This document shows, piece after piece, positions 1 to 64,000 of a stretch of 64,000 nt of DNA. The stretch comes from Thermoanaerobaculia bacterium (GTDB lineage Bacteria; Acidobacteriota; Thermoanaerobaculia; UBA5066). The position numbers and the translations under genes are program-made. Under the pieces are notes generated by a model, which searched no databases, was not told the origin of the DNA, and worked only from the letters and a program-made list of their open reading frames with translations. Location of the stretch: the NCBI GenBank assembly GCA_963821225.1, contig CAWGCY010000007.1, positions 158,429 through 222,428 of the forward strand, in the 5' to 3' direction. Positions within the stretch are counted from its first letter, which is position 1; every line of letters begins with the position of its first letter.

Positions 1-2
1 TC

Positions 3-290
3 TTCCGCGCGTACTGGTTCGCACGCGGCTTCGATTCGCCGCTCCCCAGCTTCGAGCAGGAGGTCGCGATCGCCGCGGCCGGGGCCGACGACGTCTCCTG
101 GGCGCGGCACGTCGAGGAGTTCGCCGCGGTCCGGACGGCGACGACGACGTTCTTTCGCAACCTTCCGGACGCGGCCTGGTCGCGGAAGGGCATCGCGAGC
201 GAAAACCCGTTCACCGTGCGGGCGCTCGCGTGGATCGCGGCGGGCCACGCCGCGCACCACATCGGCCTCGTGAAAGAGCGATACCTGTAG
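3..290 (+). CDS. DinB-family protein, C-terminal fragment (5' end lies outside the window)
   Basis: The frame is open from the window edge to TAG at 288-290. The tail ...FTVRALAWIAAGHAAHHIGLVKERYL resembles the His-containing last helix of DinB/YfiT-like four-helix-bundle proteins. Confidence 0.5.
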   Translation, partial: FRAYWFARGFDSPLPSFEQEVAIAAAGADDVSWARHVEEFAAVRTATTTFFRNLPDAAWSRKGIASENPFTVRALAWIAAGHAAHHIGLVKERYL

Positions 291-301
291 GAGTCCGTCC
301 G

Positions 302-1365
302 ATGTCGACGAAGACGGTTCTCGCCGTGACGAGTCCGCGCGCCGCGGGGTTCCGGCAACCTGCCGAATGGGACCCGCACGAGGCCGTCTGGCTCGCGTGG
401 CCGAGCCATCACGACCTCTGGGGCGACGCGCTGGGCAAGGTGCGTTCGGACTTCACGGCGTTCGCGTCGGCCATCGCGGACGTGGACCCGATGACCGGCC
501 GGCCGCGCGGCGAGAGGCTAGAGGTGCTCGTGCCGGGGGCGGCGAACGAAGCCCTTGCGAAGGCCGCCCTCGGGGGTCTCGGCGCGCGCTTCCACCGGAT
601 TCCGTTCGGCGACATCTGGCTGCGCGACACGGCGCCGGTCTTCCTCACGGGCGACGGCGGCGCGCGGGCAAGCGCCTCGTTCGCGTTCAACGGCTGGGGC
701 GGAAAGTACGTACTGCCTCACGACGACGGCGTGTCGTCGCGCATCGCGGAGTCGGCGGGATTTCCCGCCTTCCGCTTCCCGTGGGTGCTCGAGGGCGGAT
801 CCGTGGAGGTGGACGGCGAGGGGACGTGCCTGACGACACGCCAGTGTCTCCTGCATCCGAATCGCAACCCCGGAATGACGCGGGAAGCGATCGAGGCGCG
901 CCTGAGGGACGCTCTCGGCGTCACGACCGTCCTCTGGCTGGGCGAGGGGCTGCGCAACGACCACACGGACGGCCACGTGGACACGCTCGCGCGGTTCGTC
1001 GCACCGGGCCGCGTCGTCTGCATGAGAGAGGACGGGAACGCCGACCCGAACCGCGGGGCGCTCCGTCAGGTGGCGCGTGACCTCGCGTCCTTCCGGGACG
1101 GCATGGGGCGGCGGCTCGACGTCGTCGAGATCCCCTCGCCGGGCCTCGTTCTCGACCCGCAGAGTGAGGTCATGCCCGCCAGCTACGTGAACTTCTACAT
1201 CGCGAACACGACGGTGACCGTACCCGCCTACGGCGCCCCGAACGACGAGGCGGCCCGCGCCTCGGTCGCGAGGCTCTTCCCCACGCGCCGCGTCCTCTCC
1301 ATCCCGGCCCGGGACCTCCTCGAGGGCGGCGGAGCGTTCCACTGCATCACGCAGCAGGTTCCGGC

Positions 1366-1369
<4 letters not shown>
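302..1369 (+). CDS. aguA: Agmatine deiminase (peptidyl-arginine deiminase superfamily)
   Basis: ATG at 302 (M25 of ORF 230..1369). Family-typical motifs: FRQPAEWDPHEAVWLAWP, WLRDTAP, GGSVEVDGEGT, DGHVD, and C-terminal GGGAFHCITQQ carrying the catalytic Cys. Confidence 0.85.
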
Positions 1370-2232
<863 letters not shown>

Positions 2233-3306
2233 GGGCGCCGCTCAGTCGAGAGTCCGACGGCGTCGAGGAAGAGGTCGGAGACTCGCGCGACTTCATAGGC
2301 CGTGACTCGCTTGCGGCCGGCTTCGCCGAGCCGACGCCTCTCACCGGGGTCGGAGAGCACCCGATCGAGCGCGGCGGCGAGCTCGTCCGGCCGGTCGGGA
2401 TCGACGAGGATCCCGCTCTCGCCGTCGATGACGATTTCCGGCACGGCCGCCGCGCGCGCCGCGACGATCGGCAGCCCCGCGGCCATCGCCTCGAGGAACA
2501 CGATCCCGAAGCCCTCCTGCCGCGAGGGAAGGCAGAAGACGTCCGCCCGCCGGTACTCCCCGGCGAGACGGGCGAAGTCGACGTGGCCGAGGAACTCGAC
2601 GCGTTCGCCGAGTCCGAGCTCTCGCGAAAGGCGTTCGAGGCGGGCCAGGTCCGGTCCGGTTCCGACGACGCGGAGGACCGCGCGGTTTGAAAGCTGCGTC
2701 ATCGCGGCGAGCAAGGTCGCCACGTTCTTCCTCGGGTAAAGGTGCGCCACGCAGAGGATCGAGCTCCCGCCGCGCGGCAGCTCAGGCGCCTCTTCGAACG
2801 CGTGCCGCCAGCGCGCCAGGTCGATCGGCTCCGGGACGACCGCGATCCAATCCGCGTTAACGCCGTATTCCTCCGCGATGCGGCCGGCCGAGTACGTGCT
2901 GGACGTGAGGATCCGATCGACCTTCCGGACGTGGCGCCTTTCGAGGAGCGACTCGACCGTGAGTCTCACGTGCGGCAGGCCGCGCTCGAATCCGGCCTCG
3001 TCGGCCAGGACTCCCTTGATGGCGGCGACCCGGCGGATGCCGCCGGGCTCGATCAGGAAGCCGTCCAGGTCGAATCCCACGATGAGGTCCGGTCGGGGAA
3101 GCCGCTCGCGGGCCACCCTTTGCGCGCGCACGTTGAAGCGGAGGCGGCGGAAAAGCGACACCGGCCCGCGGTACGGCGCCGGAGCGAGCACCTCGACGCT
3201 GTGCCCTCTCGCCTCGAGCGCCTCGCTCAGGACCGAGATCCCGATGTGCGTACCGCTGCCCTCGGGCACGTCGGGTGCCGTGCCGGTCACGAACAGCAAC
3301 CGTGGC

Positions 3307-4167
3307 ATGCAAGTGGAATATACAGGCGACGTGACGCGCGACGACCGGACTTCGAAGGTCCGAAAATACTACGAGACGATTCTCCCCTTCTACGAAAAGG
3401 AGAGCGCGTCGATCTCCCGGAGCCACTCGGACTTCTGGCGAGGCCTGGCGCGCGACTGGCGTCCCGGCCGGATCCTGGACCTGGGCGCCGGTCTCGGCCG
3501 AATCACCTGCGCCCTCGCACGCCACGCGCCGACGATCGGGACCGACATCTCCCTGAAGATGCTCCAGAGCGCCGTCCTCCACCGCCCGCCACGATCGCGG
3601 GCTCGCTTCGTAGCCGCCGACCTGCGCCGTGCCGCCCTTGCCGCTCCGTTCGATTTGATCGTCGCGTCCAGCGATCCCTTCTGCCATCTGACGTCGGCGA
3701 CCGACCGCCGCCGGGCTTTACGCGCCGTGGCGATCCAGCTGTCCGAGCGCGGGCACTTCGTGCTCGAGGGTCTTTATCGGCGTCGCGAGATATACGAGCC
3801 TCCGCCGCGCCGGATCCGACATGCGGGCGGAATTCTCTCGATCACCGAGAGATGGCGGCCTGTCGGCTCGCGGCAGCTTTGGCACGCCCGCTACCGCGAC
3901 CGCGATCGTCGCTCCACGGGCGAGGAAAGCGAAGTCGAAGCGTCATTCGTCGCGCGAGCCTGGGATCCGGCAGACGTCCGGGATTTCTTCGCCTCCTGCG
4001 GGCTCTCGGTCGAAAAGCTCTGGGGAGACTTCGATCGGCGTCCTTTCCGGATCGGCGCAAGGCGGCTCATCGCCGTCGCCGTCGCGGCCGACACTCCCCG
4101 GCGGGAGGCGCGTAAGACGCGTAAACCGTTCCCGGTAGCGGCGCTTCGACGCAAGCGCCGCGCCTGA
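3307..4167 (+). CDS. Class I SAM-dependent methyltransferase
   Basis: ATG at 3307 (MQVEYTG...). Motif I is ILDLGAGLGRIT, followed by FDLIVAS. The start codon overlaps the divergent GT start in a CATG palindrome. An alternative GTG lies at about 3328. Confidence 0.7.
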   Translation: MQVEYTGDVTRDDRTSKVRKYYETILPFYEKESASISRSHSDFWRGLARDWRPGRILDLGAGLGRITCALARHAPTIGTDISLKMLQSAVLHRPPRSRARFVAADLRRAALAAPFDLIVASSDPFCHLTSATDRRRALRAVAIQLSERGHFVLEGLYRRREIYEPPPRRIRHAGGILSITERWRPVGSRQLWHARYRDRDRRSTGEESEVEASFVARAWDPADVRDFFASCGLSVEKLWGDFDRRPFRIGARRLIAVAVAADTPRREARKTRKPFPVAALRRKRRA

Positions 4168-4238
4168 GTCGCATCCTTGACAGGACCGTCGAAACGCGAT
4201 CTGCTCTCGGTCCAGCAGCCACACACGAGGAGGACGGG

Positions 4239-7200
4239 ATGGGTTTCACCCGACGTACTTTCCTTAAGGCAGGAACCGTGGGCGGCGGTCTTGCCCTCGG
4301 CTTCGATCTCCACGAGGCGCGTGCGGAGATGCGCGAGTTCAAGATCTCGCGCACGACGGAAACGCGCAGCACGTGTCCGTATTGCGCGGTCTCCTGCGGC
4401 GTCATCATCCACACCCTCGGCGACAAGGCCAAGAACGCGACGGCCTCGGTCGTCCACATCGAGGGCGATCCCGACCATCCGATCAACCGCGGGACGCTCT
4501 GCCCGAAGGGGATCACCCTGAAGGAAGACATCACCCACAAGCAGCGGATCACGAGCCCGAAGGTGCGAAGGCCCGGCTCCGACAAGTGGGAGGACATCTC
4601 CTGGGACGACGCGATCGCGGGGATCGCGAAGCACGTCAAGGAGACCCGGGACCGGTGCTTCGTCGCGAAGAACGCGAAGGGGCAGACGGTCAACCGAAAC
4701 CCGGGCATCGTCATGATCGGCGGCTGCACGGACACGAACGAGTTCAACTTCCTGCAGTGGAAGGCCAGCGCGTCTTGGGGGGTTCTCTACCGGGATACCC
4801 AGGCACGGGTATGACACGGCCCGACGGTGGCCAGTTTGGCCGCCACGTTCGGGCGCGGGGCGATGACGAACGGCTGGGTCGACATCAAGAACGCCGACGT
4901 CATTCTCTGCATGGGCGGAAACCCCGCCGAGAACCATCCCTGCGGCTTCAAGTGGGCGATCGAGGCCCGTAGGACGCGTAACGCGAAGATCGTCGCGGTG
5001 GATCCGCGGTTTCACCGGACCGCGGCGGTCGCCGATCTCTACTCCCCCGTCCGCGCCGGCACGGACATCGCCTACCTCAGCGGCATCATCCGTTACGCGC
5101 TCGAGAAGAACCGCTTCCACGAGGACTACGTCAAGCTTCACACGAACGCGCCGTACGTCATCTCAGAGAAGTACTCCTTCAACGACGGGCTCTTCTCGGG
5201 CTTCGACGCCGCAAAGGGCGACTACGACAAGAGCGCCTGGGCCTACGAAGCCGACCCGAAGACGAAGACCTACGTCGTCGACGAGACGCTCCAGAACCCC
5301 CGCTGCGTTTTCCAGCTCCTGAAGAAGCACGTGGACCGCTACACGCCCGAGATGGTCGAGAGGATCTGCGGCTGCCCGAAGGAGACGTTCCTGAAGGTCG
5401 CCGAGATGGTCACCTCGACCGGCAACGCGGCGAAGGTCGGCACGATCATGTACGCCCTCGGCTGGACGCAGCATTCGATCGGCGTCCAGATCATCCGCAC
5501 GGCGGCCATGCTCCAGCTCCTCCTCGGAAACGTCGGGCGGCCCGGCGGCGGCGTGAACGCCCTGCGCGGCCACTCGAACATCCAGGGCGCGACCGACATG
5601 GGCGGGAACACGGAGATCCTGCCCGGCTACCTCAAGACGCCCGTCGCGACCATGACGAACCTGAAGGAATACCTGGAGCAGTCGACGCCCACGACCCTCA
5701 ACAAGCAGGCGTGGGCCTCGATGAACTACTGGCAGAACTACCCGAAGTTCATGGTCTCCCTCCTGAAGTCGCTCTGGGGCGCGAAGGCGACGAAGGAAAA
5801 CGACTTCGGGTACGAGTGGATGCCGAAGCTGGACGGCAACTACTCGTGGGCCTACGCCTTCGACGACATGTACCGCGGCAGCTCGATGCGCGCCGGCGGC
5901 AAGGAGCCGGGCCCCGAGGGCCTCATCACGTTCGGCATGAACCCGGTCGGGACCGGCCCGAACTCGCCGAAGATGGTCGCGGCGCTCGCGAAGCTGAAGT
6001 GGCTCGTCGTCGTGGAGAACGTCGAGACCGAGACCGCGCAGTTCTGGCGAGCCCCGAAGGACTACGGAACGCCGGAGGCGTCGAAGATCGCGACCGAGGT
6101 CTACCTCCTGCCCGCGGCTCTGTTCGCCGAGAAGGACGGGACGTTCACGAACTCCGCCCGCTGGATGCAGTGGAAGTGGAAGGCGATCGACCCGCCCGGC
6201 CAGGCCAGGGCGGACCAGGAGATCCTCGCGCGAGTCGTCCTCGAGGTGCAGAAGCTGTACCGGAAGGACGGAGGAGCCCTGCCCGACCCGGTCCTGAACG
6301 TCTCCTGGTCCTACACGAACCCGGTCAACCCCGACCTCGGCGAGGTCCTGAAGGAGATCAACGGCAAGGCCCTCGCCGACATCCCCGACCCGAAGGACAA
6401 GACGAAGGTCCTCAAGGCCGCGGGACAGCAAGTGGACGGCTTCGCCCAGCTCCAGGACGACGGCTCGACGATGTGCGGGAACTGGCTCCACTCGGGCGTC
6501 TGCACGGAAGCCGGAAACATGGCGCAGCGCCGGAACAACGCGGACCCGCTCGGTCTCGGCATGTTCCACCAGTGGGGGTTCTCGTGGCCCGCGAACCGCC
6601 GCATCATGTACAACCGCGCCTCCGCCGACAAGGACGGGAAGCCCTGGGATCCCGCCCGCTCCGGCATCAAGTGGAACGGCGAGAAGTGGATCGGCGACGT
6701 GCCCGACATGAAGCCCGACGCGCCTCCCGGCACGTTCGGCGCCTTCATCATGCTTCCCGAGGGCGTCGGCCGGCTCTATGCGCCCGTCCTCAACGACGGT
6801 CCGTTCCCCGAGCATTACGAGCCGATCGAGGCCCCGATCGACAACGTCCTCCATCCGAAGGTCACCTCGAACCCCGCGAGCAAGAAGTTCTCGTCGGACA
6901 AGGACCAGTACGCGAAAAAGGAGGAGTACCCGGTCGTCTGCACGACGTTCCGCCTCACGGAGCACTTCCACTACTGGACGCAGCACAACTCCCGACTTAA
7001 CGAGCTGCAGCCCGACCTCTTCTTCGAGGTCCCCGAGGACTTCGCGAAGGAGAAGGGGATCGCGAACAACTCGATGATCACGGTCTCGAATCCCCGCGGC
7101 AAGATCACCGCCAAGGCCGTCGTGACGAAACGGCTCCGGCCGCTCAAGGTGGACGGCAAGCCGATGTGGCAGATCGGCCTGCCGATCCACTGGGGCTTCG

Positions 7201-7316
7201 CGGGCAACCCGGGGCATACGGGACTGCTCGCGAACCTCCTGACGCCGTCGGCCATCGACCCGAACACGTGGACGCCCGAGTACAAGGCCTTCCTCGTGAA
7301 GGTCGAGAAGGCGTGA
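4239..7316 (+). CDS. fdnG: Formate dehydrogenase-N type catalytic alpha subunit, molybdopterin, selenocysteine-containing (TGA at 4812-4814 read as Sec)
   Basis: ORFs 4239..4814 and 4827..7316 are in one frame, joined by TGA. The context ...DTQARV-U-HGPTVASLAATFGRGAMTNGW matches the conserved Sec region of FdnG/FdoG. The twin-arginine signal is MGFTRRTFLKAG, the N-terminal FeS Cys cluster is CPYCAVSCG, and a GAGGAGG Shine-Dalgarno lies upstream. Confidence 0.9.
4819..4854 (+). promoter_or_regulatory. Putative SECIS stem-loop directing Sec insertion at TGA 4812
   Basis: The outer stem pairs GCCCGA (4819-4824) with TCGGGC (4849-4854). The inner stem pairs GGTGGCCA with TGGCCGCC (one G:U) around a small GTT-centred loop. 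The element starts 5 nt after the TGA. Confidence 0.5.
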
Positions 7317-7326
7317 GGAGGCGGCC

Positions 7327-8223
7327 ATGAGCGTTCAGACCCTCGAGATCTCCCGCTCGTCCGCCTCCGGAATCCTTTCGTCCGGGAACGTGACCGGCAT
7401 CCGTTCCCTTCCGACCGTGTCGAAGCTGATCGACACGTCCACCTGCATCGGGTGCAAGGCTTGCGAGGTCGCCTGTCAGGAGTGGAACGACCTCAGATCC
7501 GTCGCGACGCACAACGACGGCGATTACCAGACCCTCAAGACGCTGGATGCCCAGTTCTGGAACCTGATCCGCTTCGACGAGAGCGAGGTCGAGGGCGGCA
7601 TCAAGTGGCTCATGCGCAAGGACCAGTGCATGCATTGCGCCGAGCCGGGCTGCCTCGAGGCCTGCCCCGCGCCGGGCGCGATCGTCCAGTACGCGAACGG
7701 CATCGTGGACGTGAACCCGGAGCAGTGCATCGGCTGCGGCTACTGCGCGACGGGCTGCCCGTTCGACGTGCCGAAGTTCCATTCCTCCACGAAGAGGATG
7801 GCCAAGTGCACGCTCTGCGTGGACCGCGTCTCGGTGGGGCTCGAGCCCGCGTGCATCAAGGCCTGTCCGACGGGGTGCCTCCACTTCGGAACGAAAGACG
7901 ACATGATCGCGCTGGGCACCAGCCGCGTGAATCAGCTCAAGGCGAACGGCTTCCCCGCCGCTGCTCTCTACGACCCCAAGGGCGTGGGCGGCACCGGCGT
8001 CATCACCGTCCTCGCACACGGCGACCATCCCGAGTGGTACAGCGGCCTCCCGCGTGATCCGCACGTGCCGCTGGGCGTGAAGTTCTGGAAGAACATCGTC
8101 CGTCCGCTCGGACTCATCGCCATCGTCGGGGCCGTCATCGGGGCCTTCGGGCACTACTTCAACTTCGGCAAGAAGGAAGTGCAGGGCGCGGCGGACGCCG
8201 AGTCCAACCTTCCGCGGGCGTGA
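7327..8223 (+). CDS. fdnH: Formate dehydrogenase beta subunit (4x[4Fe-4S], C-terminal TM anchor)
   Basis: Ferredoxin-type clusters CIGCKACEVACQ, CMHCAEPGCLEACP, CIGCGYCATGCP and CTLCVDR...CIKACP. A hydrophobic tail IVRPLGLIAIVGAVIGAF follows. Confidence 0.9.
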   Translation: MSVQTLEISRSSASGILSSGNVTGIRSLPTVSKLIDTSTCIGCKACEVACQEWNDLRSVATHNDGDYQTLKTLDAQFWNLIRFDESEVEGGIKWLMRKDQCMHCAEPGCLEACPAPGAIVQYANGIVDVNPEQCIGCGYCATGCPFDVPKFHSSTKRMAKCTLCVDRVSVGLEPACIKACPTGCLHFGTKDDMIALGTSRVNQLKANGFPAAALYDPKGVGGTGVITVLAHGDHPEWYSGLPRDPHVPLGVKFWKNIVRPLGLIAIVGAVIGAFGHYFNFGKKEVQGAADAESNLPRA

Positions 8224-8250
8224 GCCGGTAGAGAGAGAAGAGGAGGCAAC

Positions 8251-8940
8251 ATGAGCTCTGTCCCGATCCGCGACCGGGCGATGGACGAAGCAGTCATCGT
8301 GGGCCGTGACCGCGAAAACGTCGTCGTCGGAAACGAGATCATCCGCCACCGTCTCGCCTCCCGCCTGATCCACTGGTCGGTCGCCGTCACGTTCTTCGCG
8401 TCCCTCCTCTCGGGCCTGCCGATCTGGACGCCCGTCTTCGGCTGGATGGCGACGCTTTTCGGCGGCCTCCAGACCTGCCGCTGGCTGCATGCCTGGGCGG
8501 GAATCGCTTTTTCGCTCGCCGCGCTCGTGATGCTGGTCCACTGGTTCACCGAAATGGAGCTCAGGCCCGACGAGAGGAACTGGATCGGTCCCAAGCTCTT
8601 CACGTACATGCGCTATCAGACCGACGACTCCGAGGTCGGCAAGTACAACGGCGGCCAGAAGATTTTCTTTTTCACGTCGGCGCTCGGCGCGCTCGGACTT
8701 CTCGTTTCGGGCGTCGTCCTCTGGTTCCCGCTGAACTTCCCGCTGCTCGTCCGCGAGCTCGCAGTCCTTCTCCACGACGTCACGTTCGTCCTCTTCGCCG
8801 TCTCGATCGTCTTCCACATCTACCTCGCCACGGCGGCCGAGCCCGGCACGTTCGGCGCGATGACCCGGGGCACGGTGACCAAGGCCTGGGCGCGGCTGCA
8901 CCACCCGAAGTGGTTCAAGGAAGTGACGGGCGAGAAGTAG
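8251..8940 (+). CDS. fdnI: Formate dehydrogenase gamma subunit (cytochrome b556, 4 TM)
   Basis: Position after fdnH. Four hydrophobic helices carry conserved His residues (RLIHWSVA, LHAWAG, LLHDVTF, VFHIYL). Confidence 0.85.
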   Translation: MSSVPIRDRAMDEAVIVGRDRENVVVGNEIIRHRLASRLIHWSVAVTFFASLLSGLPIWTPVFGWMATLFGGLQTCRWLHAWAGIAFSLAALVMLVHWFTEMELRPDERNWIGPKLFTYMRYQTDDSEVGKYNGGQKIFFFTSALGALGLLVSGVVLWFPLNFPLLVRELAVLLHDVTFVLFAVSIVFHIYLATAAEPGTFGAMTRGTVTKAWARLHHPKWFKEVTGEK

Positions 8941-8953
8941 CCTCGGGTAATCG

Positions 8954-9742
8954 TTGACCCTCTCCGAGCTATTCGAAAAGCGGGCTGCGCGCGCCGAGGC
9001 CCTTTCCGCTTCGGCTCCTGCCGTCCAGGAGCCGTTGCTCTTCGCGGCGAAGCTCTTCCGTCTGCAGGGGCGTCTCGCCGCGGCCATCTCGGCGCGGCAT
9101 GCCGACGCGCCGTTCTCGGGGGGGGTGGCCGACCTGCCGCGCCTCCTCGACCTCCTGCCCCCGCTGCTTTCGTTCGCGGCCGCCGACGGGCCGGCGGAGC
9201 TGGCGGAGGCCGCGGAAGCTCGTGCGAAAGACGACCCGGCGACCGCCGCCGCCCGGCTTCGCGTCTACTGGGAGGGCGGACGCGATGCCCTGGAGGACTA
9301 TCTGTCGCGGGCGTTTCTGCGTCCGTTCGCCGAGGCACTCGCGCGCGCCGGGATCGCGGCCGACCGGCCCCGGCACGAAGGGCACTGCCCGGCCTGCGGC
9401 TCGGCCCCGATCGTCTCCTTCCGAAAGGAGCTGCCCGAATCGAACGGCGCTGCGCGTTTTCTCGCCTGCGGACTTTGCGGGACGGAGTGGGCCTTCAACC
9501 GAATCCGCTGCCCGTCCTGCCAGGAGGAAAATCCCGCGAAGCTGCCGGGATTCCAGAGCGACGTCCACAAGAACGTCCGCATCGAGGCCTGCGAGACGTG
9601 CCGCCGCTACGTCAAGTCGATCGACCTCACGCTCGACGCGCGGCCGCTGCCCGAGGTGGACGACCTCGTCTCGCTCGCGATGGACCTATGGGCGATCGAG
9701 GAAGGCTGGACGCGTCTCGAGCCCGGCTGGGCCGGGATCTAA
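8954..9742 (+). CDS. fdhE: FdhE formate dehydrogenase maturation protein
   Basis: TTG start. Four CxxC pairs are present (CPACGS, CGLCGTEW, CPSCQ, CETCRRYVK), the FdhE rubredoxin-like arrangement. Confidence 0.85.
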   Translation: MTLSELFEKRAARAEALSASAPAVQEPLLFAAKLFRLQGRLAAAISARHADAPFSGGVADLPRLLDLLPPLLSFAAADGPAELAEAAEARAKDDPATAAARLRVYWEGGRDALEDYLSRAFLRPFAEALARAGIAADRPRHEGHCPACGSAPIVSFRKELPESNGAARFLACGLCGTEWAFNRIRCPSCQEENPAKLPGFQSDVHKNVRIEACETCRRYVKSIDLTLDARPLPEVDDLVSLAMDLWAIEEGWTRLEPGWAGI

Positions 9743-10017
9743 CCGAGCTGCATGAGCTCCGGCTCTGGCGCGGAATCCGAGCGCGCGAGCGCGTCCCAGG
9801 CGGCGCTCAGGTCCTCCGCGCCCCAACCGAGGAACAGGCCGTCGCCGCGGAAATGAATCGCACCGTCCGACGCCTCGAGGCGGACGATCGTGCCCGTGCC
9901 TTCCTCCGCCGTCACCGCGATGCGCCAGGCCGAGCGCGTCAGCGGCGCACCGCGCTCCCTTACGGGCAAGCGCTCGAGGAGGGCCGAGGGATTCGTGAGC
10001 GCCGGCCCGGCGGTCAT
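9739..10017 (-). CDS. Hypothetical 92-aa protein, last gene of the partner-switching operon
   Basis: The ATG at 10017 overlaps the pcm stop (ATGA). The translation MTAGPALTNPSALLERLPV... is non-repetitive. I recognise no family. Confidence 0.4.
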   Translation of the reverse strand: MTAGPALTNPSALLERLPVRERGAPLTRSAWRIAVTAEEGTGTIVRLEASDGAIHFRGDGLFLGWGAEDLSAAWDALARSDSAPEPELMQLG

Positions 10018-10781
10018 CGCGAGGTCCCCGGGTCGCGGGCCGGGGGCGGGGAGCCCTCGGCCTCGCCCACGAACGGCACGAAGCGCACGGGCAGAACGCT
10101 CTTCTCCGAGTAGCCCCCGCCCTGTCGCTTGATGACCTTCAGCTCCTGGTAGAACGCGCCGACCGGGATGATCATCCGCCCTTCCGGGGCGAGCTGTTCG
10201 AGGAGAGGGGGCGGGACCCGCTCCGGGGCGGCCGTGACGAGAATCGCGTCGAACGGGGCTTCCTCGGGCCACCCGCGGTAGCCGTCGGCGGCTCTCAGCT
10301 CGACGTTCTTCACGCCCAGCTTCTCGAGGTGCTCCCTCGCCTGGCGCGACAGCTCGGGGCGGATCTCGATCGAGAAGACTTTCGAGGCCAGGGCAGCGAG
10401 GATGGCCGTCGAATAGCCCGAGCCGGTCCCGATCTCGAGGACTTTCTCCTTCCCGGTCAGGCGAAGCTGCTCGGCCATGAAAGCCACGACGTAGGGCTGC
10501 GAGATCGTCTGGCCGCTTCCGATGGGAAGGGGCCGGTCGTCGTACGCGGACGCTTCCTCCGCGGGCGGGACGAAGAGGTGGCGGGGCACGGTGCGCATCG
10601 CTTCGAGGACGCGGGGATCCCGGATTCCGCGCGCCGCGATCTGGCGCTCGACCATGTCGCTCCGCTTCTTCTGCATGGGATCGGCCGGACCTTGGCAGCC
10701 TCCCGTGTACAGGACGCCCATTGCCGCGAGCGCCGCAGCCGCCGCCGCCCCCCGTGGATGGCGCTCCTGCACGCGCCTCAT
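10014..10781 (-). CDS. pcm: Protein-L-isoaspartate O-methyltransferase with N-terminal signal/lipoprotein-like peptide
   Basis: Motifs GQTISQPYVVA, VLEIGTGSGYSTAILA and FDAILVTAA. The ATG lies 1 nt after the upstream stop. The N-terminus is MRRVQERHPRGAAAAAALAAMGVLYTGGC. Confidence 0.85.
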   Translation of the reverse strand: MRRVQERHPRGAAAAAALAAMGVLYTGGCQGPADPMQKKRSDMVERQIAARGIRDPRVLEAMRTVPRHLFVPPAEEASAYDDRPLPIGSGQTISQPYVVAFMAEQLRLTGKEKVLEIGTGSGYSTAILAALASKVFSIEIRPELSRQAREHLEKLGVKNVELRAADGYRGWPEEAPFDAILVTAAPERVPPPLLEQLAPEGRMIIPVGAFYQELKVIKRQGGGYSEKSVLPVRFVPFVGEAEGSPPPARDPGTSR

Positions 10782-10782
10782 T

Positions 10783-12147
10783 CTATCGTGCGATCTCCTG
10801 CGGAGCCTCTTTCGTCTTTTGCAGATGGCGTTCCGACGGGTCTTCGAGCACGAGTTTCATCGCGCCAAAACGGATCTCCACGTCGAACGAGGAAAGAAAC
10901 GACGCGCCCAGGATGCCATCCTCGATCCCGCTCGATTCTTCTTTCACGACGATGTCCTTGAACCGGACCATGTAAGCCGAGACGCCCACCGTCACGTTCG
11001 AGATCTTGGACCACGACACGCGCGACTGTCCGATCCCCTCGAGCGTCACCGGGTATGTCGCCTCCGGCTCGAGGAGGCGCGTCTTTCGCAGCCCGCCGCG
11101 CGTGATCATGGACGGCTCCGACCCCGTGTCGAGGAGGAACAGCGACCACGGCTGCCCGTCGAGCGAGGCACGCACCATGGGCTTCATCCGCCGGAAAAAG
11201 AGGTTTTGGTCCTTCGACCCGCGCACGACGCGCCGATCGAGGCGATGTGCGTGGAGGAGGCGGTCGGCGAACTCGATTCTCCAGTCGAGCTCCTTCATGA
11301 GATGGACGCCGAGAACTCCGTTCAGGTGGAGAATTCCGAGCGAAGCCGTCTCGAACGTGAGCGTGCCGTCCGGCAGGACGCCGACCGGGACGTCCGTCAG
11401 CGTGAGATCGCCGACGCGCAGGGAATCGACCCAGCCGAGCCGCATCGGGACGTCCCCTTCGTGCAGACCCTTCGCCACGGCCGTCGCGCCCGGGACGAAC
11501 GTCACGCCGAGGCGGGCCGCCGTGCCTTCCGTCAGCAGGGACAGGGATGCGCCCGAGTCGAGGACCATGTCCTCCGCGGGTCGCCCGTTCACGCGCACGG
11601 GGACACGCAGGAGATTGGGCCGCCCGAACTCGACAGGCAGCGAGAGACGTTCTCCCGCCGCCGCGCCCCCGTAGAGCACGCGGGCGGCCTGCGACTCCAG
11701 GAAGACGAGCCAGCCGTCCGGCACGCGTTTGCCTTCGTGCCGCGCCACGCGCCCCCAGCGGCCCGCGGAAAGGAAGTCTCCGTCCCAGTAAGCGGCCTGC
11801 GACAGGAGCCACGCGAGGTCCGCGCGGTCGGACCCGCGGCCCGTGCCCGAAAGAGCGTGCTCGAGCCGCGCCGCGGCGCCGTGAAAGTCGCCGCGCTCGA
11901 GTAGGACCTGGCCGGTCAGCCGGTCGAGGCGGACCGCCCCGAGCTTTTGGCCGTCCGGTCCGGCGAGGAACTCCGAGACCTCCGGGATGTAGCCGCGTTG
12001 GAGCTGCTCTTCGGCGTTGAAGGAGTTCACGAGCCCCATCGGAGTCGGCCTTGCGAGCCGATGAGGCAGGATCGTGATGTCCCGCGAGAACGTGCAGGCA
12101 AGGGCGCCGAACACCGCCACGGCGAGGGCTCCTCGGCGGAGTCTCAC
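10783..12147 (-). CDS. Secreted protein with two retropepsin-like aspartic protease domains (pseudo-dimer)
   Basis: The GTG at 12147 overlaps the upstream stop (GTGA). The signal-like N-terminus is VRLRRGALAVAVFGALAC. Two catalytic-type motifs, MVLDSGASLSLL and LFLLDTGSEPSMI, are each followed by an ILG...FL flap/dimer-like segment. Confidence 0.7.
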   Translation of the reverse strand: MRLRRGALAVAVFGALACTFSRDITILPHRLARPTPMGLVNSFNAEEQLQRGYIPEVSEFLAGPDGQKLGAVRLDRLTGQVLLERGDFHGAAARLEHALSGTGRGSDRADLAWLLSQAAYWDGDFLSAGRWGRVARHEGKRVPDGWLVFLESQAARVLYGGAAAGERLSLPVEFGRPNLLRVPVRVNGRPAEDMVLDSGASLSLLTEGTAARLGVTFVPGATAVAKGLHEGDVPMRLGWVDSLRVGDLTLTDVPVGVLPDGTLTFETASLGILHLNGVLGVHLMKELDWRIEFADRLLHAHRLDRRVVRGSKDQNLFFRRMKPMVRASLDGQPWSLFLLDTGSEPSMITRGGLRKTRLLEPEATYPVTLEGIGQSRVSWSKISNVTVGVSAYMVRFKDIVVKEESSGIEDGILGASFLSSFDVEIRFGAMKLVLEDPSERHLQKTKEAPQEIAR

Positions 12148-13925
12148 GAAAGCGACTTGACCCGCGCGATGAGCACCGTCTGGTCGTCGTACTGCGCGAC
12201 GCCGGTCGTGAAGTCGCTCACCGCGCTGAAGATGCGCCGAGAAAGCTCGGCGGGGGGCTGCGCGCGCCCCTCGATCGCCAATGCGGTGAGACGCTCCATG
12301 CCGAACTCCTCGTCCACGCCGTTCAGCGCTTCGGTGATTCCGTCGGAGTACAGGAGAAGCGTATCGCCGGGTGCGACCCGGATCACGGCCTGCGTGTGCG
12401 TGACGCCCGCCATCATTCCGACGGGCACTCCGCCGCTCGGCAGCAGCGCGACGCCCTCCGGCGAGATCCAGAGCCCGGGGTTGTGGCCGGCATTCACGTA
12501 CGTGAGCGTACCGGCCGCGGGATCGTAGACGGCGATGAACAAGGTGGCGAACTTGCGGGTCGAGGAGAAGCCCACGAGATGGCGGTTCACGCGCGCCACG
12601 AGAGCGGGCAGGTCGGAGGCGTGGTTCGGCACGAGAAGATGGAGGCAGGCGTGGACCGTGGATACCAGGAGCGCCGCGGGCACGCCCTTGCCCGACACGT
12701 CGGCGACGCAGAGCGCCGTGCGCCCGTCCGCGAGCGGATAGACGTCGAAGTAATCCCCACCGACCTGCTTCGTCGGCCGGTTCCCTCCGGCCACGAGGAG
12801 GCCCGGCACGTCCGGAAGCGTCTCGGGAAGAATCGTCTTCTGGATGGAGGCGGCGAGCTCGATCTCCCGCTCCATCTTCTCCTTCTCCACCGCCTCGCGG
12901 TGCAGGCGCGCGTTCTCGAGCGCGATCGCGGCCTGGTTCGCGAAGAGCGACGCCACGCGCTCGTCGGATTCGGTGAAGTCGTCGATCGAGCCGGCGCGAT
13001 TCTCCTTGTCGGCCACGACGAGGACGCCGAGCCAGCGGCCCTCGGCGAGGATCGGCACGGCGAGGAGCTTCTCGGCCGGGGCGTTCACGAGGAGGCCCAC
13101 TCGCTCGGCGATCGTGTTGCAGCGGAGCACCGTTGCGGGCAGCAGTCGTGCCGCCACGCCGTCGAGAAGCGGCTCGCCGAGATGGCGCTCGGTGACCGGG
13201 CCGTCCGACCCGCGGTCGCACACGATGAGCGTTCCCGTGCGCGCATTGAGGAGAGAGATCGACTTGTAGAGGATGTCCTCGGCCAGCGACTCGAAATCGA
13301 GGGTGCCGGCGATGGAGAGTCCGACATCGTACAGGCTCTGCAGCTCCCAGACCCGGTACTTCAGCTCGAAGTCCGCCTTCTGCACCTTGTCGGCCATCCG
13401 CACCGAATCGAGGAGTCGCGCGGCGTGCGCCGTCACGGAGGCGAAGCCGACCGGATCGCCGGGGGGCTTCTCCAGGACCAGGAGCGCCAGCGCCTCTTCC
13501 TGAACCGTGAGCGGAATCGCGATCGGAGCCTCGCCGCCGGCGCCTTCGGACGGGCCGAAGAGGGCCCGGGAGACCGGCTCGGAGAGAGGGTCCGTGACCC
13601 GGCCTGAGCCCGCCGCGCGCACGGCGAGGGCCTCGAGAACCTCGAGAGGAGGCTCGAGCCCGGCGCATGCGGATCGGGCGGGCTGCGCGGGATCCACGAG
13701 GACGCCGCGTCCCGCCTGCGCCGCCGTCAGAAGGGCCGTGAGGATTCCGAACGAGAGCTGTTCGCGATCGGAAAACGGATCGAGCGCCGCGAGCGTCTCG
13801 TGCGCGGTCAGGATCGCCGCGCGCGCGTGCACCGCAGGCGCAGAAAGCCCGGGAATCGCCGCGCTACTCGGTCTCGCCCCGGAGCCAGGCGAGAGCGGGC
13901 TCGGGAGCGGGGAAGATGCGCGCAT
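12144..13925 (-). CDS. GAF-domain PP2C (SpoIIE/RsbU-type) serine phosphatase
   Basis: PP2C motifs GGDYFDVY, DVSGKGVPAALL, YSDGITEA and DDQTVLIARV follow a GAF-like region. The start is uncertain: ATG 13925 overlaps the STAS gene by 62 nt, and an internal GTG near 13832 is possible. Confidence 0.8.
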   Translation of the reverse strand: MRASSPLPSPLSPGSGARPSSAAIPGLSAPAVHARAAILTAHETLAALDPFSDREQLSFGILTALLTAAQAGRGVLVDPAQPARSACAGLEPPLEVLEALAVRAAGSGRVTDPLSEPVSRALFGPSEGAGGEAPIAIPLTVQEEALALLVLEKPPGDPVGFASVTAHAARLLDSVRMADKVQKADFELKYRVWELQSLYDVGLSIAGTLDFESLAEDILYKSISLLNARTGTLIVCDRGSDGPVTERHLGEPLLDGVAARLLPATVLRCNTIAERVGLLVNAPAEKLLAVPILAEGRWLGVLVVADKENRAGSIDDFTESDERVASLFANQAAIALENARLHREAVEKEKMEREIELAASIQKTILPETLPDVPGLLVAGGNRPTKQVGGDYFDVYPLADGRTALCVADVSGKGVPAALLVSTVHACLHLLVPNHASDLPALVARVNRHLVGFSSTRKFATLFIAVYDPAAGTLTYVNAGHNPGLWISPEGVALLPSGGVPVGMMAGVTHTQAVIRVAPGDTLLLYSDGITEALNGVDEEFGMERLTALAIEGRAQPPAELSRRIFSAVSDFTTGVAQYDDQTVLIARVKSLS

Positions 13926-14226
13926 ATTGGGCCAGCCCCATGATCTGGAAGGTCTTCTCGATCGTGGGCGTCAGCCGGCAGAAGGCCAGCCTCCCCCCTT
14001 GATCGAGCAGCTTCTCCAGAATCTCGATGAGAATGGAGATGCCGATCGAATTGACGATCTTCGTCTTCTCGAGGTCGAGGAGCAGGCGATTCACGCCCGA
14101 CCCCAGGAGAGCGTAAGCCTCCTTTGCGATCTCCTCGCCGCCGGTGTTGTTGATGTAACCGTCCGTACGGAGAACGGCGACATTGACGTCCGGCCGGTCC
14201 ACGACGACTTTCAGGGTCTCGCTCAT
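13864..14226 (-). CDS. STAS-domain anti-sigma-factor antagonist (RsbV/SpoIIAA-like)
   Basis: 120 aa. The conserved phospho-serine context is LDLEKTKIVNSIGISILIE. Confidence 0.8.
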   Translation of the reverse strand: MSETLKVVVDRPDVNVAVLRTDGYINNTGGEEIAKEAYALLGSGVNRLLLDLEKTKIVNSIGISILIEILEKLLDQGGRLAFCRLTPTIEKTFQIMGLAQYARIFPAPEPALAWLRGETE

Positions 14227-14241
14227 TCGGTCCTTTATATC

Positions 14242-14679
14242 TTATCGATACTTGCGCATGACGATGCGGGTGCCGTGCTCGCCGCTCTCGATCCGGACGT
14301 CGTCCATCAGGCTTTCGATGATCTTGATGCCCCAGCCCCGCTTGCGGCTGGACCTCAGCGCGGCTGCGATTTCGGGGACCTTGAGCCGGGTCGGATCGAA
14401 CCCATGGCCCGCATCCGTGACGTCGACCTCGAGGTAGGCGCCCCGGCCACCCTCCTCGGCGCCTACGCGGAACGCGAGCTCGACTTTTCGGTCTGGCGTC
14501 GCGCTGTGCTCGAACGCGTTGATGCAGGCTTCGACGACGGCCATCTTGACCTCGTCGATCTTGTCGCGGCCCATCTCCATCCACTCGCCGAGCGCCGAAA
14601 CCTGCGCCGTGGCGGCGATCTCCATTTCCGGCGCAACCGGAATGGTCATGTGCACCTCGCGACGCTCGACCGACGACAT
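14242..14679 (-). CDS. RsbW/SpoIIAB-like serine protein kinase (HATPase_c anti-sigma factor type)
   Basis: N-box EACINAFEH, G1 DAGHGFD, G2 RGWGIKIIESL. Confidence 0.8.
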   Translation of the reverse strand: MSSVERREVHMTIPVAPEMEIAATAQVSALGEWMEMGRDKIDEVKMAVVEACINAFEHSATPDRKVELAFRVGAEEGGRGAYLEVDVTDAGHGFDPTRLKVPEIAAALRSSRKRGWGIKIIESLMDDVRIESGEHGTRIVMRKYR

Positions 14680-14708
14680 CTCTTTTTTGGCAATCCCCTC
14701 TCAAAGCC

Positions 14709-14981
14709 CTAGAACGTCAGGAGCCCGCGAACCGCTGTGAAGAGGAACGCAGGAATCTTACCCGACGCGGCGGCGAGGGCGAACGCAGCGGCTTCCGCGA
14801 GAAGGAGTGACAGAGTGAGACGCGAGGCGCGGACCGATGCGGGGAGCGAATCGGAAACAAGTGCCGAAAAATGAGTTGCCGAGAACGAAGACGGCCCGGG
14901 GCGAGAGGAGTACCCGGACGCGGACGACGCGCGCACCGACACGCGGGCCGTGTCTGCCTCGATTCCGCCGTCGCTGAACAT
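14709..14981 (-). CDS. Hypothetical 90-aa Ser-rich protein with C-terminal hydrophobic segment
   Basis: ATG 14981 is preceded by GGAGG (8-nt spacing) and by the sigma-54-like promoter. Third-position GC is high in the C-terminal part. No family is recognised. The longer ORF form (to 15143) runs into the AT-rich region and is unlikely. Confidence 0.35.
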   Translation of the reverse strand: MFSDGGIEADTARVSVRASSASGYSSRPGPSSFSATHFSALVSDSLPASVRASRLTLSLLLAEAAAFALAAASGKIPAFLFTAVRGLLTF

Positions 14982-15010
14982 CTCCGGTGCCTCCGCTTGG
15001 TTCCCCGTAT

Positions 15011-15026
15011 CGCAAGTGCCGGGCCA
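15011..15026 (-). promoter_or_regulatory. Sigma-54 (-24/-12) promoter candidate for the partner-switching operon
   Basis: The minus strand reads TGGCCCGGCACTTGCG against the consensus TGGCACG-N4-TTGCW. GG-N10-GC spacing is exact, with 12 of 13 defined positions matching by my alignment. The predicted start is near 15000, about 19 nt upstream of ATG 14981. Confidence 0.5.
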
Positions 15027-15124
15027 TGCGCGGCGATCCAAGCTCCGAGGCTTCAGAACTGCATCTAACATCTTGGAAAGAGTAGGTTTCTTAGAACATC
15101 GTAGGATCCGGCCTCGAGACCCAT

Positions 15125-15147
15125 AGATGTGCCATAATATCACATCT
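15125..15147. promoter_or_regulatory. Perfect 7-bp inverted repeat AGATGTG-N9-CACATCT (candidate activator/operator site)
   Basis: Seen directly in the sequence. It lies about 125-147 bp upstream of the predicted sigma-54 start and immediately upstream of the -35 of the candidate aceB promoter. It sits in the AT-rich island, and a further TCACAT copy occurs at 15169-15174. Confidence 0.4.
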
Positions 15148-15154
15148 TGGCCAC

Positions 15155-15183
15155 TTGCGCAGCATAAGTCACATTGTTATCAT
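15155..15183 (+). promoter_or_regulatory. Sigma-70-like promoter candidate for malate synthase/isocitrate lyase
   Basis: TTGCGC, 17 nt, TATCAT, about 120 nt upstream of ATG 15302. Confidence 0.35.
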
Positions 15184-15301
15184 TCCAAATCAATAACTTA
15201 GTATTATCGAGCCATTAGATTACAGTGTGTCATTTAGTCGTAACGACGGGAGGTCGGCGTAAAGGTCCCAACAGCGCCGCGAAAGTGGCGCCGCCCACGA
15301 G

Positions 15302-17251
15302 ATGAACGTCGCGAAACAATCCACGCTCGTTCAGATGGCGTTAGACTCCGCCGCGATTTGGCGAAAGATGAATTCCAAGCTCGACTACCGCGACGGCGTC
15401 CTCCAAGCGTACCCCGAGGTCTACACCCCGGCAGCGCTCCAGGCGCTGGAGGCCTTGGCACCTCTCAACCGAGACCGGCGCGAGCTCATGGCGAAGCGCA
15501 TGGCCCTTCGGCTCGCGCGAGCCCGCGGCCGACAGCCCATCGCATTCCTCGACCCCGAGGCGCTGATCCCACGCACGAGCATCCGCGTCCAAGACGCCCG
15601 TGAGGGCAAGTTCGAGGGCAGCGAGATCCCCGCAGACTTGAAGCGCCAGTGGATCCAGGGCACGGGGCCCGCCACGAGGCCGCGGTCGAGCACCGAGAGC
15701 GGCCTGCGCAACGTCGCCTACGCTCTGCTCTCGGGCGCCGACGGCTGGATGTTCGACGGCGAGGACGCACTCGGGCAGGTCGACACCATGTCTCTCGACA
15801 ACCAGCGCAACCTTCGCCTGGCGATCGACAAGGACCCGCTCTTCCTGCGCGTCGCCGAAGCCGTCGCGGTCGAGATGAACCAGTGGGCGCAGGGCTTCTT
15901 CGGGCGGTCCATCATCGCCGACTGGCGCCGGCAGCTCGACTTCACCACCAAGATGTTTCGTCCCCGCGGCCTTCACCTCGACGACCGCCACGTGCGGGAG
16001 AGGGGCGGCGCCGGCTTCTCCGCCTCGATCGTCGACCTCGTGCTCTACGTGGTCAACAACCACAAGAGCCTGATCGGCGCGGGAGCGTCGATCGTTCTTT
16101 ACCTGCCGAAGATCGAGACCGCCGAGGAGGCGGCTCTCTGGAACGACCTCTTCGCTGCGCTCGAGCAGCACCTCGGGTTGCCGGCGGGCACGATCAAGGC
16201 GTACGTTCTCATCGAGCGGGTCGAGGCGACCTTCCAGCTCATGGAGATCCGCGCCGCCCTCGGCCGCCACTTCATCGGCTTCGACACCGGGCGCTGGGAC
16301 TACATCAACAGCGTCGCCGACGCGATGGCGTGGGACCCCGGCTTCCTCAACCCCAACATCGACGCCATCGGAATGACCTACGGCTACATGCGCACCTACG
16401 AGGACCGCGTGCGCCGCGCCGCGAACACACCCGACCAGAACGGCCGCTGCACGCTCTGGGAGGGCGGGATGGAGGCAAACATCCCGGTCGGGTCGGAAGC
16501 GGGCGTCGCCGCGGGCATGCGCAAGGCGAAGGCCGGCGGCGAGCGCGAGCAGCGCGCGGGAGCCAGCGGCAAGTGGGTGGCGCACTGGAAGATGGTGCAC
16601 ATCGTCCGGCCGGTGTGGGAGGAGGCCGGCCAGGACAACCAGCTCGGGCGCGCGTCTCCGCCTCTCACCTACACGCAAGAGGACGTCGACGGACTCGTGC
16701 TGCTCGAGCCGGCGCCGCGCACCGTCCGCGGCGCCCGCGACCTGCTGAGCGTGGCCCTTCAGTACGGCAACGCGTTCGGCCGGGGATTCCAGGCCGCGGC
16801 GCTCAAGCCGGCGGACTTCTTCGGCGACGCCAACGTCCTCTACCTGATGGAGGACATGGCGACCGGCGAGATCCGTCTCAGCATCCTCTGGGAGTGGCTG
16901 CAGAAGGGCGCGAAGCTCACCGCCGACGACCCGGCGACCGGTGCCCGCGCCGGAGACGCCTTCGGCGCGCCGCTCTTCAAGAAACTCCTCGCGGAGGAAT
17001 ACGAGAAGCTCCTTCGCGCCTCCGACCGCGACGTCCACGACGACTCGAAGCCGACGACTCTCCCGATCGCGCGGGAGATCGTCGAGACCTACGTCACCCA
17101 TCCCGTCAAGCCGCCCTGGTACATCGACTTTCTGAACCTCAACCTCGACAACCACGACCTCGCCACCGCCAAGGCCCGTATCAAGGCTTACCTCGAGGCC
17201 TTCGAGCGGGACGGGACGCGGATCACGGAGAACCTGGACTTCGTCGCATGA
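15302..17251 (+). CDS. aceB: Malate synthase (atypical 649-aa form)
   Basis: Malate-synthase-type motifs are [38 protein letters not shown] and GMEANIP. The length is intermediate between the A and G isoforms. Confidence 0.8.
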
Positions 17252-19533
17252 GCACGCAAACAGAAAGCCCCGTCATGACCTCGTTCGAGAGAGAAGTCGA
17301 CGCCACCCAGCGGTGGTTCGACAGCCCCCGCTTCGCGGGGATCACCCGCCTTTACACCGCGCGTCAGGTCGTCGAGCAGCGCGGCACGATCGCCCGCGAC
17401 TACACGGTCGCACGCGAAGCCGCCGTGGCGTTTTACGATCGCCTGCGCCAGCTCTTCGCGCAGAGAAAGTGCATCACCACGTTCGGCCCCTACTCGCCGG
17501 GGCAGGCCGTGACGATCAAGCGGATGGGGATCGAAGGGATTTACCTGGGCGGCTGGGCGGTCTCCGCCAGGGGAGGAACGAGCGAAGACCCCGGGCCCGA
17601 TCTCGCGAGCTACCCCCTCAACCAGGTACCCGACGAGGCCGCCACGTGGGTGCGCGCCCTCCTCACCGCCGACCGCAACCAGCAGTACCTGCGCTCGCGC
17701 ATGACCGAGGCGCAGCGCGCCGCGGCGCCGGCCTACGACTTTCGGCCGTTCATCATCGCCGACGCCGACACCGGCCACGGCGGCGACCCGCACGTTCGCA
17801 ACCTGATCCGCCGCTTCGTGGAGTCCGGCGTTCCGGGCTACCACATCGAGGACCAGCGCCCGGGCACCAAGAAGTGCGGCCACCAGGGCGGCAAGGTGCT
17901 GGTGGCGCAGGACGAGCAGAACAAGCGGCTGAACGCCGCGCGCTTCCAGCTCGACATCATGGGAGTCGCAGGCATCCTCGTCGCCCGCACCGACGCCGAG
18001 GCGGCCAGCCTGCTCGAAGGCCGTGCCGACGAGCGCGACCAGCCGTTCCTCCTCGGCGCGACCAACCTCGAAGTTCCGTCCTACAAGGCGTGCTACGTGG
18101 AGCTGATCCGGCACTTCTTCGAGCTGGGCGTCCGCGATCTCAACGGGCACCTGCTCTACGCCATCCCCGAGGGCGAGCACGCCTCCGCGTCCGCCTGGCT
18201 CGAGCGCAAGGGCCTTCTGCGCCAGGCCGCGGAGGCTGCGGCGGCCTACCGGGACGGGAGGGAGATCTCGCTCGACGCCACCTTCGACGGAGTCGCCTCC
18301 CGCTTGGTCGCGGCGTGGGAGGACGATGCCGGCCTCGAGACCTACGGCGAGGCGGTGGCCGAAGTGCTCGACTTCCGCGCCAGCGAGCGCGAACCGCTCG
18401 AGATGAGCCCCGACGAGTGGCGGCGGTTCGCCGCGGCGGCCTCGCTCTACGCCGCCCGTGAGAAGGCGCGCTCTCTCGGCGTCGACGTCGGCTGGGACTG
18501 CGAGCTGGCCAGGACTTCAGAGGGTTTCTACCAGGTCCGCGGGGGCATCCCCTACGCGGTCACGAAGTCGCTCGCCGCGGCGCCCTTCACCGACCTGCTG
18601 TGGATGGAGACGAAGACGGCCAACCTCTCCGACGCCCGCAAGTTCGCCGAGGCGATCCACGCCGTGTACCCGGACAAGATGCTCGCCTACAACCTCTCGC
18701 CGTCGTTCAGCTGGGACACCACCGGCATGAGCGACGAGGAAATGCGGCGCTTCCCCGAGGAGCTCGGCAAGCTGGGTTTCGTCTTCAACTTCATCACCTA
18801 TGGCGGCCACCAGATCGACGGTCTCGCCGCCGAGGAGCTGGCGACCGCCGTCAAGCAGGACGGCGCGCTGGCCCTCGCCCGCCTGCAGCGGAAGCTTCGC
18901 ATGGTCGAGTCGCCGTACCGCACGCCTCAGACCCTCGTCGGCGGGCCGCGCGCGGACGCAGCGCTGACCGCCACCTCGGGCCGCACCGCGACCACGATGG
19001 CGATGGGCAAGGGCTCGACCCAGCACCAGCATCTGGTCCAGACCGAGGTGCCGAAAAAGCTCCTCGAGGAATGGCTGGCGATGTGGACGCAGCACTACGG
19101 CCTCCCCGGCGGGCTCCGCGTCCGGCTCCTGCCTCACAGCGCCGGCTCGGAGCTGCTCGAGCTCGGCATCTACGGCGCCGGGGACGAGAAGCACGCCAAC
19201 GTCGTCTTCGCCCCCATCCACGACCGGCGCGGCCGCAGCATCCTCTCGGTGCGCGACCAGAACACTTACGCGGTGGCGCTCCGCAAGAAGCGTTTGATGG
19301 ACCTCGTGCACCTCTTCCTGATTCACCGCTTCCGGGTCGACTCCGTGCACTACGTCTCCCCCACCGAGGACAACCAGTATCAGGCCGCGAAGATGAAGGT
19401 CCACGGCGTCTTCGGCGAGGTCAACACGGAGGTCGGCCAGATCATCGTGGCCGACGTCAACCATCAGCGCATCGCCGAGCTCCTGGCGCCGGATCGCGTC
19501 GCGTTGTGGAGGCTGATCCGCAAGGAGCCGTAA
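17248..19533 (+). CDS. aceA: Isocitrate lyase, long form (761 aa, ICL2-like with C-terminal extension)
   Basis: The ATG overlaps the aceB stop (ATGA). The signature is [14 protein letters not shown] (K-[KR]-C-G-H-x). Also present: [20 protein letters not shown], and a roughly 250-aa C-terminal extra domain. Confidence 0.9.
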
Positions 19534-19536
19534 GCC

Positions 19537-21030
<1,494 letters not shown>

Positions 21031-21037
21031 CGACGGA

Positions 21038-22486
21038 TCAGGGTGCGCCCGAAGCGCGGGCGGCCCGGGTTTCGGCGGCCGGCTTCGCCGCGCGGACACG
21101 CTCGAGAGCGCCGACGGCGGGAGCGAAGTGCGGGTTCCTCTTCAGAAGCGGCTCGAGCTCTTTCTCGGCCTCCTCGTTGCGCCCCAGCTGGTTCAGGCAG
21201 CCGGCCGCGAGGACGCGGCCGAAGTCCTTCGCCGGGTAGTACTCCGTTCCTCCGAGGCCGAACTCCCCTTCCGGCTGCTGCTGGATCCCCCGGAGGAGAG
21301 GGACCGCTTCCTCACACCGGCCGGACCGGGCCGCCGCGATGCCACGGACCATCGCGATGCCTCTCTCGACGTTCTTCTTCTCGTCGTCCGACCCCTTCTC
21401 GAAGGGCACGGTCGTGGACGCGAGCAGGGCGTCGAGGCCCGCCGTCTCACCCTTCAACGCGAGAAGCGCCGCCTTGCAAAAAGCGATGTGGGCGCTGAGC
21501 CGCTCGGCCTCCAATCCCTGCGGGAGGCCGACCGCGTCCGCGGCGAAGAGGTCCCTCTCCCTGCGCGCGGACTCCTCGTCGCCCGCGTCGAGGAGCGCGA
21601 TCGCAGCGTAGAAACGGAAGTCGAGGCGCTGATAGGGCTGGGTGGCATCACCTGCCGCCTTGAGAAAATACTGGGCGGCTTTCGCGGGATTTCCCCTTCC
21701 GATCTCCACGGTCCCGAGGTGACCGTAAGCGGGGAAGAAGTCGCCCTTGACGGCAAGCGCCTTCTTGAGCACGTCCTCGGCTTCGTCGTACCGTCCGACG
21801 AGCGCGTAGAGCTCGCCGAGCGAGTCGAGAGGGTTCGCCTGGTCCGGCGCGAGGAAGCGGTAGCGCTTGAGGTAGTCCTCGGCCTTCGCGAAGTCGCCGC
21901 GCGCCGCGCTCGCATAGCCGAGCACGTTGTAGGCATACGCGTAGTTCGGATTCACCGTGAGGAGCCGCTCGTATTCCGCGAGGGCCTCCGCGGTCCGCTT
22001 CTGGCTCGCCAGGAAGTAGCACCGCATCAGATAGCCCTCGGGATCGTCCGGGAACCGGCGCAGGTACTCGTCGTAGAGAGCGCCGAGGGTCGCGACATCG
22101 CGCTTCCCCCAGCGCTCCTCGTAGATCTTGAGCATGAGCTGCTCGCGCGGCGTGATCGCGTCTCTCGAGCGCGCCGCCGAAGCGAGGAGGGACTTCGCCC
22201 GCTCGGGGTCGCGCCCCCGGATCTTGTCGGCGAGCCGTAGCGTCGCCATGACGAAGTGAGGGTCGTACTGCAGCGCCTTGGCGTACCCCGAGATCGCCTC
22301 GCGCTCGTACAGCTTGATGTCGTTGTCGCGAGCCTCGTTGTAGGCCTTCCGGGCCTCTTCGGAGGACGTCGTGACGTCCCGACGGCTCCTGAGGAAGAAC
22401 GCCGCGGCGGTCCCGGCCGCCGCGAGACCCGTCACCACGAGGACGATGGTGAGCGGGCGCAGGGCGCGACGGGACGCGAACGGCAT
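21038..22486 (-). CDS. Membrane-anchored TPR repeat protein
   Basis: ATG 22486. The N-terminal TM segment is LRPLTIVLVVTGLAAAGTAAAFFL. Multiple TPR-like A/Y/L-patterned repeats follow (AISGYAKALQYDP, ALAEYERLLTVNPNYAYAYNVLG, AEDVLKKALAVKGDF). Confidence 0.75.
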   Translation of the reverse strand: MPFASRRALRPLTIVLVVTGLAAAGTAAAFFLRSRRDVTTSSEEARKAYNEARDNDIKLYEREAISGYAKALQYDPHFVMATLRLADKIRGRDPERAKSLLASAARSRDAITPREQLMLKIYEERWGKRDVATLGALYDEYLRRFPDDPEGYLMRCYFLASQKRTAEALAEYERLLTVNPNYAYAYNVLGYASAARGDFAKAEDYLKRYRFLAPDQANPLDSLGELYALVGRYDEAEDVLKKALAVKGDFFPAYGHLGTVEIGRGNPAKAAQYFLKAAGDATQPYQRLDFRFYAAIALLDAGDEESARRERDLFAADAVGLPQGLEAERLSAHIAFCKAALLALKGETAGLDALLASTTVPFEKGSDDEKKNVERGIAMVRGIAAARSGRCEEAVPLLRGIQQQPEGEFGLGGTEYYPAKDFGRVLAAGCLNQLGRNEEAEKELEPLLKRNPHFAPAVGALERVRAAKPAAETRAARASGAP

Positions 22487-22548
22487 GGAGCCTCCGGAGG
22501 CCGCAGGGGCGGCCCTTCGATGATACGCGCCCCGGGGTGCCGGGGTTT

Positions 22549-25158
22549 TCACCCGATCCGCATCAGGACGAAGGTCTGGTCGTCGTATTGCTCGGCGGCC
22601 TGGGTGAACTGGCGGATGTCCTCGAGAAGCTCGTCGGCGATTTCCGGCAGGGGGCGCCTGGCGTGGCGGACGAACGAAGCTTTGAGCCTTTCGTCCCCGT
22701 ACGGTGCCATTTCGGCGGACATCGCCTCGTTGAGGCCGTCCGTGTAGAAAAGAAGCAGGTCCCCGGGTGAGAGGTAGTGCGTGACGGTGTCGTAGGGAAC
22801 CTCGCGGAAGGCGCCGAGGGGCAGGCGATTCACGGGTGCCGGAATCTCCACCGCGACGCTCGAGCCCGCGCGAACGAGAAGGGGCGTCGGCTGGCCGCCG
22901 AAGGCGTAAGTGAGGGACAGCGTCTTCGGGTCCAGGAGGAAATACGCGAGCGACACGAACATCCTCCGCTTGATGTCGTACAGGCGGCGATTCGACTCGC
23001 GGAACACGACACCGGGATCGGGATCGGCCATCGCCCGGGCGTAGACGATCTCCTTGGCGGCGACCATGAGGAGCGACGCCGGGATCGACTTGCCCGACAC
23101 GTCGCCCACGACGAGGCCGAGTCTCCCGCCAGTGCGCACGTCCCCGTCCACCTCGAGAAAGTCGTAGAAGTCGCCGCCCACGACGCGCGCCGGCCGGCTC
23201 ACGCCGAAGAACGACACGCCCGGCACTCGCGGCAGCTCGCGCGGAAAAAGGCTCGTCTGGATCTCGCGCGCGATGTCGAGATCGCGCTCCATCTCCGCAC
23301 GGCGCGTGAGCTCCTCGTGAAGACCCGCCGCCTCGAGGCCGAGCGCGCCCTGATTCGCGATCGTCAGCAGGTGGTCGAGGTCCTCCCGGGAAAGCTCCTC
23401 CTCGGAGCGCTTGCGCCCGACGGCGAGGAGGCCGAGGAGCTTGCCGTGCGTCGCGAGCGGCAGGACGACCGTGATGCCCCGGCGCTTCGCCTCCGCCACG
23501 AATGCGCGGGAGTCGGCATCGAGCATCCAGCCGTCGAGCTCGCCGAGCCTCACGGGAACTCCCCTCTCGAGGACGAGCCGGGGCAGCACGCCCCCCATCG
23601 GAAGCGCGGGAAGGCCGGCGTCGCCGGTCGTGCCGTCCGTGAAGGCCCCGTCCTCCCCGCGGGGCAGGAGGAGGTCGAGGCTCTCGAGCCGCAGGAGTTC
23701 GGCCGTGCGCGACGTCAGGAGCGCCCGCAGCTTCGGCCTTTCGAGCTGCGACACGACGGAGCGGCTCATCTCCAGGAGCGCCTGCTGGAAGTCCGCGCGG
23801 TCGCGGAAGAACACGCGGTCCACGACGCGCTGCATCCGCCTTCGCAGGGGGTCGAAGAGAAGCACGACGACGAGGCCGAAGCCGAACGCGAACGCCGGAG
23901 ACGAGAACAGCGTCGAGGACGAGACGGTCGAGACGAACGCGTTTCCCGCGACGACGCAGAGCGCGTAGAACCCCGTGACGACGGCCGTCAGGATCGCGTA
24001 GACGAGCGACTTGCGGACGATGACCTCGACGTCGAAGAGCCGGAACCGGACGATCGCGTACGCGAACGTGAGCGGGATGAGCGCCATCGGCACGACGCCC
24101 CAAGCGAGATACCGGTCCTCGCGAAAGAGCGAAGGGAAGAACACGGCGAAGACGACGAACGGCACGATGCCGGCCACGGTTCCGAGCAGGAGGGCGAGGA
24201 TCGGCCGGCGCGCCGCGCGGTCCTCGCTCGTCCACCAGGTGTGCGCGAGCGCGAGGAGGCCGAGGATGAGGTAGTCCGCGAGGAGGATCCAGTTGAGCGT
24301 GGGCGCGCCGTAGATGAGCCGCCGCGGACCTCCGCCGGCTCTCGCTCCCGCCATCTGGAGGACGTAGAGGACGGGCGGCAACGTGTACAGGAGGGTCAGG
24401 AGCAGCGGCGAACGATTGACGAAACGCTGGAGCGCGAAGAGCCACGGCGCCGCAGGCGTCTCGCCGGGCGGCCGGTCGGCGAACCGGAACGTCTTTTTCT
24501 TCGGGAACAGGAGGAAGAAGTGCAGGAAAACCGCCGGCAGCAGGAACAGGGCGAGCGTGCCGGCGACCTGCACGACGTAGTCGATCCAGTAGTAGCTGGA
24601 CGGACGCAGCCGGCAGATGAAGAAGAGCATGAAGAGGATGCAGAGGACGTAGAAGACCTGCACGGCGGGGTCGTCCGCCCGCCGCGAGATCACGAAAGCC
24701 CCGAGGACGAAGAAGAGGAGACCGAGGAACGCGAAGTAGAAGTACGACGCCGAGCCCAGACGGAACGGCGTGAGGACGAGCTTCGTCTCGAAGACGTTGT
24801 CCCCCCGCCTGACGAGGTAGTCGACGGCCTCGCCGGCTCGGTGGCGGCGCAGCTCGGCGGGCGCCTCGGCCGCCTTGTTGAGCATGTGGTGCCCGATGCC
24901 GAGCACCGCGTCCCCCGTCCTGAGACCGGCCTTCTCGGCCGCTCCCCCGGGCACGACGTCCCGGACGAAGATGCCGCCCACGGAGTACGGGTCGGGCACG
25001 ACGCCGTCGTAGGCCTTCGGCATGAACATGTCCACGACGGACAGGACGGCGAGGAGGCAGCCGAGGACCCCGACGAAGACGAGCAGACGCTTCGGCGGAC
25101 CGCCGGGTACGCCGACGGCGCCCTCCGGGCTGGTCGGGTCCGGCGTCACAACCGACAT
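22549..25158 (-). CDS. PDZ - polytopic membrane - GAF - PP2C (SpoIIE-type) phosphatase, 869 aa
   Basis: ATG 25158; the longer ORF form overlaps tmk and is rejected. The PDZ-like segment is GGIFVRDVVPGGAAEKAGLRTGDAVLGI. About 10 hydrophobic helices follow, then a GAF-like region and PP2C motifs GGDFYDF, DVSGKSIPASLL, YTDGLNEA and DDQTFVLMRI. Confidence 0.8.
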   Translation of the reverse strand: MSVVTPDPTSPEGAVGVPGGPPKRLLVFVGVLGCLLAVLSVVDMFMPKAYDGVVPDPYSVGGIFVRDVVPGGAAEKAGLRTGDAVLGIGHHMLNKAAEAPAELRRHRAGEAVDYLVRRGDNVFETKLVLTPFRLGSASYFYFAFLGLLFFVLGAFVISRRADDPAVQVFYVLCILFMLFFICRLRPSSYYWIDYVVQVAGTLALFLLPAVFLHFFLLFPKKKTFRFADRPPGETPAAPWLFALQRFVNRSPLLLTLLYTLPPVLYVLQMAGARAGGGPRRLIYGAPTLNWILLADYLILGLLALAHTWWTSEDRAARRPILALLLGTVAGIVPFVVFAVFFPSLFREDRYLAWGVVPMALIPLTFAYAIVRFRLFDVEVIVRKSLVYAILTAVVTGFYALCVVAGNAFVSTVSSSTLFSSPAFAFGFGLVVVLLFDPLRRRMQRVVDRVFFRDRADFQQALLEMSRSVVSQLERPKLRALLTSRTAELLRLESLDLLLPRGEDGAFTDGTTGDAGLPALPMGGVLPRLVLERGVPVRLGELDGWMLDADSRAFVAEAKRRGITVVLPLATHGKLLGLLAVGRKRSEEELSREDLDHLLTIANQGALGLEAAGLHEELTRRAEMERDLDIAREIQTSLFPRELPRVPGVSFFGVSRPARVVGGDFYDFLEVDGDVRTGGRLGLVVGDVSGKSIPASLLMVAAKEIVYARAMADPDPGVVFRESNRRLYDIKRRMFVSLAYFLLDPKTLSLTYAFGGQPTPLLVRAGSSVAVEIPAPVNRLPLGAFREVPYDTVTHYLSPGDLLLFYTDGLNEAMSAEMAPYGDERLKASFVRHARRPLPEIADELLEDIRQFTQAAEQYDDQTFVLMRIG

Positions 25159-25218
25159 GCGCTGCCTCAGTATACGAACGGCGTGCCAGTATCGTTCCGG
25201 GGCAGGCGCTGAACCTGC

Positions 25219-25890
25219 ATGCGAGAATCCCGCGTCGTGACCCACAGCCTTTTTCTGACTTTCGAGGGGATCGAGGGCTGCGGAAAAACGACCCAGTTGA
25301 ATCGTGCGGCCGAGTGGCTCGTGTCCCGCGGGAGAGTCGTCCTGGCGACCCGGGAGCCCGGCGGAACGGCGCTCGGCCAGCGCCTCCGCCATGCCCTCCT
25401 CCACGCCCGCGAGAACGTCGAGGCGGGAGCCGAGCTGCTCCTCCTCGTCGCCGACCGCCGACAGCACCTCCTCGAGGTGATCGAGCCGGCCCTCGCCGAG
25501 GGGACGGACGTCCTGAGCGACCGGTACATCGACTCGTCGCGCGCGTACCAGGGGGCGGGCCGCGGACTCGGCGAAGATTCCGTGGACGCGCTCCACCGCC
25601 GCTGGTGCCCTCGTGTCCCCGACCGCACGTATCTCTTCGACTGCCCCGTCGAGATTGCGCTCCGACGCGTCGCGCGGCGAAGCGGCGCCGGCAAAGACAA
25701 GATCGAGCGCGAGGAGATCGCTTTCCACAGCCGCGTGAGGGCCGCGTACCGCCGCCAGGCACGAAGCGAGCCGTCGAGATTCCGGGTGCTCGACGCGGCC
25801 GGAACCCCGGATGCCGTCTTCGCGCGCCTCGAGAAAGACCTCGAAACCCTCTTCGCGCCGCGCCGCCCGCGCGCGACGAGGCGACGATGA
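25219..25890 (+). CDS. tmk: Thymidylate (dTMP) kinase
   Basis: P-loop FEGIEGCGKTTQ, TREPGGT, and the DRY-type motif SDRYIDSSRAYQG. Confidence 0.9.
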   Translation: MRESRVVTHSLFLTFEGIEGCGKTTQLNRAAEWLVSRGRVVLATREPGGTALGQRLRHALLHARENVEAGAELLLLVADRRQHLLEVIEPALAEGTDVLSDRYIDSSRAYQGAGRGLGEDSVDALHRRWCPRVPDRTYLFDCPVEIALRRVARRSGAGKDKIEREEIAFHSRVRAAYRRQARSEPSRFRVLDAAGTPDAVFARLEKDLETLFAPRRPRATRRR

Positions 25891-26834
25891 GCCCCGGCTC
25901 CCCTGTCGTCCTTCTGTCCGGGCCGGGCAGCCGCCGGCTCGAGGGGCTGGCGCTCGAGGCCGCTGCCGAGGTCGTCTGCGGGGCCGGATTCGACCCCGAA
26001 TCTCCCGCCGCGCGCCGCGTCTACCGGCGCGAGCATCCCGACCTCATGGTCGCCGCGCCCGAGAGGCGGCGCCGGGTCAACCCCCCGCCGTTCGAGGAGA
26101 CCGAAGGCAAGGAGACGACGCTGCCAACCGCGCTCGTGCGCGCGGTCGCCGCCGACGCGACGCGGCTTCCCTACGAGGCCCCGCGGCGCGCCGTCGTCCT
26201 CCTCGACGTGGACCGCACGGAGAGCGCGGCGTTCAGCGCGCTCCTGAAGATCCTCGAAGAGCCGCCCACGAAGACGCGCTTCATCCTCACCGCAACGCGG
26301 CCGCGTCTGCTCCCTTCCACGATCCTCTCGCGCGTCGCGCTCCGGCCGGTCCCGGGCGGGACGCGCGAGGAGACCGCCGCCGCCTTGAGGAGCCGGGGGA
26401 TGGGCGAGGAGGAAGCCGAGGCGCGCGCGGCGTTCGTGCCGCACGACGCGGATGAAGCTGCCGAGCTGGACGTGGCCGAAGCGCGCGCCACGCGCGACGC
26501 GCTCCTCGAGGCCGTCTCCGGGGTCTTCCTCACGCGCTCGTTATCCTGGTCGCTGGCCCTTGGTACGCTCCTCGGGGCCGAGGACGCTCCCGAGGCCGTC
26601 CGGCGACTCCAGCTCCTCGCGCAGCTCCTGCGCGACGCCGCGGCGGCGCCCCTCGATCCCGCCGGCCGCCACATCCTCTTCCGCGAGCGCTTCGCCGACC
26701 TCGCGCGCCTCGGGGCGGCTCCGGCGGCGGATCTCCTCGACGCGGCATCGGGGGCCCTCGCCCTCGCCGCGAGCCTTACGGACTCCCGCCGCAACGTGAA
26801 GCTGGCGACGGAAGCGTTCGCGCTGGGGCTGTGA
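25887..26834 (+). CDS. holB: DNA polymerase III delta-prime subunit
   Basis: The ATG overlaps the tmk stop (ATGA). Motif ALLKILEEPP, with SRV in place of the sensor motif and a degenerate P-loop as expected for delta-prime. The tmk-holB synteny is classical. Confidence 0.75.
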   Translation: MSPGSPVVLLSGPGSRRLEGLALEAAAEVVCGAGFDPESPAARRVYRREHPDLMVAAPERRRRVNPPPFEETEGKETTLPTALVRAVAADATRLPYEAPRRAVVLLDVDRTESAAFSALLKILEEPPTKTRFILTATRPRLLPSTILSRVALRPVPGGTREETAAALRSRGMGEEEAEARAAFVPHDADEAAELDVAEARATRDALLEAVSGVFLTRSLSWSLALGTLLGAEDAPEAVRRLQLLAQLLRDAAAAPLDPAGRHILFRERFADLARLGAAPAADLLDAASGALALAASLTDSRRNVKLATEAFALGL

Positions 26835-28420
26835 GCGGCAGCTTGATGGGCCGTGTCCGCACGGCCCGCGCGGCTTTGCTCGTCCTGGCTGCTGCCGCCG
26901 CTCTAAGCGCCTGGCGGCTCTACCGAATTCGCAATTACTTCGATTTCTGCGACGAGGCCACCGAGACCACGACCGCGTGGCTCGTCAGTAACGGAGAGAC
27001 TCTGTATGGCAGCGTCTTCTCGCATCACATGCCGCTCGCCGTGATCGTGTCTCACCTCGTCGCGTCGTTGTCGCCGACGGACCATCCGGCGCACTTCCGC
27101 GCTGCGCCGTGGGCGGCTTACGTGCTGATCGCACTGACGATCGCGTTCGGCCCATGCGGCCGGCGGCGACCGGCCGCCGGAGCCATCGCCGGGGCCGCCT
27201 TTCTCGCGGTCGCTTCTCTCCTCGCGCCGCTCCTCTGGGCGCAACTCGCGCTGAACGATGTGTTCTGGGGTGCGGCCTTCGCGATGTTTTTCGTCCTTCT
27301 CCCGCTCCCGCTTCTCTTCGGCGAAGAGCCTCAGCCGATCGACGCGGTCGGCGCGGGCGCCGCCGCCTGCATTTCTCTCGCAGGCTCGCCCTTGGCGGCG
27401 TTCCCGCTCGCGTTCGGCGTCGCGATTTCGGCGCTCCTCACGTCCCGGGGATCGCTCCTCAACCGCGCGGCGGCGTTCTTCGCGGGTGCCGGAGCCGCGG
27501 CGGCATGCGTCGTGGCCTGGCTTCTGCGCTTCGCCGACCTCGGCGGTTTTCGCGAGGAATTTCTCCGGTTCAATCAAGTCTTCTACGCCCGGTTCATGGG
27601 CAACGCCAACTCTTGGGCCGGCATGGCCTACGTATCAGCCGTGGAGTGGGGCGAGTATTTCTCACACGCGGTCCACGACGCCGCCGCCGGCAAGATCCAG
27701 GCCTTGCTCCTGCCGCCGATTCTCCTCGTGATTGCGCTCCTCGTCTTCGCGAGCTTCCACCGGCGAGGCTCTCCCCAAGCGCCTTGGCAGGCGCCGGCCC
27801 TCGCGTCGCTGCTCTCGCTTATGTTCTTCAGCTTGAGGATCCTTAGAGGCGGCGATTTCCGAGCCATTCCGCTGCACATCGCGATGTTCGCCGCGGCGGC
27901 TGTCCTTCCGTGGGGCGGGAGCTTCCCCAGGCCGCGGCTCGTTGCCGCCATTTTGGTCCTGGCCCTCTTTCCCGCCATTTCCACGGCGGTGCGACACGAA
28001 TCTTTTCGGTTCCACGAGGATTCGAGGCTCGCGGCAGACGGCGCATGGCTGCACGCCGCGCGCTACATCGAGGCCCACACGAAACCGGACGAACGAATCG
28101 CCTCCTTTCCGCTCATGCCGAGCGTCTACCTCGAGGCCCGGCGCCGCCCGGCCACGGACTCGGTCTTCTACCTGCCGTGGCAGGCCGCTTGGGAGGCCGC
28201 GACCCCGGGGCGCCCGAGCACGTGTGCGCAACTTCACGCCCACCCTCCGAGCTTCGTTACTTTTCAGGACGGAGCTATCTGGGGCACTTATCCGTGGAAG
28301 GACTATGCCTCGTGTATCGACGCCTTTCTCAAGTCCGACTACGAGCTCGTCGACCGCCCCGAGCTCGGGGGATTGCTCCTGAGAAGGAGGAACACAAACC
28401 AGAATGCGAAGTCGCGCTAG
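26831..28420 (+). CDS. Polytopic membrane protein, GT-C-fold glycosyltransferase-like, with C-terminal soluble domain
   Basis: The GTG overlaps the holB stop (GTGA). There are at least 10 hydrophobic helices, and the first loop carries the acidic motif FDFCDEATE. The family assignment is by architecture only. Confidence 0.55.
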   Translation: MSGSLMGRVRTARAALLVLAAAAALSAWRLYRIRNYFDFCDEATETTTAWLVSNGETLYGSVFSHHMPLAVIVSHLVASLSPTDHPAHFRAAPWAAYVLIALTIAFGPCGRRRPAAGAIAGAAFLAVASLLAPLLWAQLALNDVFWGAAFAMFFVLLPLPLLFGEEPQPIDAVGAGAAACISLAGSPLAAFPLAFGVAISALLTSRGSLLNRAAAFFAGAGAAAACVVAWLLRFADLGGFREEFLRFNQVFYARFMGNANSWAGMAYVSAVEWGEYFSHAVHDAAAGKIQALLLPPILLVIALLVFASFHRRGSPQAPWQAPALASLLSLMFFSLRILRGGDFRAIPLHIAMFAAAAVLPWGGSFPRPRLVAAILVLALFPAISTAVRHESFRFHEDSRLAADGAWLHAARYIEAHTKPDERIASFPLMPSVYLEARRRPATDSVFYLPWQAAWEAATPGRPSTCAQLHAHPPSFVTFQDGAIWGTYPWKDYASCIDAFLKSDYELVDRPELGGLLLRRRNTNQNAKSR

Positions 28421-28504
28421 AAAAACCCCGATACGATCTTCTCGATCGCGTCGCTCCAGCGCGCCGCGCTCGTTCTCAACATGCGGCTTTCGTACACCTC
28501 GGCC
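28417..28504 (-). pseudogene. Remnant of a glycosyltransferase 3' end (paralogue of the C-terminus of gene 31001..32074)
   Basis: The minus strand encodes ...AEVYESRMLRTSAARWSDAIEKIVSGFF*, against ...AEVHESRMLRANAVRWSEAIEKIVPGFFG* at 31001-31091. I count about 11 mismatches in an 85-nt core by hand. No upstream GT body is present. Confidence 0.6.
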
Positions 28505-30274
28505 CTTACCGCTGGGGCTGTGAGCACCGACGAGGCGCCGGTCTCTCGCGGCGCAAAGGCCGTCTCTCTCCTCCTTGCGCTCCTCCCGCCGGTGCGCATG
28601 GCTTGGATCGTCTTCACGTATGGCGAGAACAACGTCTCGAACGACTACGCCAATCGCGCCTCTCTCGTCACCTCCCTGCTCGACGGGACCTGCACTCTCG
28701 GAAGGTTCGTCCGGGAGGCGAAGATCGGACATGAACATTCCACGCTCGCCCTGATCCCGATCTACTACCTGAACGCGCGGCTCTTCGCGTGGGACGTCCG
28801 CGTGGAGCTGGCACTCGGCCTCCTGATCGCCGGGACAACGCTCGCACTGATCGCGGCGGCCCTTCCCTCGCGGGTGCGGTGGGCGCTCCTTCCGCTCCTC
28901 TCGCTCCTCCTCTTCTCCACGACGAAAGTCTCGAGCTTCACGTTCGGCGAGTCGACGCTCCAGATGGGACTCGCCCAGCTCGGCGTTGCTATGGGCGCGT
29001 TCGGCTTCGCGAGATGGGGCGATCGCCCGCTCGCTCTCGCCGCATGGATGGCGGCCGGCGGCGCGCTGGCTTCGTGGTCGTGGGGTGGCGGGATCATGGC
29101 GTGGCCCGTCTTCGTTGCTGCCCTCGCAGTCGGGCGCGTACGCAGCATCGCGGCGTGGTCCGTCCTCGCGTGCGGCGCGGCGGCCGGCCTCGCTCAGTAC
29201 GCGTGGCTCCTGCGCTGGGGAAAGCTCCGCGCCTCCGTTGGCCCCGTTTCCTGGAGCTCGAAATGCAGACTTGTCCTCGATCTTCTCGGCCGCCCTTTCG
29301 CGAACGGTATCGCTCACGCCGACCTGAATCCCTGGTCACAAGCGGCCGGCGCAATCGGCCTGCTCTTCCTCGGCGCGGTGCTGATTGCATTCCGAACGGG
29401 CCTCCGTGCGCGCCCAGCCCCTCTTCTTCTGGCTGGATGGACGTTACTCGTGGCCGTCCAAATCGCGACGTTTCGGGCGGTCGTCGCGTCCTGGTACGCG
29501 TCTCCGATGGCCCTCTTCTGGGCGGCGCTGCTCATGCTTCTCGCCGCCGCGCCCACTCCTTTTCGCGCGGGAGGAATTCTCGTCATTGCTCTCTTGACGC
29601 TGAGAGTGCAACTCACTTGGGAGGACAAGTCCTTCTACCTTCCGTCACGAGCGCCCGTTTCCGCTTCCTGCTTGAGGGAATGGCGGACAGCGCCACCCGA
29701 GTGTCATGCCCGAGTCTTTCAGTGGGGAGAGGAGGGCCGAGGAAATGAGCTGGCGGTCCTCGGCGACACGTTGGAGCGGCACCGGCTGTCCGTCTTCGGC
29801 CCGCGCCGCACCTACCTCCTTCAGGGGGACGTCGCCGTGGGCCGTGTGACCGTCGACACGCCCGACCATCGCCCGTTTTTCTCGCGCGACGGCGTCGCGC
29901 CCGCCGACCCGAACGACTTCCACCGCCTCGACCTCGTACTCGCCCCCGGCGCCTCCATGGCGTGGCGCGTCGACCTCCCTCCCGGCACGCGCCACGCCAC
30001 GTTCCTGACGGTCGCCCGGGCAGCTCCGGGCGACCCGCAGCTCGGGCGCGGCGCGCGTGTCTCGGTCACGGCCGAAGGCTCGCCGCCGGTCCTCCTCGAC
30101 GCACGCGCGTTTCTCCCCCGCGATACGGCGTGGCCCCTGTCGCTCGACCTCTCGTCCCTGGCAGGAAAAAGCCTCACGCTGCACCTCGCCGGCGAGGAGA
30201 CGCAATCGGGTGCAACGCCGCTCATCTTCGAGGCGCCGAAAATCGAACTCCGCACAGAAGACCTGCGAAATTGA
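28481..30274 (+). CDS. Polytopic membrane protein with C-terminal beta-rich extracytoplasmic domain (possible GT-C-like)
   Basis: At least 10 hydrophobic helices are followed by a roughly 200-aa soluble tail. The listed ATG lies inside the GT-remnant repeat, so the true start may be further downstream. Confidence 0.55.
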   Translation: MRLSYTSALTAGAVSTDEAPVSRGAKAVSLLLALLPPVRMAWIVFTYGENNVSNDYANRASLVTSLLDGTCTLGRFVREAKIGHEHSTLALIPIYYLNARLFAWDVRVELALGLLIAGTTLALIAAALPSRVRWALLPLLSLLLFSTTKVSSFTFGESTLQMGLAQLGVAMGAFGFARWGDRPLALAAWMAAGGALASWSWGGGIMAWPVFVAALAVGRVRSIAAWSVLACGAAAGLAQYAWLLRWGKLRASVGPVSWSSKCRLVLDLLGRPFANGIAHADLNPWSQAAGAIGLLFLGAVLIAFRTGLRARPAPLLLAGWTLLVAVQIATFRAVVASWYASPMALFWAALLMLLAAAPTPFRAGGILVIALLTLRVQLTWEDKSFYLPSRAPVSASCLREWRTAPPECHARVFQWGEEGRGNELAVLGDTLERHRLSVFGPRRTYLLQGDVAVGRVTVDTPDHRPFFSRDGVAPADPNDFHRLDLVLAPGASMAWRVDLPPGTRHATFLTVARAAPGDPQLGRGARVSVTAEGSPPVLLDARAFLPRDTAWPLSLDLSSLAGKSLTLHLAGEETQSGATPLIFEAPKIELRTEDLRN

Positions 30275-30307
30275 ACGCCCGGGACCCCGGACGATAATGG
30301 CGGCACG

Positions 30308-30970
30308 ATGGCGAGACTGAGGATCGACCTGGGCTGCGGGGACAAGAAGAAGGACGGGACCATCGGGCTCGATATCCTGCCGGGCCCCGGCGTCGACCAG
30401 GTCGTCGACCTCCTGAACGCCCGCCTCCCGTTTCCCGACCGGAGCGTCGCGTACGTCCACTCCTCGCATTTCTTGGAGCACGTCAAGGACCCGACCGTTC
30501 TCTTCGCCGAGATCACGCGCGTCGCAGAGGACGGCGCGACTCTCGAGTTCTGGACTCCCTACGCGTGGGAGAACTCGGCGTTCATCATCGACCACAAGAT
30601 GTTCTTCAACGAGGACCACTACCTTCACATCTGCGTGTGGTTCGTGGACTTCTGGGAGAACATCCTGCACGCGCGCTGGCTGCTCCGCGAGATCACGTAT
30701 GTGATTCACCCGGACGTCGCGATCGACCTCCACAGAAGGCGCATCCCCGTCGAGCACGCGCTCAGGCTCTACAAGGGCGTCGTCCGCGAGTGGGGAGTTC
30801 GACTGGAGGTGCGTCGCGACAAGCCGCCCCCTGAGTCGCGCCCGCTCCGCTCGATCGCGCTCGAGCGCGAGGGGAAGCGCTGGCGGCTCGAACAGATCGA
30901 CGTGTCGACGGGCCGCTACGCAGGCGAGGACGTCGGGGCCGCGATGGAGTGGCTCAGCGCATCGCGCTGA
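30308..30970 (+). CDS. Class I SAM-dependent methyltransferase
   Basis: Motif I RIDLGCGDKK, then HSSHFLEHV (type-11-like). Confidence 0.7.
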   Translation: MARLRIDLGCGDKKKDGTIGLDILPGPGVDQVVDLLNARLPFPDRSVAYVHSSHFLEHVKDPTVLFAEITRVAEDGATLEFWTPYAWENSAFIIDHKMFFNEDHYLHICVWFVDFWENILHARWLLREITYVIHPDVAIDLHRRRIPVEHALRLYKGVVREWGVRLEVRRDKPPPESRPLRSIALEREGKRWRLEQIDVSTGRYAGEDVGAAMEWLSASR

Positions 30971-31000
30971 CGGCCGACCGAAACGAGGACCTCGCGCCCT

Positions 31001-31091
31001 CTAGCCGAAAAATCCCGGCACGATCTTCTCGATCGCTTCGCTCCAGCGCACCGCGTTCGCCCTCAGCATGCGGCTTTCGTGTACCTCGGCC
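31001..31091. repeat. Direct-repeat partner of 28417-28504 (functional GT 3' end)
   Basis: Hand alignment of the two segments, which lie in the same orientation 2.58 kb apart. Confidence 0.8.
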
Positions 31092-32074
31092 TTCGCGGCC
31101 TCCGCGAGCCGCGCCCGAAGCGCCCCGTCAGTCACGATCTCCTCGAGCGCTTCCGCCCAGGCCCCGGGTTCGTTCGCGGCGAGAAGCCCGGTCTCGCGAT
31201 GCCGAACCGTGTCCCGATAAGGGCGCACGTCGCTGAAGACGCCCGGAATGCCGAGAGCCCCATAGTCGAGGTACTTGAGATCCGACTTCCCGCGCGTGAA
31301 CGCGTCGTCCTCGAGCGGCGCGATCGCGACGTCCCACCGAAGATGCCCCCGCATCCACGGGACGAATCTCGGATAGGAGTCCTCGTTGCCCGGATCGCGC
31401 ATCCGGAACGGCAGGCCTTCGAACAGGGATGCGATCCTCCGCCCCGTGGCTCCGCCCACGAGCTCCAGCCGCACCCTCCCGGCGTGGCGCACGAGGAGGG
31501 CCCGGAGCGGCGCGAGCACCATGCGAAGGTCCGCCTCGTGCGTCAGCGTGCCCATGTAGCCGATCGTCAGCGTCGAAGAGCGCGATGCGACAGGTTCCGG
31601 TGCGGAACCGAAGAGCCGCTCGTCGAGCGCGTTCGGCACGACGAGAATCTCGCTTCGAAAAGTTGCCACACGCTCCGCCAGAGCCGGTGTCGCGACGATC
31701 ATCCCGTCGGCCTGCCTCGCGAGATACGCGACGACCGCGCGGAGCGAGTCTCCCGGGTACGTCTCCCACGGCTCGCGGCGGTGGAGATCGAGCAGGTTGT
31801 CGTCGAGCTCGTAAACGACGGGGATGCCCCTCTGCCGGCACCGGGAAAGTACGCGGACGAAGCCGTCCAGCTGCCTCTCGTACGGCCAGAGAGTGTGGCG
31901 CTCGACCACGAGGAGGTCGCAATCGGGCACGGATTCCGCCGTGCCGTGCGTCAGCTCGATTCTGTCCGAGAGCTGCGGATGGGAGAGCGGGCACAGGAGG
32001 CGGATGTACGTGCAGCTATAGGGAATCTCCGCACCGTAGAACCCGTGGAGGACGTGGACCCTACGCCTCCGCAA
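31001..32074 (-). CDS. Glycosyltransferase, GT-B fold (GT1/GT4-like)
   Basis: C-terminal GT1-type region DVAIAPLEDDAFTRGKSDLKYLDYGALGIPGVFSD. No ATG or GTG sits near the N-terminus; a TTG at 32074 (MRRRRVHVLHGF...) is proposed, so the start is uncertain. Confidence 0.7.
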   Translation of the reverse strand: MRRRRVHVLHGFYGAEIPYSCTYIRLLCPLSHPQLSDRIELTHGTAESVPDCDLLVVERHTLWPYERQLDGFVRVLSRCRQRGIPVVYELDDNLLDLHRREPWETYPGDSLRAVVAYLARQADGMIVATPALAERVATFRSEILVVPNALDERLFGSAPEPVASRSSTLTIGYMGTLTHEADLRMVLAPLRALLVRHAGRVRLELVGGATGRRIASLFEGLPFRMRDPGNEDSYPRFVPWMRGHLRWDVAIAPLEDDAFTRGKSDLKYLDYGALGIPGVFSDVRPYRDTVRHRETGLLAANEPGAWAEALEEIVTDGALRARLAEAAKAEVHESRMLRANAVRWSEAIEKIVPGFFG

Positions 32075-34088
32075 ACAGGACCTCGAGGATGCCCGCCGCC
32101 GCGCGGTCGGGCGTGTGGAGGCCGGCGTCGGCGATCGCCTGCGCCGCGAGGCGACGGAGGAGCGGCCCGTCCGTGGCAAGCCGTTCGAGGCACGCGACGC
32201 AGGCGTCACGGGATGACGTGTCGACGGCGAGCGCGTTGACTTCGTGCCGGGCGAACGTGTCCGCGCCGCCCGCTTTCGGGACGACGACGGCGGCTCCCGA
32301 GCCCATGGCCTCGAGCGAGGCGACGCCGAGCGCCTGATATGTCGAGAGATCCGCGAAGACGTGCACCTGCGACAGGAGCGCCGAGAGCTGCCGGTCGTCG
32401 AGAACGCCGAGGAAGCGGTGCGGAAAGTCGAGACGAAAAGGACGCAGCGCGGGATCCGACCTCTCGGACCCGAAGAGGACGATCTCGACCCCGTCACCGA
32501 GCTTCTGCGTGAGGGCCCGCATCACGTCGACGGTGAGGCCCGGCTGCCTCCGCGGCGTCGAGGGTCGCACCATCGCGGCGATCCGGACGGGGCTCGCGGC
32601 GGGCTCCGGCAGCCGGGGGCGGAAGATTTCCGCGTCGAAGCTCGCGGAGACGAGCGCGCAGTCAAGACCCGTCCGGGCGACGACCTCGTCGGCATTCCAC
32701 TTCGACTTCGAGAACCTTCTCATGCCCGGCACGAGCCCGTACGAGGCGAACGCGCGCTTCCAGTCCTCCGAGCCTTCGGCGTAGAAGAGCGGCTCGTAGT
32801 CCTGGATGCAGTACCCGAGCACCGGAGGGCGCGACAGTTTCGCGAGCGGCACCATCCACGGCACCGAGTAGTAGGCGGTCCCGATCACGGCGTCAAACCC
32901 CTGTGCGGCCTGGACGAGATCGGACTCCCGCCCGTACACGATCGGAATGCCCGGCGCCGGATAGCTCTTCTCGAAGACGGCTCGGTGCCCCGCGAGGTTG
33001 AAGACACGCGCTTCGACGCCCATCCGCGTCATCGCGCGCGCCTCCGACAACACGACGTTCGACCCGCCCCCGCGCTCGAGGACCGGGAGCACGTACAGGA
33101 CGCGCTTGCCCTCGAAGCGCTTCCGGGCCTGCTCGCGCAGCGCGATACGCTCCGGCAGGATCGCGAAACGGGCCGCGATGCCGGCGACCACGCGGTTCGG
33201 TGTAGTCGGGGCCGCGACGGATGCCCCCGCGGCCCACGTGTCGTCCGCGAGCAGAAACCGCTTCGCATCGGCCCTCATCTGGGCGAGAACCTCGCTCGGC
33301 GACTGCCCCGCACCCTCGGGCCGCGCATCGCGCCTCACGAGAACGGCACAGCCTCCGCCCTCTTCGATCTGGGGGAAGAGGCGGGCCGACTCGGCGGCGA
33401 GGACAACTGCGGGTTTCGCCTCCACATCCGCGTCCGCGACCGAGCGCGCGGCGCGCTCGACGGCCGGACCCGCGCCTGGAACGTCCCCGGCGAGGGGAAC
33501 GACGCCCGCCGCCTCTCCCTCGGAGGCGAGACAAGCGACGAGCCGGTCGAGGACGTCTTCCGCGACACGCGCGCGCCCGTCGAGGAGGAGCACGTGGCGC
33601 GACGAGCCGGCTTCCCGCGCTTTGTGGAAGGCGTCGGCGCCCTGCACGAGGCGGGCTCCTTGATCGCGCGCGAAAGCCTCCAGCCAGCTCCGCGCCGCGG
33701 GCGACACGCCCGGATCGGCGAGGAAGAGCCCGTAAGGCGGACGCGCGTGCCGGAGCAGTGCGCCGAGGCTCGCCTCGAGAACGGGCAGATCGGAGTGCCC
33801 GAGAACGACGGCGTCCACGGATTCCGTCGACCGATCCAGAGCCGGGCCGCGAAAGCGAACGGGCGCGAAGCCGGGCAAGTGGACGAGCCCGGGATCCGGG
33901 ACCGCATGCACGGCCGGACCCGCGGAGAACCCGTCGCCTGAGAGCGCGCCCTTCAGCCTCCACCACGCGTTGCGCAGCTTCCAGAAGATGCTCATCTCCA
34001 TCGCGGCGATGCGCGCGCGCGCCTCGGAAAGCTCGACGCGGGTCTTCTCCAGCTCTTCCTGGAGCGCTTCCGACGAATCTTGGCTCAA
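32061..34088 (-). CDS. Multidomain glycosyltransferase: N-terminal coiled coil plus W-rich amphipathic motif, GT-A-like region, GT-B (GT1) domain
   Basis: TTG start. Coiled coil EALQEELEKTRVELSEARARIAAMEMSIFWKLRNAWWRLKG. GT1-like C-terminal half: KRVLYVLPVLERGGGSNVV ... LGVASLEAMGSGAAVVVP. Confidence 0.75.
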   Translation of the reverse strand: MSQDSSEALQEELEKTRVELSEARARIAAMEMSIFWKLRNAWWRLKGALSGDGFSAGPAVHAVPDPGLVHLPGFAPVRFRGPALDRSTESVDAVVLGHSDLPVLEASLGALLRHARPPYGLFLADPGVSPAARSWLEAFARDQGARLVQGADAFHKAREAGSSRHVLLLDGRARVAEDVLDRLVACLASEGEAAGVVPLAGDVPGAGPAVERAARSVADADVEAKPAVVLAAESARLFPQIEEGGGCAVLVRRDARPEGAGQSPSEVLAQMRADAKRFLLADDTWAAGASVAAPTTPNRVVAGIAARFAILPERIALREQARKRFEGKRVLYVLPVLERGGGSNVVLSEARAMTRMGVEARVFNLAGHRAVFEKSYPAPGIPIVYGRESDLVQAAQGFDAVIGTAYYSVPWMVPLAKLSRPPVLGYCIQDYEPLFYAEGSEDWKRAFASYGLVPGMRRFSKSKWNADEVVARTGLDCALVSASFDAEIFRPRLPEPAASPVRIAAMVRPSTPRRQPGLTVDVMRALTQKLGDGVEIVLFGSERSDPALRPFRLDFPHRFLGVLDDRQLSALLSQVHVFADLSTYQALGVASLEAMGSGAAVVVPKAGGADTFARHEVNALAVDTSSRDACVACLERLATDGPLLRRLAAQAIADAGLHTPDRAAAGILEVLFAEA

Positions 34089-34134
34089 ACGACGGGATTG
34101 TACGGTCCGCCGCCCGCGCGACGAGGAAGGGCGG

Positions 34135-34842
34135 CTATTCCCCCAGAAGCCGAGAGAGCAGCCGTTTGCCTGCTGGCCTTCCCGCCTTCCGGGCCCAGCC
34201 GATTCGGCCGCTTTCGGTCACCTTGAATGCAGTGAGCTCCGGGTGCTGTCGCGCGACCAGGTTCCAGACCATGCTGATCTGGTAGGTGTCGAGCTCCCGA
34301 TCCGAGAGATGCCCGTGCGATTCCTTCCATGTCGGCATGCTTCTGAGCTTGAAGTCAAGGTCGTCGAGGACAAACCAGCCGCCCGGCTTCAGGAGTTTCA
34401 CCGCCAGGAACAACGCGAGAGCGTCGGGTTGCCACTCGTGGGCTCCATCCAGGAAGCAGAGGTCGAAGATCGGCTGGCAGACGCCTTTCACGGTCTGCTT
34501 CTCGATGAGACCGGCTAGGTACCAGTTGTAGCCGAGGGGGTCGATGACGACCTCGAGCTCGTCGCCGAGCCCGACGTGGTTCTTCAGAGAACGCGCATTC
34601 ACCGGCTGGAGGAGCGAAATGTCGACGGTGACGACCTTGCCGCCAGTCTCCGCGGCCGCGGCGCCCATGACGCAGCTCGTGGCTCCGAACCCGCTCCCGA
34701 GCTCGAGACAGGTACGAAGCCGGTTGGAGACGATGCACTCGTAGATCTCGCGCATGCCTCCTTCGGGAAAGAGAAACACGCCGGGATGCCCCCCGGGAAC
34801 GACGTAAGATCGAAGCGCGTCCATGACGGCGGTGTATTTCAT
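34135..34842 (-). CDS. Class I SAM-dependent methyltransferase (O-methyltransferase-like)
   Basis: ATG 34842 (MKYTAVMD...). Motif I CLELGSGFGATS, then LDGAHEW and GGWFVLDD. Confidence 0.7.
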   Translation of the reverse strand: MKYTAVMDALRSYVVPGGHPGVFLFPEGGMREIYECIVSNRLRTCLELGSGFGATSCVMGAAAAETGGKVVTVDISLLQPVNARSLKNHVGLGDELEVVIDPLGYNWYLAGLIEKQTVKGVCQPIFDLCFLDGAHEWQPDALALFLAVKLLKPGGWFVLDDLDFKLRSMPTWKESHGHLSDRELDTYQISMVWNLVARQHPELTAFKVTESGRIGWARKAGRPAGKRLLSRLLGE

Positions 34843-34930
34843 TGGATTGCTGGCCACGACAGGACGAGCTTGAAAGGCCGACAGCCACGATACCGCAGTC
34901 AATGACCCGCTGAGCCGCCGTGGTCGACGG

Positions 34931-36463
34931 TCAGCGCGTCCGCGCGAGCACGTAGGGTCCGCAGCGGGCGAGGAAGGGGGGCCGAGAGAAGTCCGCGCCC
35001 GGAACGGCCTCCACGCCGGCCAGGCTGATTTCCGCAACCGGAGGCTCGACGATGGGCCTCTGGAAAACGTTGCGGAGCCGAATGAAGTCCACGAGCCTGT
35101 CCGAGGGCCAGCTTCGGGGCGGCCGGAATCCAATCGGCTGTCCCTCCCCGAGAAGCCCGTCCGCGACGGTCTTGAGCGTCCCGAGGCATGTGAAGGCGGG
35201 ATCGGCGAGCGCACAGGGCGCCGGGCGCGGACGGGGGTCGAAGAGCCCGCGGGAAAAACTCGAGGCCAGAGTCCCGTGGAGGCGCACGACGCGGGCTCCC
35301 GTCAGATGCAGCTCGGTCTTCAGATTGCTCCTCGTCGCCCGGGATGCCTCGAGAAAGCGCTCCGGCGTCAGAGCGATGAAACCGAATCCATAGCTCGGGT
35401 ATCGAATCTGGTTCCAGAGAAGGCACCCTGCGAGGACGACCGCCGAGACGACCGTGTAAATACGGCCCCGTAGCGCGTAGGCCCGGAGACTCTCGAGCCC
35501 TTCGGCGAGCGCGCAGGTGAAGAACGGCAGTGCGTACACGAGGAAGCGCTTGTCGGCCCAGTCGTAGAAGAAAACGACGAAGACGAGGATCGCCGACACC
35601 GTTAGAAGAAGTGCAGCCCGGTAACGGCGGGTGGCGGCATCTCTTCTAAGGAGCCGCAAGCCGCCCAGCACGTAGAGCGGAAGCAGCAGAAGGCCAAGGA
35701 GGGCGACGCCCGATATCGCATAGGAGGTCAGATTGGAAAGGGTCGGCCTGAGCAGGGCCTCGAAGTCGTGGCGCGGAGCGTCCGGGTGAATGCGGTGGAA
35801 CCACGCGCGAATCACGAGCCAGGCAAGGGCCATCCCAGTCGCCGCGAGCGCCCCCTTCCAGAGCTCCCGGCTCCGAACGTCCTCGGACCGCACCGCGACG
35901 ACGGCAAGCGCGAGCCCGATGCCTGCAGGAGCCGCGGCGTACGAGAACAGGAACGCAGCGCCAAGGGCGCCGCCCATCACGGAATACCAGCGGAGGTTCC
36001 GGCCCGCGCGAACGAAGGCCAGCGCCGCGAGAACGAGAAACGGGGTCGCGTACGTCTCGGCCAGCACGTACTTCGCGAGGTCCTGCACGCAGTCGTTCGC
36101 GAAGAAGAACCAGCAGGCGGTCGTCGCGATCCACGCGTCGTGTCGCTCGCGCAGAAGGAAGTAGAGAAAGACCGTGGAAAGGCCGAGAAATAGAAAGCTC
36201 AAGACCGGCAAGAGCGGGAGCAGTCCGACTTTCATGAGCCCGGCGATCAGGAGAGGAAATCCTGGCGGCCGCAGGCTCGGGAGAATCGGCTTGCCTGACC
36301 AGAACAGGCCGTTGCTGATCCAGTCGTAGGAGTCCGCCGTCATGTACGGATAGCACCAGTTGAGATCGGCGACGATCAGCGACCGAACGACCGGAAGAAC
36401 CCCCAGCGTGGCGAATACGGCGAGCAGCAGGGGCGGCAGCCGCTCCGACCGAAGAACGGACAC
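34931..36463 (-). CDS. GT-C-fold membrane glycosyltransferase (ArnT/PMT, GT39/GT83-like)
   Basis: About 11-12 TM helices. The first-loop motif is MTADSYDWISNG. The overall pattern matches lipid-linked-sugar-dependent glycosyltransferases. Confidence 0.65.
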   Translation of the reverse strand: MSVLRSERLPPLLLAVFATLGVLPVVRSLIVADLNWCYPYMTADSYDWISNGLFWSGKPILPSLRPPGFPLLIAGLMKVGLLPLLPVLSFLFLGLSTVFLYFLLRERHDAWIATTACWFFFANDCVQDLAKYVLAETYATPFLVLAALAFVRAGRNLRWYSVMGGALGAAFLFSYAAAPAGIGLALAVVAVRSEDVRSRELWKGALAATGMALAWLVIRAWFHRIHPDAPRHDFEALLRPTLSNLTSYAISGVALLGLLLLPLYVLGGLRLLRRDAATRRYRAALLLTVSAILVFVVFFYDWADKRFLVYALPFFTCALAEGLESLRAYALRGRIYTVVSAVVLAGCLLWNQIRYPSYGFGFIALTPERFLEASRATRSNLKTELHLTGARVVRLHGTLASSFSRGLFDPRPRPAPCALADPAFTCLGTLKTVADGLLGEGQPIGFRPPRSWPSDRLVDFIRLRNVFQRPIVEPPVAEISLAGVEAVPGADFSRPPFLARCGPYVLARTR

Positions 36464-36493
36464 GATCCCTGAGTCTATCGAAGCCGTCGGCGT

Positions 36494-36838
36494 CTACGGG
36501 TAGACGAAGAAGCTCGGGTCGTAAATGAGCGTCCGGTTCCCCGGGTCGCTGTGGTACTCCTTCGTCTGGCCGTTCGTGACGTCCGTGACGGCCACCCAGA
36601 ACTCGACGTCCGTGAACATCAGGATCGTGATCCAGGCCCGGCCGTTGTTGGTCGCCGTGTTGACCCGGACCACGAACTCGTACGTGTCTGCGTCCGCGAT
36701 CCAGAAAGCGCCCGTCACATCCGTGAGCTTCGTCTTCGAGAGCGTCGCCTGTGCGCCGCCGGCGTACTGGTTCTTCCATCGCCCCGTGACCCGGTAGCGG
36801 CCGCCAACGAGGCACATCGTGAAGGTATCCTCCACGCA
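36494..36838 (-). repeat. CTD-encoding repeat, copy A (345 nt)
   Basis: Aligns over its full length with 37540-37884. By hand count, 82 of 114 aa are identical. Confidence 0.85.
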
Positions 36839-37501
36839 GGAGGTCGGCGGGTTGACGGTCGTGCAGCCGAACCCGTCGCAGGACACCTTCTTGTCCATGA
36901 GGATCCAGTCCAGGTAGAAAAAAGTGCCCCCCGAATTCTCGCGAAGGTAGATGAGCTGCCAGTAAGTCCCGGCTGGCATCGAGCTCCCGAAGAACGAGAT
37001 GGTCCCCGAGTCGACCGGCGAGTACTGGTATCCGCCCTGAAGAGGCGAGAACGACAAGGCGCTCGAGAATGCGAACGAGGAGACGGTCTGGCCGAACACG
37101 GGCAGCGAGCTCGTGAGCACGACCTTGAGATCGAGCGGTCCGCTGTAGGTGCTCGGGCTGCGGTAGTTCGCGATGCGGTCCACGTGGAAGGAGCCGGAGC
37201 CGCCGTTCCACGTGACGGAAGCCGGCGTTACCAGACAGATCGTGCACCCCGTCTGGTCGAGGGCGGTACGGCCCGTCTTTGCCGCCCGGTCCGAGGGCAA
37301 ATCGGCGCTCGGCCCCGCGGGCGTCCCGGGCACGACGGCGCCCCGGGAAGCAGGAGCGACGCGGAAGGCCCTCGCGTCCGCTACGGGCTTTCCGGTTGCG
37401 TGCGTCGTCTCGTCCGCACGGACGGGTTCCGTAATCCCTGCCGTCAGGCACAGGGCCGCGACGGCGAGCCCCCACGAGGAAACGGATTCGAATTGCTTCA
37501 C
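36494..37501 (-). CDS. Secreted protein with conserved 114-aa C-terminal domain (CTD copy A)
   Basis: GTG 37501, signal peptide VKQFESVSSWGLAVAALCLTAG. The C-terminal 114 aa are shared with the upstream gene. Confidence 0.7.
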   Translation of the reverse strand: MKQFESVSSWGLAVAALCLTAGITEPVRADETTHATGKPVADARAFRVAPASRGAVVPGTPAGPSADLPSDRAAKTGRTALDQTGCTICLVTPASVTWNGGSGSFHVDRIANYRSPSTYSGPLDLKVVLTSSLPVFGQTVSSFAFSSALSFSPLQGGYQYSPVDSGTISFFGSSMPAGTYWQLIYLRENSGGTFFYLDWILMDKKVSCDGFGCTTVNPPTSCVEDTFTMCLVGGRYRVTGRWKNQYAGGAQATLSKTKLTDVTGAFWIADADTYEFVVRVNTATNNGRAWITILMFTDVEFWVAVTDVTNGQTKEYHSDPGNRTLIYDPSFFVYP

Positions 37502-37539
37502 GACGGACGTCCTTTCAGAGGGGTGTTCATCGGACGCGG

Positions 37540-37884
37540 TCACGGGTACGGGAAAGTGGTCGGGTCGTAGATGAGGGTCCGGTTGCCGATTACGCTGTGG
37601 TATTCGTTCGACTGTCCCGTATGGGTGTCCGTGACGTCGATCCAGAACTCCACGTCCGTGAACGTCGCGATCACGACCCAGATCCGACCGTTGTTCGTCG
37701 CCGTATTGAAGCGGATCAGGTACTCGTACGTGTTCGCGTCCGCGATCCAGAAGGCGCCCGTCACGTCGGTCAGCTTCGCCTTCGAGAGCGTCGCCGTCGC
37801 GCCGCCCGCGTACTGGTTCTTCCAGTGGCTCGTCACCTTGTACCGGCCGCTCACGAGGCACATCGTGTACGCGTCCTGAGTGCA
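37540..37884 (-). repeat. CTD-encoding repeat, copy B (345 nt)
   Basis: See copy A. Confidence 0.85.
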
Positions 37885-40344
37885 AACCGTCGGCCCGCCC
37901 CCGCCGCCCACGGACTTCACTCGAAAAACGCCACGCCCGTAAGTCGCGGCCCAGAGGTCGTTCGTCACCGGATGGAACGCGAGGCCGTAGACCGGGACGT
38001 TCGGCAGTCCCGCATTGAACGTCACCCAGCTCGCCCCGCCATTCGCGGAGCGGAAGACGCCGACGTCCGTCCCGATGAAAAGGTCGTTCGGATCGGTCGG
38101 ATCGACGGCGAACGCGAGGACGGGGACGTCGGGCAGGTTCGACGAGATGTTCGTCCACGTCACGCCCGCGTCGTTCGTGCGGAAGACGTGCTTCGAGGGG
38201 GATCCCAGATAGCCGGCGAACGTGACGTACGCGCTTCGCCCGTCCGCGGTGATCGAGCTGACTCGCGTGACCGGGGCCGCGGGCAGGCCGGTGAACCGGG
38301 GCGCGAACGTCACACCCCCGTCGCTCGAATAGAACACGCTGCCGGTCCTGGTGCCGCCCCATACGGGTCCCGGGTCGCCCCCGGGAGCGTCGAGGGCCGT
38401 GAAATACGAGTTCGTGATCTTGGCGGGAGACCGTGCGGACCACGCCATGGGATCGAAACCGAAGGCCGCATTCGCCCAGATGCGGTTCGTCCCGAAAAGA
38501 ACCGTCGCCGGCGCTCCTGACACGGCGACCGCAGGTGGATAGAAGGCGACCAGGTCGGAACAGTTGATCGACGTATCCCCCGAACCGGTGCTGTCGCAGT
38601 CCGAGAAGTACGAGAACGTCTGCCCCCCGTCGGGGGAGAAATTCATCCCCTGATGGACGTAACCGCTGAGAATCTGCGCGGGCGCGTCGCGGCGGATCAA
38701 ATTGAAGCCGCCGTCGCCTCCCGTGCGATCCGACCACGTCGAGGATCCGTTGTAGCGCTGGTTTCCGTTGTCCTGCGTGCCGCCCATCGCAAACTCGGCG
38801 TTCGTCGGGTGGAGGGCGACGCCGTTGAACTGCGAGAAATTGAGCGTCGCGTTGAGACTGCTGAACGACGTCCCGCCGTTCACGCTCTTGTAGACGCCCC
38901 CGTCATTTCCGATGAACAGCGTTCCTCCCGGCCCGAAGACGGCGGCATGCTGGTCCGGATGAGTCGTCGCGACGGGACCGGTGCCGTAGACATTCAGAAT
39001 GTTGGTCCACGTGTTCGCACCGTCGGTGCTCTTGTAGAGGTCGACCGAGCCGAAATAGACCGTCGAAGGGTTGAGAGGGTCGGGCGCGATCCAGTGGTCG
39101 TAGCTGCACTGGTTGTTTCCGTTGCCCGAGTCCGCCACGGGGCACATCGTCGGATCGACGTTCTGCTTCGACCAGGTCGCGCCGGCATCCGTGGACCGGT
39201 AGATCCCGGTGTGAGCGTCCTTGTCGTCGAGGAACGACGCATAGACGACCGCCGGGTTCGTCCGCGTGATTCCGAGCTTCGTATTCCCGATGACGACGCC
39301 CGCGTCGAACGTGTAGAGGGGGCTCCACGTCTGACCGAAATCGGAGGATCCGAAGACTCCGCTCTTTCCGCAGTTCGAGCATCCCCCCGTCGCGAGAAGC
39401 AGCGAATTCGGCGAATTGGGATCCTGGACCAGATCCGAGATCACGTGCGTCATGGTCTTCGTGAAGGACACCCCTCCGTCGGTCGAGCGGTAGATTCCAC
39501 CCGCGGACCCGGAGTCCCCGGCGACCAGCGGATACATGTACACGCCCACGACGACGATCTGGGTATTCGTCGGATGGGGAACCACACGGGACAGGACCGC
39601 GTCCGTGGGGAGATTCGAGTCGACGCGGGTCCAGGTCTCTCCGGTGTCCACCGACTTCAGCAGCCCCCCGCCCAGGTAGGTCCCCGTCGAGCGGGATGGA
39701 GTGAACTCGAATCCCGCCTCGTCGGCCTCGCCGGTGGCCGCGAAGACGATGGACGGATTCGCCGGTGAAAAAGCGATGTGGCTGGTCGCGAGCGACGGCG
39801 CCGTGTCCGACACGGGGCGCCAGGTTGCGCCCGCATCCGTCGATTTCCAGATTCCACCCGTCGCGGAACCGAGCAGCATGATCGACGAATTCGTCGGATG
39901 GATCGCGATCGTATCGACCCGCCCCGCGACGGCGCCGAAGTTCTGATGGCTGGAAACCCTCGACTGCATCGGTTGCGGTCCCATCGACTGCCACGCCGTT
40001 CCGGTAAACGTGTAGCTCGACCGAACCGAGGGGCCGACGCCGGAACGCGTGAAGCTCCCCGCGGGCGCCTGCGCCATCGAGGGGTCCACCGGCATCTGGC
40101 AAGTGGCGTCGAGCGCCCTCAGCCTGTTCTGGGCCAGAACGCGGCCGTCGAGGTCGCGCCGCAGCATCGCATTCCACTCGGCGCGTCCCGCCGGGTCGTC
40201 GCGCCGGCGCGGCTCGTCACCGTCCACGCCGGCGTCGCCGGGATTCGGGGGAACCTGAGCCGCCGCCGGCACGGCAAGCACCGCGAGGGTGAGGAAGAGA
40301 CTCAGTCTTGCCGGTCCGCGACCGCACACACGATCAAACGACAT
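37540..40344 (-). CDS. Secreted BNR/Asp-box repeat beta-propeller protein (sortilin/Ycf48/GH74-like) with the same C-terminal domain (CTD copy B)
   Basis: Signal peptide LSLFLTLAVLAVPAAAQ and a strong SD (GGAGG). At least 10 Asp-box-like motifs are present (STDAGATW, SVDTGETW, STDGGVSF, SSDFGQTW, STDAGATW, STDGANTW, SVNGGTSF, SPDGGQTF, SSDGGVTF, TNDAGVTW, SANGGASW). Confidence 0.8.
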   Translation of the reverse strand: MSFDRVCGRGPARLSLFLTLAVLAVPAAAQVPPNPGDAGVDGDEPRRRDDPAGRAEWNAMLRRDLDGRVLAQNRLRALDATCQMPVDPSMAQAPAGSFTRSGVGPSVRSSYTFTGTAWQSMGPQPMQSRVSSHQNFGAVAGRVDTIAIHPTNSSIMLLGSATGGIWKSTDAGATWRPVSDTAPSLATSHIAFSPANPSIVFAATGEADEAGFEFTPSRSTGTYLGGGLLKSVDTGETWTRVDSNLPTDAVLSRVVPHPTNTQIVVVGVYMYPLVAGDSGSAGGIYRSTDGGVSFTKTMTHVISDLVQDPNSPNSLLLATGGCSNCGKSGVFGSSDFGQTWSPLYTFDAGVVIGNTKLGITRTNPAVVYASFLDDKDAHTGIYRSTDAGATWSKQNVDPTMCPVADSGNGNNQCSYDHWIAPDPLNPSTVYFGSVDLYKSTDGANTWTNILNVYGTGPVATTHPDQHAAVFGPGGTLFIGNDGGVYKSVNGGTSFSSLNATLNFSQFNGVALHPTNAEFAMGGTQDNGNQRYNGSSTWSDRTGGDGGFNLIRRDAPAQILSGYVHQGMNFSPDGGQTFSYFSDCDSTGSGDTSINCSDLVAFYPPAVAVSGAPATVLFGTNRIWANAAFGFDPMAWSARSPAKITNSYFTALDAPGGDPGPVWGGTRTGSVFYSSDGGVTFAPRFTGLPAAPVTRVSSITADGRSAYVTFAGYLGSPSKHVFRTNDAGVTWTNISSNLPDVPVLAFAVDPTDPNDLFIGTDVGVFRSANGGASWVTFNAGLPNVPVYGLAFHPVTNDLWAATYGRGVFRVKSVGGGGGPTVCTQDAYTMCLVSGRYKVTSHWKNQYAGGATATLSKAKLTDVTGAFWIADANTYEYLIRFNTATNNGRIWVVIATFTDVEFWIDVTDTHTGQSNEYHSVIGNRTLIYDPTTFPYP

Positions 40345-40442
40345 CTCAGCCTCCTGAGGGCCGAAGCGACGGTTTCATGAGTTCCGGGTCTGAGCTGGTG
40401 CGAGCTTATCCCGACGAGGTCGCCCCGTCCACAAGTGCAAGA

Positions 40443-40464
40443 AGGGCCCGGCGAACCGGGCCCT
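40443..40464 (-). terminator. Weak terminator-like hairpin after the PEGA gene
   Basis: AGGGCCCGG-CGAA-CCGGGCCCT forms a 9-bp stem. Only an interrupted T tract (TCTTGCACTT) follows on the minus strand. Confidence 0.35.
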
Positions 40465-40495
40465 CCGAAGGAAACGAAGCACTTGGGAACGAGGC

Positions 40496-41641
40496 TTATT
40501 TCTCGAGCTCCACGACGACGTCCACCGGGGCGCCGACGCGCACCGTGACGTCGACGGTCTTCGTCTTGTAGCCCGGGCGCGTGACCGTGATCGTGTGCGT
40601 GCCGGGGTCCGTGACGACGCCCCGCGGGTTCGCGGCGAGGTCCTCGGCCGCACCGAGGTACTTGTCGTCTACGTAGACAGCCGCGTCTTGCGGCGCGACC
40701 TTGAACCTCATCCGCGCGCGGTTGCCCGCGTGGCGTGGAAGGGGCTCGGGCCGCACGTCCATCCGCTCCTCGGGCACGGGCTGCTCGGGCGCTCGCCCGC
40801 GGTCGCTCCATCCGTCGTCACGCGGCGCGCGCCGCAGAGGGCGACGCGGCGCCGGCTGGGCCTCTTCCTCCGCCTCGGGACCGCCCGCCTCCGGACCACC
40901 CTTCGAAAAGACGCGGCCGAGGGGCGTGCCCTTCGACTCGGGAGGAAACTGGTCGAGCGCGCTCTTGCCGGGCTCGAGCTTCAGCTTCTGATCGAGCCTC
41001 ACGCGCTGGCCGCGGGAAACGTCGAGATCCGTCGCGAACGTCTGATACCCCGGAAGGCGGAATTCGAGGTGGTACTTCCCGGTTCCGAGGTAGAGGAAGT
41101 CGGGCATGCCGTCGAAGTCGTCGGCGCTCCCGATGTACTTGCCGTCGAGGAAGACCTGTGCTTCCTCCGGCGAGATGTCGGTCTTCACGATCGCGTACCG
41201 GCCGGTGCGCGCGGACACGCCGGCGCTCCCTTCGCCGTCGCCGTAGCCGTAGCCGTAGCCGTCATCGTCCCCCACGACGTAGACGCGCGAGCCTCCCCAC
41301 CACCAATAGTCATACGGCCACCAGCCCCAGCCCCATGGGTAGAACCCCCAGCCGACGTGACGAAAGCCTCTGCCGTGCCACCCGCCGCCACGCCAGGTCC
41401 CACCGCGGCTGCCGCCGTGGAACGCGGTGCCGCGGAACGCGGTGCTTCCGTGGCCCGAGGAGTGAGAGCCGCCGGCGCGGCTCCCGCCGCCTCCGGTGTG
41501 ACTTCCGCCAGCTCCGCCTGCATGCCCGCCGCCTCCACGTCCGGCGGCGCCTGCGATTCCAGGGTTCAAGAGGAGAGCCGCGGAGAGCGCGGCGCACGCG
41601 ACGAAAACCGGTCGAATTCGAGTTGAAGAGGAAGTGATCAT
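40496..41641 (-). CDS. Secreted PEGA-domain protein with Gly/Trp/Tyr-rich low-complexity region
   Basis: ATG 41641, signal IRPVFVACAALSAALLLNPGIAGA. The G-rich tract and GWGFYPWGWGWWPYDYWWWGG are followed by two PEGA-like modules (FRLPGYQT, VTRPGYKT). Confidence 0.75.
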   Translation of the reverse strand: MITSSSTRIRPVFVACAALSAALLLNPGIAGAAGRGGGGHAGGAGGSHTGGGGSRAGGSHSSGHGSTAFRGTAFHGGSRGGTWRGGGWHGRGFRHVGWGFYPWGWGWWPYDYWWWGGSRVYVVGDDDGYGYGYGDGEGSAGVSARTGRYAIVKTDISPEEAQVFLDGKYIGSADDFDGMPDFLYLGTGKYHLEFRLPGYQTFATDLDVSRGQRVRLDQKLKLEPGKSALDQFPPESKGTPLGRVFSKGGPEAGGPEAEEEAQPAPRRPLRRAPRDDGWSDRGRAPEQPVPEERMDVRPEPLPRHAGNRARMRFKVAPQDAAVYVDDKYLGAAEDLAANPRGVVTDPGTHTITVTRPGYKTKTVDVTVRVGAPVDVVVELEK

Positions 41642-41688
41642 TTTGGGGCTCCCGGACGAGCTTACGTGCCCCGTCCCCTTGGCGGAAA

Positions 41689-41704
41689 TGCAAAGGGCCT
41701 GCCC
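41689..41704 (-). promoter_or_regulatory. Sigma-54 (-24/-12) promoter candidate upstream of the PEGA gene
   Basis: The minus strand reads GGGCAGGCCCTTTGCA. GG-N10-GC spacing is exact, with a GGCA core and TTGCA. About 37 nt of leader and a GGGAG SD precede ATG 41641. Confidence 0.45.
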
Positions 41705-41742
41705 ACCGCGTTTGGACCGAATGTCCCCTGTCCCGGACGCCA

Positions 41743-42528
41743 TTATCGGCCTGTTGACGCCAGGGCGAGCGGAAGGAGGCCCCGCACGACCCCTCCCGGG
41801 TCGCTCCGCAGCCGAAATCCGCCAACCACCGAGTAGGCCTCGACGGCCAGGACGTCCGCGGAAAGCGTCATTCGCCGATACGCGCTGAGGCCCGTCGCGA
41901 ACCCCGCGTAGTCGCGCGCAGCCGCCTGGGACGCGAAAGCGTCCATCGCGCGTTCCTTTCGGGCCCGGATCCGCGTGATGTCGACGAGGAAATTCGGGCG
42001 GAACGGCTGGGAAAGTTCGAAGAACGCCACCGTCGCAGAATCCAGCGCCCGCGCTGCCGCGTCCGGGGCGGGACGTTCGGCGACCCGGAAGAGCGCGGCG
42101 GCGACCGCACGATGGTCGGGATGGGTCTCGACCGGCGAGGGACAAAAGACGAGGTCCGGCGCCGCCTCGACGAGCCACCGGGCGAGGAGCGTCTCGACCT
42201 CCTCGAGCCGGTCCCCGAGGCCGCGATCGGGAAGGCCGCCCGCATGCAGCGTCCCGCCGCCGAGCGCGTCGAGGGCCCGGCGTGATTCCTCGATCCTCGC
42301 GGCCGCGATGCGCCCGCGCTCTTCGGCATCACGCGCGCCCGCCGCGCCGTCCGTCACGAGGACGACGTCGAGGCGCGCCCCGCGATCGAGGAGGTCCGCG
42401 AGCGCCCCGCCGCAGCCGAGAACCTCGTCGTCCGGATGCGGAGCGAACACGACGACGCGGCCTGCCGCGAAGCTCGACGCCTCGTACGGCACGAGCTCGC
42501 GCTCGTCCGGAAAATCGGAGGGCGGCAT
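41743..42528 (-). CDS. PIG-L/LmbE-family N-acetylglucosaminyl deacetylase
   Basis: Motifs VFAPHPDDEVLGCGG and HPDHRA. Confidence 0.8.
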   Translation of the reverse strand: MPPSDFPDERELVPYEASSFAAGRVVVFAPHPDDEVLGCGGALADLLDRGARLDVVLVTDGAAGARDAEERGRIAAARIEESRRALDALGGGTLHAGGLPDRGLGDRLEEVETLLARWLVEAAPDLVFCPSPVETHPDHRAVAAALFRVAERPAPDAAARALDSATVAFFELSQPFRPNFLVDITRIRARKERAMDAFASQAAARDYAGFATGLSAYRRMTLSADVLAVEAYSVVGGFRLRSDPGGVVRGLLPLALASTGR

Positions 42529-42549
42529 CCCGGAAGCTTACCGCCTAGA

Positions 42550-43605
42550 ATGAGATCCGTGGTCGATCAGGCGGACGCTCCGCGCGTTTCCGTGCTTCTC
42601 CGCACGAAAGATAGGCCGGGCTTTCTCGCCGAGGCCCTGAACAGCCTGCGCGGCCAGACGTTTTCCGACTTCGAGACGGTCCTCGTGAACGATGGCGGCC
42701 CGATCCAGGCCGGGCTTCTCGTCCCCACTCCGGGCCGCGGCGTGACCGTCGTCGTCCCGCCGCGCCCCGGCGGAAGAACACGCGCCCTGAACACGGGCCT
42801 CGCGGCCGCCCGCGGCACGTACGTGGCCTATCTCGACGACGACGACCTCTACCTGCCCGCGCACCTGGACACACTCGTGCGCTTTCTCGACGGCAGCGAC
42901 GAGTACCGCGCCGCCTACACGTCGGTCCGCCAGGTCGAGCAGGTGCTCGGCGACGACGGCCGTTACCGCGACGGGCGCGAGATCACGGTCTACGGCAGGC
43001 CGTTCGATGCCGCGCGTCTTCTCTACAAGAACGACATTCCTCTCGTCGGCCTCGCGCATCGCCGCGCGCTCGCGGAAGAGGCCGGCGGCTTCGACGAGAC
43101 CTTCGACCAGTTCGAGGACTGGGATTTCCTCATCCGCCTCTCCGCGCGAACGCGGATCCATCACCTGCCGGTCGTCACCGCCGTCTACCGGCTTCGGAAC
43201 GACGCGTCGAACATCACGGCCGCCCGGCCCTGGCACTCCGGAGACGCGCAGACGGCCCGCCGCCGCCTGTTCGAGAAACACGCGGCCCGCCGCTCGGTCT
43301 CGACCGAGCTGGCCGTCATCGACAGCCTCGAGAACGACACGTATGCGCTCCGCGACGCGGCCGCGGAGGCCCGCGCGCGAAGCGAGGCGGATCGCGCGGC
43401 CCTGGCGGCGGCCGCTTCGCGCGAGGCGGAGCTCCGGGCCTCGCTGGCAGAGGCCGCGCGCCACAGCGCGGAGTCCTCCACGCGCGAGGACGCGCTCGCC
43501 GCCGAGAACGTCAGCCTTTTCGCGACCGTCGACGCCATGAACCGCTCCCTCGCGTGGCGCCTCTTCACGCCGTGGTGGAAGCTCAAGGAGCTCCTGAAGC
43601 GATGA
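42550..43605 (+). CDS. GT2 (GT-A) glycosyltransferase with C-terminal coiled coil and W-rich amphipathic tail
   Basis: ATG 42550. Motifs VSVLLRTKDRPGFLAEALNSLRGQTF, VNDGG and YLDDDD. The tail reads ...AELRASLAEAARH...MNRSLAWRLFTPWWKLKELLKR. Confidence 0.8.
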   Translation: MRSVVDQADAPRVSVLLRTKDRPGFLAEALNSLRGQTFSDFETVLVNDGGPIQAGLLVPTPGRGVTVVVPPRPGGRTRALNTGLAAARGTYVAYLDDDDLYLPAHLDTLVRFLDGSDEYRAAYTSVRQVEQVLGDDGRYRDGREITVYGRPFDAARLLYKNDIPLVGLAHRRALAEEAGGFDETFDQFEDWDFLIRLSARTRIHHLPVVTAVYRLRNDASNITAARPWHSGDAQTARRRLFEKHAARRSVSTELAVIDSLENDTYALRDAAAEARARSEADRAALAAAASREAELRASLAEAARHSAESSTREDALAAENVSLFATVDAMNRSLAWRLFTPWWKLKELLKR

Positions 43606-45614
43606 CGGTTCCGACCGCCGGCGTGCGCTGCGACCTCGTCATCCCGGTCTACAACGCGCTCCGCTCCACACGTGACTGCCTCGAGAGCGTTCACCGCTTC
43701 GCCCCGCCCTGGGCCCGCATCGTCGTCGTCAACGACGGGAGCGACGGCCGGACGACGGAGTTCCTGAGGGCGCAGAGTGGAATCGTCCTCCTCGAAAACG
43801 AGGCGAATCTCGGTTTCGTGAAGACCGCGAACCGCGGCCTTCTCTACTCCGACGCGCCGTGGGTCTGTCTCCTCAACTCGGACACGCTCCTCACGGAGGG
43901 AGCCCTCGAACGAATGGTGGCGTGGTGCGAGAAGGATTCGACGATCGGCCTCTGCTGCCCGCTCGCAAGCAGCGCCATGAATCTTTCCGTGAACCTTCCT
44001 CAGGGAGCCGATGTCTTCTCCTTCGCTCGCCGCGTCGCGCGAACGAGCCCCGCGCGGTACCCCGACGCGACGACGATCGTCGGCCACTGCCTCCTCGTGA
44101 GACGCGAGGTCATCCGAACGCTCGGCGTCTTCGACGAGGTCTTCGGGCGCGGCTACTGCGAGGAGACCGACCTCCACTATCGAGCGCGCGCGGCGGGCTG
44201 GCGGTGCGTCGTCGCGGACGACACATGGATCCACCACCGCCAGGGCGCGAGCTTCCCCGACTCCGACCAGCGCATCGCCCAGAACCTCAGGATCCTGATG
44301 TCCCGCTGGAAGAAGATGCACGAGAAGGAGCTCGCGGATTTCGACGCGAAGAACGAGCTCGGCGCCGTGCGCGATGCCGCGACGTCCGAATGGACGCTGC
44401 CGGACCCCGACCCGGCGCCGCCTTACGACGTCCTCTTCGTCCTGCCGCTCCTCGGGATCTACGGAGGCGTGGCGGACGTCCTCGAGCTCGCGAACGCGCT
44501 CGTTCTCCAGGGCGTCAACGCCGGGGTCGTCGTCTTCGAGACCGTGCCGCCCGAAATCGAGATGGAGCTCTTCTTCCGTCCGCTGCGCCTCTCCGCGGCC
44601 GAATTCCTCGAACGCTGTCCGCCGGCGAAGCTCCTCGTCGCCACCGGCTACCAGACCGCCGCCCATGTGGCGGCGGCCGCGGCGTCCCGCGGAATTCAGA
44701 CGGCTTACTTCGTCCAGGACTACGAGGGCTGGTTCGGCTTCGACTCACCCGAGTACGTCGCGCGGACGTACGACCTCATTCCGCGCATCGTCACGATCTC
44801 GACCTGGATCGCGCGCGAGATCGAGAAGCGCCACGGGCACTCGGCGACCCCCATCCCGATCAGCGCGGATCCGGACGTGTACTACCCGCGAGGGGACCGT
44901 CCGGCGGTTCCGCCCGTTCGCATCGCGGCGATGCTGAGGCAGGACGAACGCCGCGGCATGAGGTTCCTTCTTCCCGCGCTCGCCGAGGTCGCGAACCGGC
45001 CCGACGTCGAGATCGTCCTCTTCGGGCATGCAAAGGTGCCGGCCGACGCGCCCCGCTTCCGGCACGAGCACCTCGGAACGCTGCAACGGGACGCGGTCCC
45101 GAGACTCCTCTCGACGGTGCACGTCGTGATCGATCCTTCCCTCTTTCAGGGCTTCGGCCTCATCGGGCTCGAGGGCATGGCGAGCGGGGCCGCGTGCGTC
45201 CTGACGGACTCCGGCGGCGTCTCCGAGTACGCGGTCCACGACGTCAACGCCCTCCTCGTGCCCCCGCGGGATTCGCGCGCGCTCGCGGCAGGCATCCGGC
45301 GCCTGCTCGACGACCCGGCACTCCGCGAGCGCCTCGCGGCAAGAGGCGTCGAGACGGCCCGCCGCTTCACGTGGAAGCTCACGGCGACGCGCTTTCGCAC
45401 GTTCATGGACGGTCTCCCCCCTGCCCGGCCGGTATCGCCCGGCGAGCGCGCCGCGCTCGAGCTCCTCGCCTTCGAGCACCGCACGCGCACGAGCCTCGTG
45501 GCCGAGCGACACGAGCTCGGGAAGACGCTGAGCGCGATCGCCGGTTCGCGCGTCTGGAAGGCCGCTCAGCTAGCGCGCCGCGTGCTTCGCCCGCGCCCGA
45601 GAAAGGCGCGCTAG
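43602..45614 (+). CDS. Bifunctional glycosyltransferase (N-terminal GT2, C-terminal GT1/GT4 domain)
   Basis: The ATG overlaps the upstream stop (ATGA). GT2 motifs: DLVIPVYNA, VNDGSDG, LNSDT. GT1 motif: QGFGLIGLEGMASGAACVLTDSGG. A basic amphipathic tail follows: SRVWKAAQLARRVLR. Confidence 0.8.
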   Translation: MTVPTAGVRCDLVIPVYNALRSTRDCLESVHRFAPPWARIVVVNDGSDGRTTEFLRAQSGIVLLENEANLGFVKTANRGLLYSDAPWVCLLNSDTLLTEGALERMVAWCEKDSTIGLCCPLASSAMNLSVNLPQGADVFSFARRVARTSPARYPDATTIVGHCLLVRREVIRTLGVFDEVFGRGYCEETDLHYRARAAGWRCVVADDTWIHHRQGASFPDSDQRIAQNLRILMSRWKKMHEKELADFDAKNELGAVRDAATSEWTLPDPDPAPPYDVLFVLPLLGIYGGVADVLELANALVLQGVNAGVVVFETVPPEIEMELFFRPLRLSAAEFLERCPPAKLLVATGYQTAAHVAAAAASRGIQTAYFVQDYEGWFGFDSPEYVARTYDLIPRIVTISTWIAREIEKRHGHSATPIPISADPDVYYPRGDRPAVPPVRIAAMLRQDERRGMRFLLPALAEVANRPDVEIVLFGHAKVPADAPRFRHEHLGTLQRDAVPRLLSTVHVVIDPSLFQGFGLIGLEGMASGAACVLTDSGGVSEYAVHDVNALLVPPRDSRALAAGIRRLLDDPALRERLAARGVETARRFTWKLTATRFRTFMDGLPPARPVSPGERAALELLAFEHRTRTSLVAERHELGKTLSAIAGSRVWKAAQLARRVLRPRPRKAR

Positions 45615-45628
45615 AAGCTGTGAGTGAT

Positions 45629-45654
45629 GGGGGAAACACGGTCGTGTTTCCCCC
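45629..45654. terminator. Perfect 11-bp hairpin between convergent genes (bidirectional terminator candidate)
   Basis: GGGGGAAACAC-GGTC-GTGTTTCCCCC. No long U tract follows on either side. Confidence 0.45.
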
Positions 45655-45688
45655 CTTCCCCCTTCACCGCTCGAGACACGCCGGTGCG

Positions 45689-46753
45689 TCAGGAGAGCGC
45701 GCCCTCGGCGAGGATGCGGCCCGTCGCGGGGTCCACGGCCCGCACGAACCACGTCGCGCCGCCGAAGCCGTGCCTGACGTCTTCCGGCAGCCGCCAGGAG
45801 CCGCCCGTGGCGTGCGGATCGAGCGCGAACGCCCCGAAGTCCGGAATGGGCGAGAGCGCGATGGCCGCGGAAGGCGCGTCGAAGAAGAGGACGCCGTCCG
45901 CGAGAGGCGCCGGCATGGGAGCGCCGGCCGGCGACGAGGGCGGACGTCTTGAACGAGCGTCGAGCGCGCGGCGGCCGCTCTCGCCGAAGTGCGTCTCGAA
46001 ATAGCGGCGCTCGGACGCCGCGAACCAGGCCTTGGCGTGCGGCTCGAGCCGGGCGCTCTGGTTGTACCTGTGGACGACTCGCGCGGCGCCGACGCGCCAC
46101 AGCCGGCCTCCGGCCCTTCTCAGGCGCCTCTGCCAGTCGTTCTCCTCGAAGTAAAGGAAATAGCCCTCGTCGAAAGGCCCGACGCTCTCGAGCGTTCGCC
46201 GCGACACCGCGACGAACGCCCCCGAAAGGGCACCCGCGGGGCGCGTCTCCCGGCGCTTTGTCCCTTCGGCCGCGCGCCACGCGCGCCGGAGCCGTCGCAG
46301 GAAGGCCGCCCGGGCGCCCACTCCCGCGAGCCTCCGGCGCGCGAGCTCGAACGGGTGGGGTTCCTCCGCGGGCGGCAGATGGAGCGTCTCTCCCTCGTCG
46401 AGAAAGAGCGCCGGTCCCGCCGCGACGAGGGGGTTGCGCGCCGCGGCCGCGAGCGCCGCGAGCGCCCCCGCGCGGACGAGGACGTCGGGATTCGCGAGTA
46501 CGAGGATCTCCCCGCGCGCGACTCCGATTCCTGCATTGAGGCCTCCCGCGAAGCCGAGGTTGCGGCCGGACGTGAGGACACGATCGGCACCCCGCGCGAG
46601 AACGCGCGCTTCCTCCGGATCGCCCGAGTTCACGACGGCGATCGCCTCGAGCGCGAGTTTCGCGTTCGCCGCATCGGCGCGCAGGCTCTCGATCGCACGG
46701 GCGGCCAGACCCGCGGAGCGATAGCTCACGAAGACGGCGGAAATCAGGGGCAT
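45689..46753 (-). CDS. GT2-family glycosyltransferase
   Basis: ATG 46753. Motifs ISAVFVSYRSA, VVNSGD, GFAGGLN, NPDV and FEENDW. Confidence 0.75.
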   Translation of the reverse strand: MPLISAVFVSYRSAGLAARAIESLRADAANAKLALEAIAVVNSGDPEEARVLARGADRVLTSGRNLGFAGGLNAGIGVARGEILVLANPDVLVRAGALAALAAAARNPLVAAGPALFLDEGETLHLPPAEEPHPFELARRRLAGVGARAAFLRRLRRAWRAAEGTKRRETRPAGALSGAFVAVSRRTLESVGPFDEGYFLYFEENDWQRRLRRAGGRLWRVGAARVVHRYNQSARLEPHAKAWFAASERRYFETHFGESGRRALDARSRRPPSSPAGAPMPAPLADGVLFFDAPSAAIALSPIPDFGAFALDPHATGGSWRLPEDVRHGFGGATWFVRAVDPATGRILAEGALS

Positions 46754-46770
46754 GAGGTATTTTCGGACCG

Positions 46771-47733
46771 ATGCCCGTGGAAGTGCGCCCCGCGACGTCT
46801 GCCGACCGGCCGGCTCTTCTCGCCCTCTTCCGCGCGGCGTTCCGGGCCGAAGCCTCTCCGGAAGATTGGGCCTGGAAATACGACCGTTGCCCGCACGCCG
46901 CGGTCTCCGTCGGCGCATTCGAAGGAGAGAAAGCGATCGGCCATTTCGGCGGCCTCGGGACGCGCTACCGCGGACGCGAAGGCGATCTCCCCGGGGTCTC
47001 CGCGGTGGACGTGATGACCGCGCCGTCGTCTCGCGCGCTCGGGCGCCGCACTCTGTTTCGGCGCATCGGCTCGGAGTTCTTCGACCGGAACGGAGCGGCG
47101 GGCGCTCCGTTCGTCCTCGGGTTCCCGAACGACCGGCACCTCCTGGCCGGGGAACGCATTCTCGGGTACGTCTCCGTCGAGCCCGCCGCGGAATGGACGC
47201 GCCGTGCCGGCGGGCCGGGCCTCCTCTCGCGGCTCCGGCGGCGCCGGCTGCGGCACCGCCGCGGCTCGTCGGTCTCTTCGGCCCACGACGCGCTCGCCGA
47301 AGAGCTCCACGCGCGCGCGGGCTGGCGCACCGACCGCTCGCGCGCCACGCTCGACTGGCGCTTCGCGCGCCCGGGCGTCTCGTACGAGGTGCACGAGCTC
47401 CTCGACGGACGCGGCCGTTCGACGGCGTATGCCGCCGTCCGGGTCGTCGCCGGTCGCGCCCTCCTCGTCGATCTCCAGGCCGCCGACGAAGAAGGCGGCG
47501 CCGTGCCGGAGCTTCTCGACGCGATCGCTGCGACGCTCGCCGGAACCGGGGCGCAGACACTCGTCTTGCGGGCGGGATCGGCGAGCGGTCTCGCCGCCCG
47601 CGCCGCCGAGCTCGGCTTCTCGCGATCGGACACCGACACCCATTTCACCGTGCGCCCGTTCCATCCCGCGTTCGACCTCGGGACGGCCGCGGCCGCATTC
47701 GACTACCGGTTCCTCGATCACGACGTCTTCTGA
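46771..47733 (+). CDS. GNAT-family acyl/acetyltransferase (two-domain)
   Basis: The N-terminal pattern VEVRPATSADRPALLALFRAAF ... VMTAPSSRALGRRTLFRRI is typical of the GNAT A-motif region. The 3' end overlaps the next gene convergently by 16 nt. Confidence 0.6.
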   Translation: MPVEVRPATSADRPALLALFRAAFRAEASPEDWAWKYDRCPHAAVSVGAFEGEKAIGHFGGLGTRYRGREGDLPGVSAVDVMTAPSSRALGRRTLFRRIGSEFFDRNGAAGAPFVLGFPNDRHLLAGERILGYVSVEPAAEWTRRAGGPGLLSRLRRRRLRHRRGSSVSSAHDALAEELHARAGWRTDRSRATLDWRFARPGVSYEVHELLDGRGRSTAYAAVRVVAGRALLVDLQAADEEGGAVPELLDAIAATLAGTGAQTLVLRAGSASGLAARAAELGFSRSDTDTHFTVRPFHPAFDLGTAAAAFDYRFLDHDVF

Positions 47734-48722
47734 GAGAAAACGCGCTCGAGCTCGTCGAGAACTCTCTCGATCGTGAACGTACCGGCGACCTCGAGACCGC
47801 GGGCGCGCCGCGCCGCCCACAATGCCGGATCGTCCAGAAGGCGGGCCGCCTCCCGCGCCGTCGCCGCGGAATCGCCGACCGGCACGCGGGAGACGGCGTC
47901 AGGGGGCAGAACGGCGAGAGACGGAATGTCGGAGATCACCACGGGCACCCCCGCCGCCATCGCCTCGAGCGGAGGGAGCCCGAATCCTTCAGCATGGGTC
48001 GAGGAGAAGAGTAGAAGGTCGAGCCGGTGATACCAGTTCGCCATCTCGTCCACGGAAATGGCGTGGGCGTAGAGGTCGCACGGCCCCATCGCCTTTTCGG
48101 CATCGAGCATCGGCATCAGGCTCGCGCGATGCAGGATCACCGCGCGCCCGGCCTCGCGAAGGCGCGCGACGGCCCGGAGCGACGACGGAACGCCTTTGAT
48201 CGAAAACTCGAAGGGGCCCACGATGCCCACGACCGGAGGCACGCGCGGAGCCGGCCGGAACTCGAGAGGGCGGAACTTCTCCGCTCGGAGAGTCTGTGGC
48301 AGGACGTGAAACGGGCCGGGAAACCGGCCTTCGAACAGATCTTTCAGATGCGACGAGATGAGCAGCTTCGGGACAGGCGTCCGATACGCCTCTTCGATCT
48401 CGTCCTGCCGGTGAAAGCAATTCGGGTACAGCGCCTCGTAGCCCTGGCTGAAGTGAACGATTTTCGGCGCGCGTCGCGCGCGGACGGTCGGGACGACGGT
48501 CGGAAACCACGTGGCGACGTGGACTTCCGCTTCGGGGAGAGTGGCCGCGTCGAAACCCGGAACTTCGATCACCGGAACACGGACGTCTATCCAGTCGTGG
48601 CGCGCGTCCTTCGTCACGACTACGACTTCGTGTCCTCTCGACGCCAGCCCCTCCGCGTGCTCGACGATGACCTTGACGCCGCCCGACATCCCGAGCGACT
48701 CGAGAACGTAGACGATCCTCAT
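47718..48722 (-). CDS. GT4-family glycosyltransferase
   Basis: ATG 48722 overlaps the wzt stop (ATGA). Motifs MRIVYVLESLGMSGGVKV and STHAEGFGLPPLEAMAAGVPVV. Confidence 0.8.
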   Translation of the reverse strand: MRIVYVLESLGMSGGVKVIVEHAEGLASRGHEVVVVTKDARHDWIDVRVPVIEVPGFDAATLPEAEVHVATWFPTVVPTVRARRAPKIVHFSQGYEALYPNCFHRQDEIEEAYRTPVPKLLISSHLKDLFEGRFPGPFHVLPQTLRAEKFRPLEFRPAPRVPPVVGIVGPFEFSIKGVPSSLRAVARLREAGRAVILHRASLMPMLDAEKAMGPCDLYAHAISVDEMANWYHRLDLLLFSSTHAEGFGLPPLEAMAAGVPVVISDIPSLAVLPPDAVSRVPVGDSAATAREAARLLDDPALWAARRARGLEVAGTFTIERVLDELERVFSQKTS

Positions 48723-49933
48723 CCGGGGCCGTCGCCGCCCACGGGAAGCGACATCCAGGTCAGGGGCGGACTCATCAGGCCGTTCCGCCACGTGTCGGAC
48801 TCGACGCGGAACGTGCGGCTCCGCGAGTCGTACAAGGCAAGCGCCTTCTCGTCACCCAGGAACGCGGTCGCGACGAACTCTCCCTTCCCGAGAGGCAGCT
48901 GTTCGAGAGCGATGCGGACCCGGTACGTCTTCCGCCCGCCGAACGGCCCCGCGCCGTCGAGGCGCGAGTCGGCCGTGAAGCACACCACGTTGTCGAGCGT
49001 CGCGACGCCGAGATGCACCTGCATGAGCCGTTCGGGAACGTCGCCTTCGAACGAAACCTCGGCGGCCCACGGCTCGTTCGGACGGAACGCGTCCGTCTCG
49101 CGCCCCTCGGTGCCGACGAGCGAGAAGCCGGTGATGCGTCCGTGCGAATCCGCGGGCGGGCGGGCGTGGTGGTCCACGGCGACGTCCTTCCGGGCGAGGA
49201 AACGCTCGTACTCGAGGACGACGCTCTGCGCGTCGCCCATGGCCTCCACGCGGCCCGCGTTCAGCCACAGCGCGCGGTCGCAGAGCGTCGACACGTAGTA
49301 CATGGCGTGGCTGCAGAAGAAGATCGTCTTGCCCGAGGCCTTGAGCTCGAAAATGCGGTCGACGCACTTCTTCTGGAAGCGGCCGTCGCCCACGGCGAGC
49401 GCCTCGTCGAGCAGGATCACGTCGGGCAGGACGGCCGTGGCGACCGAGAACGCGAGCCTCATCTGCATGCCCGACGAGTACGTCTTGACGGGCCGGTCGA
49501 AGAAGTCGCCGAGTTCGGCGAACGCCTCGATCTCCGGCAATGCCGCCGAAACCTCCTCGCGCGAGAGCCCCGCGAGAGCCGCCTGCAGGACCACGTTGCG
49601 CCGGCCCGTGTCGTCCGGATGGAAGGCCGTGCCGAGCTCGAGGATCGACGCCACACGCCCCGGCAGGCTCACGCTGCCGGACGTCGCGGTCGTGGTTCCG
49701 GCGAGGATCTTGAAGAGCGTGCTCTTGCCCGACCCGTTCTCGCCGATGACGCCGAGGACCGAGCCCTTGGCGATCCCGCCCGAGACGTCGTCGAGGGCCC
49801 GCACCTCGGCGTGCCGGGGGCGGCCCGTCAACGCCTCGAAGAAGCGGTCCCGAGGAGCCGGGTAAAGCCGGTAGACCTTGCTCAGGTTGGAGAAGGAGTA
49901 GGAAAGGGGGGATTCGGCCATCGCCGCTCCCAT
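48719..49933 (-). CDS. wzt: Polysaccharide ABC exporter ATP-binding protein with C-terminal glycan-terminus-binding-type extension (Wzt/TagH-like)
   Basis: Walker A GENGSGKST, signature YSSGMQMRLAF, Walker B ILLDEALAVGD. A roughly 150-aa C-terminal beta-rich extension resembles that of Wzt. The alternative ATG at 49921 is equally possible. Confidence 0.85.
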   Translation of the reverse strand: MGAAMAESPLSYSFSNLSKVYRLYPAPRDRFFEALTGRPRHAEVRALDDVSGGIAKGSVLGVIGENGSGKSTLFKILAGTTTATSGSVSLPGRVASILELGTAFHPDDTGRRNVVLQAALAGLSREEVSAALPEIEAFAELGDFFDRPVKTYSSGMQMRLAFSVATAVLPDVILLDEALAVGDGRFQKKCVDRIFELKASGKTIFFCSHAMYYVSTLCDRALWLNAGRVEAMGDAQSVVLEYERFLARKDVAVDHHARPPADSHGRITGFSLVGTEGRETDAFRPNEPWAAEVSFEGDVPERLMQVHLGVATLDNVVCFTADSRLDGAGPFGGRKTYRVRIALEQLPLGKGEFVATAFLGDEKALALYDSRSRTFRVESDTWRNGLMSPPLTWMSLPVGGDGPG

Positions 49934-49972
49934 GTTGCCCGAAGGCTTCCCGGCGCGGAAGCTCTCCGCCCG

Positions 49973-50007
49973 AAAAAAGAAGGCCCGGGCGCGTGGCCCG
50001 GGCCTTC
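49973..50007 (-). terminator. Rho-independent terminator after the 1685-aa gene
   Basis: On the minus strand, GAAGGCCCGGGC-loop-GCCCGGGCCTTC (12-bp stem) is followed by TTTTTT. Confidence 0.7.
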
Positions 50008-50028
50008 AAACAGATGCGGTTTCCGAGG

Positions 50029-53000
50029 TCAGGGGGTCGGCTGGGCCTTCACGAACGTGGCGTCGCCCGACATGTTGTCGACGATCGTCGCGTAGCCACC
50101 CACGGTCACGTCGGCGTCGATGTTGTCGACGATGACCGAGAGGCGGCTCAGGTCGCCGGAGAGGCCGCCGAAGAGCGTGTCGTTGCTCACCTGCGAGACG
50201 CCGTCGACGTAGACCGGGAGGTCGCGGAGGTTCGTGCCCTCCTGCGAGTACACGTGGACGTTGACCCACTTGCCGGTCGCGCCCGAGATCGCAAAGAGCG
50301 CGAGATTGGTCCGGTAGGCCTCCGTCGAGACGAGGCCCGTCAGGACGAGGCGCTTGTTCTCGCCCGTCTTCGAAGCGGCATCCGCGTCGGTGAAGCCCGG
50401 CACCTGAAGGCCCACGGGGCCGGCCGGCTGGTCGTTGTACGTGACGCCGAGGACGAGCAGCGGCTCCTGGTTCGGGTCGCCGGCCGCCGGGAAGACGTCG
50501 ATGTACGCGGACTGGTAGGCCGTGGTGTCGGACACGGTGAACCCGAAGCTCTCCAGCCACTTCTTCGGGAAGTCGTCGGCCCAGAGCGTCTCGCCGGGGA
50601 GCAGCGTCACGTCGCTCTGCAGGCCCGCGCGGCTCTTGCAAACGGTCCCCTCGCAGGGAACGAAGGAGTAGGAGATCGACGCCTTTCGGCTCGTGCTGGA
50701 CGGGTTCGTGATGTAGAAGCGGCTCCGCCACACCGTGTTGTTCGCGCCCTGCAGGCGAACGATCCCGGGGATGCGGTACGTGGTCGAGGGCCGGTCGGAC
50801 GCGGTCACGACGATGGGGTCCGTCGAGCGGAGGTCGATGACGGTGGCGTAGGGAAACACCGCGCCGCCGGAGAGCACCGCCACCCTGACGCTGAACGCGT
50901 CGAGCGGGAACGGGAATCCCACGCCGCTCGGCGGGGCCGCGGAGAGCGGGCGTGTGAGCTGCGCGACGCCGTAGGGCGGCACGTCCACGTTCACCTGGCC
51001 GAAGGTGGCGGCGCCGCTTTGATCCAGGAACGTGAGCCGCGCGTGGCTCCAGTCCCTCGTGACGTTCATGAGGCCGATGTTCGTGTAAGCCGTGTCGTCG
51101 TCGCGCAGGCCGACGAGGTACTGCTGCGAGGGGGCGGCCTGGGGCGTCAGGCCGCTCGAGGGCTGCGTCGAGGGGACGGACAGCCCGAACGTGCCCTTCG
51201 TGGGGTCGCCGATGTTGAACGTGCGCGCCGTGAGAACGGGCGGCACGGGGGCGGAGTCGCCGCGCACGAGAAGGGCGCCGGAGCTTCCGAGCGGCTGCCC
51301 GAAAAAGGCCAGGACGTTCGGCGACGAGATGCTCTGCTGCGCGCCGAGGTTGATCGTCCTCCAATCCAGGTTGGCCGGATCGACGGGGCTTCCTCCGTTG
51401 AGGAACGCGAGCGAATACGTCGCCGAACGGGTCGGGTCGGGGTTGAAGATCGTGACGTCGGTCTGCCAGAGCGTGCCCGCGAGCGAGCCCTGCAGGTACG
51501 CCATGCCCGCGACGAACCACTTCGGCGGCTCGGGCGGCGGCAGGACGGTGAAGGTCTGCGACGTCGACCAGCTCGTCGAGCCGATCGTCACGGTGAGAGT
51601 CGTCGTGAACGTGACGGGGCTCGAACCGCTGACGTTGAACGCGTGTGTCGGATTCTTCCCGGTCCCCGTGAAGCCGTCGCCGAAGTCCCACGCGTAGAGG
51701 TTGGCGGTGTCCGTGGCCACGAAGCTCAGGTCCTTCCCGGACTCCACCTGCGTCGACGTGAACGCCGAACCGTCCGCGTAGCGCGCCGTGAAGAGGCCCG
51801 AGGGGGCCGCGACGATGAACCGGTAGGTCTTGCTGCACTGCGAGTTCGCGTTCAATTTGACCGTTGCGTTGAACGTGCCGGCCGACGCGTACGTGTACCA
51901 GATCGGATTGCCGCTCCCGGTGCCGCCGTCTCCGAACGTCCAGTCCGCGCCGGTCATGCCCGTACCGGAAGCCAGGAAGGCGAGATTCTGTCCGGTGGCC
52001 ACTCCGAAGTACTGGATCCCCAGCGCCACGGCGGGCGGGATCGGAATGAAGCCGTTGTCCCGGTCGAGGATCGTGTAGTTCACGTCCAGGCAAGCCGGAG
52101 GCGGACCGGCCGGATTGCTTATCTGGACCGTGGCGGCGCCGCTGGCCTGAGCGCTGGCGCCGTCGGTGGCGGTGCATCCCGCATTGATGGTCGTCGGCGT
52201 GGACGAAGAGGTCTGGTAAGTCGAATTGGTTTGCCCGGGAATGGTGAAGCTCGAGCTCGGCGACCGCCACTGATAAGTGTAGGAGCCCGTCCCGCCCGAC
52301 GCATTGCACGAGAACGTCACGGTCTGGTTGACGAGGGCGGGGTTCGGACTGACCGAGACGTTCACGGAGACACCCCCGGCCGGGGGGCCGCCTCCGCCTC
52401 CGGTGAACGTCGCCGTGGCGCTCCCGCTGCTCTGCGCGGGAATCGGCTGGCTATCCGAGACGAAGCAGTAGGCCTGGAGGTTTCCCGCGGAGGTGGACGT
52501 CGTCGCGTAGGTCCGCTGGGTTGCCCCGGGAACCGTGAATGACAGAGGTGAACGCCACTGGTAGAAATAGGGCGTGAGGCCGCCGGTCACGTTGCACGAA
52601 AACGTCACGTTCTGACCCGCAGTCTGGCTCGTGGGGTTCACCGACACGTTCACGACGAGCGGGACCACGGACACCACGGTCACCGTGAAGGGAGTGATGC
52701 CGGCCGGATCCGGCCAGAACGCAGTCTGGCCGCCCGAGTAGCTCACCCTGATCTTGAGGGCGTAGTTCCCCGCGGTTCCCGGGATCGGAATCGTCGCCGT
52801 CCTGGGCGGCGAGCCGGACGGCGAAGAAGGGTCGCTCATCGCCACCCAGGGCTGGTAGCTGTCCGCGCAGGGAGTAACGCAGAGGCTGTACTCGTAGCTC
52901 CCTATGATCGCCGCGCCGCGCTGCGAGCTGTTCTGCACGGTCAGGCTCTGGTTAATGACCGCCGTGATCGGGCCGGTCGCGCTGCCGTTCACGGTGAAGG

Positions 53001-55086
53001 CCGGCGCGAAGTCGGTGACGGTGTACGTCCCCATCGCGGCCGTGCCGGCGTAGTCCGGCGTGGCGTAGCCGTTCGCGTACGTCGCCGTGAGCCAGTAGTA
53101 GTGCTGGCCCTTTGTATCGAGCGTCGGAACGCACGTCGGTCCCGTACCCGTCGGGCCCGAGCAGAGCCCGGCCACGGTCAGGGCGTTCGGCGCGTCGCCA
53201 AACCACCACTTGAAGCCCGTGGCCGTCGGATAGCCGTCGGAGGCGCTCACGAGAGGCTGGCCGGACAGCACCTGCGTCGTCTGGAGCTTCGCCGCCGGGA
53301 CCTTCCAGTTCAACGTGAACAGCCTCGCGCCCGCGCTGCCAAGAGCGTTATTCGCCTCGAACGCGAACGTAATCGCCTTCGAGGAACCTGTCGCCGGCAC
53401 GGCGACGAAGTCGGGTCCCCCGAACGCGCCGTTCGTCGTGACCGACCTCCAGCAGCCCGCACCGCTATTGGGATCAGTTCCGCCCACCCGATAGTCGCAG
53501 GGGCCGACGACCGTGATCTGGGCCGGCGGGGCCGCAGGGTTCCCGAACGCCCCGTTGTCGGCCGCCTTGATGCGCGGAGACGCGACCGCGCCGTTGTCCT
53601 CGGACGCGGCGCCCGCGTGGAAATCGAAGTCGAAGTTCCATCCGAATCCCGTCAGGGGCTGGTTCACCGGCAACGGGTTGATGGCCGGAGTGATCGTGAC
53701 CCGCTCGCCCAGGAACACGGTGTCGCCGCTGTTGAGCGGAGTGCCCGCCTGGTTCACGGCGCTCATGGCAGCGACTGCGGGCGCGTTCTGAGAGACGCAG
53801 GCCATCGGGATCACGTAGGCCGTCGTCGTCGTGGGCAGGTACGCGTAGACGTTGCTGGTGCCGGCGACCCCGAAGCCCGACATCTGCCCCCGGAGGGCGA
53901 ACCCCGAGCCGCTCACGGGGAAGGAGCCCGGAGGCACGCTCGCCCACCCGGCAGCCGTCGTCGAGTAGAGGAGGAACTGGATCGTCGGCGCCGTGCTCTT
54001 CGCCCACATGAGGACGAAGAGGTCGCCGTTGTTCTCGACGAGCGCGGAGGCCACCCCCACGCTCGCCCACGCTTCGCCCGCCTGCGACGGGACGCGCCAG
54101 ACCGGGCCGGCCGAGACCTTCGCGAGACTGCTCGTGACGTAGAGGAGCCCGTAGCTCGGCGAGTTCTCTCCCGCCTGCGCGTTGAGCTCCACGAGGACCC
54201 AGAGAATCGTCGGATCGGCCGGATCGACGGCCGCGGAGTAAGCCGAGATCGCGCGGCCGCCGAAGTCGACGCTCGTGATCGTCGTCTGCGGAAAAGAGGT
54301 CGTGATGTTTCCGACGGGCCCCGGATTGGACGCGTCGACGACCCGAATGGAGCCGCCGGACTGGTAGAGGATGTAGTTCCCGGCCAGGGACCCGAGGCCT
54401 CCGCCCGGCCAGCCGGTGTTTTCGGAGCTCATGTTCTGCTGCGCGAACGTCGCGGGCAGGGTCGTGACGTCGGCCGCGGCGACCTGAGTCGAAGTGATCT
54501 CGTACGCGATGTACCGGCTCCCGACGTGCTGGACGAGCGTGGAACCTGCCCGTCTCGGGGAGAACGAGCCGCGGTTGAGGAAGCCGTAACCGCTGGCGCC
54601 ACCCACGATCGTGTACCAGCCGTCCCCCGGTCCACCCAGCGATTGCACCCCACGCTGCCCGTCGTCCGAGACGCCTATCGAGTAGACGTCACTCTGCCCG
54701 TCGCCGCCGAGCGTGATGGCGTCCGCGCCGAAGCGGTTGTCACGGTAGTCCAGTGCGGTCGGGTTGACCGGGTTCGAGAGGTCGAGCACCGAGTACCCGT
54801 ACGACTCCTGCATGAGGAGCCGGCGCGGGCCGCCGGCGCCGCTCCGGTAGAGCTCGAGGCTGTTGTTGTATCCGGGACTCAGGTACAAGGTCCGCGGGAC
54901 GCCCGGCGGATTCGGCTCGAACGAAGCGGGCGAGCCCGAAAGCGTGCACTGGGCCTCGAGGCGCGCCGGCAGCCCGGCCAGGAGCCCGAGGAGTGCCGTG
55001 CCCGCCATGGCTGTTGCGGCGCGGCGGAAACGATCGTTGCGGCGAGCGGGGGGCACGGGGGTCACAGGGGTCATCGTGGTCCTCAT
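50029..55086 (-). CDS. Giant exported multidomain surface protein (1685 aa): propeller-like N-terminal region, PKD/Ig-like modules, two tandem C-terminal ~250-aa modules
   Basis: Signal-like N-terminus RRAATAMAGTALLGLLAGLPARLEAQ. LVIVD-like strands are present (YSVLDLSNPVNP, IRVVDASNPGP), as are PKD motifs (WTFGDGGTGSG, WDFGDGFTGTGKNPTHAF). Two Ig-like repeats each contain TFSCN.(S/T)GG..(Y/F).YQWRSP. Confidence 0.85.
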   Translation of the reverse strand: MRTTMTPVTPVPPARRNDRFRRAATAMAGTALLGLLAGLPARLEAQCTLSGSPASFEPNPPGVPRTLYLSPGYNNSLELYRSGAGGPRRLLMQESYGYSVLDLSNPVNPTALDYRDNRFGADAITLGGDGQSDVYSIGVSDDGQRGVQSLGGPGDGWYTIVGGASGYGFLNRGSFSPRRAGSTLVQHVGSRYIAYEITSTQVAAADVTTLPATFAQQNMSSENTGWPGGGLGSLAGNYILYQSGGSIRVVDASNPGPVGNITTSFPQTTITSVDFGGRAISAYSAAVDPADPTILWVLVELNAQAGENSPSYGLLYVTSSLAKVSAGPVWRVPSQAGEAWASVGVASALVENNGDLFVLMWAKSTAPTIQFLLYSTTAAGWASVPPGSFPVSGSGFALRGQMSGFGVAGTSNVYAYLPTTTTAYVIPMACVSQNAPAVAAMSAVNQAGTPLNSGDTVFLGERVTITPAINPLPVNQPLTGFGWNFDFDFHAGAASEDNGAVASPRIKAADNGAFGNPAAPPAQITVVGPCDYRVGGTDPNSGAGCWRSVTTNGAFGGPDFVAVPATGSSKAITFAFEANNALGSAGARLFTLNWKVPAAKLQTTQVLSGQPLVSASDGYPTATGFKWWFGDAPNALTVAGLCSGPTGTGPTCVPTLDTKGQHYYWLTATYANGYATPDYAGTAAMGTYTVTDFAPAFTVNGSATGPITAVINQSLTVQNSSQRGAAIIGSYEYSLCVTPCADSYQPWVAMSDPSSPSGSPPRTATIPIPGTAGNYALKIRVSYSGGQTAFWPDPAGITPFTVTVVSVVPLVVNVSVNPTSQTAGQNVTFSCNVTGGLTPYFYQWRSPLSFTVPGATQRTYATTSTSAGNLQAYCFVSDSQPIPAQSSGSATATFTGGGGGPPAGGVSVNVSVSPNPALVNQTVTFSCNASGGTGSYTYQWRSPSSSFTIPGQTNSTYQTSSSTPTTINAGCTATDGASAQASGAATVQISNPAGPPPACLDVNYTILDRDNGFIPIPPAVALGIQYFGVATGQNLAFLASGTGMTGADWTFGDGGTGSGNPIWYTYASAGTFNATVKLNANSQCSKTYRFIVAAPSGLFTARYADGSAFTSTQVESGKDLSFVATDTANLYAWDFGDGFTGTGKNPTHAFNVSGSSPVTFTTTLTVTIGSTSWSTSQTFTVLPPPEPPKWFVAGMAYLQGSLAGTLWQTDVTIFNPDPTRSATYSLAFLNGGSPVDPANLDWRTINLGAQQSISSPNVLAFFGQPLGSSGALLVRGDSAPVPPVLTARTFNIGDPTKGTFGLSVPSTQPSSGLTPQAAPSQQYLVGLRDDDTAYTNIGLMNVTRDWSHARLTFLDQSGAATFGQVNVDVPPYGVAQLTRPLSAAPPSGVGFPFPLDAFSVRVAVLSGGAVFPYATVIDLRSTDPIVVTASDRPSTTYRIPGIVRLQGANNTVWRSRFYITNPSSTSRKASISYSFVPCEGTVCKSRAGLQSDVTLLPGETLWADDFPKKWLESFGFTVSDTTAYQSAYIDVFPAAGDPNQEPLLVLGVTYNDQPAGPVGLQVPGFTDADAASKTGENKRLVLTGLVSTEAYRTNLALFAISGATGKWVNVHVYSQEGTNLRDLPVYVDGVSQVSNDTLFGGLSGDLSRLSVIVDNIDADVTVGGYATIVDNMSGDATFVKAQPTP
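50032..51522 (-). repeat. Tandem duplicated C-terminal protein module (M1 50785-51522, M2 50032-50784)
   Basis: Both copies begin (V/I)xG(M/I)xxLQGxxxTxW(Q/R)(T/S) ... NP. Both end in (P/G)YAT(V/I)(I/V)D...(T/G)D(P/A)..V. Confidence 0.6.
52105..52656 (-). repeat. Two tandem ~90-aa Ig-like repeats inside the giant gene
   Basis: VNVSVNPTSQTAGQNVTFSCNVTGGLTPYFYQWRSP... versus VNVSVSPNPALVNQTVTFSCNASGGTGSYTYQWRSP... Confidence 0.75.
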
Positions 55087-55134
55087 ATGGGGGCGCGAAT
55101 AACCCTTCCAGGTTGAAGGGGCGATCCGGACCTG

Positions 55135-55163
55135 ATGCTATCTCCGGCTGCTCGCTATGTCCA
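55135..55163 (-). promoter_or_regulatory. Sigma-70-like promoter candidate for the giant gene
   Basis: On the minus strand: TGGACA, 17 nt, TAGCAT, about 50 nt upstream of ATG 55086. Confidence 0.25.
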
Positions 55164-55245
55164 GCCGGTAACGTCGTTTACGGGCAAGGCACGAGGGGCC
55201 GGATCGAAGTGTTTCGGGGGCGGGGCATCTTTCAGGGGTGGGCGG

Positions 55246-55280
55246 AAAAAGAAAAAGGCGGGCGGCCGAAGCCGCCCGCC
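55246..55280 (-). terminator. Strong Rho-independent terminator after the 595-aa gene
   Basis: On the minus strand, GGCGGGCGGC-TTCG-GCCGCCCGCC (perfect 10-bp GC stem) is followed by TTTTTCTTTTT. Confidence 0.8.
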
Positions 55281-55302
55281 CAGGAACACCGGGAAAGAAA
55301 CC

Positions 55303-57090
55303 TTACTTGAGCCTTGGGAGGCCTGCGCTGCGAAGGAAGAACTGGCCGCCCAGTCCGTCAACCTGCGTTCCAATCTCCGGCCTGTTCGGCTGGCACTGGA
55401 ACTGCTCGTTCAGGTTGGCCGCAGCGTGACCGACGCTGATGAACGCGCCGGGAGCGGTGTGCTGCACACCGACCCAGGCCTGGTTGTAGAGACCGTCTGT
55501 CTCGTCGAAGCCGAAGTAGCCGGGTCCGCGGAACGTCATGTCGACCCAGCCGCCCTTGAACGCAGCCGGGTTCCAGCCCGCTCCGGCGGTCGTCGCCGCC
55601 AGCAGGTCGATGCGCTGCGACTCGAGGAAGATGTAGTTCGGGGACTGCGTGCCGGGCTGCTGACCCGACGGGCCGGGCGGAACGCCGACGCCACCGAACA
55701 GGTTCTCGTCGTTGTCGTACGTGAGGATCACGACCTGATGCAGGTCGTCAAAGAGACCGCTGCCGTCGGAACCGGCGTTGCCCGTCTTGGGGGTGGGGTC
55801 CGCCCACTCGCAGAGGTTGACCGCGTCCCAGTCGCCATCGTTTGGACTGAAGTACACGTCGCTACGCCAAACGGTGATCCAGGACTGGAGGCCGTTGGCC
55901 TGGTCGGCCAGGTAGCGGAAGCCGTAACGGTCGCCGAGGGGCTCGCGGCCGTCGCCGGGGAACTGGAATGCCGGGGGAACTCCCGGGTTCGCGCAACCGT
56001 TTGACGTGTTGACCTCGGCGAAGCACGTGCTGGCGAAGTCGACGTACTTGCCGAAGAAGGTCTTCGTCAGCGGGAACGTGAAGCCGAGGCGCACGTCGAA
56101 CTCGATGGCGACAGCCGGGTCGCCCGAGACGTTGCCGCCCTGCGTGGCGGTGTCGACGAAGAACACGTCGCCGATCAGGACGTTCGGCGTGTACGTGACT
56201 GCGCAGGGAGCCGTCGAGGTGCAGGGGAAATCAGGGTAGGCAGCCTGGGTCCAGCCGGTCGTCGCGATCGCGTCCTTGTCGTAGAAATCCCCCTGGTCGG
56301 GGAAGAAGTTCGTGCAGTAGTTCACGACGTCGATCGTGAGGTAGCCGGACAGGGCGCCACCCAGTGGGTTGGTGGCGGACCAGCCGCAAGCCGGGTTGTC
56401 CTTGTCGAGGATGTTCGCGCCCGAGGAGGACGTGAACGACGTGACGTCGCCGGACTCGTCGAGCGAGTTCCAGACGGTGCCGCGGAACGCCGCACCGATG
56501 GCGTCGACCGTGGTGAGGTTGTACTGCGAGATCGACGTGAGGACGTCGGTGCCCAGGACGCCGGCCGCATCGGGGTGCGAGAAGCGGATGAACTGGGTCT
56601 GGCCGAAGCCGACGCTCGGCTTGTAGTTCGCGGTCGGCAGGCCCGGATCAAGCAGGCCGCATGGGTCGATGGGGTACGACTTCGGAGGCGCGCCCTTCGA
56701 ATTCGTGCACGCCGCAAACTGCGCCGGGGGCAGGAGCAGGTCGCACTGCGGGTAGTTCGGGCTCAGCCTGCCGTTCATGATGTCGCGCATCGAGAACGAC
56801 ACGACGTCCTTCCCGGTGAGGGGAAGGTTGAAGTCGATGACGGCCTTTGAATACTTGTTCCAGACCGTGACGTGCGCGATGACGCCAGGGGTGGAGACGT
56901 TGACGATCGACACGAGGGTGTCCGTGCCGCTGGCACCGATGGGCGCGCCCGTGGCACCGTTCAGTGAGACCTTCCAGTACGGTACGAGCAGCGTGGCCGC
57001 CGGCACGTTGTCATACGCGCAGGTGACCGCATAGCCCGTGCCCGCAACCGCGAGCAGCACCAGGGCAACGAGGACGGAAAACTTTTTCAT
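55303..57090 (-). CDS. Secreted Cys-rich 595-aa protein of unknown family
   Basis: ATG 57090 with a consensus SD (AGGAGTAAAA-ATG). Signal peptide MKKFSVLVALVLLAVAGTGYA. The gene has its own promoter-like element and terminator. At least 16 Cys are spread along the chain, and basic residues are few. Confidence 0.8.
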   Translation of the reverse strand: MKKFSVLVALVLLAVAGTGYAVTCAYDNVPAATLLVPYWKVSLNGATGAPIGASGTDTLVSIVNVSTPGVIAHVTVWNKYSKAVIDFNLPLTGKDVVSFSMRDIMNGRLSPNYPQCDLLLPPAQFAACTNSKGAPPKSYPIDPCGLLDPGLPTANYKPSVGFGQTQFIRFSHPDAAGVLGTDVLTSISQYNLTTVDAIGAAFRGTVWNSLDESGDVTSFTSSSGANILDKDNPACGWSATNPLGGALSGYLTIDVVNYCTNFFPDQGDFYDKDAIATTGWTQAAYPDFPCTSTAPCAVTYTPNVLIGDVFFVDTATQGGNVSGDPAVAIEFDVRLGFTFPLTKTFFGKYVDFASTCFAEVNTSNGCANPGVPPAFQFPGDGREPLGDRYGFRYLADQANGLQSWITVWRSDVYFSPNDGDWDAVNLCEWADPTPKTGNAGSDGSGLFDDLHQVVILTYDNDENLFGGVGVPPGPSGQQPGTQSPNYIFLESQRIDLLAATTAGAGWNPAAFKGGWVDMTFRGPGYFGFDETDGLYNQAWVGVQHTAPGAFISVGHAAANLNEQFQCQPNRPEIGTQVDGLGGQFFLRSAGLPRLK

Positions 57091-57289
57091 TTTTACTCCT
57101 ACCGACAATTGCGATGGTTCAGTTAGATCCGAGTGAGTTATTTCAACAGAGTTCTTCGAAAGGGTAATCCTGCCGCGCGCGATATCGAATCACCTCCCGA
57201 AATAAATTTAGAAACCAGATGGCGTCGCCATTGCCATTTCGGCGAAAACAGGCAGATTGAGAGACGAAAGTCTCCGGAACATTAGGGAG

Positions 57290-57318
57290 ACGATAGGCAC
57301 AAAATTCCACCGTGTCAA
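57290..57318 (-). promoter_or_regulatory. Sigma-70-like promoter candidate for the 595-aa gene (predicts a ~190-nt leader)
   Basis: On the minus strand: TTGACA (perfect -35), 17 nt, TATCGT. It lies in an AT-rich intergenic island. Confidence 0.45.
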
Positions 57319-57384
57319 GACCATTCCTCAAAAATATGGTGGAGGGGCATATCTGCAGGGAAAGTGTCCGGGGGCGGCCGGACC

Positions 57385-59103
57385 TCACTTCGAGACGCCG
57401 AGAAACACCCGCAAACCCCCTGCCCGCGTCTCGTCGCCCGTGAGGTACTGGTACATGAGGGCCACGTCCAGATGCCCGTCACCGTCGAAGTCGGCCATCC
57501 GGAGCGCCGTCGGGTGGTTGATGAAGGTCGGCTCCCGGTCGGCCGCCAGCTCCTCGAACTCTCCGTCGGGCATCTGGAAGAAGACCCTCATGCGATGGGT
57601 GCTCTCGTCGCACCACACGACGTCGTCGAGGCCGTCTCCGTTCAGGTCACCGGCGGTGATGGCGGGGGACCCGGCGTCGAACTGCAGCGTCTTCACGATG
57701 CGCTTCGCCGCCATCTTTCCGTCGTCGGCGCGGTAATAGACCGTGATGCCCTGCCCGTCGATCTTCGGCGTCGCGCCGAACGGCGAACGCTTGAACCAGG
57801 CCGCGAACGCCGCGGGCCGGCCGCGGTAGGTGCCCGCGGCCGATCCCATGTGCTGGGCCCAGACCTCCACGGCGCCGACGCCCGCGTAGCGAAACTCCTC
57901 GAGCTTCGGGTCGAACTCGTAGAGATGCGAGGCGCCCATCGTGTACCGGCAGGCCGACGAATAGAACGGCAGTCCGTCTTTCGGGTCCTTCGGCACGACG
58001 AGCGTGATCGCGTAGCCGAAACAGGCCCCTTCGAGGCCCTTGTGCACCTCGCGGAAACGCGCCCCTTCGTTCAGGAACCCCCGGACGTCGTAACCCTTCA
58101 CGTAGTCGCTGCCCTTTTCGGCCCGCGGCTTGCCGCCGGTCAGCAGCGCCTCGGGGTCGTCGGAGATGACGAGGAGGTCCTGCCGGCCGTCGCCGTTCAG
58201 GTCTCCTGCGGCGATCGCACGCGTCGACATCTGCCGCGGAAGACCCCACGTCTCGATCTTGAACGTGCCCCCGCCCTTGTTGATCGCGACGGCTGGTCCG
58301 GCGCCATGTCCCCCGAAGACGATGTCGAGCTTGCCGTCGCCGTCCATGTCCGCGATGGTGGCGGCCCCGTAGGCCGCTTGAACCTTGTCGGCGTTCTCGA
58401 ACGTGAGGTCGGCGAGGCGCCAGCGCCACTTGTCGTCCCCGGTGTCGCTCTTGTCGAGCCGGTAGACCCGGATGAAGTTGCCCGTGAGCCGGGCCGGCGG
58501 CGCGACGATCTGGGGGCGGCCCTGCCCCAGGAGGTCGCCCACGTCGAAGTTCTCGCGCCACATGCCCGAACGCGGCAAGCCCTCGGACATCTCTTCGAAA
58601 TGAAACGTGCCCTTCCAGATCTTCGGCGTCACCACCGCGGCTTCGCTCGCGGGAAGCTCGACGATCGGCTTGAGGTCGTCGGGACCCTGCAAGCCGGCGC
58701 TCCTCGGGTCGGGCTTCGGCCGGTCCGGGGGAGCGAGGACGTAGTACGCCTTCTCGTCCTGGCGCACGATGGGGAGTCCCGGCCCGACCACGACGGCGTT
58801 GAAGAGGCGCCCGTCCTTTTCGTAGTAGAGGATCTGCTTCCTGATCTTCAGGAGCTTTCTCCCGGTCTCGGGATCCACGATCGTCTCGGTCTCGGGCTCG
58901 ACGAACTCTCCTTCCGGCACCGGCGCCGGAGCCTGCAGGCCGAGGAGCTCCTTCGCTCGCTCGACCGAGCGTTCGGTTCGCTTCGCGTCTTCGGCCTTCG
59001 ATTCCGCCGCGGTCTTCGCGGCGGGAGCCGACGGCCCCGAGGACGAGCAGCCGATCGCGCCAGCGAGCACGGCCACCGAAAATACGGAGAGGGACGCTTT
59101 CAC
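57385..59103 (-). CDS. FG-GAP/VCBS repeat lipoprotein (integrin-alpha-like beta-propeller)
   Basis: GTG 59103 preceded by AGGAG. Lipobox-like VLAGAIGCSS. Ca-binding-type repeats DMDGDGKLDIV, GDLNGDGRQDLLV, GDLNGDGLDDVVW and ADFDGDGHLDVAL. Confidence 0.8.
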   Translation of the reverse strand: MKASLSVFSVAVLAGAIGCSSSGPSAPAAKTAAESKAEDAKRTERSVERAKELLGLQAPAPVPEGEFVEPETETIVDPETGRKLLKIRKQILYYEKDGRLFNAVVVGPGLPIVRQDEKAYYVLAPPDRPKPDPRSAGLQGPDDLKPIVELPASEAAVVTPKIWKGTFHFEEMSEGLPRSGMWRENFDVGDLLGQGRPQIVAPPARLTGNFIRVYRLDKSDTGDDKWRWRLADLTFENADKVQAAYGAATIADMDGDGKLDIVFGGHGAGPAVAINKGGGTFKIETWGLPRQMSTRAIAAGDLNGDGRQDLLVISDDPEALLTGGKPRAEKGSDYVKGYDVRGFLNEGARFREVHKGLEGACFGYAITLVVPKDPKDGLPFYSSACRYTMGASHLYEFDPKLEEFRYAGVGAVEVWAQHMGSAAGTYRGRPAAFAAWFKRSPFGATPKIDGQGITVYYRADDGKMAAKRIVKTLQFDAGSPAITAGDLNGDGLDDVVWCDESTHRMRVFFQMPDGEFEELAADREPTFINHPTALRMADFDGDGHLDVALMYQYLTGDETRAGGLRVFLGVSK

Positions 59104-59128
59104 GGAAAACTCCTAGCAGCGCACGGAA

Positions 59129-59152
59129 CCTTCGGGCCTTCGGCCTTCGGGC
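59129..59152. repeat. Short tandem CCTTCGG(G) x3 between wzm and the FG-GAP gene
   Basis: CCTTCGGGCCTTCGGCCTTCGGGC is read directly. It can form small GC hairpins. Confidence 0.7.
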
Positions 59153-59161
59153 GATGAAGAG

Positions 59162-59929
59162 TCAGAGAAGGTCCGCGAACGACGGGCGGCACCGCCGGAA
59201 CAGCCGGACTCCGAAGAAGCCTACCACGGCCAGGACGGCCGACCACGCGGCGAGGCGCCCGAACGGCGGGAGCGGCGCCCCGAACAGCGCGGCGCGGAAG
59301 AGCGCGAGGAGATCTCGCAGCGGGTTGAACGCGAGGAAGCGCGCGGCGAAGCCGGGGATCATCGTTTCGGGATAGATGATGGGCGAGAGGTAGAACGCGA
59401 TCATGAGAAAAGGGGGGAGAAGCTGCGCGAGGTCGCGGAAGAACACGTTCATCGAAGCGAGAACGAGCGCCGGCCCGACGAGGAGGAGACACTCGAACGC
59501 GAAGGCGGCGACGAGAAGGCCGGCGTTCACGGAGCCGCGGCCGGTCACGAGGAGGAAGCCGGTGAGAAGGCTCAGCCCGATCGCCTGGACGACGAGCGCG
59601 GCTCCGACGGCGGAGGCCGTCAGGAGATGAATCGGGAAGCGCAGCTTCTTGACGAGGTGCGCCTGGTCGCTGACCGAAACCGTGGCCCTCATGACCGCCT
59701 CCTGTATCCCGAGCCACGGGAGAAGGCCCGCCAGCAGGAACTCCACGTAACCGCCCCGGAAGCCGGCCGGAGGCGTCATCTTGATGACGAAGGCGAATAC
59801 GAACGCATTGAGCGCACAGAAGACAGCGGGGTTCAGGACCGCCCACAGGGGGCCCGCGAAGCTGCCCCCATAGCGGGCGGCAAGGTCTCTCCGGAGCAGC
59901 TCCGAAAGTAAGAAGAGCTTGTTCTTCAA
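59162..59929 (-). CDS. wzm: ABC-2 type polysaccharide exporter permease (Wzm/TagG-like)
   Basis: TTG 59929 (MKNKLFLLSELLRRDLAARYGGSFAGPLWAVLNP...) and six hydrophobic helices. The long ORF extension to 60637 is rejected because it overlaps the XRE gene. Confidence 0.8.
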   Translation of the reverse strand: MKNKLFLLSELLRRDLAARYGGSFAGPLWAVLNPAVFCALNAFVFAFVIKMTPPAGFRGGYVEFLLAGLLPWLGIQEAVMRATVSVSDQAHLVKKLRFPIHLLTASAVGAALVVQAIGLSLLTGFLLVTGRGSVNAGLLVAAFAFECLLLVGPALVLASMNVFFRDLAQLLPPFLMIAFYLSPIIYPETMIPGFAARFLAFNPLRDLLALFRAALFGAPLPPFGRLAAWSAVLAVVGFFGVRLFRRCRPSFADLL

Positions 59930-59964
59930 CGAGGTAGCCGTTCTCCAACCCTGTCCGAAACCGC

Positions 59965-59992
59965 TTGACACACGGGCGCGAGAGGCTATCTT
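59965..59992 (+). promoter_or_regulatory. Sigma-70-like promoter candidate for the XRE regulator (very short leader)
   Basis: TTGACA, 16 nt, TATCTT. ATG 60008 lies about 15 nt after the -10. Confidence 0.4.
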
Positions 59993-60007
59993 AGATGATG
60001 TAGGCTC

Positions 60008-60427
60008 ATGACTGCTGTGCCGCGTGCGTCCCAGATCCTCCTGGTGGGGCAGAAGATTCGTCAGATCCGGAAGAGCCGACATCTGACTCAGGCGGAGCTC
60101 GCCTCCCGGATCGGCGTGACGCAGTCCGACCTGTCGCGCATGGAAAACGGTGAGTACAAGGTCGGGCTCGACACTCTCTTCAGGATCCTTCAGGTGTTCG
60201 AGCTGTCCATGAGTCACTTCTTCGAGGAGCCTTCGGCCGAGGCCGGGCCCGCCGACGGGCAGGCGGCCGGCGCGCTGTCGGCTCCATTCGACGACGAGCC
60301 GCTCGCGCGCGACTGGTCGGCACTGCCGGAGGACTCGCGCCGCGAAGTCCGCGAGTTCGTCGCGTTCAAGAGGATGCAGGCCGAAAAGGCGCGGCCCGAC
60401 GGCGACGGCGAGGGCGGAGATGACTGA
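60008..60427 (+). CDS. XRE-family helix-turn-helix transcriptional regulator
   Basis: The HTH_3 pattern is GQKIRQIRKSRHLTQAELASRIGVTQSDLSRMENGE. Confidence 0.8.
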   Translation: MTAVPRASQILLVGQKIRQIRKSRHLTQAELASRIGVTQSDLSRMENGEYKVGLDTLFRILQVFELSMSHFFEEPSAEAGPADGQAAGALSAPFDDEPLARDWSALPEDSRREVREFVAFKRMQAEKARPDGDGEGGDD

Positions 60428-61325
60428 GGTCCTCCGCGCCGCGGCCGAGGCCGCCCGCCAGGAAGCGCTCGCCCTCCTCGAGAAGGGTGAGTTTCCCGCC
60501 GCGCTTTCGGCATACGACCGGGCCCTCGAGGCCGCACGCGCGACGGACGATCCCGCCTTCGGGGACTGGATGTACGTGTGCCGCGCCGCCGCCGCGATCG
60601 AGGCGGGTCCCGCCGACGACGTCCTCGTCGAGCTCAAGCGCGTCCTGCTCCGGTCGGCGAGTCCCGCGACGGCCGTGCGCGCCGCGCACGCGTCGGCGCG
60701 CGTCTACGAGCTGCGCCGCGACTTCGAGAAGGCGCTCTTCTACAACCGCATCGCCCGCCGCCACGCGGAGACGCTCGGCGACGAGGCGATCCTCGCTCAC
60801 TGCGACAACCAGTCGGGCATGCTCCTGACGGTCGACAGCCGCTTCGAGGAAGCTGCGGCGGTCTACCGCCACGCGCTCGAGAGGACGGAGGGACGCGAGG
60901 GCGTGTCCTCCATCTTCCGTTCCGTGTGGCGCGACAACCTCGGCTATTGCCTCATCGCCCTCGACCGCGTTCCCGAGGGCCTCGCCCTCGTGCACGAGGC
61001 GTTCGGGGCGCTCGAGAGCGAAGGGGCCCGGAGCTACACGGTCTACCCCCTCCTCGATCTCTGCTTCGGCTACCTCAAGTGCGACCGCCACGCCGAAGCC
61101 CGTTTCTTCGGCGAGTCGGGCCTCGAGCGCGTGCCCCTGTGCGGGGAGCCCGCCGTGGAGAAGAGCTTCCTCTACCTCCTCGGCGAGACGTGCCATCTCG
61201 CGGGCGACGACGGCGACGCGCGCGGCTACTTCGACCGGCTCGCAAACCTCTACCCGGAATTCAAGAACCTGAGGGCGTACCTCGAGGTCTTCGACTTCCG
61301 CAACGTGATCAACCTTCGGAGCTGA
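60420..61325 (+). CDS. TPR-like all-helical repeat protein
   Basis: The ATG overlaps the XRE gene end by 8 nt. Repeated A/L/Y-patterned helices are present (FPAALSAYDRALEAA, FEKALFYNRIARRHAE, FEEAAAVYRHALE, DARGYFDRLANLYPE). Confidence 0.6.
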   Translation: MTEVLRAAAEAARQEALALLEKGEFPAALSAYDRALEAARATDDPAFGDWMYVCRAAAAIEAGPADDVLVELKRVLLRSASPATAVRAAHASARVYELRRDFEKALFYNRIARRHAETLGDEAILAHCDNQSGMLLTVDSRFEEAAAVYRHALERTEGREGVSSIFRSVWRDNLGYCLIALDRVPEGLALVHEAFGALESEGARSYTVYPLLDLCFGYLKCDRHAEARFFGESGLERVPLCGEPAVEKSFLYLLGETCHLAGDDGDARGYFDRLANLYPEFKNLRAYLEVFDFRNVINLRS

Positions 61326-61327
61326 CC

Positions 61328-62428
61328 GTGAAGAGCCGCCTCTCGCACCGCCTCGCCTCCGCGCTCGCCGGCCTCGTGGCCCTCGTGTGCCTGGGGACGT
61401 GCGCGAACCGGGCGGAGGCTTCGCCCGCCGTGCTCGCGAAGGACGGAACGCTCTACGAGGTGTTCCCGGCGTCCTACGGCGACGTCATCACCGGAGCGAG
61501 CGCGTCCGACGCGACGCTCCGCGTCCTCGCGCTGCGCACGACGCCTCCCGGAGGCCAGCCGGTCGTCGAGGTCGTCGGCGGGACCGTGAACGACTTCTAC
61601 AAGCTCGAGGCGTCGATCGAATTCGACGAGGCGACGCAGAGCGTCTTCATCGTCTACACGCGCGTTCGCGGCTTCTTCTCCGACGTCCAGGTCACGGTCC
61701 GCAACGGCGGGTCCTGGGTCGACGGCAGCATCCTGCCGAACCCCGGCCTCTACATTTCGGTGAGCCCGCAGCTCCTCGTGACGCGTCAGACGTACACGGA
61801 CGCCGACGCCGACGGCCAACCGGTCACGAAGAGCCGCACGATCCTCTCGATCGTGTGGTGGGAAGAGAGCGGCGCCGCGCAGGCCCGCTACGCCGCGGTC
61901 TTCATCGAGGACGGCAGCATCAAGCTCGACGACGTCACGGCGTGGAACCTCAACGAGCTGAACGGCGCCGCCGGACCGACCGACAGCTCGGGCCTCCCCC
62001 TGTCGTCGTACGCACACCCGGCCCTGCAGCGTGACGCGGCGACGAACGGCGGCGTCCTCGTGTCCTTCGCGAACCTCTCGACGCGCACGCAGCAGGTCAT
62101 CCGCCTCGCGTTTCCCGACAACCTCCCGAAGCTCGTACCGCCCGACGGCCTCACGGCGGCGCAGCGGACGTCGTTCGCGCGCGGTCACACGCCCATCGGC
62201 CGGTCGTTCACCGAGACTCAGCTCCCGAGGCACATCGACCTGCCGTTCCAGACCCAGGTGGGCACGGTCATCTCGCCGGCGGGCGTTCCGACGTACTACT
62301 GGAACTCGGACACGGGCCTCTCTTACCTCCGCGGCGATTCGAGCACGATCGTCACGCTCCCGTTCCGCCCGGACTTCCCCGTCGACCGGGCGCTCGCCGT
62401 CATGAAGGACATGTCCGAGAAGGAATAG
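61328..62428 (+). CDS. Secreted/lipoprotein-like hypothetical protein (366 aa)
   Basis: GTG 61328 lies 2 nt after the TPR gene stop. Signal LASALAGLVALVCLGTCANRAEA. No family is recognised. Confidence 0.6.
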   Translation: MKSRLSHRLASALAGLVALVCLGTCANRAEASPAVLAKDGTLYEVFPASYGDVITGASASDATLRVLALRTTPPGGQPVVEVVGGTVNDFYKLEASIEFDEATQSVFIVYTRVRGFFSDVQVTVRNGGSWVDGSILPNPGLYISVSPQLLVTRQTYTDADADGQPVTKSRTILSIVWWEESGAAQARYAAVFIEDGSIKLDDVTAWNLNELNGAAGPTDSSGLPLSSYAHPALQRDAATNGGVLVSFANLSTRTQQVIRLAFPDNLPKLVPPDGLTAAQRTSFARGHTPIGRSFTETQLPRHIDLPFQTQVGTVISPAGVPTYYWNSDTGLSYLRGDSSTIVTLPFRPDFPVDRALAVMKDMSEKE

Positions 62429-63436
62429 TCAGAGTCTCGACGGGAGGTCCGCGCGCGGATCCCTGTCGTAGAGCGCGGCGAACTTCGAAGCGAGCGCGCG
62501 ACCTTCCTCCGTGGGCCGCCCCGGCATCGCGATCGAAACGCGGTAGGTGTGGTCCCCGTCCGCCCCGCGCCCGCTCCTCACCCCGTAGCCCTTGAGCCGG
62601 AAACGCTGGCCTCCGGCCGTCCCGGGCGGGATGCGCGCCCGCACCGGCCCGTGAATCGTCGGAACGTCGATCTCCGCGCCGAGATACGCCTCGGATACGG
62701 TCACCGGCACCTCGGCGAGGATGTCGTCGCCCTCGCGCGAGAAGTACGGGTGCGGAACGACGGTGAGGGCGACATAAAGATCGCCCTTCTCGCTGCGTCC
62801 CTTGCCCGGGACGCGCACCTTGGATCCGGTCGAGACGCCCGCGGGAATACGCACGGTGAGCCGCTCCTTCGACACGACCTCTCCCGCCCCGTGGCACGTG
62901 GGACACGCCGAGGTCCCCACCCGGCCCGACCCGCCGCATCGCGCGCAGCGGCGCGGGTATCGCACCTGCAGCGTGATCGTTCCGCCGAGAACGGCGTCGC
63001 GGAACGAAATCGTGAGCTCGGCGGCCGCGTCGTCGTCCTCTTCCTCGAAGCCGCGGACGCCTCCCGAGCGGGTGCCCGAGAAGAGGTCGGAAAAGAGGTC
63101 GCTGAAATCGCCCGACCAGCGGAAGCTCGAGGGCCCGCCGGCCGTCCCTCCGAACGGGCTGCCTCCGGCGAAGGGTCCGGCGCCGGAGGGCCGCGGCGCG
63201 CCGGCTTCGGGCGGGCCTCCGGTGTCCCCGGTCATGTCGAAGTGCTTCCGGCGCTTCGGGTCCTTGAGGATCTCGTAGGCCGCGGCGATCTCCTGGAACT
63301 TTCTCTTCGCGGCCGCGTCGGAGACGTTCACGTCCGGGTGGTGCTTGCGCGCAAGGCGGCGGTAGGCCTTCTTGATCTCGGCCTCGCTCGCCTTGCGATC
63401 GACACCAAGGACCTCGTAGGGATCCACCGTGGCCAT
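62429..63436 (-). CDS. DnaJ-family co-chaperone paralogue with half-size zinc-finger region
   Basis: J domain [31 protein letters not shown] and a G/F-rich linker. Only two CxxCxGxG repeats are present ([16 protein letters not shown]). The DnaJ C-terminal beta domains follow. Confidence 0.85.
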
Positions 63437-63525
63437 GCGCGCCGCTACGATACCCGACAGGCCCGGCGGCCCGAAAGGGACGTGGAACGCGGTACGATCG
63501 CGGGGCATCTCATGGCGGGGGCCGC

Positions 63526-64000
63526 GTGAAGATCCTGCAGCATCGCGACGTCCTTTCGATCATCCTCGCCGGTGGGATGGGCGAGCGCCTGTTCCCGCTC
63601 ACGCGGGATCGCGCGAAACCCGCCGTCCCGTTCGGCGGCCGCTACCGCATCATCGATTTCGCCCTCAACAACTGCATCAACTCCGGCCTCACGAAGATCA
63701 AGGTCCTGACGCAGTTCAAGTCGAACTCGCTCATCGAGCACATCATCCGCACCTGGCGCCTCAGCTTCGACATCGGCCAGTTCGTGGACCCGGTCCCGGC
63801 CCAGATGCGCCGCGGACCTCACTGGTTTCGGGGAACGGCGGACGCCGTCTACCAGAATCTCGACCTGATCTTCGACGAAGAGCCCGAGCACGTCTGCGTG
63901 TTCGGCGGCGACCACATCTACATGATGGACGTGAACCCGATGCTCCTCGCCCACGAGGAAGGCGACCACGACCTCACGATCGCGGCGATTCCGGTCCCGA
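63526..64000 (+). CDS. glgC: Glucose-1-phosphate adenylyltransferase, N-terminal part (runs off window)
   Basis: GTG 63526. Motifs [42 protein letters not shown] and [12 protein letters not shown]. Confidence 0.85.

Follow-up and report, generated by a model that had tools for sequence, protein, structure and literature searches.

What does a partner switch control when no sigma factor is encoded beside it? The question is raised by a gene group of a Thermoanaerobaculia bacterium, found in a 64,000-nt stretch of DNA (hereafter the window), in which an RsbW-like kinase, a STAS protein and a PP2C phosphatase are encoded together with a protease and a protein-L-isoaspartate O-methyltransferase (Pcm). 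The best explanation, which as a whole is given somewhat less than even confidence, is an envelope-signalling cluster whose kinase would control a sigma-54 activator. The seven ORFs of the group would then form one sigma-54-dependent operon, the downstream, output half of a cluster conserved in Thermoanaerobaculia and related Acidobacteriota.

The minus strand carries all seven ORFs, and their domain assignments are upheld by Pfam (Table 1). Junctions are short: GTGA at 12144-12147 between the PP2C and protease genes, TAG-A-ATG with a 1-nt gap at 10782 between protease and pcm, and ATGA at 10014-10017 between pcm and the 92-aa ORF; the end of the STAS gene overlaps the start of the PP2C gene by 62 nt. 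Thus the ORFs, the 4-nt and 1-nt junctions and the domain calls of the first-pass annotation are all reproduced. Codon bias is weak in the 90-aa ORF (GC3 0.74 versus 0.85-0.89 in its neighbours), which is nevertheless taken as real because ∼35 C-terminal residues (LLLAEAAAFAxxAASGKIPxxxxxxxRALLTF*), forming a hydrophobic hairpin after a variable N-terminus, are kept in 40 of 41 relatives. It has no match in Pfam or NCBIfam; a homologous ORF of 55-61 aa occupies its position in distant cassettes. The 92-aa ORF has homologues at 26 loci (44-84% identity) of a single subclade, sometimes with a PAP2 gene between them and pcm, and is probably not a core part.

Table 1. Positions in the window of the cluster genes and promoter elements, from the upstream to the downstream end
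Feature	Position	Strand	Basis or remark
Membrane sensor phosphatase, PDZ-GAF-PP2C	22549-25158	-	Pfam PDZ, GAF, SpoIIE; hydropathy; position conserved
TPR protein, N-terminal membrane anchor or signal	21080-22462	-	Pfam TPR; hydropathy; position conserved
GAF-AAA+-HTH sigma-54 activator (bEBP)	19537-21030	-	Pfam Sigma54_activat, E 2e-64
Upstream element TTTGGAATGATAACA (TTAGAATGGTTAATA in relatives)	15175-15189	-	Conservation island, alignment A2
Enhancer-like (UAS) element TGTGATATTATGGCACA	15128-15144	-	Candidate site for the cluster's activator
AT-rich conserved block TTCTAAGAAACCTACTCTTTCCAAGATGTTAG	15065-15096	-	Resembles IHF site (WATCAA-N4-TTR)
Sigma-54-type -24/-12 element TGGCCCGGCACTTGC	15012-15026	-	One mismatch to TGGCAC-N5-TTGC
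Small ORF, 90 aa	14709-14981	-	5'-most of operon
RsbW/SpoIIAB-like GHKL serine kinase, 145 aa	14242-14679	-	Pfam HATPase_c_2, E 1.6e-21
STAS-only protein, 120 aa	13864-14226	-	Pfam STAS; SpoIIAA alignment
GAF-PP2C (SpoIIE-family) phosphatase	12144-13925	-	Pfam SpoIIE, E 1e-46, and GAF
Predicted lipoprotein protease, TPR region and two Asp_protease_2 domains	10783-12147	-	Pfam
Pcm	10014-10781	-	Pfam PCMT, E 5e-62
92-aa ORF	9739-10017	-	GC3 0.88; one subclade

The three switch proteins retain catalytic or phospho-acceptor motifs. The best PDB match of the kinase is RsbW (6m36, E 4e-12), to which its N, G1 and G2 boxes can be aligned, but its score of 59 bits is far below the 145-bit NCBIfam equivalog cut-off for RsbW/SpoIIAB; the STAS protein also falls below the equivalog cut-offs. 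Ser60 of the STAS protein aligns with the phospho-Ser of SpoIIAA and is predicted to be phosphorylatable. This protein is the most conserved of the cluster (83-98% identity across relatives, 63% to a distant cassette). The PP2C protein, predicted to be cytoplasmic, presents the metal-binding motifs GGDYFD, DVSGKG, YSDGITE and YDDQT, and its GAF region is homologous (∼30% identical) to that of the sigma-54 activator. No Sigma70 Pfam domain was detected in the ∼30 ORFs scanned across the window, and the annotated flanking genes of three divergent relatives include no sigma-70-family gene, so the earlier claim that the operon has no such neighbour holds over this wider range.

A sigma-54-type promoter had been proposed at the head of the operon. 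In the window alone such matches are at chance level (32 one-mismatch matches found versus 37.8 expected), but the position is conserved: a TGG-N8-TTGC match recurs immediately before the first small ORF at all 41 related loci (background, 0.016 per 450 nt), and the proposal stands on that ground. The distance from TTGC to the small-ORF start is 23-31 nt in most loci, and 19 of 20 distant cassettes carry TGG-N8-TTGC in the activator-kinase spacer. Further 5', TGTGACAT-N3-GGCGCA is kept in relatives ∼100-115 nt from the -24 element, and the distant cassette L171 has related inverted repeats (TGTGGCAT...ATGCCACA); this UAS-like element may be where the cluster's activator binds. The AT-rich block between it and the -24 element is conserved in an alignment of 11 promoter regions (A2) and, by consensus, may be an IHF-like site. 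All relatives examined have enhancer-like element, IHF-like block, -24/-12 element and short leader in succession ahead of the small ORF, which at the level of motifs is the textbook sigma-54 arrangement. The rpoN gene is absent from the 64-kb window, a point against the model.

Comparison of relatives answers the question of whether the seven-gene order is conserved, and also redraws the unit. About 40 of 44 species-level loci keep the order PDZ-PP2C / TPR / bEBP / small ORF / kinase / STAS / PP2C / protease / Pcm, even at protease identities as low as 50%. The seven-gene operon, first viewed as a whole unit, is the downstream part of a larger one, whose upstream half (sensor, TPR protein and bEBP) is conserved in ∼40 species-level relatives. 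The activator gene directly adjoins the operon in most of them, with 457-573 nt from bEBP stop to kinase start in ∼22 of 36 loci. In the window it lies 4.5 kb upstream, and inserted malate synthase and isocitrate lyase genes (glyoxylate shunt) part the sensor, TPR and activator genes from the promoter. A distant, compact version of the cluster consists of activator, promoter, small ORF, kinase, STAS and GAF-PP2C; three such cassettes (L138, L170 and L171) stop after the PP2C gene, with neither protease nor Pcm. Therefore, switch and activator form the conserved core, with protease and Pcm as cargo of one lineage.

Both cargo proteins are predicted lipoproteins with conserved lipoprotein signals. 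In the protease, Cys18 (in an A-A-C-T-F-S lipobox context) and the aspartates of two retropepsin-like motifs, DSGAS at D197 and DTGSE at D340, are invariant in alignment A1. Its AF2 model matches the putative endopeptidase 9iy9, APRc and Ddi1 in Foldseek; domain 1 has the retropepsin fold (E 6e-11 to 9iy9 and 2e-7 to APRc), and the second domain was modelled poorly. Pcm passes the NCBIfam equivalog cut-offs and begins with an n-region rich in R/K, followed by hydrophobic residues and a lipobox Cys (Cys29 in the window), a signal kept in most of 41 relatives, with a few exceptions; exported Pcm-like proteins appear common among the nearest sequence clusters. Pcm needs S-adenosylmethionine, for which no periplasmic supply is known, and this counts against the model. 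The tight packing of switch genes with those of two exported proteins, protease and Pcm, which had been described as unusual, is borne out by the junctions and the conserved export signals. As the conserved output of the switch the pair is not supported: they are transcriptional cargo of one lineage, the cassette exists without them and, because both are predicted lipoproteins, they are excluded as direct protein partners of a cytoplasmic switch.

The upstream half may point to another partner. The activator matches NifA/PrsR-type bEBPs, has a GAF domain in place of a receiver domain, and is probably the cognate activator of the operon promoter. In an alignment with ZraR its loop reads GVATGV instead of GAFTGA, as in 37 of 37 orthologues. 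The Phe of GAFTGA is needed for sigma-54 contact in PspF, and its loss counts against the model. Function at sigma-54 promoters is predicted, not shown, for Desulfovibrio DVUA0100, which has the same variant (PMC4641369). The sensor phosphatase, encoded in the same upstream group, is composed of TM1, PDZ, about nine TM segments, GAF and PP2C; on hydropathy alone its PDZ domain would be periplasmic, and the TPR protein is likewise putatively periplasmic. The sensor region resembles PrsK (E 9e-14) and the TPR protein PrsT (E 2.5e-17), with weak but significant scores below the family cut-offs. Together with the NifA/PrsR-type activator, these matches suggest a layout akin to PrsK/PrsR/PrsT, but with a Ser-phosphate switch taking the place of His-Asp transfer. 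Known bacterial substrates of the PP2C family are mainly phospho-STAS proteins (PMC11418112).

No paper describing this particular cluster was found, so the view that it is undescribed stands in part; a sigma-54-driven, sigma-less switch has a precedent in the Vibrio fischeri syp locus, which is sigma-54/bEBP-dependent and encodes its own STAS/serine-kinase/PP2C switch (SypG, SypA, SypE; PMC4517449, PMC8256260). Both have a STAS gene toward the 5' end and products acting on the cell envelope, but SypG is a receiver-domain response regulator under histidine kinases, here replaced by a GAF activator with a GVATGV loop; SypE fuses kinase, receiver and PP2C, here kinase and PP2C are separate proteins; and the syp cargo is polysaccharide synthesis, here protease and Pcm, with a second, membrane PDZ-PP2C. 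The Bacillus RsbU/RsbV/RsbW-SigB and SpoIIE/SpoIIAA/SpoIIAB-SigF systems share the GHKL kinase, the aligned STAS phospho-Ser, the PP2Cs (one membrane-embedded, like SpoIIE) and an operon encoding its own regulators, suggesting autoregulation; they differ by a sigma gene, absent here, by our sigma-54-type promoter and by kinase and STAS scores below the equivalog cut-offs. In the Chlamydia Rsb system (transmembrane RsbU, RsbV1/V2, RsbW), too, part of the sensor PP2C is periplasmic and the switch genes have no sigma gene beside them, but there is neither bEBP linkage nor co-transcribed exported enzymes; its target is the unlinked housekeeping sigma factor sigma-66 (PMC4552016, PMC11619594). The PrsK/PrsR/PrsT trio of PEP-CTERM/exosortase systems, with conserved enhancer and -24/-12 sites (PMC1569441), likewise unites a sensor that spans the membrane, an exported-type TPR protein and an activator of sigma-54, but with a histidine kinase instead of PP2C output and a receiver instead of a GAF domain; similarity scores here are below family cut-offs. 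As for the cargo, E. coli and Yersinia surE-pcm-nlpD-rpoS also places pcm beside a peptidase-superfamily lipoprotein and stress-response regulation (PMC2736372), but the Pcm of E. coli is a cytoplasmic enzyme, NlpD belongs to the LytM type and not to the retropepsin-like proteins, and the regulatory gene there encodes a sigma factor. Rickettsia APRc and B. fragilis 9iy9 share the domain 1 fold and are exported or membrane-associated; the present protease differs in that one chain has two domains, both with a D[ST]G motif, after a TPR region and lipobox.

It is tempting to propose the following course. A periplasmic signal would be sensed by the membrane PDZ-GAF-PP2C, where a phosphatase replaces the kinase output behind a PrsK-like sensor region, and this enzyme would dephosphorylate Ser60 of the STAS protein. 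Unphosphorylated STAS would capture the RsbW-like kinase and so free its other partner, proposed to be the neighbouring GAF activator. NifL, a GHKL-domain protein, inhibits the GAF-type bEBP NifA; PspA leaves PspF for small membrane proteins (PspB/C) under envelope stress, in an autoregulated operon that begins with small or membrane proteins. These pairs serve as a working analogy for the kinase-activator step, with no sequence relationship to NifL or PspA. The freed activator would open the sigma-54 promoter and raise the amounts of switch components, with feedback like that of the sigB operon; the exported aspartic protease and isoaspartyl methyltransferase would be made as well in this lineage and may serve to process envelope proteins or to repair them. 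The cytoplasmic GAF-PP2C could be a second input or a reset. If the activator drove only the switch and the switch controlled only the activator, the compact cassette would be left without output; therefore, other promoters or targets must exist.

Other partners of the kinase have to be weighed. It may be an anti-sigma factor whose target, of the sigma-70 family, is encoded elsewhere; promoter and activator of the sigma-54 type would then set just the amounts of switch proteins. Among solved structures it is closest to the anti-sigma factors RsbW and SpoIIAB, and the Chlamydia switch with transmembrane RsbU acts in this manner (PMC4552016, PMC11619594), but a kinase so far under the RsbW/SpoIIAB cut-offs, the bEBP linkage of the module in two divergent types of cassette, and the lack of a sigma-70-family gene near it in the window and in three annotated divergent relatives render this reading unlikely. 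Similarly doubtful is that the output is unphosphorylated STAS itself, in the manner of SypA, RbaV and HmpV, with a non-sigma target (the small membrane protein perhaps, or some process of secretion or of the envelope) and with the kinase serving simply to inactivate it, a reading compatible with control of the activator. Several sigma-less systems operate so (PMC8256260), the sigma-54-dependent syp locus also encodes SypA first (PMC4517449), and the strong conservation of STAS, in the clade as in the distant cassette, is expected for a protein with several partners; however, it fits equally the binding of one kinase and two phosphatases, and no candidate target is seen beyond co-encoded proteins.

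The kinase/STAS/PP2C triad also resembles RsbT-RsbS-RsbU/RsbX modules, in which case a kinase freed from STAS would bind and activate one of the GAF-PP2Cs, perhaps docking on the GAF region homologous in both PP2Cs, as the upstream part of a cascade with its final substrate elsewhere. This is less probable still, since the single STAS protein has no RsbR-like co-antagonist, hence no stressosome, and the cluster encodes no second STAS substrate. Finally, the -24/-12 match and the gene packing could be coincidental, among unrelated neighbours under ordinary promoters. The chance-level motif count would allow it, and a simple scan gave no strong alternative signals either way, but start and stop codons overlap, gene order survives protease divergence, and the motif keeps its place in both sets of loci while spacers otherwise vary; this highly improbable reading is already contradicted by the comparative data.

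Collectively, the cluster is a real, conserved variant of sigma-less partner switching, and the constant location of the switch beside the gene of a sigma-54 activator hints at a new mode of controlling such activators.

The first-pass annotation described the operon accurately: all seven minus-strand ORFs were recovered with the identities it had given (see table), and the tight junctions are exact: GTGA spans 12144-12147, one base separates the stop codon of the protease from the ATG of pcm, and ATGA spans 10014-10017. The 3′ end of the STAS gene overlaps the start of the PP2C gene by 62 nt, as in most clades. The genome around the operon has a G+C content of 68%, and the names of homologues point to Thermoanaerobaculia (Acidobacteriota). 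No family was found by an Rfam search of 9500-15400, and simple terminator and sigma-70 promoter scans of the operon stayed at chance level, with nothing prominent. The absence of a sigma-70-family gene was also upheld, with no Sigma70 domain in ~30 ORFs scanned over the 64-kb window.

Features of the operon, its promoter region and the upstream genes
Feature	Position	Strand	Remark
90-aa ORF (small ORF)	14709-14981	minus	
HATPase_c_2 kinase	14242-14679	minus	Pfam
STAS protein	13864-14226	minus	Pfam
GAF-SpoIIE/PP2C phosphatase	12144-13925	minus	Pfam
Protease, two Asp_protease_2 domains and TPR region	10783-12147	minus	Pfam
PCMT methyltransferase (Pcm)	10014-10781	minus	Pfam
92-aa ORF	9739-10017	minus	
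Sigma-54-type site TGGCCCGGCACTTGC	15012-15026	minus	one mismatch to TGGCAC-N5-TTGC
AT-rich, IHF-like block	15065-15096		conserved in alignment
TGTGACAT-N3-GGCGCA, candidate enhancer (UAS-like)	15128-15144		~100-115 nt upstream; conserved in alignment
Element TTAGAATGGTTAATA	15175-15189	minus	~160 nt upstream of the -24 site; conserved in promoter alignment A2
Malate synthase	15302-17251	plus	between activator and promoter in the window
Isocitrate lyase	17248-19533	plus	between activator and promoter in the window
GAF-Sigma54_activat-HTH_8 activator	19537-21030	minus	present in the window
TPR protein	21080-22462	minus	present in the window
PDZ-SpoIIE/PP2C sensor	22549-25158	minus	present in the window

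The comparison set comprised 44 species-level loci fetched by the protease family, with five more added by exact-protein look-ups. In the relatives, three same-strand genes precede the operon and encode a ~870-aa PDZ-SpoIIE protein, a ~470-aa TPR protein and a ~500-aa GAF-Sigma54_activat-HTH_8 activator. Conservation of gene order stood up to this comparison: the succession from PDZ-PP2C to Pcm is kept in ~40 of the 44 loci and persists down to 50% protease identity. Between activator stop and kinase start lie 457-573 nt in ~22 of 36 loci, which is likely the ancestral state. Only the window, L008, L012 and L017 show the insertion of malate synthase and isocitrate lyase, which are divergent from the operon and overlap each other by ATGA at 17248-17251. 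In several other close relatives, the same gap has a single opposite-strand gene of ~750-820 aa. In one subclade (L001 4020-4970, with equivalents in L020, L023 and L024), a same-strand gene of 305-316 aa lies between activator and promoter, for which a Pfam search gave no match.

On its other side, the operon is convergent with a formate dehydrogenase operon ending in fdhE, the stop codon of which (9740-9742) overlaps that of the opposite-strand 92-aa ORF (9739-9741). The alpha subunit gene (4239-7316, plus strand), followed by fdhB, fdhC and fdhE, has one in-frame TGA at 4812-4814 (context ...ARV*HGPTV...), at the usual selenocysteine position; the subunit is probably a selenoprotein. Farther neighbours in the window include glycosyltransferases, ABC transporters and DnaJ, the stretch from 26 to 60 kb being rich in glycosyltransferases with one ABC-2 transporter. 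The window (230-2232, plus strand) and the distant relative L004 (14135-16083) both have, close to the cluster, a gene pair for PAD_porph (agmatine deiminase-like) and CN_hydrolase proteins, which suggests wider synteny.

The sigma-54-type site, with GG at -24, GC at -12 and canonical spacing, is unremarkable within the window, where 32 matches with at most two mismatches compare with 37.8 expected. Despite this chance-level count, TGGCCCGGCACTTGC is judged to be beyond chance because its position is conserved across relatives. The pattern TGG-N8-TTGC occurs in 41/41 loci having at least 450 nt 5′ of the kinase, at a distance of 251-347 nt from the kinase start and immediately ahead of the small ORF, against a background of 0.016 matches per 450 nt in the same loci. 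It recurs, mostly as TGGCAG-N5-TTGC, in the activator-kinase spacer of 19 of 20 loci that combine a high-scoring activator with downstream kinase and STAS, retrieved through the activator loop described below. The promoter proposed from the window sequence is thus supported by its relatives. In most loci, the start codon of the small ORF lies 23-31 nt past TTGC, with a GGAG-type ribosome site ahead of it. When the spacers are aligned on the motif, conserved islands stand out from otherwise variable sequence. These include the UAS-like element, a candidate binding site ~100 nt upstream, and the IHF-like block; the Sigma54_activat/HTH_8 gene adjoins in relatives. From this arrangement we infer a standard enhancer-dependent layout with a putative enhancer and IHF site. 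For the more distal element TTAGAATGGTTAATA, a second half-site of the enhancer and the -10 region of a basal sigma-70 promoter are both conceivable. An RpoN box was looked for within the 64-kb window and not found.

The upstream trio resembles PrsK/PrsR/PrsT (PMC1569441) because of matches of sensor, TPR protein and activator, all below cut-offs (NCBIfam bits: PrsK 51 vs 300; PrsR 346 vs 503; PrsT 62 vs 312). The matches of sensor and TPR protein to this PEP-CTERM/exosortase regulatory system are weak but significant: residues 299-622 of PDZ-PP2C align with the sensor part of the histidine kinase PrsK (E 9e-14), and the TPR protein aligns with PrsT (E 2.5e-17, NCBIfam). The two systems differ in that a phosphatase replaces the kinase output and a GAF domain replaces the receiver. 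Judged by its hydropathy profile, PDZ-PP2C would have an N-in first transmembrane segment, the PDZ domain on the outer side of the membrane, about nine more segments and then cytoplasmic GAF and PP2C domains. The best matches of the activator are NifA and PrsR, below family cut-offs, and its GAF region is ~30% identical to that of the operon PP2C. Its sigma-54 contact loop reads GVATGV, not GAFTGA, and is invariant in 37/37 orthologues, whereas other activators within the same loci have the canonical loop. The same variant occurs in Desulfovibrio vulgaris DVUA0100, for which regulon prediction suggests that sigma-54 promoters are still served (PMC4641369).

The switch proteins keep the features of their superfamilies. 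The kinase matches HATPase_c_2 (E 1.6e-21, Pfam), among solved structures it is closest to RsbW (E 4e-12) and SpoIIAB, and its N, G1 and G2 boxes (EACINAFEH, DAGHGF and GWGIKII) align with RsbW. Ser60 of STAS (VNSIG) aligns with the phospho-acceptor Ser (DSSG) of SpoIIAA. The operon PP2C matches SpoIIE (E 1e-46, Pfam), and metal-binding Asp motifs are present in both PP2Cs. Every hit of a homologue search with the window kinase was an orthologue of at least 76% identity, which left no outgroup.

A metagenome scan with a DNA pattern encoding FGxE.GVATGV gave 120 loci (L050-L169), which were then searched with clade-built profiles. Kinase and STAS lie directly downstream in every locus where the activator scores at least 450 bits and enough 3′ sequence is available. 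These include a more distant subgroup (L115, L138, L148, L170 and L171), also labelled Thermoanaerobaculia, in which the activator is 50%, the kinase 42%, STAS 63% and the PP2C 40% identical to the window proteins. In its compact cassettes, the order is small TPR protein, activator, promoter, small ORF, kinase, STAS and GAF-PP2C, the small ORF being 55-61 aa long (…LGGIP.WIKTA.ALFL.F*). The next gene past the PP2C is on the opposite strand or unrelated. As the compact cassettes end at the PP2C, the switch forms one travelling unit with activator, promoter and small ORF; by this sequence comparison, protease, Pcm and PDZ sensor are additions within one lineage. The GVATGV loop of the window activator family is shared by ~80 more distant metagenome activators (contigs of 38-74% G+C), near which no switch was detected with clade-specific profiles that may miss divergent kinase or STAS proteins.

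The cargo of that lineage is predicted to be exported. For protease and Pcm, the lipoprotein pattern (n-region, h-region and lipobox Cys) and its conservation were judged by eye and regular expression. In the protease family, Cys18 is invariant in a lipobox-like A-A-C-T-F-S context, as are both catalytic motifs, D197-S-G and D340-T-G. In the AlphaFold2 model (mean pLDDT 64), only the TPR region and retropepsin domain 1 are predicted with confidence, domain 2 having pLDDT <50. Foldseek matches were 9iy9, a putative endopeptidase of Bacteroides, as well as Rickettsia APRc and Ddi1, the last two to domain 1. The D[ST]G motif in both domains and the fold modelled for domain 1 place the predicted protease among the retropepsin-like aspartic proteases of clan AA; its score does not reach the TIGR02281 cut-off. 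The distant protease paralogues at L043 and L047 are without the module.

Pcm passes the PIMT equivalog cut-offs (NF001453, 249 vs 188 bits; TIGR00080, 216 vs 159) and has the SAM-binding motif VLEIGTGSGY. Comparison shows that its predicted 35-residue N-terminal extension is no artefact. Nearly all relatives have a frame 5′ of the Pcm core that encodes a positively charged segment, a hydrophobic one and a lipobox Cys, and that begins right behind the protease stop; gene calls from an internal Met (219-240 aa) leave this extension out. A Tat signal was rejected, the twin arginine not being conserved. Whereas the characterized Pcm of E. coli is cytoplasmic, the window Pcm is thus a predicted lipoprotein. 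Among the 150 nearest 50%-identity Pcm cluster representatives (P0241-P0390), a crude scan yielding rough figures counted ~31 lipobox-like and ~51 other hydrophobic N-termini. With roughly half of the representatives carrying such N-termini, exported Pcm-like proteins seem common; no direct description of them was found in the literature searched. One representative, P0241, is a 482-aa tandem Pcm. For a predicted lipoprotein, one has to ask how repair that depends on S-adenosylmethionine could proceed outside the cytoplasm.

Known substrates of bacterial PP2C phosphatases, the family of the sensor, are mainly phospho-STAS proteins (PMC11418112). Since a PP2C is encoded as the sensor beside the activator, and the activator itself carries no receiver, the sole encoded route from sensor to activator would pass through STAS and the kinase. 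In the proposed mechanism, the RsbW-like kinase would hold the activator inactive until titrated; triggering of the PDZ sensor would lead to dephosphorylation of STAS, which would titrate the kinase off the activator. Activator-driven transcription would renew the switch components and, in the window's lineage, would also send the lipoprotein protease and Pcm to the envelope. The proposed hold of the kinase on the activator resembles that of NifL on NifA and of PspA on PspF. Taken from sensor to cargo, the model is nearly as likely to hold as to fail. Inhibition of the activator by the kinase is advanced tentatively, as a step that may well prove wrong. Equally doubtful is the general proposition that the kinase is an anti-activator and not an anti-sigma factor, with a Ser-phosphate switch (PDZ-PP2C to STAS to kinase) gating a GVATGV GAF-type enhancer-binding protein (bEBP).

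Other readings compete with this one. Like its counterpart in Chlamydia (PMC4552016, PMC11619594), the kinase may act on a sigma factor that is unlinked to the switch. The GHKL kinase, the STAS Ser and the PP2C motifs are shared with RsbW/RsbV/RsbU-type systems, but here the target sigma factor is not co-encoded, the Sigma70 domain being absent also from the flanks of the relatives examined. Moreover, kinase and STAS score below the NCBIfam equivalog cut-offs (RsbW 59.5 vs 145 bits; SpoIIAB 52 vs 135; SpoIIAA 31 vs 115), so they are superfamily members and not RsbW/RsbV orthologues. The STAS protein may itself be the output, as for SypA, RbaV and HmpV (PMC8256260); it is the best-conserved protein of the cluster, with 83-98% identity among relatives. 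The kinase may also be RsbT-like and activate a PP2C. For the anti-activator reading, linkage of the switch in two divergent cassette types to one sigma-54 activator class and its promoter makes this activator a concrete, testable candidate target.

The claim that such a system is undescribed stands in part: no description of this cluster was found in the literature searched, but a sigma-54-driven, sigma-less switch is known. In the Vibrio fischeri syp locus, SypG controls the sigma-54 promoters and SypA is the first protein encoded (PMC4517449); it is already a sigma-less partner switch read by sigma-54, so the general idea is not new. What is new is that the switch is linked in a conserved way to a GVATGV activator of the GAF type and to its promoter, along with a predicted PrsK-like sensor with phosphatase output, and the conserved small ORF together with the predicted exported protease and Pcm. 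Nothing direct was found in the literature searched on a partner switch acting on a bEBP. Overall, the observations of the first-pass annotation were confirmed, and its interpretation is supported only in part.

Many environmental bacteria have far more partner-switching modules than sigma factors, and to our knowledge the targets of most modules are unknown. The cluster documents a conserved non-GAFTGA (GVATGV) activator subfamily beside well-formed sigma-54 promoters and a conserved small hydrophobic protein heading the operon. If the anti-activator reading is true, this would be the first partner switch with sigma-54-dependent transcription as output; a Ser-phosphate switch would take the place of the His-Asp link in PrsK/PrsR-type systems, and an exported pair for isoaspartate repair and proteolysis would be delivered to the envelope. 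In the abundant, poorly cultured Thermoanaerobaculia, any defined stress circuit would be new biology.

Follow-up and report, generated by a model that had tools for sequence, protein, structure and literature searches.

Glycan-exporter genes wzm and wzt separated by three conserved exported-envelope-protein genes in uncultured soil Acidobacteria

The glycan-exporter genes wzm and wzt lie about 9 kb apart (9.2 kb) in one group of uncultured soil Acidobacteria, and the space between them is taken up by three conserved genes whose products are exported proteins of the envelope. The window analysed here, a stretch of 64 kb, carries all five genes on the minus strand, and the initial annotation had located correctly both the pair and the FG-GAP, 595-aa and PKD/Ig genes that split it. 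In the sense of transcription, the order is wzm, FG-GAP lipoprotein, 595-aa protein, PKD/Ig protein, wzt and GT4, with further genes and a site at either side:

60420-61325, plus strand: TPR protein (TPR matches), 3' of the XRE-family HTH gene
60008-60427, plus strand: XRE-family HTH regulator (HTH_3, 1e-14), divergent from wzm
59965-59992: promoter-like site near the divergent HTH gene
59162-59929, minus strand: wzm, 255-aa ABC-2 type permease for glycan export, translated from a TTG start (Pfam ABC2_membrane)
57385-59103, minus strand: FG-GAP/VCBS seven-bladed beta-propeller lipoprotein, 572 aa (FG-GAP_3, 105.7 bits)
55303-57090, minus strand: secreted protein, 595 aa, from an unannotated family; gene apparently monocistronic; signal peptide MKKFSVLVALVLLAVAGTGYA
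50029-55086, minus strand: 1685-aa exported PKD/Ig-domain protein (PKD_4, PKD and Ig_3 matches)
48719-49933, minus strand: wzt, 404-aa ABC ATPase, Wzt_C-type domain at the C-terminus (ABC_tran, 70.1 bits)
47718-48791, minus strand: GT4 glycosyltransferase, first gene of the wzt-linked glycosyltransferase block (Glyco_trans_1_4, 1.4e-15)
34135-35214: methyltransferase
30308-30970: methyltransferase

Pfam and solved-structure matches identified wzm and wzt as genuine genes of an O-antigen/teichoic-acid-type ABC exporter, as had been proposed. The Wzm product matched ABC2_membrane at 6.5e-13 (49.1 bits, cutoff 26.9). The best sequence matches of both subunits were to Aquifex aeolicus Wzm-Wzt (PDB 6M96/7K2T/8DKU; E. 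coli O9a type) and to TarGH/TagGH: for Wzm, the closest solved relatives were A. aeolicus Wzm (2.6e-17) and TarG (4.3e-17), and for Wzt, A. aeolicus Wzt (2e-58 with the single sequence and 8.8e-76 with a profile), followed by TarH and TagH. In NCBIfam, Wzm came closest to the galactan Wzm/RfbD model and to KpsM, under the equivalog cutoff in either case, and the galactan Wzm and Wzt models were among the best matches though far under cutoff. The Wzt_C match of the window's own wzt product reached 25.5 bits, under the 30.4 cutoff, and the domain was present in 21/21 wzt orthologues (best E 4.6e-11). We counted this last result, together with the best matches of both subunits to the same solved exporters, in favour of the family identity. 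Across the 64 kb of the window, no further ORF of the Wzm-like or the ABC-ATPase kind was found, which leaves wzm and wzt as the sole ABC-2 permease and sole ABC ATPase seen there.

The reading frames of wzt and GT4 overlap at the 3' end of the former, an overlap or abutment that recurs in relatives, and the block led by wzt continues with more GT2/GT4 enzymes, a GNAT protein, a PIG-L deacetylase, methyltransferases and multi-TM proteins. Two of the three methyltransferases initially proposed were confirmed and the third was not. Among three membrane proteins taken as GT-C-like, one gave a sub-threshold PMT_2 match and the other two lacked any GT-C match; sequence searches found no PDB relatives for these multi-TM proteins. 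The reported absence of Wzx and Wzy held, no family match being obtained among the ORFs scanned, in which no OPX/PCP-type protein was seen either. No protein of the oligosaccharyltransferase/ligase type (Wzy_C, PglL, WsaB, PglB or WaaL) was identified at the locus.

The three intervening products differ in how much can be read from them. The FG-GAP protein has a signal peptide ending in ...LAGAIGC, read as a lipobox, and its AF2 model (mean pLDDT 82.7) matched in Foldseek, at E values of about 1e-10, the propellers of CRTAC1, aldos-2-ulose dehydratase and integrin alpha. Its NCBIfam matches fell far under their cutoffs ('surface polysaccharide biosynthesis protein', 21 bits vs 60; 'beta propeller lectin', 20 vs 200). 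The 595-aa protein has no Pfam or NCBIfam match, and of its 323 homologues the 120 listed were all without a name or a Pfam domain. Its AF2 model (pLDDT 58.9, pTM 0.69) found no Foldseek match with E <0.03 in PDB or BFVD. The protein is indeed secreted, but it contains 12 Cys (2%), of which 6 are invariant across the family, so that the description 'Cys-rich' was somewhat overstated. Stand-alone paralogues occur in unrelated contexts, among kinases and peptidases. The PKD/Ig protein, whose signal peptide contains RFRR...LEA|QC, is acidic, with 20% Ser+Thr, and is the fastest-evolving of the trio and by far the fastest in the block (27-72% identity to relatives vs 69-88% for Wzt); one relative (L032) carries two tandem copies. 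N-glycosylation sequons were not enriched in any of the three proteins.

The 595-aa and PKD/Ig genes have their own promoter-like sites and strong terminators, as the initial annotation had noted, and the terminators proved to be conserved in most relatives. The elements concerned are:

57334-57352, no strand assigned: inverted repeat ATATG-N9-CATAT adjoining the -35, a candidate operator
57290-57318, minus strand: sigma-70-like promoter of the 595-aa gene, TTGACA-17-TATCGT (site search)
57180-57199, minus strand: near-invariant, Shine-Dalgarno-like 5'UTR box CGGGAGGTGATTCGATATCG, about 109 nt upstream of the 595-aa ATG
55256-55281, minus strand: intrinsic terminator downstream of the 595-aa gene, with an 11-bp G+C stem, a TTCG loop and a T-run
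55135-55163, minus strand: sigma-70-like site TGGACA-17-TAGCAT ahead of the PKD gene (site search)
49979-50007, minus strand: intrinsic terminator downstream of the PKD gene, with a 12-bp stem and a T-run

Sigma-70-like sites numbered 3 in 14 kb, vs 0.5 expected. The promoter of the 595-aa gene has a near-invariant -35 CTTGAC (17/18 sequences) and a conserved -10 region, in both synteny groups described below. The adjoining inverted repeat occurs once in the window, vs 0.01 expected by chance, with half-sites kept in most relatives. The leader of this gene is about 190 nt long and has a strong Shine-Dalgarno sequence ahead of the gene; no start codon follows the upstream Shine-Dalgarno-like box, for which neither a conserved secondary structure nor an Rfam family was found. 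Upstream of the PKD gene, CTGGACA is conserved in closer relatives only. The terminator after the 595-aa gene is kept in nearly all relatives, including those with wzt elsewhere, and the one after the PKD gene in most relatives of both synteny groups; the latter ends about 37 nt before the wzt start, near which no sigma-70-like site was found. Conserved terminators, promoter and leader thus split the region into separate transcription units, and since the terminators lie between wzm and wzt, these do not belong to one operon. The suggestion that cargo genes had been inserted into an exporter operon is accordingly not demonstrable.

Comparison with relatives, which reached down to 52% identity for Wzm and 69% for Wzt, revealed the complete order DnaJ, TPR, wzm, FG-GAP, 595-aa, PKD, wzt, GT4 in at least 18 species-level Thermoanaerobaculia genomes, which rules against a recent insertion, and a consistent order in about 19 contig-truncated genomes. 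TPR and DnaJ genes were seen near the locus in nearly all relatives, and the neighbourhood HTH-TPR-hypothetical-DnaJ is the same in L139. Within this lineage the three genes stay between wzm and wzt, a pattern that did not bear out the simple insertion named beforehand as a refutation; adjacency was seen only in Wzm homologues of other lineages (≤34% identity; L042, L072-L094), where wzt came directly next in 24/24. In synteny group A the 25-kb neighbourhood is syntenic, and phylogenetic inertia could therefore explain some of the conserved order. Group B comprises 7-10 relatives in which wzm and the trio are followed by housekeeping genes, with wzt and the glycosyltransferase genes on another contig; in CAZLQX, judging by contig coordinates, at least about 66 kb separate the trio from the glycan block. 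The bracketing of the trio by wzm and wzt is thus not the constant feature, which is wzm plus trio, and the trio is linked to wzm rather than to the transporter pair. Indeed, wzm was never apart from the trio in about 45 genomes (Wzm identity 91% to 49%). The FG-GAP gene lies directly 3' of wzm in every Thermoanaerobaculia-type locus, with a gap of 58 nt in the window and an 11-nt overlap of the called genes in L139. A distant Acidobacteriota MAG (L071, Wzm 40% identity) has the wzm...FG-GAP pairing with a DUF1573 gene in between, and lacks wzt at the locus and the 595-aa protein. In group B, GT4 keeps adjoining wzt (L027, L028, L031, L039). No Wzm was found within 10 kb of wzt (L027, L028, L030, L031) and no ABC ATPase within 10 kb of wzm (L122, L124, L128, L138); both contigs were recovered in four group-B MAGs (JAKLER, CAZLQX, CAZWRQ, JAGOBQ).

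The locus resembles the Wzm-Wzt and TarGH systems in the Wzt_C-type domain on the ATPase and in the glycosyltransferase and methyltransferase genes alongside, but there wzm and wzt are adjacent or overlapping, whereas here they are 9.2 kb and two conserved terminators apart, and on different contigs in some relatives. Non-adjacent exporter genes are also found in the Mycobacterium galactan exporter, where Rv3781 (wzt) and Rv3783 (wzm) flank glfT1; the product of that single intervening gene is a glycosyltransferase that is cytoplasmic and belongs to the pathway itself, in contrast to the exported structural proteins encoded here. The arrangement was initially thought to be undescribed, but in Synechocystis sp. 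PCC 6803 three hypothetical genes likewise stand between slr0977 (wzm) and slr0982 (wzt), which share a strand; sugar-nucleotide and methyltransferase genes follow, and strains deleted for the intervening genes showed no phenotype in adherence or flocculation (PMC3769361). The likeness is one of layout (wzm, slr0978/0980/0981, wzt), compared by gene order; lineage-wide conservation and internal terminators, both present here, were not reported there. The slg cluster of Geobacillus stearothermophilus and G. tepidamans directs an ABC-transporter-dependent glycan with a methylated cap and encodes the TPR protein WsaA, and its target, the S-layer gene sgsE or sgtA, lies near the cluster and is transcribed on its own as a monocistronic unit (PMC2943079). 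A TPR gene and, apparently, a monocistronic exported-protein gene near an ABC-dependent glycan cluster are thus shared, but Geobacillus is Gram-positive, its wzm and wzt overlap with the target gene outside the pair, and it has an O-oligosaccharyltransferase, WsaB, of a kind not identified here. A literature search for an S-layer in Thermoanaerobaculia turned up one paper mentioning both, on an unrelated topic, and no report of such a layer.

Our preferred reading, held tentatively at a probability of roughly 0.4, is that the region would be the junction of two modules rather than one interrupted operon: one module, headed by wzm, for envelope proteins, and beside it another, headed by wzt, for assembly of the glycan, which would likely be delivered to those proteins. 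The first, lineage-conserved module would comprise wzm and the FG-GAP lipoprotein gene, probably co-transcribed, then the 595-aa and PKD/Ig genes, independently and probably strongly expressed, and also the XRE-type regulator and TPR genes divergent from wzm; the second would couple wzt to GT4 and the rest of the glycan-assembly genes. Wzm and Wzt, made from separate transcription units, would probably form one O-antigen/teichoic-acid-type ABC exporter carrying a lipid-linked, probably end-capped glycan over the inner membrane, a partnership suggested by their being the sole pair in the window and by the absence of a local partner within 10 kb in group B. The wzt-GT4 overlap and the two methyltransferases point to the glycan side, and the rapid evolution, acidity and Ser+Thr content of the PKD/Ig protein to its surface exposure. 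The three exported proteins would be abundant envelope or surface components, and one may speculate that their genes were kept with wzm because the proteins receive the glycan, whether they accept it or serve as a scaffold that anchors it; the position of sgsE near the slg cluster (PMC2943079) offers a parallel. Counted against this reading were the lack of an identified transferase, the lack of sequon enrichment, the separability of trio and glycan block, the 595-aa paralogues among kinases and peptidases, the null result of the Synechocystis deletion (PMC3769361), and the position of wzt shortly after a strong terminator without a nearby sigma-70-like site.

Several of these points would also suit a historical juxtaposition, in which autonomous envelope-protein genes came to lie beside an orphan wzm, Wzm and Wzt act in trans, the proteins are unrelated to the glycan and inertia has kept the order in part of the lineage. 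The separate promoter-like sites and conserved terminators of the 595-aa and PKD genes, the unlinked wzt block of group B, the scattered 595-aa paralogues and the Synechocystis deletion (PMC3769361) all agree with it, and synteny extends into both flanks (DnaJ; GNAT/GT2/PIG-L/PEGA/BNR), as if the neighbourhood as a whole were simply stable. We nevertheless regard it as somewhat unlikely, because wzm and the trio remain unseparated across about 45 genomes, the FG-GAP gene overlaps or abuts wzm and their pairing reappears at 40% identity, and loss of wzt adjacency with retention of trio adjacency looks selected rather than neutral.

The same tight coupling of wzm and FG-GAP, the only pairing kept in the distant MAG, would fit a role of the lipoprotein, possibly with the other two proteins, as a component of the export route, located in the periplasm or the outer membrane, that receives, chaperones or carries the glycan, Wzm plus lipoprotein being the functional core. 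The propeller is confidently modelled, and the lack of OPX/PCP- or ligase-type proteins in the ORFs scanned leaves the post-flipping steps unaccounted for. Its structural matches, however, are generic propellers (CRTAC1, integrin, KICSTOR) without glycan-handling specificity, the NCBIfam hints are far under cutoff, and the 595-aa and PKD products look more like structural proteins made in abundance than like subunits of a machine with fixed stoichiometry. To our knowledge, such an accessory subunit has no precedent in Wzm/Wzt or TarGH systems, and we consider this role improbable. Finally, Wzm and Wzt might each pair with another subunit elsewhere in the genome, or Wzm might have been recruited to a trio-related task, as their different transcription units with two strong terminators between, and their different contigs in group B, would allow; the partner search covered the 64 kb window and the locus neighbourhoods. 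An ABC-2 permease cannot function without an ATPase, and no alternative partner was found within 10 kb of wzm or wzt in any locus examined, the four group-B MAGs with both contigs contain the two genes together, and the solved transporters nearest to the two products belong to the same families, which makes this the most doubtful of the explanations considered. A split wzm/wzt pair is in itself already known, and the lineage-wide layout with exported-envelope-protein genes in between is a variant on it, one that, under the two-module reading, would set a glycan exporter beside the proteins that may receive its product.

Genes were placed in the window (68% G+C) by GC3-guided ORF selection together with Pfam scans, and the signals that follow two of them were located as G+C-rich hairpins with a T-run. 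The features relevant here are listed below.

Features of the split wzm/wzt locus (window positions)
59162-59929, minus strand: wzm, ABC-2 permease (ABC2_membrane match)
57385-59103, minus strand: FG-GAP gene (GC3-guided ORF and Pfam)
55303-57090, minus strand: gene of the 595-aa protein (GC3-guided ORF)
55281-55256, minus strand: intrinsic terminator after the 595-aa gene (G+C-rich hairpin and T-run)
50029-55086, minus strand: gene of the 1685-aa PKD/Ig protein (Pfam PKD and Ig)
50007-49979, minus strand: intrinsic terminator after the PKD gene (G+C-rich hairpin and T-run)
48719-49933, minus strand: wzt, ABC ATPase (ABC_tran match)
47718-48791, minus strand: GT4 gene (ORF overlapping the end of wzt)

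For ABC2_membrane (PF01061) the Wzm protein scored 49.1 bits (cutoff 26.9), covering 207 of the 211 profile positions, and a crude Kyte-Doolittle scan revealed five hydrophobic segments. Its best matches in the PDB were A. aeolicus Wzm (2.6e-17) and TarG, and both Pfam score and multi-span topology fit an ABC-2 type glycan-export permease. Wzt scored 70.1 bits against ABC_tran, and its translation showed GENGSGKST, YSSGMQMRL and ILLDEAL (Walker A, signature and Walker B). The best PDB match was A. aeolicus Wzt (2e-58), followed by TarH and TagH, and rose to 8.8e-76 with a profile built from 21 orthologues, as would fit an ABC ATPase of the Wzt/TagH-type subfamily. Wzt_C (PF14524) reached 25.5 bits in the window protein, under the Pfam cutoff of 30.4, and was matched in 21 of the 21 orthologues at E<=0.01 (best 4.6e-11); the profile alignment on full-length A. 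aeolicus Wzt stopped at residue 297. A GldA/GldF or NosFY-type ABC-2 system was ruled out, Wzt/TagH matches being >40 orders of magnitude better. With both genes identified, and with neither a second Wzm-like protein nor a second ABC ATPase found by phmmer in any window ORF of at least 70 aa, the initial annotation of wzm and wzt as split was borne out: instead of a canonical adjacent or overlapping, co-transcribed operon, the window holds a gap of 9228 nt with three genes and two conserved intrinsic terminators. In the window, the last 73 nt of wzt (48719-48791, minus strand) also belong to the GT4 ORF, and in one relative the two overlap by 49 nt (L002, 11140-11188; L numbers denote homologous loci). 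This overlap seems real, since tblastn alignments in relatives begin at residue 1 of the GT4 ORF, and it suggests translational coupling.

Contigs at one genome per species were scanned three times, with Wzt, Wzm and the 595-aa family as seeds, and the 138 loci obtained were mapped by tblastn and phmmer. The complete order of the window (DnaJ, TPR on the opposite strand, wzm, FG-GAP, 595-aa, PKD, wzt, GT4, GNAT, GT2) was found in 18 species-level MAGs labelled Thermoanaerobaculia or Acidobacteriota (group A), and about 19 further MAGs were consistent with it but cut by contig ends; in L118 of group A, PKD and wzt lie 2 kb further apart. Another 7-10 MAGs (group B) kept DnaJ, TPR, wzm, FG-GAP, 595-aa and PKD, followed by a spermidine-synthase-like gene, PhoH, CorC and Era. 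In four of these (JAKLER, CAZLQX, CAZWRQ and JAGOBQ) wzt lay on a separate contig, and by contig coordinates the wzm and wzt loci of CAZLQX are at least ~66 kb apart. Group-B wzt stayed joined to GT4, GNAT, GT2 and PIG-L genes, with a radical-SAM/SPASM gene on its 5' side in the one group-B locus examined upstream (L027). The window contained neither the PhoH, CorC and Era genes of the group-B PKD side nor the radical-SAM and PFK genes found 5' of group-B wzt. The initial annotation had asked whether the three genes always lie between wzm and wzt; they do in the 18 group-A MAGs and do not in the 7-10 of group B. A distant Acidobacteriota MAG (L071, 40% identity in Wzm) carried TPR, wzm, DUF1573 and FG-GAP genes and no wzt. 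In other lineages, including Desulfobulbia, Nitrospirota, Firmicutes and Bacteroidota, wzt came immediately after wzm for 24 of 24 Wzm homologues of <=34% identity (L042, L072-L094).

The invariant unit among the relatives comprised wzm, the three exported-protein genes and the divergent HTH/TPR genes. When a neighbour-joining tree of FG-GAP proteins was rooted with L071, the two arrangements interleaved, with L138 (group B) basal and then L118 (group A), and given the lack of a clean split the PKD/wzt junction has probably been broken or formed more than once. We therefore view the locus as two adjoining modules, one with wzm and the envelope proteins and the other with wzt in the block of glycan-assembly genes. 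A recent insertion of the mobile-element type was ruled out by the lack of a composition anomaly and by conservation across species. An XRE-type HTH regulator and the TPR gene (60008-61325, plus strand) diverge from wzm, with the DnaJ/CbpA-like gene beyond them (62429-63508, minus strand); this neighbourhood is kept in essentially all relatives, the TPR gene even in L071. Variants of the cassette included two tandem PKD-type genes before wzt in L032 (843-9929) and, in L139 (group B, 12115-19528), an additional 650-aa gene that has no Pfam match and lies between the homologue of the 595-aa gene and that of a shorter, 1218-aa PKD protein. Several relatives from MFD assemblies (L002, L057, L117, L129, L130, L137) had cassette genes in many short frames, which most likely reflect long-read indel errors rather than real pseudogenes and which complicate ORF-based synteny calls.

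Splitting of wzm from wzt is in itself already known, from mycobacteria, where the two genes are also apart, and from Synechocystis. In the latter, as here, three genes hold the pair apart: slr0977 (wzm) and slr0982 (wzt) are split by three hypothetical genes, deletion of which had no phenotype (PMC3769361). The initial annotation was aware of no description of such an arrangement, for which Synechocystis is a precedent. A literature search found no publication that deals with acidobacterial Wzm/Wzt or with an S-layer of Thermoanaerobaculia. New are a wzm-led cassette of envelope proteins that is conserved throughout the lineage and has terminators inside it, a breakpoint that recurs precisely at PKD/wzt, and an unannotated, apparently abundant family of secreted proteins with a deeply conserved promoter and leader.

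Both terminators, after the 595-aa and the PKD genes, were found again in most relatives, and each of these two genes is preceded by a sigma-70-like site, in agreement with the promoter-like elements and terminators initially ascribed to them. The region upstream of the 595-aa gene was strikingly conserved in all relatives examined, its non-coding elements spanning window positions 57180-57352 (minus strand). Abutting the near-invariant -35 element CTTGAC is an inverted repeat, ATATG-N9-CATAT, which occurs nowhere else in the window and may be an operator. A strong Shine-Dalgarno sequence is present as well, and the leader of ~190 nt carries, ~109 nt 5' of the ATG, a near-invariant Shine-Dalgarno-like box, CGGGAGGTGATTCG-nTATCG, which we presume may act as an mRNA stabiliser of the STAB-SD kind. 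RNAalifold detected no conserved fold in this leader, only sequence boxes, and no Rfam family was found over 47000-61500, where sub-threshold matches fell on terminator hairpins only. The start of wzt lies only ~37 nt past the T-run of the PKD terminator with no sigma-70-like site near it, so that wzt must rely on read-through or on an unrecognised promoter. Taken together, terminators and promoter signals indicate several transcription units, i.e. wzm with the lipoprotein gene, 595-aa, PKD, and wzt with GT4 and downstream genes, rather than one operon. A further motif, GAAAGAT-N(12-14)-CACT, unlike both sigma-70 and sigma-54 promoters, occurs at ~55225-55250 (minus strand), just past the 55256-55281 terminator, where most relatives of group A and a single one of group B have it too.

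As to the products, the signal peptide of the FG-GAP protein ends in ...VLAGAIGC|SSS, in which AIGC reads as a lipobox, and Cys19 of the protein is kept in at least 90% of 34 homologues, as expected of a putative bacterial lipoprotein. FG-GAP_3 matched it with 105.7 bits in 4 stretches, and AF2 modelled it confidently as a propeller of seven blades (pLDDT 82.7 overall and >90 in the core), consistent with an FG-GAP/VCBS integrin-alpha-like beta-propeller. Foldseek retrieved CRTAC1 (E ~1e-10) and integrin alpha-v (5e-8), as well as aldos-2-ulose dehydratase, integrin alpha and KICSTOR subunits, which on the model are matches to generic propellers. The 595-aa protein carries a classical signal peptide and belongs to a family of 323 detectable members, with no name or Pfam domain among the 120 members listed and no NCBIfam match for the protein itself. 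It was rightly described as secreted; Cys-rich was a generous term for 12 cysteines, 6 of them invariant. Its AF2 model, built with 35 homologues, was mediocre (pLDDT 58.9, pTM 0.69), and Foldseek gave no match with E below 0.03 in PDB or BFVD. Stand-alone paralogues in L113 (9824-11686) and L135 (9878-11661) have kinase, CarD and peptidase genes as neighbours and are not close to wzm, wzt or GT genes. The genome with the L135 copy also has a cassette copy (L126); the L135 copy is split into three frames, which may reflect a pseudogene or an indel error from long reads. The PKD/Ig protein scored above cutoffs for PKD_4 (52.9 bits), PKD (39.4) and Ig_3 (38.7), showed an N-terminal signal, and is acidic with 20% Ser+Thr. 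Its rate of divergence far exceeds that of the neighbouring proteins (27-72% identity to relatives, compared with 69-88% for Wzt), which fits an exposed protein with a presumed surface location. BLASTP at E<=0.01 found no domains common to it and the other envelope proteins, and sequon counts in the three exported proteins were not above shuffled expectation.

In the glycan block, two methyltransferase-domain ORFs were present (Methyltransf_11, 30308-30970; Methyltransf_24, 34135-35214) rather than the three initially described; they would be candidate chain-capping enzymes of a capped-glycan, ABC-dependent pathway. The absence of Wzx/Wzy-type genes held insofar as no scanned ORF gave a Pfam match, two multi-TM ORFs being without any match. 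As for the three GT-C-like membrane proteins, one sub-threshold PMT_2 match was obtained (34931-36493; 24.9 vs 26.1 bits), and sequence searches found no PDB relatives of these multi-TM proteins. A 934-aa BNR/sortilin-type protein (37540-40344, minus strand), syntenic in relatives, lies at the far end of the block; the stop-to-stop ORF 36494-38902 (minus strand), with a BNR-like phmmer match, partly overlaps its gene, and the segment 36494-37537 (minus strand) has no Pfam match of its own. Together with the product of a PEGA-domain ORF close by (40496-42178), it is a further exported protein embedded in the glycan cluster. Just past the block are two large phosphatases of the SpoIIE/PP2C type, which contain GAF domains and in one case a PDZ domain as well, and a GAF-sigma-54 activator (12144-13970, 19537-21099 and 22549-26043, all minus strand). 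The formate dehydrogenase alpha subunit (4125-7316, plus strand; Tat signal RRTFLKAG) is broken by an in-frame TGA at 4812-4814 within the motif QARV*HGPTVASL...FGRGAMTN, the classical site of selenocysteine; FdhB-like, cytochrome b and FdhE genes follow 3' at 7300-9742.

We favour, tentatively and with a probability of about 0.4, the view that the three exported proteins would be the destination or acceptor of the exported glycan. This link is drawn from their persistent linkage to wzm and from the analogy with Geobacillus slg loci, in which the S-layer gene, the monocistronic target, is found next to a cluster for an ABC-dependent glycan with a methyl cap, and this cluster has a TPR protein gene as well (PMC2943079). 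Unlike slg-type loci, however, no scanned ORF here had a Pfam match to an oligosaccharyl:protein transferase (Wzy_C/PglL/WsaB-like or PglB-like), and no ligase was recognised in the locus. Further points against the link are that the wzm/trio and wzt/GT modules (the trio being the three exported-protein genes) are separable, that paralogues of the 595-aa protein live elsewhere, and that the intervening genes of Synechocystis were deleted without phenotype (PMC3769361). A neutral juxtaposition of these genes, to which the separable modules and the silent Synechocystis deletion could also speak, is a possible but doubtful account in view of the same persistent linkage. We consider it unlikely that the FG-GAP lipoprotein, predicted to be transcribed with wzm and modelled as a generic propeller, serves instead as accessory machinery.

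That Wzm and Wzt are not partners, even with their genes on separate contigs in four group-B MAGs, seems unlikely. An ABC-2 permease needs an ATPase, no local alternative appeared in any locus examined, and the two proteins match the same solved transporters; a partnership is the simplest reading of these comparisons, if not proven. Returning to the exported proteins as destination of the glycan, a bolder form would have the Wzm of Thermoanaerobaculia separated from the gene of its ATPase and tied genetically to envelope proteins as a so far unrecognised surface-coat assembly unit, in which the FG-GAP lipoprotein takes the glycan and delivers it to two very abundant surface proteins, one of a new fold family and the other a hypervariable PKD giant, in a glycoprotein layer; we hold this to be improbable. 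To our knowledge, no glycoprotein layer is known in this Gram-negative phylum.

Recognition and annotation of ABC-dependent glycan export usually rely on wzm and wzt being neighbours. As this lineage shows, such adjacency can be replaced by a stable association of wzm with genes of exported proteins, which calls for caution in adjacency-based annotation. The locus offers a testable candidate for surface building in an uncultured, widespread class of soil Acidobacteriota and a candidate major envelope protein family with >320 members, no annotation and no recognisable fold, besides the conserved promoter and leader of the 595-aa gene and a lipoprotein as a possible interaction partner of Wzm. 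Should the link between glycan and proteins be real, a diderm phylum would share the logic of S-layer-type protein glycosylation; should it not, the locus is still a clean case of an ABC exporter with split genes.
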